Below are positions 1-64,000 of a stretch of DNA of 64,000 nucleotides, in pieces. The notes below the pieces were generated by a model, which saw nothing but the letters and a program-made list of their open reading frames with translations, was not told where the DNA came from and did no database searches. Source of the DNA: Somniosus microcephalus (Eukaryota); NCBI GenBank assembly GCA_052327205.1, contig CM126207.1, positions 205,468,001 through 205,532,000 on the forward strand, in the 5' to 3' direction. The first letter of the stretch is position 1. Each line of letters opens with the position of its first letter. Position numbers and translations under genes: made by a program.

Positions 1-82
1 TGATGGTATGCATCTTAGAATGTTGACGGAAGTCAGACAGGAAATAGCAGAGGATCTGTACGCAACAACAACTTGCATTTAT

Positions 83-1703
83 CATCTCTTCTTAGGCAGT
101 CCCTCGGAACTGAGGATGACTTGCTACCACATTAAAAATGAGTTCGCAGGTGACTGATGAGTCCAATGTGGGACCTACAGTCTCTGTCACAGGTGGGGCA
201 GACGGTGGTTGAAGGGGCAGGTGGGTGGGGTGCTTGGGTTGATGTGCGCTCCTTCCGCTACCTGCGCTTGGCTTCCGCTTGCTCTCGGCGAAGAGACTCG
301 AGGTGTTTGGCGCCTTCCCGGATGCTTCTCCTCTACTTTGTGTGGTTTTGGGCCAGGGATTCACAGGTGTCGATGGGGATGCCACACTTTTTCAAGGAGG
401 CTTTGAGGGTGTCCTTGAAGCATTTCCTCTGCCCACCTGGGGCTCTCTTGCCGTGCCGGAGCTCCGAGTAGAGCGCTTGTTTTGGGAGTCTCGTATCGGG
501 CATGCGGACAATGTGACCCGTCCATCGGAGCTGATTGAGCGTGGTCTACGCTTCGATGCTGGGGATGTTGGCCTGAGCAACAACACTGAAGTTGGTGCGC
601 CTATCCTGCCAATTGATTTGCAGGATCTTGCGGAGGCAGCGTTGGTGGTACCTCTCCAGTGTTTTGAAGTGCCTGCTGTACATGGTCCATGTCTGAGGCA
701 TACAGCAGTGTGGGTATCATTGCTGCTCTGTAGACCATGAGCTTAGTGCCGGGTTTGAGGTCCTGGTCTTCACTCTCTTCCTCAGGTGACCGAAGGCTGC
801 ACTGGCACACTGAAGGCAGTGTTGGACTTCGTTATTGACGTCTGCCCTTGTTGACAGTAGGCTCCCGAGGTATGGAAAGTGGTCCACGTTGTCCAAGGCC
901 TTGTCGTGGAGAGACAAATACAAGACTTCATGGCAGCACTCTTGCTCCAAGCACTGGCATCTGCTGGACTACGTCATCGTCCAAGCGAGGGACCGCAAGG
1001 ACGTCCGCACCACCCGTGCCATCACAGGAGCTGATGACTGCGAGACAGACCACCGCCTAATCCGCTCTGTCATCTCCATCAATGTAGCCCCAAAACAGCG
1101 GCGGCAACAGAAACAATGCCGCAGGAAAATTGATGCTGGAGCACTCAAAGACCCCGCTAAGAAAGCCCTATTCAGCCTGTGCCTCTCAAACAACCTGATG
1201 ACTCCCAGTGATGCAGAGACACAGAGTGCCCTCAGAGCCTGGTCTGCACTCAAGGCCTCCATAATCAGCGCCTGTGAAGAGACGCTCGGTCACTCGACCA
1301 GGAAACATCAAGACTGGCTCGACGAGAACGACCAGGAGATCCAGGAGCTAATAAGCCACAAGCGCAAGGCATTCCTGATCTGGAAACAGCAACACAACTC
1401 GAGAGCAAGAAAGCAGCGCTACAGAAGCCTGAAGGCCGAGGTCCAACAAAAAACTCGCGACCTAAAGAACAGATGGTGGGTGGAGAAGGCGCAGGAGATC
1501 CAGCAGCTAGCCGACAACCACGACGTGCGTGGATTCTTTAGCGCAGTCAAGACCATCTACGGCCCAAGCACCCAAGGCCCTACCCCACTGCAGGCCAAGA
1601 ACGGAGAGGTACTCATCAAGGACAGAGAGGCGGTCAGTGCCCACTGGAAGGAGCACTTTGAAGATCTCCTTAACCGTGACTCTGTCTTCGATGCGAGTGT
1701 CCT
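83..1703 (-). mobile_element. RTE (BovB-like) LINE, 5'-truncated, with inverted 5' segment
   Basis: 83-910 is the RTE 3' end on the minus strand, matching 3274-4296 and 46001-47410. 911-1703 is an upstream ORF piece on the + strand (KTSWQH..SKHWHLLDYV..TDHRL). Flanked by caacttgcatttat (69-82) and caacttgaatttat (1704-1717). Confidence 0.88.
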
Positions 1704-1754
1704 CAACTTGAATTTATATAGCGCCTTTAACATAGTAAAACGTCCCCAGTTGCT

Positions 1755-3273
1755 TCAGTCTTCCAAAAGTCCTTAGATTGGGAAATTGTGCCAGAGGGCT
1801 GGTGGCTTGCCAAGGCAACATCTCTTCAACAAGGGAGAAAGGGAAAAAAAACAGGTAGCTATAGACTAGGCAGCTTAACATTGGTAGTGGGTAGGCTCCG
1901 AGAGGCCCTAATATGGGATAAATTTAATACCCATGTGGAAAGACATAGGTTAATTAGGACAGTCAGCAGGGATTTGTAAAAGTCAAGTCAGACAAGCTTA
2001 ATAGAATTCTTTGAAGAAGTAAGGATATTAATACTGGAGATGTGTATTAAAACATTTGATAAAATGCTGGATAGGAGGTTTGTTGATAAAAAATAAAAGT
2101 GCATGGTGTTCAACAGTACATGACAGCATGGGTAGGATGTTGACTAAAGGATAGAAAAGAGATTAGTTGTTAATGTTTTTCAGATTGGAGAATGTAAATA
2201 GTGGTCCCAGCAGTCATGTTTTTGGACCATTGCTCTTCTCAATGGCTTGGATTTTAACTGCTGGCAAGTTTCCAAGAGGAAAACACACTGGCAAGTTAAT
2301 GTTGCGTTCATCTGACAATTTTATCAGCTAAGCTTCATTTAAATGTCAGAACCAAACATGCATATATTTTTTTTTTAAAAAGGACCCGAAAAGTTTTGTC
2401 CTTGCCGCTTTCTCAGTAGAGCAGGTTTAAATTGGGAATGGTCCGCTGCTGGCGGCTCCAGGGCAGGTAAATAACCAGAGGAATTTTAACAGACCTCATT
2501 ACATATAAATTATCTGAACTTTGATGTAGGGTGCATAATATCAACATTAGTTATAACGAAGTTACTGGAATCTATCATCAGAGACAGAGTGACTGAGCAC
2601 TTTGGGACAAGTATCAGCTGATCAAAGAGTCAGCATGGATTTGTGAAGGGTAGGTTTGAATTTTTTGAGATCACCAGCATGGTGGATGGGGAAGTGTTTA
2701 TGGATGTTGTCTATATGGACTTCCAGAAAGTATTTGATAAGGTTCTGTGCAAGAGATTATAAGCAAAAATGAAAGTGCACAGAATTAGAGGTAACCTTGT
2801 GTCAGTAATTGGTTGGGAGGTTGGAGACAGCGAGTAGGGATAAAGGGAACGTTCTCTGATTGGCGGGATGTGACAGGTGGTGTTCCCCAAGGATCTATAC
2901 TGGGGTCTCAGCTTTACCCACACATATATATATATATATATCCAAGTTTGCGGAAGATACTAGTTAGGCACAGTAAGTTGTGGAGATGGGAGCAGGAAGT
3001 TACAAAAGGACATAGACAGACTGAACAATATTACGGCAGCTGGAGTTCAACGTGAGGAAGTATGAGGTCATCCACTTTAGATCCAAAAAACACAAATTGG
3101 AATATTTTCTTAATAGCGAGAGACTAGGAGCTGTTAAGGAGGAATAGGATTTGGGTGCACAGATCACTAAAAGCTAGTGCACAGGTACAAAAAGGAATCG
3201 AAGACTAATGGAATGTTTCCCTTTATCTCAAGGGGGCTGGAATACAAAAGTGAGAAAGTGATTCTCCAGTTGT
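1755..3273 (+). mobile_element. Degraded CR1 LINE ORF2 (RT) fragments
   Basis: Broken motifs YRLGSLT, VYMDFQKVFDKV and GVPQGSILG. The element continues at 4297 after the RTE insertion. Confidence 0.75.
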
Positions 3274-4296
3274 CCCGTCCTCTGTCGTCGAATTACAGTA
3301 TGCAGACGATGCTTGCATCTGCGTGCACTCGGAGGTCGAACTCCAAACCATCGTGAACACCTTCACCGAAGCGTACGAGAGCATAGGCCTTACACTAAAC
3401 ATCCGTAAGACAAAGGTCCTCTACCAACCTGTCCCCACCACACAGTACTACCCCCCGATTATCAAAATCCACGACAAGGCCTTGGCCAACGTGGACCACT
3501 TTCCATACCTCGGGAGCCTACTGTCAACAAGGGCAGACGTCGATGACGAGATCCAACACCGCCTTCAGTGTGCCAGTGCAGCCTTCGGTTGCCTGAGGAA
3601 GAGAGTGCTTGAAGACCAGGACCTCAAACCCGGCACTAAGCTCATGGTCTACAGAGCAGCAGTGATACCCACCCTGCTGTATGCCTCAGAGACATGGACC
3701 ATGTACAGCAGGCACCTCAAATCACTGGAGAGGTACCACCAACGCTGCCTCCGCAAGATACTGCAAATCCATTGACAGGATAGGCGCACCAACGTCCGTG
3801 TTCTCGCTCAAGCCAACATCCCCAGCATCGAAGCTTTGACCACGCTCAATCAGCTCGGATGGACGGGTTACATTGTCCGCATGCCCGATACGAGACTCCC
3901 AAAACAAGCGCTCTACTCGGAGCTCCGGCACGGCAAGAGAGCCCCAGGTGGGCAGAGGAAATGCTTTAAGGACACCCTCAAAGCCTCCTTGGAAAAAGTG
4001 TAACATCCCCATCGACACCTGGGAATCCCTGGCCCAAGACCGCACAAAGTGGAGGAGAAGCATCCGGGAAGGCGCCGAACACCTCGAGGCTCTTCGCCGG
4101 GAACAAGCGGAAGCCAAGCGGAAGGAGCGCACGTCAACCCAAGCACACCACATACCTGCCCCTTCAACCACCGTCTGCCCCACCTGTGACAGAGACTGTA
4201 GGTCCCGCATTGGACTCTCAGTCACCTGCGAACTAATTTTTAACGTGGAAGCAAGCCATCCTCGGTTCTGAGGGACTGCCTAAGAAGAGAAGGAAG
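3274..4296 (+). mobile_element. RTE (BovB-like) LINE 3' fragment
   Basis: Motifs LQYADDA, FPYLGS, LLYASETW and a C-terminal CPTCDRDC zinc motif; purine-rich tail; agttgt on both sides. Inserted in a CR1. Confidence 0.9.
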
Positions 4297-4314
4297 AGTT
4301 GTACAAAGCCTTGG

Positions 4315-4745
4315 TGTAAGAGCCATAAAAGCTTAAGAAAATACTTTAAAATAGTGGCTAAATGGCATAATACAGTTAATTTACCTGAACGACTTACTGT
4401 ATTAAGAAACCCCCTATTTTCTTGCTCCAGTAGTATAGTCCGACACCCCCTTCATTCTTGCCACAATGGAACAGTCCCTAAGCCACACATGGGTGCAGCC
4501 ATCTTACAGTTTTAAACTGCACGTGGTGAAAGAGGCAGAAGCTGTGAGGTTTGGAGCAGTACAGTTTTTGACCGTGTTCGTTTATACGTGTTTGCTTTGT
4601 AATTCTGTTTGTTAAGTGTTATAGTAAACCATTTAAAAGACAAAGCTACGTTTGGGAACGTTTTATTTCGACACGCGTCTACTCGATGTTAAAGGCCCCA
4701 CAGCCCAGTGGCCTGCCTGTTTGGAAACTAAGAAGCGCCACTACA
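4315..4745. mobile_element. Solo LTR (431 bp)
   Basis: TGTA...TACA termini and a perfect 5-bp TSD CTTGG (4310-4314 / 4746-4750). It interrupts the CR1 coding sequence aaagccttgg|tcagacc. Confidence 0.85.
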
Positions 4746-5620
4746 CTTGGTCAGACCCCATCTGGAGTGTAGCGTTTCGTTTTGGGCACTGAGCCTCAGG
4801 AAAGATATATTGGCCTTGGTGGGGGTACAGCCTAGATTCACCAGAATGATACCAGGAATTAAAGGATTAAATTATGAGGACAGGTTGCATAAACTTGGTT
4901 TGTATTCCTTTGAGTTTAGAAGGTTGAGGGGTGATCTAATTGAGGTGCTTAAAATTATTCCATTAGGTAGATACAGAGGAACTATTTCCCCTGGCTGGTT
5001 GGTCTAGAACGAGGGATCACAGTCTCAGGATTCGGGGTAGGACATTTAGGACTGAGATGAGGAGAAATTTCTTCACTCAGAGGGTGGTGAACCTGTGGAA
5101 TTCTCGACCACAGAAGGCTGTGGCGGCCAAGTCACTGAATGTATTTAAGAAGGAGATATTTAGAATTCTAGACACAAAAGGCATCAAGGGGTATGGGGAG
5201 AGAGCGGGAATATGGTATTGAGATAGAGGATCAGCCATGATCATATTGAATGGCGGAGCAGGCTCGAAGGGTCGAATGACCTACTCCTGCTCCTAATATT
5301 CTATGTTTCTATTTCCTCTTGTGGGGGAATCATGAACAAGGGGCACAATCTTAAAATTAGAGCTAGGCCATTTAGGAATGAAATCCTTTTTCACACAACG
5401 GATAGTGTAAATCTGGAACACTCTCCCCAGAAGGCTGCATATGCTGGGTCAATTGAAACTTTCAAGACTGAGATCGATAGGTTTTTGATGTGTAATATGG
5501 GGAAAAGGTGGATAAATGGAGTTGAAGTGCAGATCAACCACAATCTAATTGAATGGTGGAGCAGGCTCGAAAGGCAGCAGAAGGCTTGAGAGGCAGAATG
5601 GCTTACCCCTGCTCCTGTGT
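4746..5620 (+). mobile_element. CR1 3' end with a second CR1 3' fragment nested at ~5000-5311
   Basis: VRPHLE..RRLRGDLIE motif and two CR1 3'UTR stem-loop tails (gcaggctcga..ctcctgctcct). Confidence 0.8.
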
Positions 5621-5849
5621 TCCAAAAGTTTGCAGATGAGACAAAAATAGGGAATGTGGTTAACTGTGAACAGGACTGTAAGCAAGTTCAGGAGGACAAG
5701 TTAGTAGTTTGAGTGGATGGAGGTCAGATAAAATTTAATGCAGAGAAATGGAAAGTGATACATTTTGGGAGGAACAGTAAGGCGAGGACATGTACATTGA
5801 GTAGTAAATTTTAAAAGTAGAGAAACAAACAGAAGGCACTCAGATACAC

Positions 5850-6770
5850 ATTAATGATTTTAGATATGAATGAAGGAGGTATGATCAGTAAGTTCGCAGA
5901 TGACATGAAAATTGGTGGAGTGGTAAATAGCGAGGAGGGAAGCCTCAGACTACAGGACGATATAGATGGGTTGGTTAGATGGGCAGAACAGTGGCAAATG
6001 GAATTTAACCCTGAAAAGTGTGAGGTGATGCATTTTGGGAGGACTAACAAGGCAAGGGTATACACAATGAATGGTAGGACCCCAGGAAAGACAGAGGATC
6101 AGAGGGACATTGGTGTGCAAGTACATAGATCCCTGAAGGCAGCAGGACAGGTAGATAAGGTGGTTAAAAGGCATATGGGATACTTGCCTTCATTAGCCGA
6201 GGCATAGAATATAAGAGCAGGGAGGTTATGATGGAGCTGTACAAAACGCTAGTTAGGCCACAGCTGGAATACTATGTGCAGTTCTGGTCGCCACACTATA
6301 GGACGGATGTAATTGCATTGGAGAGGGTGCAGAGGAGATTCATCAGGATGTTACCTGGGCTGGAGCGCCTCAGCTATGGAGAGACTGGACAGGCTGGGGT
6401 TGTTTTCCTTAGAGCAGAGAAGGCTGAGGGGGGACCTGATTGAGGTGTACAAAATTATGAGGGGCATAGATAAGGTAGATAGAAAGGAACTTTTCCCCTT
6501 AGTAGTGGGGTTAATAACCAGGGGGCATAGTTTCAAGATAAGTGGCAGGAGGTTTAGAGGGGATTTGAGGAAAAACATTTTCACCCAGAGGGTGGTTGGA
6601 ATCTGGAACTCACTGCCTGAAAGGGTGGTAGAGGCAGGAACCCTCACAACATTCAAGAAGCATTTAGATGAGCACTTGAAACGCCATAGCATACAAGGCT
6701 ACGGACCAAGTGCTGGAAAATGGGTTTAGAATAGACAGGGCTTGATGGCCGGCGCAGACACGATGGGCCG
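5850..6770 (+). mobile_element. CR1 3' fragment; its tail is displaced to 9697-9730
   Basis: KFADDMK, VRPQLEY, RGHSFK motifs. The 3'UTR is split by the minus-strand CR1 at 6771-9696. It sits in an older CR1 (5625-5849 and 9731-10270). Confidence 0.85.
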
Positions 6771-9696
6771 AAACATAGGAGATAGGAGTAGGCCATTCGG
6801 CCCCTCGAGCCTGCTCCACCATTCAATGCGATCATGGCTGCTCATCCAAATTCAGTACCCTGTCCCTGCTTTCTCCCCATATCCCTGGATCCCCTTAGCC
6901 TTAAGAAATGTATCTAACTCCTTGAATATACTTAATGAATTGGCCTCAACTGTCTTCTGTGGTAGAGAATTCCACAGGTTCACCACTCTCTGGGTGAAGA
7001 AATTCCTCCTCATCTCAGTCCTAAATGGCTTACCCCTTATCCTTAGACTGTGACCCCTGGTTCTGGACTCCCCCGCCATTGGGAACAGCCTTCCTGCATC
7101 TAGTCTGTCTAGTCCTGTTAGAATTTTGAGATCCCCTCTCATTCTTCTAAACTCCAGCGAATATAAGCCTAATCGACCCAATCTCTCCATACGTCATTCC
7201 TGCCATCCCAGGTATCAGTCTGGTGAATCTTTGCTGCACTTCCTCCATGGCAAGAACATCCTTCAGATAAGGCGATCAAAACTGCACACAATACTCAAGG
7301 TGTGGTCTCACCAAAGCCCTGTACAACTGCAGCAAGACATCCTTGCGCTTGTACTAGAATCCTCTCGCTATGAAGGCCAGCATACCATTTGCCTTCTTAA
7401 CCGCCTGCTGCACCTGCATGCTTACTGTTGTGTATGTACCTTTAAGGGAATAACTGGTCTTAGACTGCAGTACCGGCAGTAACCACCCCTGTATAAAAGG
7501 CCCTAGCAGGCTTCTGTAGTTTCAGTTTCAAGCTGCCTCTTGTTCAGTAAAGTACCTGTTAAACTGTTCTCCCGAAGTCCGTGTATTATTGAGGCGCGGA
7601 CTTTACACTTACCTTCAGCGACTGGTGCACAAGGACACCCAGGTCTCATTGCACTTCCCCTTTTCCCAATCTATTGCCGTTCAGATAATAATCTGCCTTC
7701 CTGTTTGTGCCACCGAAGTGGATAACCTTGCATTTATCCACATTATACTGCATCTGCCCAATTGCCCAACCTGTTCAAATCGTACTGGAGTTTCTCTGCA
7801 TCCCCCTCACAGCACACACGCCCACCCAGCTTTGTGTCATCTGCAAACTTGGAGATATTACATCGAGTTCCCTCGTCTAGATCATTAATATATATTGTGA
7901 ATAATTGGAGTCCTAGCACCGATCCCTGCGCTACCCCACTAGTCACTGCCTTCTACTCGGAAAAAGACCCGTTTATTCCAACTCTTTGCTTCCTGTCTGC
8001 CAACCAGTTTTCTATCCAAGTCAGTACCTTACCCCCAACCCCATGTGCTTTAACTTTGCACGCTAGTCTCTTATGCGGGACCTTATCAAAAGCCTTCTGA
8101 AAGTCATAATACACCACATCCACTGGTTCTCCCGTATCTATTCTACCAGTTACATCCTCAAAAAATTCCAGTAGTTTAGTCAAGCATGATTTACCTTTTG
8201 TAAATCCATGTTGACTTTGTCCGATCCTGTCACTGTTTTCCAAGTGCTCTGCTATTACATCTTTTATAATGGACTCTAGCAATTTCCCCACTACCAATGT
8301 CAGGCTTACCGGTCTATAATTCCCCGTTTTCTCTCTACCACCTTTTTTAAATAGTGGGGTTACATAGCTACCCTGCAATCCATGGGAACTGTTCCAGAGT
8401 CGATAGAATTTTGGAAGATGACCAGCAATGCATCTACTATTTCTAGGGCCACTTCCTTAAGTACCCTAGGATGTAGATTATCAGGCCCTGGGGACTTATC
8501 GGCCTTCAATCCCGTCAATTTCCCTAACACCATTTCCCTACAAATACTGATTTCATTCAGTTCCTCCCTCTCATTAAACCCTATGTTCCCTGACATCTCT
8601 GGGAGTTTATTTGTGTCCTACTTTGTGAAGACGGAACCAAAGTATATATTTAATTGGTCTGCCATGTCTTTGTTCCCCATTATAAATTCCCCTGATTCTG
8701 ACTGCAAGGGACCTACGCTTGACTTTACCAATCTTTTTCTCTTCACATATCTATAGAAGCTTTTACAGTCAGTTTATATGTTCCCTGAAAGCTTACTCTC
8801 ATACTCTATTTCCCCCCTCTTAATTAATCCCTTTGTCCTCCTTTGCTGAATCCTAAACTGCTCCCAATCCTCAGGTTTGCTGCTTTTTCTGGCCAATTTA
8901 TATGTCCTCTCCTTGGATCTTATGCTGTCCCTAATTTCCCTTGTTAGCCAATGTTGAATCACCTTTTTTGTTTCATTTTTATGCCAAACAGGGATGAACA
9001 AATTCTGCAGTTCATCCATGCGATCTTTAAATGTTTGCCATTGCCTATCCACCGTCAACCCTTTAAGTAACATTCCCCAATTCATCTTAGCCAACTCGCG
9101 CCTCATACCATCATAGTTTCCTTTATTTAAATTCAGTGCGCAAGTCTCTGAATCAACTACTTCACTCTCCATCTTAATGAAGAATTCTATCATATTATGA
9201 TCGCTGCTCCCCAAGGGGCCTCTCACAACAAGATTGCTAATTAATCCTTTCTCATTACATAATACCCAGTCTAAGATGGCCTGATCTCTAGTTGGTTCCT
9301 GGACATATTGGTCCAGGAAACCATCCCGTATACACTCTAGGAATTCCTCTTCCACAGTATTGTTACTAATTTGGTTAGCCCAATCTATATGTAGATTAAA
9401 GTCACCCATGATAACTGCTGTGCCCTTATTGCACGCATCTCTAATTTCCTGTTTAATGCCATCCCCAACCTCAGCATTACTGTTTGGGGGTCTATATACA
9501 ACTCCCACTAATGTTTTCTGCCCCTTGGTATTTCTCAGCTCTACCCATACAGATTCCACATCATCAGAGCTAATATCCTTCCTTACTATTGTGTTAATCT
9601 TCTCTTTAACCAGCAATGCTACCCCACCGCCTTTTCCTTTTTGCCTGTCCTTCCTGAATATTGAATACCCCTGGATGTTGAATTCCCAGCCTTGGT
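6771..9696 (-). mobile_element. CR1 LINE ORF2 (APE + RT), 5'-truncated, young family A
   Basis: ORFs 8774-9616, 7953-8378, 7743-7946 and 6852-7190 carry VVYRPP, MGDFN, SDHN, DFQKAFDKV and FADDTK. Near-identical to 30214-33539 and 55162-57110. Confidence 0.93.
7426..7607 (+). mobile_element. Solo LTR (182 bp) related to the Gypsy LTRs of this window
   Basis: TGT...ACA termini, TSD CTTAC (7421-7425 / 7608-7612), TATAAAA box. Shares gtgtatgtacctttaag and ttgttcagtaaa..cctgttaaac with the 175-bp LTRs. Confidence 0.88.
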
Positions 9697-10558
9697 CCTC
9701 TTTCTGTGCTGTATAACTCTATGACTATGACAAATCTTTAAAAATCGGTGTGCAAGTTGCTAAAGATTTTTAAAAAAAACTGCAAATGGGTCCCTAGGTT
9801 GTATAAATTGGGACATGGAGTACGAGTAAAGAGGTAATGTTAAACCTATACAGATCATTGGTTAGACTGCCATTAGAATATTGTGCCTAGTTTGGAGTGC
9901 CTTACTTTAGGAAGGACGTCAAAGCCATGGTGATGGTGCAAAACAGGTTCACTAAAATGATGGCGGGATGAGGAGAAACTGAAGAAACAAGGACTCTTCA
10001 TTAGAACATAAAAGGCTAAAATTGAGAGGTTTTGACCAGTAAATTGAGAAAAAACTGTTTACTGGGTGATGAGTTGATAAGTAGAGAGCAGAAAAGTTAA
10101 AATCATCAAAAGAATGAAGGGAGAGGTTAGGAGAATTTTCTTTTACACAAGATGGTTTTTGGGACATGAAATATCCTCCTAGAAACAATGGTGGTTTGGC
10201 TCTTTCAGAGATCCAGTACAGAGATGAAGGATTGAATGGCCCCCTTCTATGATGTAAAATTCCATGGTTCTTTGAAGTGATCTGTTTGGTCCAGAATAAG
10301 AATCAAAGTAGATCTGATGAGGCTTCCTATTGTGCAGATGACAGAACACCTGAAGCACTTGCTGTGCACTCCAGTAATGGTGAAAGCCCTTGAGCACTGT
10401 GAACAGCGCTTAAACCAGTAGCGCAGGATGACACCCTGTCAAGTTTTTTTAAACCAAAAACTAAACTATCAAAGATAGAAAAATTGTTCAACATTAATCA
10501 CAAAAGTTTTAAAACAAAATTATCAGTCTGTCATTAATGGTGAAAAGAACACCTTGAC

Positions 10559-10684
10559 CAATGTTCCCTGCAATTTTTTTGGCACTGTGTGGCCCCTTTA
10601 AGGGACTGTGCGGGCCATTCAAAATACCACGCATGCATGGTTTTTACATTGAAAAGCCGGCTGCGCGGCTTAAAGGGAACATTG
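10559..10684. mobile_element. hAT-type MITE (126 bp)
   Basis: TIR caatgttccct / agggaacattg; 8-bp TSD accttgac / gccttgac. Confidence 0.75.
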
Positions 10685-11993
10685 GCCTTGACCAGTTCAG
10701 AGGAGTTCCTTTTCACATGACGTGGAAAGGAAGATCGTATGATGCAAATCTAACATCAGTGGTAAAATGTTTTAAACCAACCTGTCATATTAACAGAGTA
10801 CACAATTTGTAATCATGTAAGAGAGTCCTCACTTGTGCGGTATGTTGCACTATTTCCCCACTGAATTTGTACTGTGCAATCTAACTTTAACACATGTACC
10901 TGAATGGTGGTAAGGTCTATGAGACATGAAGCTCCTTTTGCTGATGAAGCGTGGCATTCTTGAGGTGCAGTAAGAGGATTATAATTCAGTCAGAGCAATT
11001 GTCATCAACAGTGAAACTTCTTCCTTGAAGCTTAGTAAGTGATCAGAAGCTTTTTAACCTCCTTGACCAAGCTGTCCTGTCGTTTCCTGACTGGGTTTGA
11101 TGCAAGTGTTTGGACAGCTGTATCTGTCAGTCTGAAGTAGAAAGCCTTATGGGAACCTCTTTATACACAGACAGAAAGCATTGCAGTTCAGTCTACATAA
11201 CTTCTCTTACTTGCATCCTGGTAAATAATTTATTCTGGCTGTTTCCTTAATTACATTTGGTGAACCTATGCAACAAACAGCAGCCAGAATATTAATTTAT
11301 TTTGTGTGATGTCCAGGGTTTCCCGAGCATCAGGTGTGTATTGGTCTGCATGGCAGTGAAGTGTGGAATTCTGTCTTTGTTTATTTTCTCAGAATTTAAT
11401 CTAACTTTTTTGCATTTCGGTTATTCCACACAAAAAAGTTAATTTTTGATTGGGGGGCGGGGGGTACTTTTATAATACTATTAGCCATGTAGTACTGAGG
11501 TTTTAGTAGTAGCAGTTAGAGCATCCTCTGGCATTGTAGCTGTTATAACTTCAATGCATGTGTTATTATGAGAATTGTCGATTTATGAAGAAAGCATCTA
11601 AATCTGTATTGGAAAAATAATTCCGTTTGTTATTGGGAATTCACATGGACATACTTTAAAATACAAGATTTATTGACTATATTTTATTTGCTTGGTTTGT
11701 TCAGTCTATTTTTATTGTAATCTTTTTAGGATGCACTAAATGACTGTTGGTCATATCTGTAGTCCGAGTTGTGTAAATTCAGTTAGTAGTCATTTATTTT
11801 TGTTGAAAGTAGTTAACTGGATTGAATATACAAAGGATTGATAGTAATTGGTTGCAGTTTACCTTTTTACTTGTTGGGTACCTAAACAGAACCGACTATA
11901 AATGTAACTTGTCACATTTTCTGCAAGTTACAAAGGAGCATACTGTACATTTTTGTAGTTACTGTTAAATTAATTGTGCTTTTCTTTTGGCAG

Positions 11994-12191
11994 GATTCTG
12001 AATCCTTGGATACTTGTATTCAGAATACTCTTTCAGCACTCTATCCCCCCTTTGAGGCTACAGCATCCACTGTTCTCAGTCAGGTTTTTGATGTAGTGGA
12101 GAAAACGTACCGTGGTGACGGATTGTGCTACCTCATTGATTTCCTTGTCCCTGCTAAACACATTCTGCAATGCATTCAGCAGGATGCTTGT
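11994..12191 (+). CDS. PLEKHG4: PLEKHG4/PLEKHG4B-like RhoGEF, N-terminal coding exon (66 codons, phase 0/0)
   Basis: ttttcttttggcag| [66 protein letters not shown] |gtaagt. This is the conserved N-terminus of the ARHGEF40/KIAA1755/PLEKHG4(B) family. The paralog (4 vs 4B) cannot be resolved by eye. Confidence 0.85.
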
Positions 12192-14555
12192 GTAAGTATA
12201 AGTGTGAGGGTAGTGGGAAGGGGTAATCCAAATTGGTTCAGTTTGATAGGACTGTGACTTTGATATAAATTTTGGAAGTACACTGATATAAAACTATTAA
12301 TGTGATATTGCAATGCTAGTTACTCTGAATGTCATCTTTTAACATGTAAACTCTAGTCATCATAGATGACTGCACTCAAAGCAATCCCTGGGAGAAGACG
12401 CAACTCATTAGCAGTAAGTTCAACTAATCTTGACCTGCACTTTTGGAGCGCAAAAAAAAGTTGGTCAGAAAAATATGTGACTGTTCAGTTGCTATTGAGC
12501 AAGTTAGAAAAAATGCAATAGACTGAATAAAATTATCTTATAAGTAATTAGGATTTTTAATATAAACACCACTCGTCCAAGAAGTGATTACTCTTTTGAC
12601 CACAGAATGTGAGTAGCTGATAGAACTGATACAGCAATGTCTGTATTTTCTTCAAAAGTGGAGCTATCTGTTATTGCTTGCTGCTATTCATGGGGGGAGG
12701 CGGGAAAACCAGTTGTAATAATATTAAAGCTCCCATCTCAACTTAAAAGCAGATTTGATATTGAGTACTTCTGGAGCTCCCAAACATGTGGTTGGAAAGC
12801 CCGCTGTGTAACTACTAGGCTATCAGGCTACCAGTAAGTCTTTGACTTTTAATTGTATCAGGTCTTAATGAAATGAAAATACAAAAATGGGCATGCTCTG
12901 TTTGATTATTGCAGAAGCATACATAAAGGAGCTCTGTATGTCAGTGAGTATTTGATTAATGCAAGGATTAACTTACAAAGGTCAAATTGTGTGCCAAAGG
13001 AAGATGAAAGTTAGTTTAAAGCCCTCATCTCATCAGACTTATCATGAATTTGGTTTAATAAACACAAATCCATTTTGCACCTTTTTAATGATGAAGCTAA
13101 TGAGGTTTTAATGTTAAATAAAACCTTTGCTGATTACTCAGTACAGTAGGCTTGATTCTCGCATTAAATGCAAATTGTATGTCATTGCTGTTTAGAATAA
13201 AAGCTTCATTTTAAATGGCTTTTCCTAATAATCTTGGTTAAATACTTAAGTTGTTTAAAAAATATTCATTACATTTTTTGTTTTAAAAATTAAATCCAAA
13301 TTAAAGTAGAAATACATTTTCTCACTTACCTTTTTATGTGATGAAAGTGGTTGTTACAAAGTATAAGATTTATCAAATATTGTTGAATAGAGATTAATTT
13401 GAGGAAACCTCGAGTACAATGGAGTGAGCTGGTAAAATAGATCTCTTTAAATAAAACTTGACCATGTACAGTAATAGCTTTTCTTTTTAAAAAAAACCTT
13501 GAACAGGTAGTTACACTACATTTACTAGAGGGCGCAAAAAATTAAAATGCTAAACCTGTTGAGAACTCTGTTCTTCTAATAACAGTAATTTAGAAAATTG
13601 CATGTTATGCTGCACCCTTAATTGCAACTTATGAACAAGTGCCTCTGTGTACTGGAAGTCTTTGCACTATTAAATGATTACAGGCATTTATCTTTGTATT
13701 CCAGTCTCAAGATGCATAGAAATTTTCAGGAGCTACAATAGTACAGAGCATTATTCTAGTTTGATTTACAATGCTACTCCTATGGATGTGGTGATTTTTT
13801 GTTAAATTTGCAAAGAAGAATCCATACAAGCTACCGTTTATATACAGATGTCTTTGGAACAATGGCCATTTAAAGTGATTTTAACTAGATTTCAAAGTTG
13901 GTGTGTAGTATGCCTTTTTGGAAGGTCACATTTTGTATATATACTGCTTCAGTTTCAACCCTTCCACTTGCATGACTTGTTTAAATCTTAACATTTTTAT
14001 TATAATTAAATTACAGATTTCGCATAGAATGCAATAAGGTCCAAAGTTTAGTGTTCCATCTCCGTTTGTTAAAACCTACCTATTTGAAAAGGGATTTAAA
14101 CCTTCATAATACATGGATTAAAAATACCATATAGCTATCACACTTACTAAAAATACCTGGATCTGCACATGTCAGAGGAAACCTGTCTTTGATGTCTCTG
14201 CTTCACTCTGTGCCACAGAGATGTACCATCTTCTGCACAATAACTTGCAGACAACACTTAGATCTGGCATTCTTGGGGAATGGCCCCTTCTCATGGCACA
14301 TGAGCACCAAGTAATCAGGCTGGTAAGCCGCAGCAGATTCAGCACTGAGCTCCCGCTTCTGCAGAACAGTTTTTAAATGTTTTTCAGGCCACACTAGGTG
14401 CGTGTGCTGACCCCCACATTGAATTCTCCTTGTTCTTTGCAACGCAGTTCCTCGTTTGCTGGGAGGCCTCCATGCTGTTGCTGCAGAACTCCAATACTTA
14501 AAGCCAGATTTCCTGGTTTTTGATATTTGGATTTTTTTCCTGCTGTGTTTAACGA

Positions 14556-14911
14556 CAGGAAACTCTTTTTTTAACCGGCACCTAAATATCCGGAAATCTC
14601 TCTTAACCAGCAAAATTCAGGAGTAGGTTCAGATAAGTTTTACTATATATTAGTGGCCGTGTAACCGGGGTTCCTGGATCTGTGGCTATGTAACCGGGGT
14701 TCCTGCACCTGTGGCCGTGCAACAGGGACTCCTGAATCTGTGGCCGTGTAACCGGGACTCCTGCACAAGTGCTGTGTAACCGGGGCTCCTGCACCTGTGG
14801 CCGTGTACAGGGCTCTCGTACCTTGGTAAGTATACCTCTCTGTAATCCGGACTTTTTGATCAACTGGCACCACGCCGGTCCCGTCGGTGCCGGATAAAAA
14901 AGAGTTTCCTG
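14556..14911. mobile_element. Tigger/pogo-like MITE carrying an internal minisatellite
   Basis: ~26-bp TIR caggaaactcttttt..ccggcacc / ggtgccggataaaaaagagtttcctg, TA on the right flank. A related copy lies at 52162-52400. Confidence 0.75.
14653..14818. repeat. Minisatellite, ~29-bp unit, about 6 copies
   Basis: Repeats of tgtggccgtgtaaccggggttcctgcacc and variants. Confidence 0.9.
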
Positions 14912-15149
14912 TAGTTGAACTGGATTTAGTGCATTATAGCCTTCTACAAAACAAACAAAACAGATGAATACAGCATTAGAGTGTAAGTCGAGATGTAACC
15001 CTTTGACCAGCCTACATTCCACTTAGTGTGAAAGAAGAAGAGAGCATGCATATAGTTTGAGGAGCCCAAGAGTGTGGGGAGAAAATGTGCAACAGTTCTG
15101 TGAATAGAAGAAAGCCTTGGCTTTTGACTGTCACCAAGTTGGAGCTTTT

Positions 15150-16178
15150 TAAAAATTCATTCACTGGATGTGGGCGTCGTTGGCAAGGCCAACATTTATT
15201 GCCCATCCCTAATTGTCCTTGAGAAGGTGGTGGTGAGCCACCTTCTTGAACCGCTGCAGTCCTTGCGCTGTTAGGGAGGAAGTTCCAGGATTTTGACCTA
15301 GCGACGGTGAAGGTATGGCGATATATTTCCAAGACAGGATGGTGTGTGACTTGGAGGGGAACTTGGAGGTGGTACTGTTCCTATGCACCTGCTGTCCTTG
15401 TCCTTCTAGGTGGTAGACATCACAGGTTTGATAGGTGCCGTTGAAGAAGCCTTGATGTGTTGCTGCAGTGCATCATTTAGATGGTACACACTGCAGCCAC
15501 GGTGTGCTGGTGGTGAAGGGAGTGAACATTTAAGGTGGTGGATGGGGTGCCAGTCAAGCAGGCTGCTTTGTCCTGGATGGCATTCTTGGGGAATGGCCCC
15601 TTCTCATGGCATCTCATGGCACATGAGCACCAAGTAATCGAGTTGGTAAGCCACAGCTGATTCAGCACTGAGCTCCCGCTTCTGCAGAACAAGTTTTTAA
15701 ATGTTTTTCAGGCCACACTAAGTGCGTGTGCTGACCCCCACATTGAATTCTCCTTGTTCTTTGCAACGCAGTTCCTCGTTTGCTGGGAGGCTTCTTGAGT
15801 GTTGTTGGAGCTGCACTCATCCGGGCAAGTGGAGAGTATTCCATCACACTCTGACTTGTGCCTTTTAGATGATCAAAAAGCTTTGGGGAGTCAGGAAGTC
15901 ACTTGCCACAGAATACTCAGCTTCTGACCTGTCCTTGTACCCACAGTATTTATGTGGCCAGTCCATTTCTGGTCAGATGTTGATGGTGGGGAATTTGACG
16001 ATGGTAACGCCATTGAATGTCAAGGGGAGAGGTGGTTAGACTCTCTCTTGCTGGAGATAGTCATCGCTTGGCACTTGTGTGGCGTGAATGTTACTTGCCA
16101 CTTACCAGCACAAGCCTGAATGTTTTCCAGGTCTTGCTGCATACGGGCATGGACTGCTTCATTATCTGAGGAGCTGCA
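15150..16178 (-). mobile_element. CR1-group LINE 3' fragment
   Basis: Minus-strand MQQDLENIQACAGKWQVTFTPHKCQAM and KSWNFLPNS; A-rich end near 15150. Confidence 0.7.
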
Positions 16179-17533
16179 GCTCCACTGACATGGTAGTGAG
16201 AGGATGTAGGATGTGAGATTTGGGCTTGTGCTTTGCAGGCTAGAGATGCTGCTGATGTGGCACCATGCTGTTTGCTCAGTGCTTGATGTAAGCATAGTAC
16301 AGGCATTCCTTTTATTAAAGCTTACTTTGGCATTCTTCCTCAGTCCTGAGATCATTTTGCACATCTGGACGTGGGAGATTACATTTACTCTATTCACCGC
16401 TTTCTGACATGCCTGCTGCAAATTTGCTTTATTGTGATTGTTCCCTTCAGGCCAAAAATGGTGTCACTTTCCTCAGAACCATCTCGTTGAGCAACCCTCC
16501 AGACTTTCTTTAGTGAAGGGGCAGTTCTTGGAGCTTCTTCAGCCATTACTTTTTATGCAGCAGCCCTTTAGGAACTGCTGAACTTTGGATTCACTGCCCA
16601 GTGTAAAAATAAAATGTACATGAAGCATATTCTAATCATTCAAATGACCTGACCCTGTGGCACTTGTCAGGATTGAACTTGCACTCAACCAGTGCAAATG
16701 TACTCGGCGCTGAGAGTACCATTTTTAGCTCCCTCTCTGAATTGGCCCTACGATTTACAGCTGCTTTTGGTTTGCCTTTTTTAAAAAAAAACATATGAAT
16801 TGAGTGTGACGAAAATGGAAATATACAGTACTCAATGGAGACATTCTTCTGAGGTTTGAATTGAGATTTTTTTTCAGGATTGTGTGAGCTATTGGTAGTG
16901 TTGGCACTAGACATGTTCAGTTCGCCAGGATCTTAATTCCTCACCTGTTATGATTTGTTTTTTATGAGACTACATTTATTTGGATTTAAAGTTGTTTTTC
17001 TTGTACCAGCAATGACAACCTTAATTCAAGACAAATTGTAAATTGTAGGGAATTCCAAAGGTCTCTATCAGATTGGTTGTGCTTTACTTGAGGTAATGAA
17101 TATAGCTGAGTGCTCCACCAATATTAAATAGAATTCCCTTTAGCCAAGTGTGGGATGAAATTCAGCATGAATTTCACAGAAGAAGAATTTGCAGGTCAAA
17201 TTTTATGAATGTTTGTACTTGGATTACAGCAGTCTCGAATGGTATTTGTGGCATTAGGCCTGAGGCATTACACGGTTTATGCTGTGCTTGGCAATATGAA
17301 TATGATAGTAATGTGTTTACTTTGTTCTGTGTCCCATGAACCATGATGTGGAAGGAGGTAGAAGGTGGGGGTGGATGTATCAAAGTTTTGAACTTCAATG
17401 ACAAATTACATTAAAACCAACAGAAAACGCTTACATTCCTCTTGTCTGTCTGTAAATAAGTTTTAAAAATGACTGCAGCTTATTTGAAGCAGACCTAATT
17501 AAAAAAAAAAATCAATTTATTTTTATTTCTCAC

Positions 17534-17780
17534 TTGCTCTCGCCCCCCCCGCTTGCTCTCGCCCCCCCCTGCTTGCTCTCGCCCCCCCCTGCTTGCTCTC
17601 GCCCCCCCCCCCGGCTTGCTCTCGTGCCCCCCCCCCCCCCCCCCCCCCCCCGGCTTGCTCTCGCCCCCCCCGCTTGCTCTCGCGCCCTCTTGCCCCCCCG
17701 CACTCTCGCGCCCCGCTCTCGGCCCCCCCCCCCCTGCTCTCACGCTCCCCCCCTCCGCACTTTCTTCCCCGTTCTCGCGC
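17534..17780. repeat. C-rich minisatellite (gcttgctctcg + C run)
   Basis: About 10 degenerate 18-20-bp units plus a long poly-C run. Confidence 0.9.
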
Positions 17781-18243
17781 TCTATACATTTGTATGGTTT
17801 TGAATGTTACGAATTATGGAAAAGTGGTAGACTGTAGTCATTATGTAAAAAAATGGTATATCATTCCACTGAATCATTGTCCATACTGTAAATTTAAATA
17901 ATTACTAAATTTGCACCTACTTAACTCTTGTGCCCATAAACATGTTTGTATTCGTGGTCAGCAATGTCTGCACTTTCCACTCATTTCTGTTTTTTACTTA
18001 AGCTCCACAGTAGTGAACATGAGAATGCTGATTTGTTTGCCTGGTTACCAAATTTGTGTGTATACTTTTAATGGACCATAACAATGTATTTGATGGGCTT
18101 AAGTTAGTTTACTTACGTTGTCTACAATGAATATACTTTTAGGTAGATTTAAAAAAAAAATTGAACTGTTTAACACATGGAAAATTGTTTTAAGTCCAAG
18201 AGCAATTATTTGACGGGAATCTTTTTCATCCTATTTTTAACAG

Positions 18244-20803
18244 TTTCAATACTGTGGATTACTGTTCCGCTATGAAGGCTGGCCTTTATGCATCTGTGAA
18301 AAAATAGTAATACAACTCTCCGCACTTGACTGGCGAACTTTACAACCTGGTGATTTCTACCTTCAAGTGGTTCCACACCTGAAGAAGACTCCACGTATTG
18401 TAGTAAAATGCCTTGCAACAAATGGATACATTATAGAGGAAGTAGTAGTTCCAGAGGTCTCTTATACTTCTATCTTCACTATGGAGTGGTTGGACAATAT
18501 TAACAAGGGACGGATGGGAACAGCTTTGCAAAATTGTCTCTTGTCTACTGACAGCAGTATCTTTCGAGTACCTTGGGAAGAGGTGGTGAATCCAGAATTT
18601 GTTGATAAACCAAAAATGATTGAAAGTATGTCATCAGGAAACTGGATTGTGGATCAGGAAGTTGTTTGTAACAATCCCAACAATTTACCATTGAATGATC
18701 TCAGTACAGCACCAGAAAACCAATCTGTAACAACTCAAAATCTAACTATAAAAGGAAAAGGACTGAAGACACAGCAAATAAATCTTCCAAGGGCTTTACA
18801 GCATTCCCTAAGTAGTGTTGCAGATTGTTTAGATGTTTCTGTTAATTCCCCAACCATTTCTCTTCAAGAACTTGAGGGAGAGTATGTAGAACTTAGTCAA
18901 ATTTCATTAAGTGAAGGTGATTCCCTTTCACAAATAAGTAGTTCAGACTCAAACTTGCAACATGCATTGAGGAGTATCAGGTCATCAGAAGTGACCCCTT
19001 TGGAAGCCTTGAGTAGTAGCACTTGTTCCAAGGAATCACTTTGTCCAAATTACATGGAGGCATCTTCAAATGTAACTTGCAGGTCCAATTTAGAAACAAT
19101 ACACAGCCCATTTAATTTAAATGTTAGCGGCAATGAGGAAATTCTTGAACATCAGTCACTCGCAGATACTATGGAAAACAGAATAACATTTCATAATAAG
19201 ACTTGCAATAGTAGTGAAACTAAAGTGCCTTGTGTGTTTACAAAAGTAGAGCTGTCTTCATCAGCGGAAACTGACCTTCACCAAGAAGGAATGGAACAAG
19301 AGTTTAAGTCTTGTTGTGGAGACATGCATATGTTAATTAACCAGACCACAAATGCCACAGAAAACAATTTAAACAGTAGACTTTTGGAACCAGTGGTTTG
19401 CAACGACACACAAACTTCTGCTCGAGATTTACAAGATAGACAATTTCAAAGTTCTTCAGGTGATTCATTATCTACACCACACAGTAGAAATAAAATTGAT
19501 GCGAAAGAATGCGAAGAAATTTATAGAGAAAATAAATTCCACAAAAATAACCAAAATATATCTGAAGCAGATGCAACAGAAAATACCCGTGGCAAACATA
19601 CAAAAGTTGCAAAGCAGAACAGCACCTCGATGAAAGAATTTTTCAATCATCAATTGACTGACTGTAATTTAATTAACACTATGGAATTTGTAAATATTGC
19701 TGTCACGGCATCTCCTACGTACATACAGCCTTTGGCTAAAAACTTAGAGCAGAAAAAGACAATGAACCAACAGTCAGAGTGTATTGAGCATGCACAATTT
19801 AATGGTCAGAGCCTTACTCGAACTGTACAGTTTATTAAAAATGTAACTCAACCAACAGCAGAGTATTTTGTTCAAACATTTGCCGATGTGCAATTGGATG
19901 GGTCCAAAATCTCTCTAAACCAGTCTTTAAGCTCTGAAGACACTGTTGACTCTAATTTATGTAAGAATTTTGCACTTGTTGAAAATTTAGATCTTCCATT
20001 GAAGGACAATGGAAAGCATATAGAGATTAAAGCTGATCAGTTAATTAAAGATGATGTACAACCTGCCATTCACCAACTGGCTGATGCCACAGGCACAGCA
20101 GAGTTAATAAATGAAGAAACAAAATCTGCAACACATGCTGATCATTTACAACCTAATTTAACTGAGTGTACAGAAAAACGTGGATTTGAATTTATGACAC
20201 ATTTGGAGAGAGATCGTGTATCTTGGACAGAGGAAAACATACAATTGCATGAATGTTCAGTTAATAAAGAAAGAACTAGTCAGCAGTTTCAAGTCAATGC
20301 ATTACATCAGACGTCTGCACATGTGGAACATGCAAATCAACTGCAGAGTGAATTCAGCAAACAAAAACACATTGAAACTAAGGATTTGAACTTGACAGAA
20401 AGTTGTAATCTAACACTTCTTGAAGAATTAGATCCACTACAGGACATTGGAAATCCATTCTTGCAAGACTTGCCAAATGAGACTGCAGTGCAAGACGATG
20501 CTGAATTTCATGTTAAAAAAGAAGGCGAACCCAAGGAATATTCTACTGTTGAAGAGTACTGGTCAAATATAGTAATGATAGAGTCTAGCATTGCCTACTC
20601 AAGTATAGTGGGAAGTGAAAAGCTTGAAGCTACTTCTGCAAGTATAGACAGAAATGAAAATCTGCCCTTTGCCAATAACGCACACAGGCAAGATTTAAAG
20701 GAACACAAAAATCAATCAGGAAAGCAAGCTACAGAAGATTTAATTATTGTAAATGCTGAAGAGCAGAAGCAAGAAGGCCGTCTTACTGACAAAAATCTAG
20801 AAG
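18244..20803 (+). CDS. PLEKHG4: PLEKHG4/PLEKHG4B-like giant coding exon (~853 codons)
   Basis: tttttaacag| FQYCGLLFRYEGWPLCICEKIVIQL..PGDFYLQVVP..FTMEWLDNIN..PWEEVVNPEFV, the conserved family domain, in phase with the previous exon. A long S/E/Q/N-rich open frame follows. Donor AAG|gtagga at 20804; alternative AAT|gtaagg at 20845. Confidence 0.85.
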
Positions 20804-23800
20804 GTAGGATATCTCTGAAATTGAACGACATGGCTTTTATTAATGTAAGGTATATAGAATACCTTTTTTTGCTTTTCCCAGCATAATTGATCGCAATAAC
20901 AAAATAAATGTAAATGGCTCTGTAATACTAAAGGAGGTCATTATACTGAATCCTAAGACTTTAGCCCCAATTTCAACTTTGGTTGGGTGGGTGGCGAGGT
21001 GAGTTGGAAACTTACCCACTGCTGCAGAAATACGGTCATGGGATATTTTAATTTCTAGCCCTCCTTAACATGCTGCTGGTCCACTTCCCTGCAACTGCCT
21101 CCCTCCCAAAAATCAGGTAGCCCATAGCCATCTGTCGGAAAATGGGTAAATGTGGAAAGAGAGTTCCGGGGCAGGGAGGCCTGAACTTCCCTTGTGGGAG
21201 CATTCCTCCTGCTCCTGGCCCCACAAAGGAAAGTTTAAAAAAAAAACTTAACTGTTTGGGCTTCTTCATCTTACCGGCAGAGCGCAACATTCTTCAGCCC
21301 GGTAGGAAAGCCACAGTGGCTTCTCCACTCAGGCCTGAGTTAAAATTGCAGTCAGGGCCCAATTACATCATCAGACATGATCTGCATATATAAAAAGGAC
21401 CCTGCCGGCTTTGGACGGGCGGCTTAGCAGTCGGCGGGCTCTGAGTGGCTTGAGGTCTGTTGTATCCGTGTGTTAATGGAGACACGGAATGCAGGAGTTG
21501 GTTTAACAGGTGTTTACTGAACAAAGTCTGGAGGTGAACTAAAAGATACAAGTCGCTATACAGGCTTATATACCCGAGTGGTCACTACCGGTATTACAGT
21601 ACACAGGGGCTCTTAAAGGTACATACACTACAATTCCTCCCCTTTTAGATAATTAGTACATAACATTTTAAGTAATCATTAATTAACATGTTTACAAGAA
21701 CAATAATTACACATTTGCTGCAGTTAATCAATTATAAGTCAGTCTCTCTGGAGGCTTTCTGACTCGGTCCGGATAATGCCTCAGTGGTGTAGTAGTTTTC
21801 GGTGGTGTAGTAGGTTCTTTTGGCAAGGTCGATTCGGCTTGAATGCCAGTGTCGGGTTCATCTGGTTCCAGTATCACCGGATCGGAGGTAGATACTATGG
21901 GTATCTCTGCTTCATCATTAGGCGTATAGAGTTGTGTAGGTTGTCCCTTTTCGGATGACTCTATGATCTGGTCAGCATGGCGCCTTATTATGCTTTCTCC
22001 AATGTCCACGGTATACATCAGCAGTCCTAGTCGTGTGCAAATAGTTCCAGGCTGCCATTTCTCGGTACGGTAGTCCCGGGCCAAAACTTGTTGACCTATC
22101 TGGAAGGTTCTAGTTGGCCTTTCATTCATGCCTTGAAATTGCCGGTTCTCTACGTCCCTTCTGATGTTTGGCTTGATCAAATCCAGCCGGCATCTTAGTC
22201 TTCTATTGAAAAACATCATGGCGGGAGTTTGGTTTGTAACCACGTGTTGCATTCCTGTACGCAAACAAGAAGTTATCTACCTTATGTTGTAGATTTATGT
22301 CTTCATTACCCATGGCCTTTATGGCCTTCTTGAAGGTCTGGAGAAACCTTTCAGCTAATCCATTGGTGGCGGGATGGTATGGGGCAGACGTGTAGTGCTT
22401 AACCCCATTGTTTTTTTAAGAACTTCCTGAATTCTTCGGACACAAATTGCGGTCCATTATCAGAAGAGATCTGTTCAGGCAGCCCATTCCTGGCAAATAT
22501 GGTCCTTAATACTGTGATGGTTTTTTCCGTGGTGGTGGAGGACATCTTTATTACCTCCGGCCACTTGGAGTGTGCATCAACCGCGATTAAGAACATTGAG
22601 TCCATAAATGGACCAGCAAAGTCGATGTGTACCCTTTGCCATGGAGATGAGGGCCACTCCCATGGATGTAGAGGGGCTTGTGGTGGGGCGTTTTGGACCT
22701 TCTGGGATCCTAGACAGCTCTTGGTCATTTCTTCGATGTCTCCATCGATACCTGGCCACCACACAAACGCTCTGGCTAGGTTCTTCATTTTCACTCCACC
22801 CAGATGCCTCTCGTGAAGCTCCTTTAGCACTTTATCCTGGAGTTTGGGTGGAATCCACACACAAAGGTTCCTCGGCACACTGACAGCTGTTCTCCTCTTT
22901 GCGAGAATGCTGGCAACAGTGGTTCGCCATGTGCTGGCCATCCCTTCACCGTTAAATCGTAGACTCGTGAGAGAGTCGGGTCATTTCTCGTTTCCTTTTC
23001 AATGGTAGAATTTGTTACTGGTAGACATTCCACTATGGTTGAGTGGAACATCTCCACTGGGTCTACTGTAGGTGCCTCTTCTACCGTTGGCAACGGTAGG
23101 CGCGATAAACCGTCAGCATTCCCATGCTGTTTTGATCCTTTGTATTCTATGTCATATTGGTGTGCCCCTAGGAAAAGGGACCACCTCTGTAGCCTTTGCG
23201 CTGTCATAATGGGAACGCCCTTTTTAGGCTTGAATATGGAGACGAGGGGTTGATGGTCAGTCAAAAAGGTAAATTTTTGTCCGTGTAGGTAATGGTTGAA
23301 TTTCTTCACTCCCCCACACTAGGCTGAGTGCTTCCCTGTCGATCTGGGCATAGTTACGCTCAGCTGAGTTCAATGAGCGTGACGCAAAAGCTATCGGCCG
23401 CTCCAAGCCATCAGGGAATCTATGCGATAATACCGCTCCTACGCCGTAAGGGGATGCATCGCACGCCAGTCTGATTGGCAGTGATGGGTTGTCATGAGCC
23501 AACACTTCCTTGGACGTGATCAAGCCTTTGCATTTATGGAAGGCACGTTTACAGTCTTCGCTCCATTTCCAAATTACTCCCGTTTGTAGCAGTGCGTTCA
23601 GAGGGTGCAGAACAGTTGATAAGTTTGGTAAAAATTTATGATAGTAATTTATCAATCCCAGGAACGACCTTAATTGTGAGACATTTTCAGGTGCTGGGGC
23701 TTTTATGACCGCTTCAATTTTTTCAGGTGACTTATGCAACCCTTCCATTATTTATTATGTGGCCACAATATGATATTTGTCTCTGGAAAAATTCGCACTT

Positions 23801-25042
23801 GGGGCGATTTGCTCGTAGGCCCCGTTCTCTCAGCCTAGTGAGCACCTGCTCCAAATTGGCACGGTGCTCGTTGTCGTTTTCTCCTATTACAAGGATGTCG
23901 TCTAGGTAGCATTGAGTCCCCGGAATCCCTTGCAGGACTTGCTCCATAGCTCTTTGCCAGATAGCTGGAGCTGATGCTACTCCGAAAACCAGTCGATTGT
24001 ACTGGTACAGGCCTTTGTGTGTGTTTATCGTGAGATACCTTTAAGAGGCCTCCTCAACCTCCATCTGTAGATATGCCTGTGCCAAGTCAATTTTGGTGAA
24101 ATGTTTCCCTCCGGATAGTGAGGCGAAAATATCTTCTATCCTCGGAAGAGGATACTGTACCGTGTGAAGGACCGGGTTTACAGTCACCTTGAAGTCCCCA
24201 CAGATGCGAATTTTTCTCTGTTCTTCAAATTTATCATTATTCAATGTTTTCTTCATGACCGGGACGATGGGTGTTGCCCACTCGCTCCAATCTACCTTGG
24301 ATAACACACCTCACTTTTCCAAATTCTCCAGCTCTGCCTCGACTGCTGGACGAATTGCGTATGGCACCGGCCTTGCCTTAAAAAACTTGGGAATTGCCGC
24401 ATCTTCTACTTTTATTGAGGCGGTGACGCCTTTCAAGGTTCCTAGTTCCTGTTGAAACACTTCTTTGGCGTTGGCCAAGATGTCTTTTAATCGTTCAGGT
24501 ATGACGTCATCATCATTTTTTTTCTTACTGGTCACCGTCAGTGCCTGAATGGAGTGCCAGTCTAAACTTATCTTCCTGATCCATTCACGTCCCAACAGCG
24601 GTGGACCACCATCTTGCAGAACGTATAAATACAACTTCTGTATTTCCTTGCCGTTGTATACAACAGGCACCCTTATTTTCCCTCTGGGGTATACTTTCTG
24701 CCCTGTATATGTCTTCAAGCTAATGGATGTGTCTTTCAAAGGTATATGCGGAAATAGCCGCTCGTAATCCCGTCGACTTATGACGGTCAGAGCTGATCCT
24801 GTATCTAGCTCCATTTTAACTGGGGACCCCGCTATCGTGAGGGTAACCCAAATGGTCTGGTAATCTTCTTTGGCAATTACATTATGTAATTTGAGACAGC
24901 TTAGTCTCTTGTTTCCGGAGTCGCTATCGCTCTTCTGGTCTTCGGAGCTACTGTCTGTCATCATTTGTACCTTTCTGTACTTTTCCTTATTGATTTTTTT
25001 TCTGTCAGTGGATTTTTTGTTTCCAGATCGGCAATCACGTGC

Positions 25043-25225
25043 AATCACAGAAATCACAGAAACCCCACCGTGCAGATAGAGGCCATTTCGGCCCATCGAG
25101 CCTGCATCGACACATATCCCACCCGATCCCCGTAACCCCTACACCAACACATATCCCACCCTATCCCCCTAACACTAAGGGTCAATTTATCATAGCCAAT
25201 CAACCTAACCCGCACATCTTTGGAC
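25043..25225 (-). mobile_element. HE1-like shark SINE, 3' half
   Basis: The minus strand reads gtccaaagatgtgcgggttaggttgattggc..aaattgacccttagtg..gcaggctcgatgggccgaaatggcctc.. and ends in a (ttctgtgat)n CR1-type tail. Confidence 0.75.
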
Positions 25226-25608
25226 AATGTGTACCTGTTCCTGGGACTAGGGACAGGGTCACTGGCAAGGCTTGGAAGCTAAGCAGAGCCAGGCCTGGTT
25301 AGTACCTGGAGGGGTGACCATCCGGGAAGACCAGGTGCAGAAGGTCACGGAAGGAGCCCCGGAAGGGGCGGCTGGTGAGCAGGCCCGGGCGTTGGGCTGA
25401 AGATTGTTGGACAGGAGGAATGGTGGAAATGGAATGGCGGCGCGCACAGACGCAGCGGCTTTGCTTCTCCCAGGACGGTGCTATTTACGTTTAATGTTAA
25501 TGTTATTTGTACTGGACTCATGGGAGCTTGCAAGATCACATTTCGTTGTTCATGTACTTGTGCATTGTACAATGACAATAAAGTTGAATTATTATTATTA
25601 TTATTATT
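25226..25608 (+). mobile_element. Putative 5S rRNA-derived SINE (SINE3) with Rex1/Babar-like 3' tail
   Basis: 25271-25344 aligns without gaps to vertebrate 5S nt ~44-117 (60/74 by my count against the recalled sequence), including box A and box C. No TTTT inside. Ends tttcgttg..gtacaatgacaataaag..(att)n. Confidence 0.72.
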
Positions 25609-26964
25609 ATCTTTCCGCATTGCCTGCATGCTTTGTCCTTGAACCAGCAGTCCCTCTGGTCATGGGTGGATCTGCCGCAGCGATAACATCTCTCGAAACC
25701 CCGTGTCATTTCATGGGTGCCGAAGTCCTGTGGCTTTTGCTGTATCTCTGCAGCTCCTCTTGCTGCTGCTTCGTATGATACAGCCACACTGAAAGCCTTG
25801 TCCAGTGTCAAATCTTTCTCAGAAAGTAGCCTTTTCTGTGTTCCTTCACTTAGGAGACCGCAGATGAATTTGTCTCGTAGAGAATCTGCCAGTCCTGCCC
25901 CAAATTGGCAGTGCTTTGACAGCTTTCTTAATTCGGTGAGGTAATCAGCGTTACTTTCATTCTTGTGCTGATTCCTCCTGAAGAATTTGAATCGTTCCGC
26001 TATCCGCAGCGGTGTTGGGTTTAAGTGCTCCTGTAGGGTATCAACAATCTCCTTAAAATTCTTGTCCATCGGTTTGGCTGGAGTGATTAAGTTTCGTAAC
26101 AGCCCGTATGTCCTTGCGCCCATCAGATTTAGAAGTACCGATGCCTTTTTATCATCCTCTACTTCATTCGCTGTGCAATATACCTCCACTCTTTCCACAT
26201 ATGTGGTCCAATCCTCTATATCACTATCGAAAGCAGTAATATTGCCAGTCCTTAGGCATCCTGAAAATCAAAAATGGCGTGCCCCGCGCCTTCCTTTCTT
26301 TCCTGCTGAGAAAAAAATGGCGCCTCCCACGCTTTCCTGCCGCTGCTGACAACGCTGTTCTCCGCGGTTTTTATTTACACATTTTTAATAGTTGGAGACT
26401 CGTTCCCGCCGGACTCTCTGGGACTCTTCCGTCCCTCTGCTTGGTCCGAACGCCGACCTGCTTTGCAGCGCCGGCCGTCTCCCGAGTGCTCCACCCTCCG
26501 TCTCTGTTTGCCTCCGCCTTCCGACTTGCTGCTCGGCCCCGCTGCAGAGCCACCCGATCGAGCCCCAGCCCGCCGCCCAGGAAGGATTAGTGCAGTACCT
26601 GCCACCAGCCCGGCTAGCTGGTGAACTCACTTTTTTTTTTGCTTCGACCTTCGTCTGAGGAATCGATCTCCTTGAGGTGCTGCCGAATTGCAGGTAAGTC
26701 CGTTTCCAATTCGTCGCCACTGTTGTATCCGTGTGTTAATGGAGACACGGAATGCAGGAGTTGGTTTAACAGGTGTTTACTGAACAAAGTCTGGAGGTGA
26801 ACTAAAAGATACAAGACGCTATACAGGCTTATATACCCGAGTGGTCACTACCGGTATTACAGTACACAGCGGCTCTTAAAGGTACATACACTACAAGGTC
26901 GAGTGAGAAACCTGGGTGATTTGAACTGCCAGGTAGGAAGTGTTAAAATTGCCCCCTTTCACTT

Positions 26965-27237
26965 AGAACATAAGAAATAGGAGCAGGAATAGGCTACTTG
27001 GCCTCTCGAGCCTGCTCCGCCATTCAGTAAGATCATGGCTGATTTTGGGCTCAAAGCCACTTCCCTGCCTGCTCTCCATAACCCTTCACTCCCTTATCTT
27101 GCAAAAATCTGTCTATCTCCACCTTAAATGTATTTAATGACCCAGCTTCCACAGCTCTCTGGGGCAGAGAATTCCACAAATTTACAACCCTGAAAGAGAA
27201 GAAATTCCTCCTCATCTCAGTTCTAAAAGGGCGACCC
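26965..27237 (-). mobile_element. CR1 3' end fragment
   Basis: MRRNFFSFRVVNLWNSLP followed by the CR1 3'UTR tail. Confidence 0.85.
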
Positions 27238-27409
27238 AATAGATTCCATTGGCTTTACAATGTAATTATTTGAACTAAACATTCATGTGCATCAAGTGGC
27301 AGGAGCTGGTCCAGGATGGCTCCTGGGTTCTGGTAGAGTTCAGATGTCCTGCAGGGGTTGTATTATGCCTTCACTAAAAAAGACGCTGCTGTCAATGTCA
27401 TAGTAAAGG

Positions 27410-28310
27410 AGGAGGTAGAAGAGAAATTGGATAGGATAAAAATAGATAAAGATCGGCAGCGCTCAAAGTAGAAAAGTCACCCGGTCCAGATGGGATGCAT
27501 CCTAGGTTGCTGAGGAAAGTAAAGGGAAATTGCGGCAGCTCTGGCCACAATCTTCCTTAGATATGGGAGTGGTGCCAGACGACTGGAGGAATGCAAATGT
27601 TACATGCCTGTTCAAAAAAACGGCAGAGGGTTAAACCCAGGAATTACAGGCCAATCAGCTGGTGGTGTGGAAACTTTTAAAGAAATTAATTTGGGAAAAA
27701 ATTAATTGGCACTTGGAAAAATATGGGTTAATAATGAAAGCCAGCATGGATTTGTTAAAGGCAAATGGTATTTGACTAACTTGATTGATTGATTTCTTTG
27801 AAGTAACGGAGAGTGTCGATGAGGGTAGTGCGGTTGATGTGTATATGGACTTTCAGGAGTGGTTTTGTTTGATAAAGTACCACATAATACACTTGTTAGC
27901 AAAATTGTACCCCACGAGATTAAAGGGGCAGTGGCTGCGTGGATAAGAAATTGGCTATGGGACAGTAAGCAAAGAATAGTGGTGAATGGTTGTTTTTACA
28001 GACTGGAGGAAAGTGTGCAGTGGTGACCCCCAGGGATCGGTGTTGGGATCACTGCTCTTTTTGAAAGACTTCCATTAATATAGCGCCTTTCATGACCCAA
28101 AGTGCTTTACAGGCAATGAAGCACTTTTGGAGTGTAGTCACTGTTGTAATGTGGGATTTTTGATATATATTAATGATCTGGACTTGGACATACAGGGTAT
28201 ATCTTCAAAGTTTGCAGATGACATGAAACTCTGAAATGTAGTAAATAGTGAGGAGGATAGTAGCAGACTTCTGGAGGACATAGACAGACTGGTGAAATGG
28301 GCCGACACAT
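27410..28310 (+). mobile_element. Degraded CR1 RT fragment with a short SINE/L2-tail insert at ~28077-28155
   Basis: KSPGPDGMHPR-like, SQHGFVKG, PQGSVLG and KFADDMK motifs. The insert tatagcgcctt..aaagtgctttaca resembles 1714-1752. Confidence 0.7.
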
Positions 28311-29989
28311 GCTTGATTGTATTATGATTTTCTAAATGTCCTGCTACTACTTCCTTAATAAGGGATTCCAGCATTTTCCCAATGACAGATGTTAGGCTAA
28401 CTGGCCTATAGTTTCCTGCTTTCTGTCTCCCTCCTTTCTTGAATAGAGGTGTTAGAGTTGCGGTTTTCCAATTCACTGGGACCTTTCTAGAGTCTAGGGA
28501 ATTTTGGAAGATTACAACCAATGAATCCACTATCTCTGCAGCCACTTCTTTTAAGACCCTAGGATGCAGGCCATCAGATCCAGGGGACTTGTCAGCCATT
28601 AGTCCCATTAGTTTACCTAGTACTTTTTCTCCAGTGATAGTGATTATTTTAAGTTCCTCCCTCCCTTTAGTGCCTTGATTTTCCATTATTATTGGGAGGG
28701 TTTTTGTGTCTTCCACCGTGAAGATGGATACAAAATATTTGTTGAAAGTCTCTGCCATTTCCTCGTTTCCCGATTATTAATTCCCCAGTCTCATCCTCTA
28801 AGGGACCAACATTTACTTTAGCTGCTCTCTACCTTTTTATATACTTGTAGAAGCTCTTACTATTTGTTGTTTTTATATTTCTTGCTAGTTTACTCTCAAT
28901 CTGTTTTCTCCCTCTTTATTGAATACACCCTATGAACTCGTCCTGAAGGCTACTTTTGTCAATTTGATTTGTCCAATCTATATGAAGATTAAAATCGCCC
29001 ATGATTATTGCAGTAGCTTTCTTGCATGCCCCCATTATTTCTTGATTTATACCCTGTCCCACAGTGTAGCTACTGTTAGGGGGCCTATAGACTACTCCCA
29101 CCAGTGACTTCTTTCCCTTATTTCTTATCTCCACCCAAACTGATTCTACATCTTGATCTTCCGAGCCAGGAGCATTTCTCACTACTGTACTGATCTCATC
29201 CTTTATTAACAGAGCTACCCCACCTCCTTTTCCTTTCTGCCTAAACCTTCCGAAATGTTATAAATCCCTGAATATTCAGTTCCCAGCCTTGGTCATCTTG
29301 CAACTACGGGGTCGATTTTCCTGGAGCCGTCAGGCGGGGTTTCAGGCGTGTGGGGTGGGGGGAATCGCAAAAATAGGGGGTCGCGACCCCCCCGCCTGAT
29401 TCCCCGCCCCGTCCGACTTTCACCCCGGCGTTTCAATCCGACCCGAATCAGTCCTGCCCGCAGCAGGCGGGACTGGTCGTCGGGAGCCTAATCACCAATA
29501 ATTGGCATCTATAATGCCATTTTAAGGGACCCTTGCTATTTTCAGCCTTTTCCCACACTAAACACGCCTGGTGGGAACCCCGCTGATGAAACCTGGCGTG
29601 AACAATATCTGATTGCTTACTAGCAGCTGCAGGTCCATCAGGAAAGAAGATATTTAATCAGACAGCATTTGTAGGTTGCAGGACCTTGCGGATTCAGGCT
29701 TGGGGCAACTTGCTCCAGGCTTAGGCACAGCTGTGGAAGGTTGGAGCCTCACACACTTCTCCAATGTGAGCTCCTGGGAAGCCCCTCTTGGCGCCCTCAC
29801 TGAGCGCTTCCTCAACGGAGGCATCTACCAGAAGCATGGGAGGCCTTTTTTTCCTTCCCTTCTTGCCATTAGAGGATCTCCAGCAGCAGAACCAGGAACA
29901 GCAGCATCAGCAACAGGAGCGCCAGGCTGCTGCTCACTCACCTGAAGTTGCACAGGGCAGAATGTGCCAGCGCTTGGAAGTGGCTTGAG

Positions 29990-32900
29990 AGCACCTTGCT
30001 GCACATCAGGGGACCATGGGGACCTGTATCTGCACTGGCGGTCCTACTCAGAAGGACTTCCATGAAGGTCTGGTTTCTCTGTTCAATAGATGCCCATCGC
30101 TCCTCAAGAGATGTCATTCTATTATGAACACTCACCATGTTTTCCATACCCTGGCGACTTATCTCCTCCATGGAAGTTGCCAACCTTTCCATGGTGATGC
30201 GTTCATGTGCCAATAGAAACATAGAAGATAGGAGCAGGAGTAGGCCACTCGGCCCCTCGAGCCTGCTCCGCCATTCAATGAGATCATGGCTGATCATCCA
30301 AATTCAGTACCCTGTCCCTGCCTTCTCCCCATATCCCTTGATCCCTTTAGCCTTAAGAAATATATCCAACTCCTTCTTGAATATATTTAATGAACTGGCC
30401 TCCACCGCCCTCTGTGGCAGAGAATTCCACAGGTTCACCACTCTCTGGGTGAAGAAATTCCTCCTCATCTCAGTCCTAAATGGCTTACCCCTTATCCTTA
30501 GACTATGACCCCTGGTTCTGGACTCCCCGGTCATCGGGAACATCCTTCCTGCATCTAGTCTGTCCAGGCCTGACAGAATTTTACAGGTTTCGACGAGATC
30601 CCCTCTCAATCTTCTAAACTCCAGTGAGTATAAGCCCAATCGACACAATCTCTCCTCATACGTCATTCCTGCCATCCCAGGTATCAGCCTGGTGAATCTT
30701 CGCTGCACTCCTTCCATGGCAAGAACATCCTTTCTCAGATGAGGCGACCAAAACTGCACACAATACTCAAGGTGCGGTCTCACCAAGGCCCTGCACAACT
30801 GCAGCAAGACATCCTTGTTCCTGTACTCGAACCCTCTTGCTACGAAGGCCAACATACCATTTGCCTTCTTAACCGCCTGCTGCACCTGCATGCTTACCTT
30901 CACTGACTGGTGCACAAGAACACCCAGGTCTCTTTGCACTTCCCCTTCTCCCAATCTATTGCCATTCAAATAATAATCTGCCTTCCTGTTTTTGCCACCA
31001 AAGTGGATAACCTCACATTTATCCACATTATAGTGCATTTGCCATGTTTCTGCCCAATCACCTAACCTGTCCAAATCATACTGGAGTTTCACAACATCCT
31101 CCTCACAGCATACCCTCCCACCCAGCTTTGTGTCGTCTGCAAATTTGGAGATATTACATCCAATTCCCTCGTCCAGATCATTTAATATATATTGCGAACA
31201 GCTGGGGTCCTAGGACCGATCCTTGCGGTACCCCACTAGTCACTGCCTGCCACTCGGAAAACGACCCGTTTATTCCAACTCTTTGCTTTCTATCTGCCAA
31301 CCAGTTCTCTATCCAAGTCAATACCTTGCCCCCAATCCCATGTGCCTTAATTTTGCACGCTAATCTCTTATGCGGGACCTTATCGAAAGCCTTCTGAAAG
31401 TCCAAATACACCACATCCACTGGTTCTCCCTTATCTATTTTACCAGTTACATCCTCAAAAAATTCCAGTAGATTAGTCAAGCACGATTTACCTTTTGTAA
31501 ATCCATGTTGACTTTGTCCGATCCTGTCACTGCTTTCCAAGTGCTCTGCTGTTACATCTTTTATAATGGACTCTAGCATTTTCCCCACTACCCATGTCAG
31601 GCTTACTGGTCTATAATTCCCCGCTTTTTCTCTACCACCTTTTTTGAATAGTGGGGTAACATTAGCTACCCTCCAATCCATGGGTACTGTTCCAGAGTCT
31701 ATCGAGTTCTGGAAGATGACCAGCAATGCATCTACTTTCTCCAGGGCCACTTCCTTAAGTACCCTAGGATATAGATTATCAGGCCCTGGGGATTTATCGG
31801 CCTTCAATCCCGTCAAATTCCCCAACACCATTTCCCTACAAATACTGATTTCTTTCAGTTCCTCCCTCTCATCAGACCCTATGTTCCCCGACATCTCTGG
31901 GAGGTTATTTGTGTCCTCCTTTGTGAAGACAGAACCAAAATATGTATTTAATTGGTCAGCCATTTCTTTGTTCCCCATTATAAATTCCCCTGATTCTGAC
32001 TGTAAGGGGCCTACGCTTGACTTCACCAATCTTTTTCTCGTCACATATCTATAAAAGCTTTTACAGTCAGTTTTTATGTTCCCTGCAAGCTTACTTTCAT
32101 CTATTTTCCCCGTCTTAATTAACCCCTTTGTCCTCCTTTGCTGAATCCTAAACTGCTCCCAATCCTCAGGTTTGCTGCTTTTTTTGGCCAATTTATATGT
32201 CCTCTCCTTGGATCTTATGCTATCCCTAATTTCCCTTGTTAGCCACGGTTGAGTCACCTTTTTTGATTTATTTTTATGCCAAACTAGGATAAACAAATTC
32301 TGCAGTTCATCCATGCGATCTTTGAATGTTTGCCATTGCCTATGCACTGTCAACCCTTTGAGTGACATTCCCCAATCAATCCTACCCAACTCGCGTCTCA
32401 TACCATCATAGTTCCCTTTATTTAAGTTCAGGACCTTGGTCTCTGAGTCAACTACTTCACTCTCCATCTTAATGAAGAATTCTATCATATTATCGCTCCG
32501 ACCCAAGGGGCCTTGCACAATAAGATTGCTAATTAATCCTTTCTCATTGCATAATACCTAGTCTAAGATGGCCTGATCCCTAGTTGGTTCCTCGACATAT
32601 TGGTCCAGGAAACCATCCCGTATACACTCCAGGAATTCCTCCTCCACAGTATTGTTACTAATTTGGTTAGCCCAATCTATATGTAGATTGAAGTCACCCA
32701 TGATGACTGCTGTGCCCTTATTGCACTCTTCTCTAATTTCCCTTTTAATGCCATCTCCAACCTCTGCATTACTGTTTGGGGGTCTACCACTCCCACTAAC
32801 GTTTTCTGCCCTTTGGTATTTCTCAGTTCTACCCATACAGATTCCACATCATCAGAGCTAATATCTTTCCTTACAATTGTGTTAATCCCCTCTTTAACCA

Positions 32901-34901
32901 GCAATGCTACCCCACCTCCTTTTCCTTTTTGCCTATCTTTCCTGAATATTGAATACCCCTGGATGTTGAGTTCCCAGCCTTGGTCCCCCTGGAGCCATGT
33001 TTCCGTTAACCCAATCATATATATATTCATTTACCTCTATTTGCGCTGCTAATTCATCCACCTTATTACGAATGCTCCTTGCATTAAGCCTTCAGGCTTG
33101 TTTTTTTAACGCTCTTAGACCTTTTAGAATTATTATTTACTGTGGCCATGTTTGTTTTAAACCCTTGATTTCTCTGATTGACACCTTTTTGTTTTTCTCC
33201 TTCCTGTCTTTTGCTTCTATCCTTGTTTCCCTTTCCTTTGTCTCCCTGCTCAGGTTCCCAACCCCCTGCCATTTTAGTTTAAACCCTCCCCCACAGCACT
33301 AGCAAACACTCGCCCAAGGACATCGGTCCCGGTCCTGCCCAGGTGCAGACCGTCCGGTTTGTATTGGTCCCACCTCCCCCAGAACCGGTTCCAATGTCCT
33401 AGGAATTTGAATCCCTCCCCCTTGCACCATTCCTCTAGCCACGTATTCATTTGAAGTATCCTTCTATTTCTACTCTGACTAGCACGTGGCACTGGTAGCA
33501 ATCCTGAGATTACTACCTTTGAGGTCCTATTTTTTAATTACTCCGCAAAGGCTCTGCTCATCTTCGCTATGGACTCCTCCATTCGCTGCACACTCGCAGC
33601 GACCCTGGAGACAAACCCTGCCAGAGACTCCTGCATCTGTGCATGGAGATCCATCACCTCTTCTCTTGCGGATGGACCCAGAGGCAGAGGGTCGACATGC
33701 AGCTGAGCTGAGCTGGCAGAGTCCTGCGCCCTCCGACGAGGACTCTCCACTGCTGTCCCTGTCTCCACAATCTGCTGATGCTCACTTGTGAGCTGTGAAA
33801 AACCAGGTGACAACACTACTCTATGTCCCGAAGGTCCCCCCGAGGTGTGAGCATCTGCGCTGGTGCAGGGTGCTCTTACTTGTGCTGACGCTGCGCCCTC
33901 AGAGGTTGGAGCTTCCTCTGAGGAGTCCGGCTGCACAGCCTCTTCCTCCTCCACAGTGGGGGCGGGGGCTCTGGATGGTCCTGTAGGGGAGTCAAGGAAG
34001 GAGTTGAAGATGTGATGCCAAGGTTACATGCACATTGGATTTTGCAGATGTTCATAAGTCCAAATGATGTTGCTTCAGATTCATAACAGCGACTCATGCT
34101 ATGCCAATGAGAGAGATGGAAAACTACGCTGTCACCAGCTTGCGGGACTGCCCCCGTCTCTCCTTCCCCAACTTCCGGAGCCACATCAGCCCCGACAACT
34201 TCCAGCAATCCTTCCTCCCAGGGGCTCAGGTGGGCTATTGAGGGTGGGCCTCCTCCAGTCCTGGCTCGCTCTCTCTTGTGAGCTCTCTTTTCCTGCAATG
34301 AGGGAGACAAGTGGAGTTTGAGTGAGAATGAAGGAGTGAGTGTAGAGATTGCATAGCATAGATACTTAGGGGGAGACAAAGATGGTGTGAGGCTACAAGA
34401 CCAAGGGCCCTCCCTGTGTGTTGTCAGTTGTGCTCAAAGCATCAGAGTGAGAGGGAGTGTGAGGGCTGCATGGTGGAATAGTTATTTGAATATGAGCATA
34501 GAGAGAGAGAGGGAATGGGTAAGGGTGCATGGATGTGACTGTGAAGTGGGATGAGGAAGAAGAGAGTGCTGAAGCTGAGTGCTGTTGGGGAAAGGCAATG
34601 GGGATCAGATTGAGGGTGTTGGAAACTTCATACTTACTTTTGCTGTACGGTGAAGGTCATGGAATCGTTTCAGACACTGTATCGAGGTTCCTCTGGTCAC
34701 TTCCAGTGAGTTGACATCTGCTGACACCTGCATTCATGCAGCCTTGGTCTCAGTGGGAGGCCTCTTCTTCCCTGGCCTAGGGAAGAGGACCTCCTTATGG
34801 GCCCTAACCCCATCCAATAATGCCTTCTGTGAAGCCTCGTCAAATTTGGAGGCAGCTCGGTGTCTGGCACTGGCCACAGCTGCTTCAGGCTCCTCTGCCA
34901 T
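29990..34901 (-). pseudogene. Harbinger Myb/SANT-like accessory gene, three exons, disrupted
   Basis: Exon 1 34901-34638 (KFDEASQKALLDGV..QCLKRFHDL|gtaagt, with an internal stop). Exon 2 34292-34136 (RERARTGGGPP). Exon 3 starts at 33980, is interrupted by a CR1 and resumes at ~30213. Confidence 0.8.
30214..33539 (-). mobile_element. CR1 family A: ORF1 C-terminus plus near-complete ORF2
   Basis: ORF1 SGNH tail (DGLHL) at 33274-33501; APE (GLTETW, MGDFN); RT at 31178-32518; C-terminus at 30304-31092; tail ttctatgtttcta. Confidence 0.95.
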
Positions 34902-36109
34902 CCTGTATGGTTCGTTTGGAAGCCTGCAGAGGAACCAATGCTTGCTGTGGACCTTGAAAGCACCACGAATGATGACATCATACTGTGGGGCTTTCTGACT
35001 GGAAATAGTCAATTAGCAAGGGTTCCCACACGCTGGAAATGAATTGGCCAATTGAAGGAAAATTGCATCCAGCTGGCAGACCCACTTAGATTCATGTGGG
35101 AACACCGACATTCGGGGAACCCGACAATTCCCCGCACCTGCGGGAAAATCGGCCCCTACGTCTCTGTAATGGCCATCAGATCATACCCATTTGTTTCTAT
35201 TTGTGCTGTCAATTCATCTATCGTGTTACGAATGCTGCGTGCATTCAGATAAAGAGCCTTTAATTTTGTCTTTTTACCATTTTTCCCTACTCTGACCCTA
35301 TTTGCTGGTGCACTCTTGTGCTTGTACGCTCTGTCCCTTCCTGTCACACTCTGGTTATCATTACCCCTATTGCTACCCTGCACTATTGCCTTGTCTTTTC
35401 TCTTTAACTTTCTAATTTTCCTCTCACCTGAACCCTGCCCCCCCACTATTTAGTTTAAAGCCCTATCTACAGCCCTAGTTATTGGATTCGCCAGGACACT
35501 GGTCCCAGCATAGTTCAAATGAAGTCCGTCCCAGCCGAACAGCATCCTCTTTTCCCCAGTACTGGTGCCAGTGCCCCATGAATCAAAACCCATTTCTCCC
35601 ACACCAATCCTTGAGCCACGCATTCAACTCTCTGATCTTATTGACCCTTTGCCAATTTGCTCGTGGCTCGTGTAGTAATCCAGAGATTATTACCTTTGTG
35701 GTTCTGCTTTTTAATTTAGCCCCTAGCTGCTCATACTCCCTCAGCAGAACCTCTTTCTTAGTCCTACCTATGTCGTTGGTACCTACGTGGACCACGACAT
35801 CTGGATCCTTCCCCTCCCACTCCACGTTCCTCTCCAGCCCCGAGGAGATGTCCTTAACCCTGGCAGGCAACACAGCCTTCGGGAGTCACGCTCCCAGCTG
35901 CAGAGAACAGTATCTATCCCCCTAACTATACTGTCCCCTACCACTACTACATTCCTTTTTACTCCCCCAACTTGAATGCCCCATTTGTACCACGGTGCAG
36001 TGGTCAGTTTGCTCATCCTCCCTGCAGTCTCTGCTCTCGTCCACACAGACTACAAGAACCTCATACCTGTTGGACAAGTGCAAGGGCTGAGGCTCCTCCA
36101 ATGCTACCT

Positions 36110-36540
36110 TGAAGGATGATAGACTTCAGTTATGTGGAGAGACAGGAGAAACTGTGTTTGTTCTCTAGAGCAGAGAAGGTTAAAGAGAGATTTGATAGAT
36201 GTGTTGAAACTCGTGAATGGTTTTGACAGAGCAAATAAGGAGAAACTGTTTCCAGTGGCAGAAGGGTAACCAGATGACACAGATTTAAGGTAATTGACAA
36301 AAGAACCAGAGGTGACATGAAGGGAAAAAAATTACGCAGTGAATGGTTATGATCTGGAAAATGTGGTAGCAGCAGCTTAACAATAACTTCCAAAAGGGAA
36401 TTGAATAAATACTTGAAATGGGAACATTGTAGGGTTATGGGGAAAGAGCAGGGCAGTGGGACTAATTGGATAACTCTCTTAAAGAGCCAGCACGATGGGC
36501 CTCATGGCCTCATTCTGTGCTGTATCATTCTATGATTCGA
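36110..36540 (+). mobile_element. Degraded CR1 3' end
   Basis: agagcagagaaggttaagagagattt.. coding remnant and tail tctgtgctgtatcattctatgattc. Confidence 0.7.
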
Positions 36541-37244
36541 TGATGCTATTTAATCGTAGGCCAGGGAGACTGTGCTAGCAAGAGACAAGTATGCAGTCAA
36601 CTCAGTGCCAGGAATGATCCTGTCAGAATTATTATGCACTGCAGAGTTTTATGTATTAAACATTACTCATTGAGCTTGTAAGGAGAAAGTTAACCACCCA
36701 CTCACTGCACTCTAGTTTCACAGTCAGGGCAACTGCAGGCATCCACTGCCAAACGAGTTTTAGAAACCTATCTGATTGTTCCATGGACATGGGGAAGATA
36801 CACTTTTTGTAGTTCTCCCTAAATCTTAATAAGGAAAGAAGTTGCCATGGATGTAGCAGTTCAACCTTTGCTAAGAATTGTAATTAAGAGTTTGAGACGG
36901 GGATGATTTTTTGTTGGAACATGCACGACTTGAGATGGATGAAGAACAATTTAAGCTGCACTGGGGACAATGATGGTCTGAAGAGATTCATTAGGCTGCA
37001 GGCAGCCTTAGAAATGAGAAAATGCCTACCTTTCTATTCTGCTGTTTCCTTGCACTTGAGAAAAGATGGGCCCAACTCCGGATATTTCCAGGTACCTTGT
37101 GATGTGATAGTGTACTGTACTGTCTTGTGAGTATAAGATTGTAACTGTCAATAGTTGCTTTTGGCTAGGTAGAGGATTCCATAATGTACATTTATCTGCT
37201 TTTCTAAACAAGACAAATCCCATAGGTTCTTTTGTTGAACATTT

Positions 37245-37792
37245 GGGCGTGAAATTTGGTTATGCCCCGGCGAGGATGCGGAACGCTATCTCGGGCGCGC
37301 CACTTCCTCTCGGGGTAGTGTCGGGGGCATAAATTGTGGTAGCGCCGGAGTGCTCCACTTAGCGCTGACGCGTTTCACCGCACCTCCCCTTCCGTTAAAG
37401 GGGAGGGACGCTGTGAGCTTTGCAGGGCCTCCGATGGCCCACACTATCCCACCAGGGTGGCGTGGCCGAGATGCGGTGCTGAGCTGCACGATGGCGGCCA
37501 CAGACCACACCACGGGCCAATCTGGAGGCTGGCAAAAAAAAAAATGGTGGCGTGGATCATGGCCACACCTCGCTTTAAGTACCGCCCCACGAGCGGAGGT
37601 CGGCCCGGCTCACAGCCCAGCTCGCAACCCGCGAGGCTGGCGCTGACCCTGCTCATGCCAACCTTGTGGGGCGCAGCCGAATTTCTGCCGCGGGGCGCTA
37701 AGGTGTCAAGGCGCTATCGGCTAGCCCTTTGTACCCCATTAGCGCCCCCGGAGGCACTAATGGCAGGCGCAAAGGAGCCGAATTTCGCGGCC
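37245..37792. mobile_element. GC/CpG-rich MITE (Harbinger-like termini)
   Basis: Imperfect TIR gggcgtgaaatttgg / ccgaatttcgcggcc (12/15). Forms a sharp GC island in an AT-rich intron. Confidence 0.6.
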
Positions 37793-38529
37793 ACGGTGTC
37801 CTACACAGTAACTGAAATTTCCTCGAGACTCTGCAGTGTGCATGTTTATTATTAAGTTTCTGTTAACATTGGGTACTTCATTAAGTATTGTACCTTCATG
37901 ATGGAAAATATTTTTATTGTACTTTTTCTTTTTGGACGTTTTATTCTACTTAAATGTAGCATGCCCTGTCCTCATGTTTTATTAATTGGCACTTTTATTA
38001 GTATATTTTATTTTGGTATAATAAATTGCAAACTGGTTTTATTTCAGCATTTGACCAAATTTATTATTAGAAAACAGTCCACAAACGGGTACACTCAATA
38101 TGAATATATACATGCTGTGAATTTCATTTCCAGCATGAATGCAATGACATGTTATCAACCTACACTATGGAAATGAGACTAATACTTCACATTTTTGGCA
38201 GTACTGTTTAGAATTTGCGAGAAAAATTTTATTGAGAACTTTAACTTTTCAGATTTTATGCATGCATTTACGAAGTGAATTTGAATATATGTTTTCACTG
38301 ATTTTGAAATGGTCACTGCCGCAGAATTATTAGCTCACAATAAATGCATAAAAGAACCTTTTTTATATGTTGTATCTGGGACAAATGCATATTTTCAGAG
38401 ATTAACAATCAGCAGGGGAAGCCAGGGAGCGAGTTGTACCATTTAAATATCACAATGATGTAGGAGCAAAGCAACAGCTGATAAGGATGCATTGTTTGAA
38501 ATGAGAAAAAAAAATGAAGAAAACGTAAA

Positions 38530-40678
38530 TAATACAGAAAATGCTGGGAACACTCAGCAGGTCAGGCAGCATCGTGGAGAGAGAAACAGAGTTAACATTT
38601 CAGGTTGATGACCCTTCGTCAGAACTGGAAAAGGTTAGAGAAGTAACAGATTTTTAAGCAAGTATAGGGGCAGAGGAGGGGAGGAAAGAACAAAGGGAAG
38701 GTCTGTGATAGGCTGGAAGGCAGGAGCGATTAAGAGACAAAAGGGATGATTGTGCAAGGCGAAAGGAGATAGTAATGGAACAAGTTAAGAAGCAAAAGAT
38801 GACTGTCAACTAACCTCATCTCCTCTGGAGATTTTCCCTCCATGGCTGTCAACCTCATAGTCCCCCAACCCCGCACAGCCCACTTCTACCTCCTTCCCAA
38901 GATCCACAAACAGGGCTGCCCTGGTAGACCCATCATTTCAGCCTGTTCTTGCCCCACGGAACTGATTTCTTCCCATCTTGACTCTCTTTTTCTCCCATTG
39001 TCCAGTCTCTTCCCACCTACATTCGTGACTCTTCTGACGCCCTCAGTCACTTTAACAGTTTCCTGGCCCCAATCATCTCCTTTTCACTATGGGCATCCAA
39101 TCCCTCTACACCTCCATCCCCCACCAGGATGGCCTGACGGCGCACCGCTTCTTCCTTGAACAGAGGCCCAACCAGTCCCCATCCACCACCATCACCCTCC
39201 TCTGCCTGGCTGAACTTGTTCTCACATTGAACAACTTCTCCTTTGCCTCCACTCACTTCCTCCAAATTAAAGGTGTTGCTATGGGAACCCACATCGGCCC
39301 AAGCTATGCCTACCTTTTCGTGGGATATGTGGAACATTCTTTGTTCCGGTCCTACTCAGGTCCTCCCTCACCTCTTTTTCCGGTACATTGATGACTGTAT
39401 TGGTGCTGTTTCCTGCTCTCACCCTGAACTAGAAAATTTAATTCACTTTGCTTCCAATTTCCACCCTTGGCTCGCCATCACATGGTCCATCTCTAACTCT
39501 TCCCTTCCCTTCCTTGACTTCTCTGTCTCCATTTCTGGGGATAGGCTATCGACAAACATCCACTATAAGCCCACTGACTCCCACAGCTAGCTGGACTACA
39601 CTTTCTCCCACCCCACTCTATTCCATTCTCCCAGTTTCTCCGTCTCTGCCGCATCTGTTCTGACGATGCCACCTTCCATACCAGTGCTTCGGATATGTCT
39701 TTTTCCTCAACCGAGGATTTTCCTCTACCATGGTTGACATGGCCCTCGACCGTGTCCGTTCCATTTCCTGCACTTCGGCTCTCACCCCTTCCCCCTCCCT
39801 CCCAGAACCACGATAGGTTCCCATTGTCTTCACCTTTCACCCCACCAGCCTCCAAATTCAACGAATCATTTTCTGCCACCTCCAACGTGATCCCACCACC
39901 AAACACATCTTCTCTCCCCTGCCACCCCCCCCCCCCCCTCAGCATTCCGAAGGGACCGCTCCCTCTGCGACACTCTGGTCCACTCCTCTATCACCCCCAA
40001 CACCCCTTCCCACAGCACCTTCCCGTGCAAGCGCAGGAGATGCAACACCTCCCCTTTTACCTCCTCCCTTCCCACTGTCTAGGGCCCCAAACACTCCTTC
40101 CAGGTGAAACAGCGATTTACTTGTACTTGCAATTTAGTATACTGTATTCGCTGCTCACGATGTGGTCTTCTCTACATTGGGGAGACCAAACGTAGATTGG
40201 GTGACCGCTTTGCGGAACACCTCCGTTCAGTCCGTAAGCGTGACCCCTGAGCTTCCAGTCGCCTGTCACTTTAATTCTCCGCTCCACTCCTACTCTGACC
40301 TCTCTGTCCTTGACCTCTTACGTTGAGCTTCATTGCAACAGTGTAAGATTAGGCACTTTACAGCCTTCTGGACATCAAGTTCAACAATTTCAGACGATAA
40401 CCTCCGCCTCTATTTTTTTTTTTTTAATTCTCTTTTTTTACTCTCACATGGCAGCTGTTGATGATTCTGCCATTGCCATTTGCACCTCATCTAGAGTCAT
40501 CTTTTGTTTCTTAACTTGTCCCATTACCATCTCCTTTTGCCTTGCACCATCATCCCTTTTGTCTTTTAATCTCTCCTGCCTTCCAGCCTATCACAGACCT
40601 TCTCTTTGTTCTTATCTCCCCTCCCCCTTTCCCTGTCCCACACTTGCTTAAAAATCTGTTATTTCGCTAACCTTTTCC
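38530..40678 (+). mobile_element. Penelope-like element with inverted pseudo-LTR
   Basis: RT motifs [39 protein letters not shown] region VYCIRCSRCGLLYIGETKRRLGDRFAEH near 40135-40225. ~38626-38803 is the reverse complement of ~40497-40678. Confidence 0.9.
38588..38628 (-). ncRNA. Minimal hammerhead ribozyme-like motif in the Penelope pseudo-LTR
   Basis: Minus strand: cagtt CTGACGA agggtcatcaacct GAAA tgtta actc. This gives the CUGANGA core, an AGG/CCT stem II and GAAA. Confidence 0.6.
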
Positions 40679-40679
40679 T

Positions 40680-40860
40680 CATCTAACTCTTATCAGCATA
40701 ACCCTCTATTCCCTTCTCCCTCACATGCTTATCTAGCCTCCCCTTAAATGCATCTATACTATTCGCTTCAACCACTCCCTGTGGTAGCGAATTCCACATT
40801 CTCACCACTCTGGGTAAAGAAGTTTCTTCTGAATTCCCTATTTGATTTCTTGGTGACTAT
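40680..40860 (-). mobile_element. CR1 3' fragment
   Basis: Minus strand aagaaacttctttacccagagtggtgagaatgtggaattcgctaccacag (RNFFTQ..WNSLP). Confidence 0.7.
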
Positions 40861-40876
40861 CTTATAGTCACCAAGA

Positions 40877-43800
40877 CTCCTAATTTAACCCTAGTTGTTT
40901 ATATTTTTTTATGCATCAAGTTACAGTAAAGACCTAAAGCATATAACTGAATTTAATAAATTGAACGAGGTTATTACCTAAAGTAAAAACTATTGAGTAT
41001 TTCAAAACTTGAAAACCTAATTAGTTAAATAAAATACAATAGAGATGGCAGGGCAGGTGATGTGTTGCAGCTGTAGCATGTGGGAGCAGGTGGATCCCAG
41101 TGTGATCCACAGCAACCACATCTGCAGTAAGTGTCTGCAGTTCGAGGAACTTCGACTCAGACTCAGATACATCAGGAAGGGAGAAAGTTACCTGGACACT
41201 TTGATCCAGGAGACAATCACACCTCTTAGGTTAAATACTTCAGATTGGGTCTGTGGTCAGGGACAGGAGGGTGTGACTACGAGTGAGGCAGGTATGGGGA
41301 TCCAGAAGGTAGCATTGGAGGAGCCTTAGCCCTTGTCCAACAGTAACGAGGTTCTTGCAGCCTGTGTGGACGAGAGCAGGGACTGAAGGGATGATGAGCA
41401 AACTGACCACAGCACTGTGGTACAGGGGGCCATTCAAGTTGGGGGAATAAAAAGGAATGTAGTAGTGATAGGGGACAGTATAATTAGGGGAATAGATACT
41501 GTTCTCTGCAGTTGAGAGCGTGAGTCCCGAAGGCTGTGTTGCCTGCCCGGTGCCAGGGTTAAGGACATCTCCTCGGGGCTGGAGAGGAACTTGGAGTGGG
41601 AGGGGAAGGATCCAGTTGTCGTGGTCCATGTAGGTACCAACGACATAGGTAGGACTAAGAAAGAGGTTCTGCTGAGGGAGTATGAGCAGCTAGGGGCTAA
41701 ATTAAAAAAAAAAAAAACAGAATATCAAAGGTAATAATCTCTGGATTACTACCTGAGCCATGAGCAAATTGGCATAGGGTCAATAAGATTAGAGAATGCG
41801 TGGCTCAAGGATTGGTGTGGGAGAAATGAGTTTCAATTCATGGGGCACTGGCACCAGTACTGGGGAAAGAGGGAGCTGTTCTGTTGGGACGGGCTTCATT
41901 TGAACCATGCTGGAACCAGTGTCCTGGCGAATTGAATAACTAGGCTGTAGATAGGGCTTTAAACTAAATAGTGGGGGGAAACATAGAAAGTTAAAAAGCA
42001 AGGACAAGGCAATAGTGCAGGGTAGCGATAGGGGTAATTATAACCAGAGTGTGACAGGAAGGGACAGAGAGCATACAAGCATAAGAGTGCACCAGCAAAT
42101 AGGGTCGGAGTAGGGAAAAATGGTAAAAAGACAAATTTCAAGGCTCTTTATCTGAATGCACGCAGCATTCGTAACAAGATAGATGAATTGACAGCACAAA
42201 TAGAAACAAATGGGTATGATCTGATGGCCATTACAGAGACGTGGTTGCAAGGTGACCAAGGTTGGGAACTGAATATTCAGGGGTATTTGACATTTCAGAA
42301 GGATAAACAGAAAGAAAAAGGAGGTGGTATGGCTCTGTTAATAAAGGATGAGATCAGTACAGTAGTGAGAAATAATCTTGGCTCGGAAGATCAAAATGTA
42401 GAATCAGTTTGGGTGGAGATAAGAAATAATAAGGGAAATAAGTCACTGGTGGAAGTAGTCTATAGGCCCCCTAACAGTAGCTACACTGTGGGACAGAGTA
42501 TAAATCAAGAAATAATGGGGGCATGTAAGAAAGCTACTGTAATAATCATGGGCAATTTTAATCTTCAAGATTGGACAAATCAAATTGGCAAAAGTAGCCT
42601 TGAGGACGAGTTCATAGGGTGTATTCAGGACAGTTTCTTAGAACAATATGTTATGGAACCAACCAAGGAACAGGCTATTTTAGATGTGGTAATGTGTAAT
42701 GAGACAGGATTAATTAATGATCTCATAGTAAAGGATCCTCTAGGGAAGAGTGATCATAACACGATAGAATTTCACATTCAGTTTGAGGGTCTGAAACTAG
42801 TGTCTTAAACTTAAGTAAAGGCAGTTACAAAGGCATGAAGACAGAGTTGGCTAAAGTGGATTGGGAAAATAGATTAAAAGGTAAGACGGTAGATAAGCAG
42901 TGGCAGACTTTTATGGAGCTATTTCATAACTCTCAACAAAGATATATTCCAGTGAGAAAGAATGGCTCTGTGAGAAGGATGAATCATCCATGGCTAATTA
43001 AGGAAGTTAAGGAGGGTATCAAATTGAAAGAAAAGGCATACAATGTTGTGAAGATTAGTGGTAAGCCAGAAGATTGGGAAATTTTTAGAAACTTGCAATG
43101 GATGACAAAAATAGAGGGAGAAAATAGATTGAGAGTAAACTAGCAAGAAATATAAAAACAAATAGTAAGAGCTTCTACAAGTATATTAAAAGGAAGAGAG
43201 CAGCTAAAGTAAATGTTGGTCCCTTAGAGGATGAGATTGGGGAATTAATAATCGGGAAACAAGGAAATGGCAGAGACTTTCAACAAATATTTTGTATCTA
43301 TCTTCATGGTAGAAGACACAAAAACCTTCCCAATAATAATGGAAAATCAAGGCACTAAAGGGAGGGAGGAACTTAAAACAATCACTCACTAGAGAAAAGG
43401 TACTAGACAAACTAATGGGACTAAAGGCTGACGAGTCCCCTGGACCTGATGGCCTACATCCTAGGGTCTTAAAAGAAGTGGCTGCAGAGATAGTGGATGC
43501 ATTTGTTGTAATCTTCCAAAATTCCTTAGACTCTGGAAAGGTCCCAGCGGATTGGAAAACCACAACTGTAACGCCCCTATTCAAGAAAGGAGGGAGACAA
43601 AGCAGGAAACTATGGGCCAGTTAGCCTAACATCTGTCACTGGGAAAATGCTGGAATCCATTATTAAGGAATAGTAGCAAGACATTTAGAAAATCATAATA
43701 GAATCAAGCAGAGTCAACGTGGTTTTATGAAAGGAAAATCGTGTTTGACAAATTTATTAGAGTTCTTTGAGGATGTAACGAGCAGGGTGGATAAAGGGGA

Positions 43801-44977
43801 ACCAGTAGATGTAGTGTATTTGGATTTCCAAAGGCATTCGATAAGGTGCCACATAAAAGGTTACTGCACAAGATAAGAGCTCATGGTGTTGGGGGTAATA
43901 TATTAGTATGGATAGAGAATTGGCTAACTACAGAAAACAGAGAGTTGAGATAAATAGATAATTTTCAGATTGCCAAACTGTAACTAGTGGGGTGCCACAG
44001 GGATCAGTGCTGGGGCTTCAACTATTTACAATCTATATTAATGACTTGTATGAAGGGACTGAGTGTACTTTAGCCAAATTTGCTGATGATACAAAGATAG
44101 GTGGGAAAGCAAGTTGTGAGGAGGACAGAGTCTGCAAAGGGTATAGATAGGTTAAGTGAGTGGGCAAAAATTTGGCAGATGGAGTATAATGTGGGAAAAT
44201 GTGAGGTTATCCACTTTGGTAGGAAGAATAGAAAAGCAAAATATTATTTAAATGGAGAGAGACTACAGAATGCTGCGGTACAGAGGGATCTGGGGGTCCT
44301 CGTACATGAAACACAAAGAGTCAGCATGCAGGTACAGCAGGTAATTAGGAAGGCAAATGGAATGTTGGCCTTTATTGCAACGGGGATGGAGTATAAAAGT
44401 AGGGAAGTCTTGCTACAACTGTAAAGGGCATTGGTGCGTACAGTTTTGAGGAGGGATATACTTGCATTAGAGGCAGTTCAGAGAAGGTTCACTAAGTTGC
44501 TTCCTGGGGTGAAGTGGTGGTCTTATGAGGAAAGGTTGAGCAGGTTGGGCCTATACTCTTTGGAGTTTAGAAGAATAAGAGGTGATCATCTTGAAAAATA
44601 CAAGATTCTGAGAGGGCTTGACAGGGTAAATGCTGAGAGGATGTTTCCCCTTGTGGGGGGAATCTAAAACTAGGGGTCACAGTTTCAGAATAAGTGGTCG
44701 TCCATTTAAGATGGAGATGAGGAGGATTTTCTTCTGAGGGTTGTGAATCTTTGTAATTCTCTATCCCAGAGAGCTGTGGAGGCTGAATCATTGAATATGT
44801 TCAAGGCTGAGATAGACAGATTTTTAAACTACCGGGGAGTCGAGGGTTATGGGGAGCAGGCAGAAAAGTGGAGTTGAGGCCCAGATCAGATCAGCCATGA
44901 TCTTATTGAATGGCAGAGCAGGCTCGAGGGGTCGAATAGCCTACTCCTGCTCCTATTTCTTACGTTCTTATGTTTAT
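40877..44977 (+). mobile_element. Near full-length CR1 family B (ORF1 + ORF2), decayed
   Basis: ORF1 starts at 41045 with a zinc finger (CCSCSMW..CSKC) and SGNH motifs (GDSI, VGTND, DGLH). ORF2 has APE at 42188-42808 and RT motifs; the 3'UTR tail ends near 44977. Confidence 0.93.
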
Positions 44978-45034
44978 GTTCTTATCCATCCACCCAACGT
45001 TTATTCTCCTTCAAATAATTTGGGCCCCGTGGAA

Positions 45035-45555
45035 AACACAATGAAGGCATCATGGCTGCTTCCTCGGTAACAGCCACTGACATACATGATCATATTTCTG
45101 TGGTCAGATACCACCTGCATGTGAATTGAGTGTAAACCTCATTCGTTCACGAAGGTCATGGGTGAGTATGAAGAGTTCTAATGTCTGCATGGGTATTATG
45201 TGTGATGCCTTGCACTTGTGAGAAGTCTGCTGCCCAGTGAAAACCGTCCAGCTGATGATGCCTCCTTTCCACAGGAAAAGAGATGTTGCCACAAACTTGC
45301 TTGATGCATGTATCCAGTGCAGACGGCCTGCAGTGGCTTGGAGTGATCAATGAAAGCATGACAGTTCCCTGTTATTTCAACCTTCAATTCTCTGGAAAGG
45401 TCCATCTTTGATCTAGAGCTTCGTGCAGATCGTCATGAGCAGATGACACTTCTCTTTGGCAGCCTGTCTTGTGAAGCAGAGGTGGCTACAGACCTCATCC
45501 AAGGTGTCCTGATACAGGTCTCGGGATAGTGACACGTAGAGAAAATACCTGAGTG
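45035..45555 (-). pseudogene. Highly degraded Harbinger (HARBI1-like) DDE transposase fragment
   Basis: Minus-strand LCFTRQAAKEKCHLL, GFHWAADFSQVQGITHNTH, FVNE*GLHSIHMQVVSDH and YRGSSHDAFI. These appear in the order of the Harbinger motifs GFP.V.GAIDCTH / NRKG.HS.N.Q / PGS.HD. Confidence 0.7.
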
Positions 45556-46000
45556 GTCATTGCACCTGTATTTGTTGGCCTTTCACAAACTTCTCTTCCT
45601 CACCTTAAATGTACACCATGTTCGGAACCGCAAAGGAATACCCATCCTCACCTGTTTGTAAGGTGCAACGTGAAAGTCAGCAGCAACCAAGCATATTGGC
45701 CTGGAAAAGATGAAAAATGCAGGACTACCCAACAAAACAAAGCTATAGATGGTGCAGATTGTAGCAAAAGCCATAAGAAAAAGTTTAAAAAAAATAAAAA
45801 TAAAAAATTCCCCAATCATCCAACTTAAGAAATCAGCTTCAGCAGACTATGTCCTGGTGCTGTCAACACAGCCTTGCCTGAAAATGTAAAATTAGGTGGC
45901 CCAAAGTTTACATATGAATTTAAATATTTAAGTGAGGCACTGCATGCTGGTAATTGCCAATATTCACCCCCAAATTCCCCAACAGAAAAGCAAAGGACGA

Positions 46001-47410
46001 CTTCTTCTTAGGCAGTCCCTCGGAACCGAGGATGACTTGCTTCCACATTAAAAATGAGTTCTCCGGTGACTGATGAGTCCAATGCAGGACCTACAGTCTC
46101 TGTCACGGGTGGGGCAAACGGTGGTTGAAGGGGTGGGTGGGTGGGGTGCTTGGGTTGATGTGCGCTGCTTGCACTTGCTCCCGGCGAAGAGACTTGAGGT
46201 ATTAGGCGCCTTCCCGGATGCTTCTCCTCCACTTTGTGCGGTGTTGGGCCAGGGATTCCCAGGTGTCAGTGGTGATGTTGCACTTTTTCAAGGAAGCTTT
46301 GAGGGTGTCCTTGAAGCGTTTCCTCTGCCCACCTGGGGCTCTCTTGCCGTGCCGGAGCTCCGAGTAGAGCGCTTGTTTTGGGAATCTCATCGGGCATACG
46401 GACGATGTGATCTGTCCATCAGAGCTGATCGAGCAGAGTCAAAGCTTCGATGCTGGGGATGTTGGCCTGAGCGAGAACACTGACGTCGGTGCACCTATCC
46501 TGCCAATTGATTTGCAGGATCTTGCGGAGGCAACGTTGGTGGTACCTCTCCAGTGCTTTGAGGTGCCTGCTGTGCATGGTCCATGAGACTGAGGCATACA
46601 GCAGGCAGGTATCACTGCTGCTCTGTAGACAATGAGCTTAGTGCCGGGTTTGAGGTCCTGGTCTTCAAACACTCTCTTCCTCTAGCGGCCGAAGACTGCA
46701 CTGGTGCACTGAAGGCGGTGTTGGACTTCGTCATCGACGTCTGCCCTTGTTGACATTAGGCTCCTGAGGTATGGAAAGTGGTCCATGTTGTCCAAGACCT
46801 TGTCGTGGATTTTGATAATCGGGGGACAGTACTGTGTGGCGGTGGCAGGCTGGTAGAGGACCTTTGTCTTATGGATGTTTAGTGTAAGGACCATGCTCTT
46901 ATATGCTTCGGTGAAGGTGTTGACGATGGTTTGGAGTTCGACCTCCGAGTGAGCACAGACGCAAGCGTCGTCTGCATACTGTAATTTGTCGACGGAGGAT
47001 GGGACGACCTTGGATCTGGACTGGAGGCGACGGAGGTTGAACAGTTTCCCATTTGTTCTGCGGGGAGCTTACTGAGGGTGAGATGGAGCATTGCAGCAAG
47101 GAAGATCGAGAAGAGCGTTGGTGCGATGACACAGCCTTGCTTGACTCCGGTCTGTACGTGAATTGGGTCTGTGGTGGAACCGTTGATCAGGATCACGGCT
47201 TGCATGTCGTCGTGAAGCAGGCGGAAGATGGTGACAAACTTTTGAGGGCAGCTGAATTTGAGGAGGACACTCCATAATCCCTCACGGTTGACGGTGTCGA
47301 AGGCCTTTGTGAGATCAAAGAAGGCCATGTACAGCGGTTGGTGCTGTTCCCTGCATTTCTCTTGTAATTGACATGCGGTGAAGATCATGTCCATTGTGCC
47401 CCTTTGTGGA
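46001..47410 (-). mobile_element. RTE (BovB-like) LINE 3' fragment
   Basis: FFDLTKAFDTV, GVKQGCVIAPTLF and LQYADD; same 3' end as the other two RTE copies. Confidence 0.92.
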
Positions 47411-47650
47411 CACCCTGCAGTTTGTGTACAAACTTCTCGTTTTGGTCACTTGATTGTACTGTTACAGCTATTGATGTTTTTTCATGAATAACGTCTTTTC
47501 TTGCTATTGTGATAGCACTTCAGAGTTGTCGACTTCTGTGTCTTAAGCCCCGACTTTAATTCGGGGTGGGCGGAACCCCCTTGGACAGCTGAGTGTGAGG
47601 CCTGGGATATTTTAACTCACGGGTCCCATTAGAATATCTTGGGTGGGTTA

Positions 47651-50600
47651 TGTAGTGTATGTGCCTTTAAGAGCCCCCCGTGTACTGTAATGCCGGTAAT
47701 GGCCACTCGGGCTATATAAGCCTGTATATTGTGTTGTATCAGTTAGTTCACCTCCACACTTTGTTCAGTAAACACCTGTGAAACCTACTCCTGCCTTCCG
47801 TGTCTCTATTAACACACGGATACAACAGTGGCGACGAATTGGAAACGGACTTGCCTGCAATTCGGCAGCACCTCAAGGACATCGATTCCTCAGACGTCCA
47901 AAGTCGAAGAAAAGCAAGAAAAAAAAAGCTGTGGTTTCACCAGCTAGCCGAGCTGGTGGCAGGTACTGCAATAATCCTTCCTGGGCGGCGGGCTGGGCTC
48001 CATCGGCTGGCTCTGCAGCGAGGCCAAGCAGCGAAGGCGGAGGCAAGCAGAAACAGACGGGGGGGCGGTGGGGGAGCACTCGGGAGACGGCCGGCGCTGC
48101 AAAGCAGGTCGGCGTTCGGACCTAGCAGAAAGAGTCCGGCGGGAACGAGTCTCCACCTGTAAATAAAAATTAAAAAAAATAAAAATAAAAACCGCGAAAA
48201 ACAGCGTTGACAGCAGCAGCAGCGGCGGGAAGCGCCATTTTTTTTTGCAGGAAAGAAAGAAAAGCGCGGGAAGCGCCATTTTTTTTCCAGGATGCCTAAG
48301 GCTGGCAATATTGATGCTTTTGATAACGATATAGAGATTTGGACCACATGTGGAAAGAGTGGAGAAATATTGCACAGCGAATGAAATGAAAGATGATAAA
48401 AAGGCATCGGTACTTCTAAATCTGATGGGCGCAAGGACATACGGGCTGTTACGAAACTTAATCACTCCAGCCAAACCGATGGACAAGAATTTTAAGGAGA
48501 TTGTTGATACCCTACACTGCCAATTCGGGACAGGACTGGCAGATTCTCTACGAGACAAATTCGTCTGCGGTCTCCTAAGTGAAGGAACACAAAAAAAGCT
48601 ACTTTCAGAGAAAGATTTGACACTGGACAAGGCTTTCAGTGTGGCTGTATCATACGAAGCAGCAGCAAGAGGAGCTGCAAAGATACAGCAAAAGCCACAG
48701 GACTTCGGCACCCATGAAATGACACGGGGTTTCGAGAGATGTTATCGCTGCGGCAGATCCACCCATGACCAGAGGGACTGCTGGTTCAAGGACAAAGCAT
48801 GCAGGTAATGCGGAAAGATGGGACACATTACACGTGTATGCCGATCTGGAAACAAAAAATCCACTGACAGAAAAAAAATCAATAAGGAAAAGTACAGAAA
48901 AGTACAAATGATGACGGACAGTAGCTCCAAAGACCAGAAGAGCAACAGTGACTCCGGAAACAAGAGACTAAGCTCTCTCAAATTACATAATGTAATTGCC
49001 AAAGAAGATTACCAGACCATTTGGGTTACCCTCACGATAGCGGGGTCCCCAGTTAAAATGGAGCTAGATACAGGATCAGCCCTAACTGTCATAAGTCGAC
49101 GGGATTACGAGCGGCTATTTCTGCATATACCTTTGAAAGACACATCCATTATCTTGAAAACGTATACGGGGCAGAAAGTATACCCAAAAGGGAAAATAAA
49201 GGTGCCTGTTATATACAACGGCAAGGAAATACAGAAGTTGTATTTATACGTTCTACAAGATGGTGGTCCACCGCTGTTGGGACGTGAATGGATCAGGAAG
49301 ATACGTTTAGACTGGCACTCCATTCAGGCACTGACGGTGACCAGTCAGGAAAAAAATGATGATGACGTCATACCTGAACGATTAAAAGACATCTTGGCCA
49401 ACGCCAAAGAAGTGTTTCAAGAGAAACTAGGAACCTTGAAAGGCATCACCGCCTCAATAAAAGTAGAAGATGCGGCAATTCCCAAGTTTTTTAAGGCAAG
49501 GCCGGTGCCATACACAATCCGTCCAGCAGTCGAGGCAGAGCTGGAGAATTTGGAAAAGGCAGGCGTATTATCCAAGATAGATTGGAGCGAGTGGGCAACA
49601 CCCATCGTCCCGGTCATGAAGAAAACGTTGAATAATGATAAATCTGAAGAACAGAGAAAAATTCGCATCTGTGGAGACTTCAAGGTGACTGTAAACCCGG
49701 TCCTTCACACGGTACAGTACCCTCTTCCGAGGATAGAAGATATTTTCGCCTCACTATCCGGAGGGAAACGTTTCACCAAAATTGACTTGGGGTCGTTCCT
49801 GGGATTGATAAATTACTATCATAAATTTTTACCGAACTTATCAACTCTTCTGCACCCTCTTAATGAACTGCTACAAACAGGAGTAATTTGGAAATGGAGC
49901 GAAGACTGTAAACGTGCCTTCCATAAATGCAAAGACTTAATCACGTCCAAGGAAGTTTTGGCTCATTACAACCCATCACTGCCGATCAGACTGGCGTGCG
50001 ATGCATCCCCTTACGGCGTAGGAGCAGTATTATCGCATAGATTCCCTGATGGCTCGGAACGGCCGATAGCTTTTGCGTCACGCTCATTGAACTCAGCTGA
50101 GCGTAACTATGTCCAAATCGACAGGGAAGCACTCAGCCTGGTATGGGGAGTGAAGAAATTCAACCATTACCTACAGGGACAAAAATTTACCTTGTTGACT
50201 GACCATCAACCCCTCATCTCCATATTCAACCCTAAAAAGGGTGTTCCCATTATGACAGCGCAAAGGCTACAGAGGTGGTCCCTTTTTCTAGGGGCACACC
50301 AATATGACATAGAATACAAAGGATCAAAACAGCATGGGAATGCTGACGGTTTATCGCGCCTACCGTTGCCAACGGTAGAAGAGGCACCTACTGTAGACCC
50401 AGTGGAGATGTTCCACTCTACCATAGTCGAATGTCTACCAGTAACAAATTCTGCCATTGAAAGGGAAACGAGAAATAACCCGACTCTCTCTCGAGTCTAC
50501 GATTTAACAGTGAAGGGATGGCCAGCACATGGCGAACCACTGTTGCCAGCATTCTCGCAAAGAAGAGAACAGCTGTCAGTGTGCCGAGGAACCTTGATGT

Positions 50601-52016
50601 GTGGATCCAGAGTGGTGATTCCACCCAAACTCCAGGATAAAGTGCTAAAGGAGCTTCATGAGGGGCATCTGGGTGGAGTGAAAATGAAGAACCTAGCCAG
50701 GGCGTTTGTATGGTGGCCAGGTATCGATGGAGACATCGAAGAAATGACCAAGAGCTGCCTAGGATGCCAGAAGGTCCAAAACGCTCCACCACAAGCCCCT
50801 CTACATCCATGGGAGTGGCCCTCATCTCCATGGCAAAGGGTACATATCGACTTTGCTGGTCCATTTATGGACTCAATGTTCTTAATCGCGGTTGATGCAC
50901 ATTCCAAGTGGCCGGAGGTAATAAAGATGTCCTCCACCACCACGGAAAAAACCATCACAGTATTAAGGACCATATTTGCCAGGAATGGGCTGCCTGAACA
51001 GATCTGTTCTGATAATGGACCGCAATTTGTGTCCGAAGAATTCAGGAAGTTCTTAAACAATGGGGTTAAGCACTACACGTCTGCCCCATACCATCCCGCC
51101 ACCAATGGATTGGCTGAAAGGTTTGTCCAGACCTTCAAGAAGGCCATAAAGGCCATGGGTAATGAAGACATAAAACTTCAGCATAAGGTAGATCACTTCT
51201 TATTTGCATACAGGAATGCAACACATATGGTTACAAACCAAACTCCCGCCATGATGTTCTTCAATAGAAGCCTAAGATGCCGGCTGGATTTGATCAAGCC
51301 AAACATCAGAAGGGAACGTGGAGAACCGGCAATTTCAAGGCATGAATGAAAGGCCAACTAGAACTTTCCAGATAGGTCAACAAGTTTTGGCCCGGGACTA
51401 CCGTACCGAGAAATGGCAGCCTGGAACTATTTGCACACGACTAGGACCGCTGATGTATACCGTGGACATTGGAGAAAGCATAATAAGGCGCCATGCTGAC
51501 CAAATCATAGAATCATCCGAAAAGGGACAACCTACACCACAGCTCTATACGCCTAATGATGAAGTAGAGATACCCACAGTATCTACCTCCGATCCGGTGA
51601 TACTGGAACCAGATGAACCCGACACTGGCATTCAAGCCGAATCAGCCTTGCCAAAAGAACCTACTACACCACCAGAAACTACTACACCACCGAGGCGTTA
51701 TCCGGACCGAGTCAGGAAGCCTCCAGAGAGACTGACTTATAATTGATTAACTGCAGCAATGTGCAGATTATTGTTCTTGTAACATGTACTTAATGATTAC
51801 TTAAAATATTATGTACTGGTTGGCTAAAAGGGGAGGAATTGTAGTGTATGTGCCTTTAAGAGCCCCCTGTGTACTGTAATGCCGGTAATGGCCACTCGGG
51901 CTATATAAGCCTGTATATTGTGTTGTATCAGTTAGTTCACCTCCAGACTTTGTTCAGTAAACACCTGTGAAACCTACTCCTGCCTTCCGTGTCTCTATTA
52001 ACACACGGATACAACA
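47651..52016 (+). mobile_element. Gypsy (Mag-like) LTR retrotransposon with internal deletions
   Basis: LTRs 47651-47827 and 51840-52016 (177 bp, 2 substitutions seen), TSD GGTTA, PBS TGGCGACGA at 47829, PPT aaaaggggaggaat. Same family as 21458-26895. Confidence 0.96.
48292..51746 (+). pseudogene. Gypsy gag-pol: 843-aa PR-(RT deleted)-RH-IN frame at 48818-51349
   Basis: Gag 48350-48808 ends in a premature TAA in the second CCHC. Pol lacks YLDD and has a frameshift near 51318. Confidence 0.92.
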
Positions 52017-52161
52017 GGTTACCCACCCAATTGTCTGTAGAATCGGGCATCACACGCCCTTGCTTGCAATTTGCGGCATGATTCCTGACTCTACTGAAAG
52101 CGGGAATGCACCTCTTAAAGCGAGTTTGCATAACCCACTTTCATTTGCTGTGTTCAGACTA

Positions 52162-52400
52162 CAGTAAACTCTTGTTTAAATGGCACTTTATCATCCAGAA
52201 TACTTTAATAACCGGCATCTTCTACCATACATTTAACAGAACATTCTGTAGGTGAGTACCCAATTACACAGTACATTTCTTGATTTTTTATTTTTGTTTG
52301 TGTTAAAAGTTGCCTTGGTAGGTATACCTCTGTTATCCAGAATTTTTCATCAACCGGCACCATCCTGGTCCCATAGGTGCTGGATAAGAAAGAGTTTACA
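52162..52400. mobile_element. Tigger/pogo-like MITE
   Basis: TA|cagtaaactctt ... aagagtttac. 52313-52397 is homologous to 14821-14908. Confidence 0.65.
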
Positions 52401-52411
52401 AACTGCTGGAA

Positions 52412-52657
52412 ATGGTTGGAGAGCACTTCCTGGGAGCCAAGTTGAAAGGCTGCCCCACAACACTCTGATGCTTCTCTACAGGTTTTAATTGAGGAAGTGA
52501 GGGGAAGGAGGGAGCAGCGCTTCCCCACAAGCCACAAGGGTGCCTCCAATGCTAGGACAGATGTGGCTGAAATGATCAGTGCTTCGAGCATCACCCCCAA
52601 GGACCTGTCCTCAGTGTAGGAAGAGGTTCCATGATGTCACAAGAGCAGCAAGGATAG
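52412..52657 (+). pseudogene. Harbinger Myb/SANT-like gene exon 1, degraded
   Basis: DASLQVLIEEVRGRREQRFP..VAEMISASS..RTCPQCRKRFHDVTRAAR, homologous to 34901-34638. Confidence 0.7.
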
Positions 52658-54904
52658 GTATACCCCTTAATTTTTCCACCTCTCTCAACACTACCTCGGC
52701 ACTCTTCACCCCCATCCACACCATTTCCCTCCCCTCAATCACAAGGGCACATCGCAACACCTCTCTTTCTCATTATAAGCGCACATTTTTTCCATTCCCC
52801 TCTTCCGACACCATTCTCTTCTCAAATACTACCACTTGCACAACCACGAACTCATCCCACCCCTTCTTCCTCACTTCACATAACACACACTTCCATTTCC
52901 ATTCAGCTTCTCCACTTCCTCATTCCATTTTGTTTCTCCACCTCTCAACACACCCACTCTATGCACAAGCCTCACACGTCTTCACTTGGCTTTTCAATAG
53001 CCACTCACTAACTAACTAACCCTCTCTTATAGCAGGAGAAAACAGTACACAGTGACTGGGGGCAGAGTACCTAACATATTGCCCTCATCCAAGCAGCGAA
53101 GGATGCCCTGGAGATTAGTGGCCCGGATAGAGCCAGAACCATTGGGTGTGGCGAGTCTGGCGCCATACCAGAGCAGGATGTCTGTATATTAATTACAACC
53201 CTTCCTTCACCTCAGCAAATATGCAGTAAGCTGCACAACTTCAAGGACTATCTCCTGCAAATGTGCAGCTTCTATCTCCCTCCCAGCTCTTGTCCCTTTT
53301 CTCCTTCCTCCAGCAATTTATCACCAGCAAGAACTTCCTGCGTAAGAAGACACCTCGGATGAGGACCATTAACAAGTGCTCCGTTCCTCCCAGGCACCAG
53401 CTCAGACATTGGCACTTTGAATGGGTTAGATAGTGAGTTCGAAGGGGTATGAACATTGTGAGTCACAGAGCAGCAGCAGGTACTGATGGCTCGAACAGCA
53501 CAGGAGAGAGCTCACCGAAGAGTGAGGTCCTCCCGTAGCTCTGCACACTGATGATGACTGCAGGGGCCCAGCCATGAAAGGAAATGGCAGGCATCACCCA
53601 AAAAGCTGCATGAGGTATTGGAAGGCTTGCCAAGGAGTTTCACCACTATGGCTGACAGTATGGGAGCAGTCTGCTTCCAGCTTGTGTGGTGTCTTCTCAT
53701 GTTATCAGAACTCCTACAGTCTGCCTGGACAGTGTGGTTACCTCCAGGGATGCTACAGATGGACTCTCAAGGGAAGTCCATGATCGCATACTTTTCAGCT
53801 TTGGTGGAAACTCAAATGGCTGCCTTGCAGACTCTGGACTCCAGCGTTGAGACAGGTGTCCACCCTGGACGTATGGTGGACCAAAAAGATGGGCTTTGAA
53901 GAAGCCATTAATCTTCTGCAATCTGCTCTCTTGCAGATCAGTGAAAAAGATAAGCCTCAGTCCGATAGGAGTGGCACGTGTTGCCTTCTCCCAGGATACC
54001 AGCACCTCTGCTGCACCCCCATCCTCCCAGCCAATACCCGTCATGGTGCCAGCAAGTCAGCTGGGCCAGCAGATTATCCTGGTAGCAGCCGAGGAGTCAC
54101 ATCCTATAGCTAGGCTTTCACAGGCTTAAGCACCCAGGAGCCACTGACAACAAGCATCTGAAGGGTTCCAGCATGATGAACAGCAGCTTTCCACCAGCTT
54201 TACTGAGGCCACTTGTGGAGCACCTTGTAGGTGTAGTAGATTTAGGAAACTTTTTAAGAAAAGCACTGAGGGCTGAGTACTTGGGTCAGAGATGAATTCA
54301 AGGCAAATATTACGTTTGCCATCAAATTCACGACCTTTATTAAATTTGGTACTTTAGTTTACAGTGTGGTATTATAGCAGCTTTTGAGTCCTCATTCTCA
54401 GTATATCATTGATATAGAAGTGTTCTGAGCAGGTCACCGGGATCGCTGACCAATGAGCTGATCCCTCGCATCTCTTGCTGAAAGATGTTGAGGTGGCCCT
54501 GCTCCTTTTGTTGCTTCATCCTCATCTCACTCATCTTCCTAGTTCAACGTGATCTGGTGCTTCTCTGGCTCCTCCAAAGGAAAGCCTCCAAAGGGCAAGA
54601 TTGTGAAGTCTTCAGCGTGCAACGGCTATACAGGAGATTCTTCATGGAGCAGATTGAGGGACCACCCCCAGAGCTATCTGAACTTCATCTTCAGCATCAC
54701 TTTTTCCCCACAAAGTGTAGTGGAAACCTGGAATTCGCTCCCCTAAAACACTGGATGTTGGGTCAATGTAAATTTTAAGACAGATTGATAGATTTTTGTT
54801 GGGTAAGGGTATCGAGCGGTATGGAGCAATGGCTCCAAATGGAGGTACAGATTAGCCAGGATCGAATTGAATGGCAGAACAGATTTGAGGTGCTGATTGT
54901 AGTA

Positions 54905-57870
54905 CCGTGGTGGTGAACGGTTGTTTTTTGGACTGGAGGAAGGTATACAGTGGTGTTCCCTTGGCGTCGGTACTAGGACCACTGCTTTTCTTGATATATA
55001 TTAATGGCTTGGACTTGGGTGTACAGGGCACAATTTCAAAATTTGCAGATGACACAAAACTTGGAAGTATAGTGAACAGTGAGGAGGATAATGATAGACT
55101 TCAAGAGGACATACACAGGCTGGTGGAATGGGCGGACACGTGGCAGATGAAATTTAACGCAGGATTGGGAGCAGTTCAGGATTCAACAATGGAGGACAAA
55201 GGGATTAATTCAGAAAGGGAAAATAGAATATGAGAGTAAGCTTTCAGGGAACATAAAAACTGACTGTAAAAGCTTTTATAGATATATGAAGAGAAAGATT
55301 GGTGAAGTCAAGCGTAGGTCCCTTGCAGTCAGAATCGGGGGAATTTATAATGGGGAACAAAGAAATGGCAGACCAACTAAATACATATTTTGGTTCTGTC
55401 TTCACAAAGGAGGACACAAATAACCTCCCAGAAATACCGGGGAACATAGGGTCTGATGAAAGGGTGGAACTGAAAGAAATCAGTATTTGTAGGGGCATGG
55501 TGTTAGGAAAATTGATGGGACTGAAGGCCGATAAATCCCCAGGGCCTGATAATCTACATCCCAGGGTACTTAAGGACGTGGCCCTAGAAATAGTAGATGC
55601 ATTGCTGGTCATCTTCCAGAACTTGATAGACTCTGGAACAGTACCCATGGATTGGAGGGTAGCTAATGTTACCCCACTATTCAAAAAAGGTGGCAGAGAA
55701 AAAGCGGGGAATTATAGACCGGTAAGCCTGACATCGGTAGTGGGGGAAATGCTAGAGTCCATTATAAAAGATGTAATAGAGCACTTGGAAAGCAGTGACA
55801 GGATCGGACAAAGTCAACATGGATTTACAAAAGGTAAATCATGCTTGACTAATCTACTGGAATTTTTTGAGGATGTAACTGGTAAAATAGATAAGGGAGA
55901 ACCAGTGGATGTGGTGTATTTGGACTTTCAGAAGGCTTTCGATAAGGTCCCGCATAAGAGATTAGCGTGCAAAATTAAGGCACATGGGATTGGGGGCAAG
56001 GTATTGACTTGGATAGAGAACTGGTTGGCGGACAGAAAGCCAAGAGTTGGAATAAACGGGTCGTTTTCCGAGTGGCAGGCAGTGACTAGTGGGGTACCGC
56101 AAGGATCGGTCCTAGGACCCCAGCTGTTCACAATATATATTAATGATCTGGACGAGGGAATTGGATGTAATATCTCCAAATTTGCAGACGACACAAAGCT
56201 GGGTGGGAGGGTATGCTGCGAGGAGGATGTCATGAAACTCCAGTACGATTTGGACAGGCTAGGTGATTGGGCAGAAACATGGCAAATGCACTATAATGTG
56301 GATAAATGTGAGGTTATCCACTTTGGTGGCAAAAACAGGAAGGCACATTATTATTTGAATGGCAATAGATTGGGAGAAGGGGAAGTGCAAAGAGACCTGG
56401 GTGTTCTTGTGCACTAGTCGCTGAAGGTAAGCATGCAGGTGCAGCAGGCGGTTAAGAAGGCAAATGGTATGTTGGCCTTCGTAGCAAGAGGGTTCGAGTA
56501 CAGGAACAAGGATGTCTTGCTCCAGTTGTACAGGGCCTTGGTGAGACCACATCTTGAGTATTGTGTGCAGTTTTGGTTGCCTTATCTGAGGAAGGATGTT
56601 CTTGCCATGGAAGGAGTGCAGCGAAGATTCACCAGGCTGATACCTGGGATGGCAGGAATGATGTATGAGGAGAGATTGTGTCGATTGGGCTTATACTCAC
56701 TGGAGTTTAGAAGATTGAGAGGGGATCTCATCGAAACCTATAAAATTCTGTCAGGCCTGGACAGACTAGATGCTGGAAGGATGTTCCCGATGGTCGGGGA
56801 GTCCAGAACCAGGGGTCATAGTCTAAGGATAAGGGGTAGGACATTTCGGACTGAAATGAGGAGGAACTTCTTCACCCAGAGAGTGGTGAACCTGTGGAAC
56901 TCTCTGCCACAGAGTGTGATGGAAGCCAGTTCATGAAATATATTCAAGAAAGAGTTGGATATATTTCTTGAGGCTAAAGGGATCAAGGGATATGGGGAGA
57001 AGGCAGGGACAGGGTACTGAATTTGAATGATCAGCCATGATCTCATTAAATGGCGGAGCAGGCTCGAAGGGCCGAATGGCCTACTCCTGCTCCTATCTTC
57101 TATGTTTCTAAAAGTGCAAAATTACACATTTTGGTAGGAAGAACAAGGAGAGGCAATATTAATTAAGGGGCACAATTCTAAAGGGGGTGCATGAACAGAG
57201 ACCTGGGGGTATATGTGTACAAATTGTAGAAGGTGGCAGGGCAGGTTGAGAAAGCAGTTTTAAAAAGCATACGGAATCCTGGGCCTCATAAATAGAGGGA
57301 TAGAATACAAAAGCAAGGAAGTTACGATGAAACTTTATAAAACACTGGTTTGTCCTCAACTGGAGTATTGTGTCCAATTCTGGGCACTGCACTTTAGGAA
57401 GGATGTGAAGGCCTTCGAGAGGGTGCAGAAAAGATTTACGAGAATGATTCCAGGGTGAGGGACTTCAGTTAGATGGATAGACTAGAGAAACTGGGGTTGT
57501 TCTCCTTAGAGCAGAGAAGGTTGAGAGGAGATTTGATAGAGATGTTCAAAATCATGAGGGGTCTAGACAGAGTAGATAGAGAGAAACTGTTCCCATTGGC
57601 GTTAAGGTGGAGAACCAGAGGACACAGATTTAAGGTGATTGGCAGAAGAACCAAAGGTGACATGAAAAAAAACATTTTCATGCAGCGAGTGGTTAGGATC
57701 TGGAATGCACTGCCTGAAAATGTGGTGGAGGCAGATTCAATCGTGGCTTTCAAAAGGGAATTTGATAAGTACCTGAAGGAAAACATTTTGCAGGGCTACG
57801 GGGAAAGGGCAGTGGAGCCGGCATAGGCTCGATGGACCGAATGGCAGCCTTCTGTGTTGTAATGATTCTA
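54905..57870 (+). mobile_element. CR1 3' part interrupted by a younger CR1
   Basis: SGVPLASVLGP..FADDTK..WQMKFNA| at 55161 resumes at ~57111 (KC..HFGRKN) and runs to a tail at ~57870. Confidence 0.85.
55162..57110 (+). mobile_element. CR1 family A, 5'-truncated
   Basis: 372-aa RT ORF 55299-56417 and ORF 56433-56936; tail ttctatgtttcta. Confidence 0.94.
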
Positions 57871-58099
57871 TGGCTTACTCCTGATCATATGTTGCTATAA
57901 TGTGCTCAATTATGATCTTGGTGGTTCCATGGCTTCTATTATATCTATATTGCTCAGTATTCCTGGCAGGATCAAGTACTGGGGAGGATGGTGGAGTATC
58001 TCAGGATAGATGCATTGCAACAGCAGCCTGGGGACTTTGCTGAAACTTGCATGATCTTATTTCTCTGATCAGCCACTAGCTGCACATTGCTCGAGTGGT

Positions 58100-58650
58100 A
58101 GTGGTTTTTATTGATGAATACTGCTGTCTGGTGCCCTGATGATCACACGTATGTACTCAATGACGCCCTGCACATGGGGAAAGCCAGGCACTGCTGCAAA
58201 TCGCTGAGTTCTGCCCTGCTGACCATTGAGGGAAGGTGATGTATTGGTTAGAGGACATCGGTGACCTGCATTATGCAGCTGTGTACTGCAGACTGGGTGA
58301 AGTGGGTGATGTCCCCTGCAGCAGACTGGAAAGAGCCATTGGTGAAGAAGTTGACGGCTGTGGTGACTTTGAGAGGAACTGGCAAAGCATAGCCCTCTAG
58401 TCCAGCAGGCAGCAGGTCCCCTTGCAGAAGGCTGTAGATGTCCGAGATAGCCTGCCTGGTGAAGCGAGGCCTCCTCAGTCAGGTCCAGGAAAGTTACTCT
58501 GGTCTTGTACACCATGTGCTGGGTATGGTCTCCTATGATCAGGCACCTTCACCTGCTGTCTTCTGAAAGGCACTGCTCTGAGGCTGGTGCTGCTCCTCTT
58601 ACTACAACTGTTCCTCCAAGACTGGCAATAGTAGCACCCATAATGATTAG
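58100..58650 (-). pseudogene. Harbinger transposase N-terminal half, degraded
   Basis: VYKTRVTFLDLTEE.. and RFAAVPGFPHVQGVIEYIRVIIRAP in ORF 58108-58515. Confidence 0.72.
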
Positions 58651-59857
58651 AGAAAGGATTCTGAGGTAAAGTAAGGCAAAAAAAAGTGTGAAAGAAGTGA
58701 TCTGGAAGCTGGAGATTCTCCTGGTAACCACTGTGCTGCAGCTACATGTCCCTTTTATACTGCATCGGTGGGCCTCCCGTTTGAGTTAAAATTGTGTCGC
58801 AGCACCACATCGGGCTGTGACTTTTACATTTAATTAGGCCGCTGCCTGCCTCAACAATTGTTCTGGCACGTTAAAATGGTGAACGTGACGTGAACCCCAA
58901 CCGTCCCCCTCCCCTCCCCCCCAGGTCCGGGCCACCATTTTAACTATCCGCCCACCCAATTCACAGGATGGGCTAGGTTAAAAACGGGGCATCTGAACAC
59001 CATTTTGGTCAGTCAAAGTTGTATCTAGTAATTGTTGCCATAAAAATTACTGGAAAATGGCTAACCCTGGACTGCGGAAGTGCCTATAATCTGCAAGGCT
59101 ATAGGGCATTCGGGTAGGATGGGGAGGTGCAGGGAACAGGAAAAGTGGATGGGGTTGCCTTATATGTAGGGGACACTTAGGAGAATAAAATAGCCTACAT
59201 TGCAGAAAAAGGCCATGGTATTGTATTCTGTGGCTAGATGGGTTCAAGAGAAAAGGGGCAAGACAACATTTGGGTTATGCTGTAGACTGCCAGGTCAAAA
59301 TAAAAGGAACTGCTTAACTCTTGATTATCATGACGAAGGGTGAGTAAAAAAAGGATTGTAGTACTGATGGACTTTAGCCAATCCAGCATAAACAAGGAAT
59401 TCCCGAGTGGGGAATTCTGAGCTCGTTGGTGCAGTGGATTGTTGCTTCCTGATTCTGCACGAGGAAATTTCTGTCTTTAGGACTTTTTTTTAATATTATT
59501 ATTATTCAACGAATATTAGTTGAACAGCTGAGCAATAGTGATCATAGCTCAGTTATTTTCAATCTGACATTGGAAACAGTGCAGGCACCCAACCTTACTC
59601 CAACATGCAACTTTAGGTGGGCAAAGGTAAGTGGTATGAGGGCTGAGATTAATAATATAGAAGGGGAGCGTATTAGTTAAGCATAAATAGACTTTCAAAA
59701 ACATTATGTGGGAGGAAATTAAAACTCTAACGGACTCCGTCACTTTAGAACTCCATCTTAATTTAGGATTGAAGTGTCATGACCTCCACGGTTTGTTTTA
59801 TTAGAATACTAGCTGGGGGAGCCCGGCTTTGCCAGGGCTGTTTTGGGCCGGGCGGTT

Positions 59858-60189
59858 TAAATCGAGTCCCAGGGTTTGGGGCCTGCCTGTGTCCCTCTGT
59901 GAATCTGCTGCCGGGCAACATTTTAAATTGAGTCCCAGGCTTTTGGGCCCTGTCTCTGTGTCCCCCTCTCAATCTGCTGCCGGGCAACATTTTAAATCGA
60001 GTCCGAGGCTTTCGGGCCCTGTCTCTGTGAATCTGCTGCCGGGCAACATTTTAAATTGAGTCCCAGGCTTTCGGGCCCTGTCTCTGTGTCCCCCTCTGAA
60101 TCTGCTGCCGGGCAACATTTTAAATCGAGTCCCAGGCTTTCGGGCCCTGTCTCTGTGTCCCCCTCTGAATCTGCTGCCGGGCAACATTT
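59858..60189. repeat. Tandem repeat, 69-bp unit x5
   Basis: Unit taaatcgagtcccaggctttcgggccctgtctctgtgtccccctctgaatctgctgccgggcaacattt; the third unit has a 10-bp deletion. Confidence 0.93.
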
Positions 60190-60376
60190 CTACCTTTTTA
60201 ATACCTTGAAAGATGAAAGTGAAAGTACTTATAAAACGTTTTTGGTAAATCTTATGTTATTTTTAAAAGAGATACTAACTTTTTCGAAGCTGGATCAGCA
60301 GATTTTGAGCTGGAAGTAAATGGGGTTTTTAGCTTGAGGCAATGGCTGCCAGATCCCTGAGATGAAAACGATGAGT

Positions 60377-60482
60377 CCCGCCCACAGACGCAGCGATTGG
60401 CCAACCATCAGGCGACTGAACTGTAGGATTGGTCAATCGTGACGGCACAGGATTGGTCGAACCTTGACGTCAGTCAATCAAT
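60377..60482. promoter_or_regulatory. Promoter-like motif cluster (GC box, three CCAAT boxes, CRE)
   Basis: cccgccc at 60377; ATTGG at 60396, 60428 and 60452; TGACGTCA at 60465; CpG-rich sequence downstream. Confidence 0.4.
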
Positions 60483-61021
60483 GCTAAGTAGCAGATAATG
60501 AGATTAATTTTGAAGGTTTTTTGCATAAGGCGCGAACAATTTTCGTCCGACCGAAAAGTAAATACGCTTACGACCGTCCCGGAAACGTAAGCTTTCTTTG
60601 GAGGTAACGCACGCGTAGGTACGCTCTATAACTTTTGAGAATATATGTCCTGTGCAGTTTGTTCTTTTCGTTCGTTAATAGTTTTTGGTTCCTGTTTGCA
60701 GTGTAGAGATGCAATGATTAATTGACTGGAGAGTAGAAAGTACAGAAATAAAACAGTTACTTCAAGTTCAACTGATTTTTGTTTTCATTTATAAATTATC
60801 CAAACCGGAATGGATTTGCTGGACCTATTTTGCTTCGGTTAGTCGTTTTAATTGTTGGTAATGCAGGTTTAACGTAGAGATCTTATTCAGATTTATTTTA
60901 TATTTTTCCTAGTAGGATCAGTGACATTTTTATTATTGAAAATGCTTTTTCTTCGCATTGGTGGACAGTTTTAAATAATTGACTAATATGTTTTTGGACA
61001 AATGGGATTTAATATGCCACC

Positions 61022-61968
61022 ACAGTTTTGGTGTCCATACTTAAGAAAAGACATATTTGCTCTCGAGTCAGTACAAAGAAGGTTCACTTGGTTAATCCCG
61101 GGCATGAGGGGGTGGACATATGAGGAGAGGTTGAGTAGATTGGGACTCTACTCATTGGAGTTCAGAAGAATGAGAGGCGATCTTATTGAAACATATAAGA
61201 TTGTGAAGGGGCTTGATCGGGTGGATGCGGTGAGGATGTTCCCAATGATGGGTGAAACTAGAACTAGGGGGCATAATCTTAGAATAAGGGGCTGCTCTTT
61301 CAAAACTGAGATGAGAAACTTCTTCACTCAGAGGGTAGTAGGTCTGTGGAATTTGCTGCCCCAGAAAGCTGTGGAAGCTACATCATTAAATAAATTTAAA
61401 ACAGACAGTTTCTTAGAAGTAAAGGGAATTAAGGGTTACGGGGAGCGGGCAGGAAATTGGACATGAGTCTAGGTTCGGATCGGTCATGGCCCTGTGGGTG
61501 GCGGAGCAGGCCCAGGGGCCGTGTAGCCTGGTCCTGCTACTTCTTGTGTTCTAATTCTGTGTTAGATTTCAGGAGATGGTTCTATCACAGGGATTAGTGG
61601 AGACCTCGGGAACAGGCTGCCAGCTAGGAGTCCTTCAAGAGTAAATTGGGCCTGTTCCTGGCTGGGGTAGAGATCACCTTTAACAGAAAGTAAGTACTGC
61701 AGGAAATACAGGGACAGAGTGATCTCCTGGACGAGTTTCGATCGCCTAGATGGGTCGGAGAGGAATTTCCCAGATTTTTTCTCCCAAATTGGCCATTGGG
61801 TTTTTTATTTGGTTTTTCGCCTCTCCCGGGAGATCACATGGGTTCAGGTGGGATGGAGAGTGGAAGTAGATTTGAGGTTAGGATCAGATCAGCCATGATC
61901 TTATTGAATGGCGGAGCAGGCTCGAGGGGCCGATTGGCCTACTCCTGCTCCTATTTCTTATATTCTTA
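61022..61968 (+). mobile_element. CR1 3' end with an extended, double-tailed 3'UTR
   Basis: ORF QFWCPYLRKD..RRMRGDLIE..WNLLP ending at 61466; tail-like stem-loops at ~61500-61555 and ~61865-61968. Confidence 0.82.
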
Positions 61969-62266
61969 CCACACTGATTATGTGTACCTTGCACCCAGAA
62001 ATTGGTGTACATTATGCCTGTTTTACACCCAAAAAAGGGCAAAACACACACTAATTTCTACCCCAATAACTTCTGTTGCATGAGGCCTACGCCAAGTGCC
62101 GTGATGCTGGATCAGGATGTACATTGAGTTTGACGCCCCTGCTTTAGAAACCATTTCCAGGATAAAATGGAGAGCCTGTTAGCTTCGGAGGGATTTGTGT
62201 ATTTTTGATAGGCATGCTTTTTCTGAATGTAGGAATTATCCAATTTGAATTTATCTTGTCCACTAG

Positions 62267-62512
62267 GATTTGATTCGAAAACAAATGATAAATTGGATGC
62301 AGAAAAAGTAAGTTTTGATGAAGATACTTTCAACCTACCAGATGAACCTCCGAAAACCTCACTGATTACACAGTGCATTGTGCACAGGCAAGAATCGATG
62401 ACAGCCAAACATCGTGTGACCTCATCTCCTTTACCGCTTAAACGTAACCTACCAACACTGTCCCAAGAAATCAACTTCGATGTTCTCAGTTCTGGGGTAG
62501 CATGTTTGACTG
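62267..62512 (+). CDS. PLEKHG4: PLEKHG4/PLEKHG4B-like coding exon (phase 1/1)
   Basis: ttatcttgtccactag|GA TTT..QEINFDVLSSGVACLT G|gtaggt. The L.SG...L.G motif opens the Sec14-like region in this family. The phase fits the donor at 20804; an alternative phase-0 acceptor is at 62233. Confidence 0.72.
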
Positions 62513-62939
62513 GTAGGTACTTATTAACATTAATGTTTTTTAATTCCACACATCTTCAGCACATCAGTCCTTTGAATGGGTATAGTGTCTTCAAATAGAG
62601 CAGCTAGTACATGTGAGTGTATGGATACAGTATGTAAAGGAAAGTTTCATACTTTGCTATATTTGATTACTGCATTTCAGTATTTTGGTGACAAGACTAT
62701 CTGTTTGCTCTAAGTTCTGTATGAAGTTGCATTTTCCGTTTCTGTCGTTTATACTCCAACTTTTTACATTGGAAAGTTTATTTTAAGAAGTTGCATTCTT
62801 ATATTCATTTTTGAAAAATAAAACGGAATCAGTGTAAGTAATATTGTCATTCCTGTTTTGCCTCCATCCTTCAATTCTCTACTCTTCAAATAGCTTCTGA
62901 GCTTCACTTGCCTGCTACACCTCTCTCCGAATTTAGACA

Positions 62940-64000
62940 GCGGTTCGTCGATGCTCAATGCCGGCCCCACCTTGCCTACGTCGGCATGAGACCTCTGACT
63001 TTGACTCTGGTCTCCCTACTATTGTCGCCAACCTAATCATTGCTACTACTGTACCAGGAAATATGTATCCCATTAATTATTATATAACCAGGCCTATGTA
63101 ACCTGAGCTTTTCCCTGTGTCCATTCGCATACGCACTTTGGCTGCCGCTCCGGACCCGAGCCATTGACTTCTATTTCCACTTTTTTCTCCTCCCTTTTCC
63201 TTTTCTCTCTATCCCTCCCTGACCACTCTCTCCTGTCGTCATTCCTCCTTTCATCTCTCCCCTCTCAGATACTCTGCCCTCCCAAATCCCTACCCCAATC
63301 CTTCATTACTCTTCCACCTTCCTACTCCCCTGCTGCCGTCCCAGGCTTGACTCCCTCTTAGATAAGCCTACAGCTTCCCTCTGTGCCTCTCTTGGCCCAC
63401 GGAAAGGCCCACCATGGCACTCATCGCTGCCTCCTCACGAGTAGCAACCCCCTACTGTCCCATCCTACTCTCTCGCTGACCTTCCCGCCCAGCACGCCTG
63501 CTGGGGACTCTCGCCAATCTCCTCCCCGCCCAACTCACCCCTCCCAGCGCTGACCCTGTGGATGCTGGCAGTGGGTCAGCCATCACCAACCCTCACCGGA
63601 TCTCCCTCCAGAATGTCCATTCACCTGCGAACAAGGCCCTTGCCATCCATGAGCTTATTGTGGATGATTGCATTGATATCATGGCCCTGACGAAAACTTG
63701 GCTGAGGGGTGATGACATCTTACCCTTAAATGAAGCCTCCCCGCCTGGCTATACCATCCGCCATTTGCCTCGCCCAGACCGCTGTGGTGGTGGTGTGGCT
63801 CTCATTACCAAATCACACCTTGGTCTGTCCCCCTACTCCTCCAGCACATTCTCCTTTGAGAATTTCGCCTTATTCCAACCCTCTCGCCTCATTTAAAATT
63901 ATCATTCTCTACCGCCCACCCAAGTACCATAAAACTTTTATTACTGAGCTATCTTCACTGCTTTCCTCTGTCAGCCTCTGCACCGAGTGACTTCTCATCC
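62940..64000 (+). mobile_element. L2-like LINE 5' part (APE endonuclease), runs off the window
   Basis: LQNVHSPANK..DIMALTKTWL..PPGY..PRPDRCGGGVALI and ILYRPPK; C-rich sense strand. Confidence 0.78.

Follow-up and report, generated by a model that had tools for sequence, protein, structure and literature searches.

One copy of a high-copy family of short retroposons in sharks is located at positions 25234–25608 of a 64,000-nt stretch of the Somniosus microcephalus genome (assembly GCA_052327205.1, contig CM126207.1, positions 205,468,001–205,532,000, forward strand), which is referred to below as the window and supplies all coordinates. The anatomy of this element, its multi-copy status, the 5' end shared by its copies, the joint amplification of its head and tail, the match of its middle part to the 5' ends of Rex1 LINEs and its insertion without a target-site duplication are directly supported. 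We consider it probable that the element is a SINE with a 5S rRNA-derived head and a bipartite body derived from a Rex1 LINE, and we infer that RNA polymerase III (Pol III) transcribes it, that it ends in a Rex1 tail and that it is copied by the Rex1 machinery.

Genomic setting

Exons of PLEKHG4 were located at 11991–12191 and 62266–62514, together with a large single exon of 2.6 kb at 18241–20883 (+), the first 200 residues of which show 92% identity to sawshark, 87% to sevengill shark, 76–83% to galeomorph sharks and 70–78% to rays; these values point most likely to a squalomorph shark. The element is unique within the window and lies in sense orientation in a 41-kb intron of this gene (Table 1). 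The same intron contains two Ty3/Gypsy copies with 177-bp LTRs, approximately 95% identical to each other, at 21457–26896 (-) and 47651–52017 (+). Both are defective: the first, in which the element resides, has protease and integrase domains and is interrupted by two SINE insertions, and the second has protease, RNase H and integrase domains, with no reverse-transcriptase domain found by Pfam and no counterpart of 23670–24081.

The original prediction had placed the element in a provirus with ~99% identical LTRs. The LTR identity was reproduced (175 of 177 positions), but the host is a Ty3/Gypsy LTR retrotransposon and not a retroviral provirus, because Gypsy protease, RNase H and integrase domains are present and its length of about 4.9 kb is too small for env. 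The description of the element as fairly young holds in terms of divergence only, that is, two differences in 177 LTR positions. If the epaulette-shark rate of 7e-10 per generation applies (available text of PMC10587355), these differences correspond to about 8 million generations (1–29 million), which bounds the SINE insertion only if the Gypsy copy did not already carry the SINE when it inserted.

The other SINE insertion in the host is a 5'-truncated fragment, which lies head to head with the 5S-headed element, about 5–9 bp from it in the same young Gypsy copy. We take this fragment to be V-SINE/HE1-like. It is flanked by a 4-bp duplication (CAAT at 25042–25045 and 25225–25228), and its tail matches CR1 3' ends elsewhere in the window (6790–6814 and 57058–57082). 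A single complex insertion of both pieces was considered and rejected, since the fragment has a duplication of its own and host DNA separates the two; the site is possibly a hot spot used locally by the machineries of two different LINEs. Elsewhere in the window, a weak Rfam match to snoRNA sR2 at 58302–58368 (+) scored 27 bits (gathering score 42, E 0.062) and probably reflects chance.

Table 1. Features of the element and of its host in the window
Feature	Position	Strand	Basis
Host Ty3/Gypsy LTR retrotransposon	21457–26896	-	LTRs at 21457–21633 and 26720–26896; domains
V-SINE/HE1-like fragment (assumed name), 5'-truncated, separate neighbour	25046–25224	-	Own CAAT duplication; CR1-type tail
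Whole 5S-headed SINE copy, 375 nt	25234–25608	+	Empty site; depth step; loose-ended contigs
Non-5S leader: predicted 10-bp terminal hairpin (25234–25257) and box A-pairing stretch (25262–25275)	25234–25270	+	Folds
5S-derived part (5S nt 44–117) with type-1 Pol III promoter motifs	25271–25344	+	60–61/74 identity; RF00001
Box A	25277–25291	+	12–13/15 identical to 5S
IE	25294–25299	+	6/6 identical to 5S
Box C	25307–25324	+	13/18 identical to 5S
GC-rich linker	25347–25425	+	Depth near zero in organisms D and E; not matched elsewhere in the window
Extreme 5' end of Rex1 LINE (core 25434–25471), assigned by sequence match	25426–25483	+	Match to Rex1 consensus starts
Variable junction of LINE 5' and 3' parts	25465–25517	+	Joints from 25461–25473 to 25508–25522
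LINE-type 3' tail, predicted stem-loop 25541–25577	25512–25587	+	Motif in contigs L004 and L005; folds
(ATT)7 microsatellite end	25588–25608	+	Sequence

Boundaries and family status

Sequencing depth was mapped onto 25215–25760 for four of the 24 listed runs, namely the DNA runs X2 (organism B), X12 (organism D) and X13 (organism E) and the RNA run X23 (organism B). The left boundary of the SINE was located at 25234 (±2), i.e. at about 5S position +7. Depth rises steeply at this position in all three DNA runs, from 925 through 434,615 to 844,061 in organism B, from 2,880 to 1,219,092 in organism E and from 0.7 to 9,959 in organism D, and in 204 contigs of organism E the sequence upstream of this point differs from contig to contig without relation (agreement 0.35 and a median of 255 nt), such that the copies share one 5' end. 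An empty site is visible in the second Gypsy copy, whereas two independent insertions fill it in the first. Owing to this empty site, the depth steps and the loose ends at 25234, positions 25226–25233 are assigned to host DNA; the boundary proposed originally, at 25226–25228 and coinciding with 5S position +1, was thus about 6 nt too far to the left. No target-site duplication was found around 25234–25608, and SINE and host share 2-nt microhomologies (CC at 25234–25235 and AT at 25609–25610). The loose-end consensus of organism E hints at two extra 5' letters, GC, with which the terminal hairpin would reach 12 bp.

Parts of the SINE occur in 20 of the 24 listed runs, with holders from eight studies, and at least half of 37 sampled words occur in nine (organisms A, B and C), four of which comprise only 21–27 Mb; no RNA run is listed among the holders in the run index. 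Head and tail depths are 844,061 and 636,633 in organism B, 20,566 and 25,061 in organism D and 2,165,530 and 1,967,861 in organism E, and this near equality in all three DNA runs indicates that the unit moves as a whole. In organism B the depth is about 900-fold that of the flank bin; such summed contig depths are not copy numbers, the firm lower bound being the 204 flank-bearing contigs of organism E. The available text of SINEBase (PMC3531059) describes SINEs as shorter than 1 kb and interspersed instead of tandem, as well as multi-copy, and the present element is 375 nt long, has unrelated flanks in these 204 contigs and is thus present in at least 204 contigs of organism E that differ in their 5' flanks.

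Several subfamilies can be distinguished. Organisms D and E retain the head, the middle block (25429–25465) and the tail (25512–25577) and skip ~49 nt between block and tail, and organism B has both a long form and a form that skips 25474–25517 (77 RNA reads with 22 starts; three contigs). Overall, 44–56 nt of the junction are missing in organisms D and E and in a subfamily of organism B, the long form of which, as judged from the alignments, extends further into the Rex1 5' sequence than the short ones do. The copy in the window differs from nearly all contigs of organism B at 25323, 25363 and 25408, among the sites listed. Organism E shows no depth on the Gypsy flank, and thus the range of the SINE extends over lineages not sharing the host Gypsy element at 85% likeness.

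The 5S-derived head

The head was compared with two eukaryote-type 5S sequences, L006 and L007, both of which exceed the Rfam gathering score and which leave 5S nt 1–30 uncovered (L006 has poly(A) there and L007 is cut). Over 5S nt 44–117 the ungapped identity is 61/74 (82%) to L006 and 60/74 (81%) to L007, in agreement with the ~81% predicted; the next-best position in the window reaches 36/74, and the highest value among 20 shuffled windows is 38/74. The identities to 5S also exceed the minimum set for SINE3, namely 60% across 60 nt or more. An Infernal search with RF00001, which had been suggested as a check, gave a match at 25233–25346 with 27.7 bits and E 0.0029 (0.15 when the whole window was searched), although the gathering score of 38 was not reached. 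The predicted retention of box A and of a box C-like motif was borne out, and IE is retained as well, all three in ungapped 5S spacing. All eight guanines that we take to be TFIIIA contacts are kept. At 25306, 25321 and 25329 organisms D and E have kept 5S letters that are changed in organism B and in the window copy, which supports descent from 5S.

The 114-nt head folds with z -3.6, with none of 200 shuffles equally stable, and the CCTGG/CCAGG helix noted originally forms in this fold; sub-pieces of the head folded alone were not significant (z -1.5 and -0.8). Positions 25262–25266 are predicted to pair with 25287–25291, where the box A region has drifted from 5S, so that a 5S-like arm is rebuilt. 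The first 37 nt, common to organisms D and E, appear not to be 5S, as had been suspected for the start of the head, because they mismatch over 5S nt 31–43 and the 5' part of the Rfam alignment is poor. SINE3s usually diverge upstream of box A (available text of PMC10886601). No run of four T residues occurs in the element, as predicted, the first lying at 25735. A 5S rRNA gene or a processed 5S pseudogene was rejected on the grounds of the non-5S first 37 nt, the missing T4 run and the 260-nt body.

Both 5S references come from bacterial entries. In L006, a contig of a bacterial MAG, a eukaryote-type 5S at ~144–262 (-) is cut at approximately nt 30 and follows a LINE-like 3' end that terminates in poly(A), which indicates host contamination of the MAG; the arrangement is presumably that of a Mutsu/Tx1-type insertion in 5S rDNA. 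L007 represents similar contamination in a bacterial isolate assembly.

The body and the Rex1 5' block

The linker is shortened by indels in organism E, where the loose-end consensus matches both linker ends, and is different in organism D. The middle block that follows is, by its sequence, the extreme 5' end of a Rex1 LINE. It was compared with the CR1-group LINE consensuses of PMC13343379 Table S2 (~1,000 rows in the available version, each over the first about 400 nt). Positions 25434–25460 match, by eye, the starts of skate and teleost Rex1 consensuses at 26 of 27 nt (LeuEri_Rex1-9 from the little skate, SolSen_Rex1-1, ThaAma_Rex1-4) and at 25 of 27 nt those of LeuEri_Rex1-2, LeuEri_Rex1-12 and MegCyp_Rex1-1, and 25452–25471 match LeuEri_Rex1-5 at 19 of 20 nt. 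TCTCCC and CGGTGCT follow the block at nearly the spacing of LeuEri_Rex1-9, and a 10-mer from the start of the block has 18 matches in the available rows, all of which are LINE/Rex1 and all at the sequence start. Two L2 consensus rows also open with the short start AAGATGGCG, and hence only the longer block is specific to Rex1. The conjecture that the segment ATGGCGGCGCGCAC is a LINE 5' end, giving a bipartite body, was thus well founded, and bipartite LINE-derived SINEs in the sense of Kojima (2018) have a LINE 5' part within the body (26 of 27 nt here) and, as is probable here, a 3' end in common with that LINE.

A scan of viral and genome contigs with the middle block gave no matches, and protein searches using the open frame that crosses the body were likewise empty. 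The Rex1 block folds worse than shuffled sequences (z +1.9), which makes a self-cleaving ribozyme there unlikely.

The tail

The predicted tail motif is present, as is the (att)n end. The motif TTTCGTTG...TACAATGACAATAAAG also ends repeats in the vertebrate-like contigs L004 and L005, in which simple repeats follow; since these contigs were chosen for having the motif, it is necessarily invariant in them. Its two halves pair as a stem in three of three folds. We take the tail type to be that of fish Rex1/Babar ends. The tail matches no CR1 or RTE 3' end within the window, which contains no Rex1, nor does it fit any L2/CR1_DR, Crack, CR1Y or I tail printed in the available part of Fig. S1 of Ohshima (2012; PMC3472496). 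The sea-anemone Rex1-24_NV tail printed there is also unlike it, which counts against a Rex1 tail. Given the adjacent Rex1 5' part, these exclusions and the assumed fish type, the tail is probably a Rex1 3' end.

Scans with the tail motif gave no matches in genome contigs and two in metagenome contigs (chance expectation 0.01–0.7 for assumed library sizes), with no LINE reading frame upstream of either. Three matches in viral contigs all lie within one phage coding motif and were set aside as chance, as were pattern-search matches in contaminated genomes. PF09004, which we assume to be typical of Rex1 proteins, was absent from both contaminated genomes searched, with the controls likewise silent.

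Expression

The RNA run, 24% of which was covered, is stranded (5,579 versus 217 on the Gypsy flank), and the Gypsy family is strongly transcribed from its sense strand, at a depth of about 5,500. The SINE head has sense depths of 34–105 versus antisense depths of 27–75, i.e. no sense excess, and the 3' half has 25–79 versus 31–128, with antisense ahead. Within the part of the run covered, the only listed pile-up on the SINE is an end at 25552, and read starts show none at its 5' end among those listed; for both head depth and starts, the library type may miss such RNA. The SINE reads look like copies inside Pol II transcripts, with no free SINE RNA visible. Judged from its promoter motifs, Pol III transcription of the head is likely.

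Proposed mechanism and alternatives

The following sequence of events would account for the element. An internally deleted (bipartite) Rex1 would have gained a 5S-derived head by template switching, as in Kojima's 2018 model. TFIIIA and TFIIIC would bind the box A–IE–box C region, Pol III would start about 43–45 nt upstream of box A and, as there is no internal T4 run, the RNA would extend into the flank, in the case of the window copy to 25735. The Rex1 protein would then bind the tail stem-loop for target-primed reverse transcription, with priming at a nick in the target to which the (ATT)n end anneals (the 2-nt AT overlap), and later deletions would have trimmed the 5'/3' junction to give the subfamilies.

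The tail could have been exchanged, such that it and the mobilization come from another LINE clade (Crack, Daphne, L2-like or RTEX). Tail exchange has been documented for bipartite SINEs (available text of Kojima, 2018; PMC5786205) and would be consistent with the mismatch to Rex1-24_NV. However, the printed L2/CR1, Crack and I tails fail to match as well, and a single donor of the neighbouring 5' and 3' parts is the more parsimonious assumption. The tail type that we assume to be fish Rex1/Babar also speaks against an exchange, which we regard as unlikely. It is quite unlikely that the SINE arose by internal deletion from an autonomous Rex1 already equipped with a 5S head. The additional Rex1 5' sequence in the long form of organism B fits such a parent, but among the loose ends listed the best-supported ones past 25465 lead directly to the tail (agreement 0.93 in organism D and 0.99 in organism E), and the Rex1 terminus is intact behind the linker, which fits a head added later.

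The mismatches of box C to 5S (five of 18 positions) count against a working Pol III promoter and would suit a dead or incidental one, with the head as a passenger of Pol II transcription from the Rex1 5' block or of read-through. The RNA run, without a sense excess or a listed 5' pile-up of starts, points the same way, as does the Rex1 start, which presumably resembles a YY1-type motif. Headless copies would then be expected, but depth in organism B does not rise at 25426 (838,648 to 792,666 to 757,000), the ratio of head to tail is about 1:1 in three organisms and the 5' end common to the copies is 43 nt upstream of box A; a passenger head is thus very unlikely. The one copy in the 64-kb window and the Rfam score below gathering could suggest a single-copy chimera in which a 5S pseudogene is joined to part of a LINE, but this is effectively ruled out by thousands of contig pieces in three DNA runs, the fixed 5' end and the subfamily indels common to different organisms. 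The 5S-headed SINE with a bipartite Rex1 body remains the preferred reading.

Implications

By the criteria applied to its sequence, the element is a SINE3 member, as originally proposed, and probably of the bipartite kind with a Rex1 donor; its architecture and type of mechanism are known, and the family does not constitute a new class of element. The chances are about even that it represents an undescribed, long-lived shark family, the first 5S SINE driven by Rex1 and the first bipartite derivative from the CR1 group. RTE, Vingi, Ingi and R2 are single-ORF LINEs. If the family is indeed the first such derivative, a rule would suggest itself, according to which single-ORF LINEs need a 5' RNA element in addition to the 3' tail, and the 27–38-nt block kept here would be that element. 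Rex1 would add a distant clade to the donors of bipartite elements, and the common factor may be the missing ORF1, since Rex1 shares this lack with RTE, Vingi, Ingi and R2. Through the Rex1 body it would become testable why bipartite derivatives come from only some LINEs: the LINE 5' block of roughly 30 nt kept in three shark-run organisms is a natural test piece, the deletion of which can be assayed by a retrotransposition test. In shark genomes, a high-copy 5S-like repeat will also disturb the counting of 5S rDNA and the annotation of rRNA, and SINE insertions are usable as phylogenetic markers.

Comparison with known systems

No description of a shark 5S SINE or of a 5S–Rex1 pair was found among the titles and passages of the open-access papers searched, and strings from the element occur in none of the paper texts and supplements searched (including PMC5953449, PMC5786205 and PMC3472496); an uncurated entry for the family in a shark repeat library is likely. 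For sharks, the available part of Ohshima's table (PMC3747384) contains only tRNA SINEs, and the only known SINEs added, in its available text, by a 2023 paper on a squalomorph genome (PMC10468316) are HE1 and SacSINE1. These described shark SINEs, HE1 (a V-SINE with the HER1 tail) and SacSINE1 (a DeuSINE), share the host group with the present element but have tRNA heads and CR1/L2-type tails. A 2024 table of rDNA-derived elements, in its available part, includes no cartilaginous fish (PMC10946416).

Like zebrafish SINE3-1, AmnSINE1 and OS-SINE1, the shark SINE has a 5S type-1 promoter head, a vertebrate host, a CR1-group partner and an (ATT)n end. Those three are 5S DeuSINEs with CR1-4_DR-type or RSg-1 tails, and vertebrate SINE3s are moved by the CR1 clade, according to the available text of PMC7245038. 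The shark SINE, in contrast, has a tail that does not match the SINE3/CR1_DR tails printed in the available sources, and its body is Rex1 5' sequence without space for a Deu domain, as judged without direct Deu alignment. Assignment to the DeuSINEs (SINE3-1, AmnSINE1, SacSINE1) by tail was rejected, as no tail of the CR1-4_DR type, as printed in those sources, is present. The only SINE–Rex1 pair in the available part of Ohshima's table is the sea-anemone SINE2-5_NV with Rex1-24_NV (PMC3472496, PMC3747384); SINE2-5_NV has a tRNA head and another tail, and no Rex1 5' part is reported for it there.

In the available text of Kojima (2018; PMC5786205), only RTE and Vingi are donors of 5' parts to SINE bodies, ORF-less bipartite derivatives are known only for RTE, Ingi, Vingi and R2, 'for unknown reasons', and Rex1 is not mentioned in the accessible text or supplement. 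According to the available text of PMC13343379, Rex1 is found throughout the vertebrates, rays being among the groups in which its coverage is highest, and is universally without ORF1. The closest counterparts of the shark SINE in architecture are CoeSINE5 (coelacanth) and SINE-1_Pmo (python), in which a 5S head is joined to RTE LINE 5' and 3' parts (available text of PMC5786205), and Ped-1 (springhare), with a 5S head and a BovB tail (available part of PMC3747384 Table 1). All of these share with it a 5S head followed by LINE-derived sequence and a microsatellite end. Their donor is RTE, whereas that of the shark SINE would be Rex1 of the CR1 group, and unlike them it keeps the extreme LINE 5' terminus and has an 80-nt linker and a non-5S hairpin leader.
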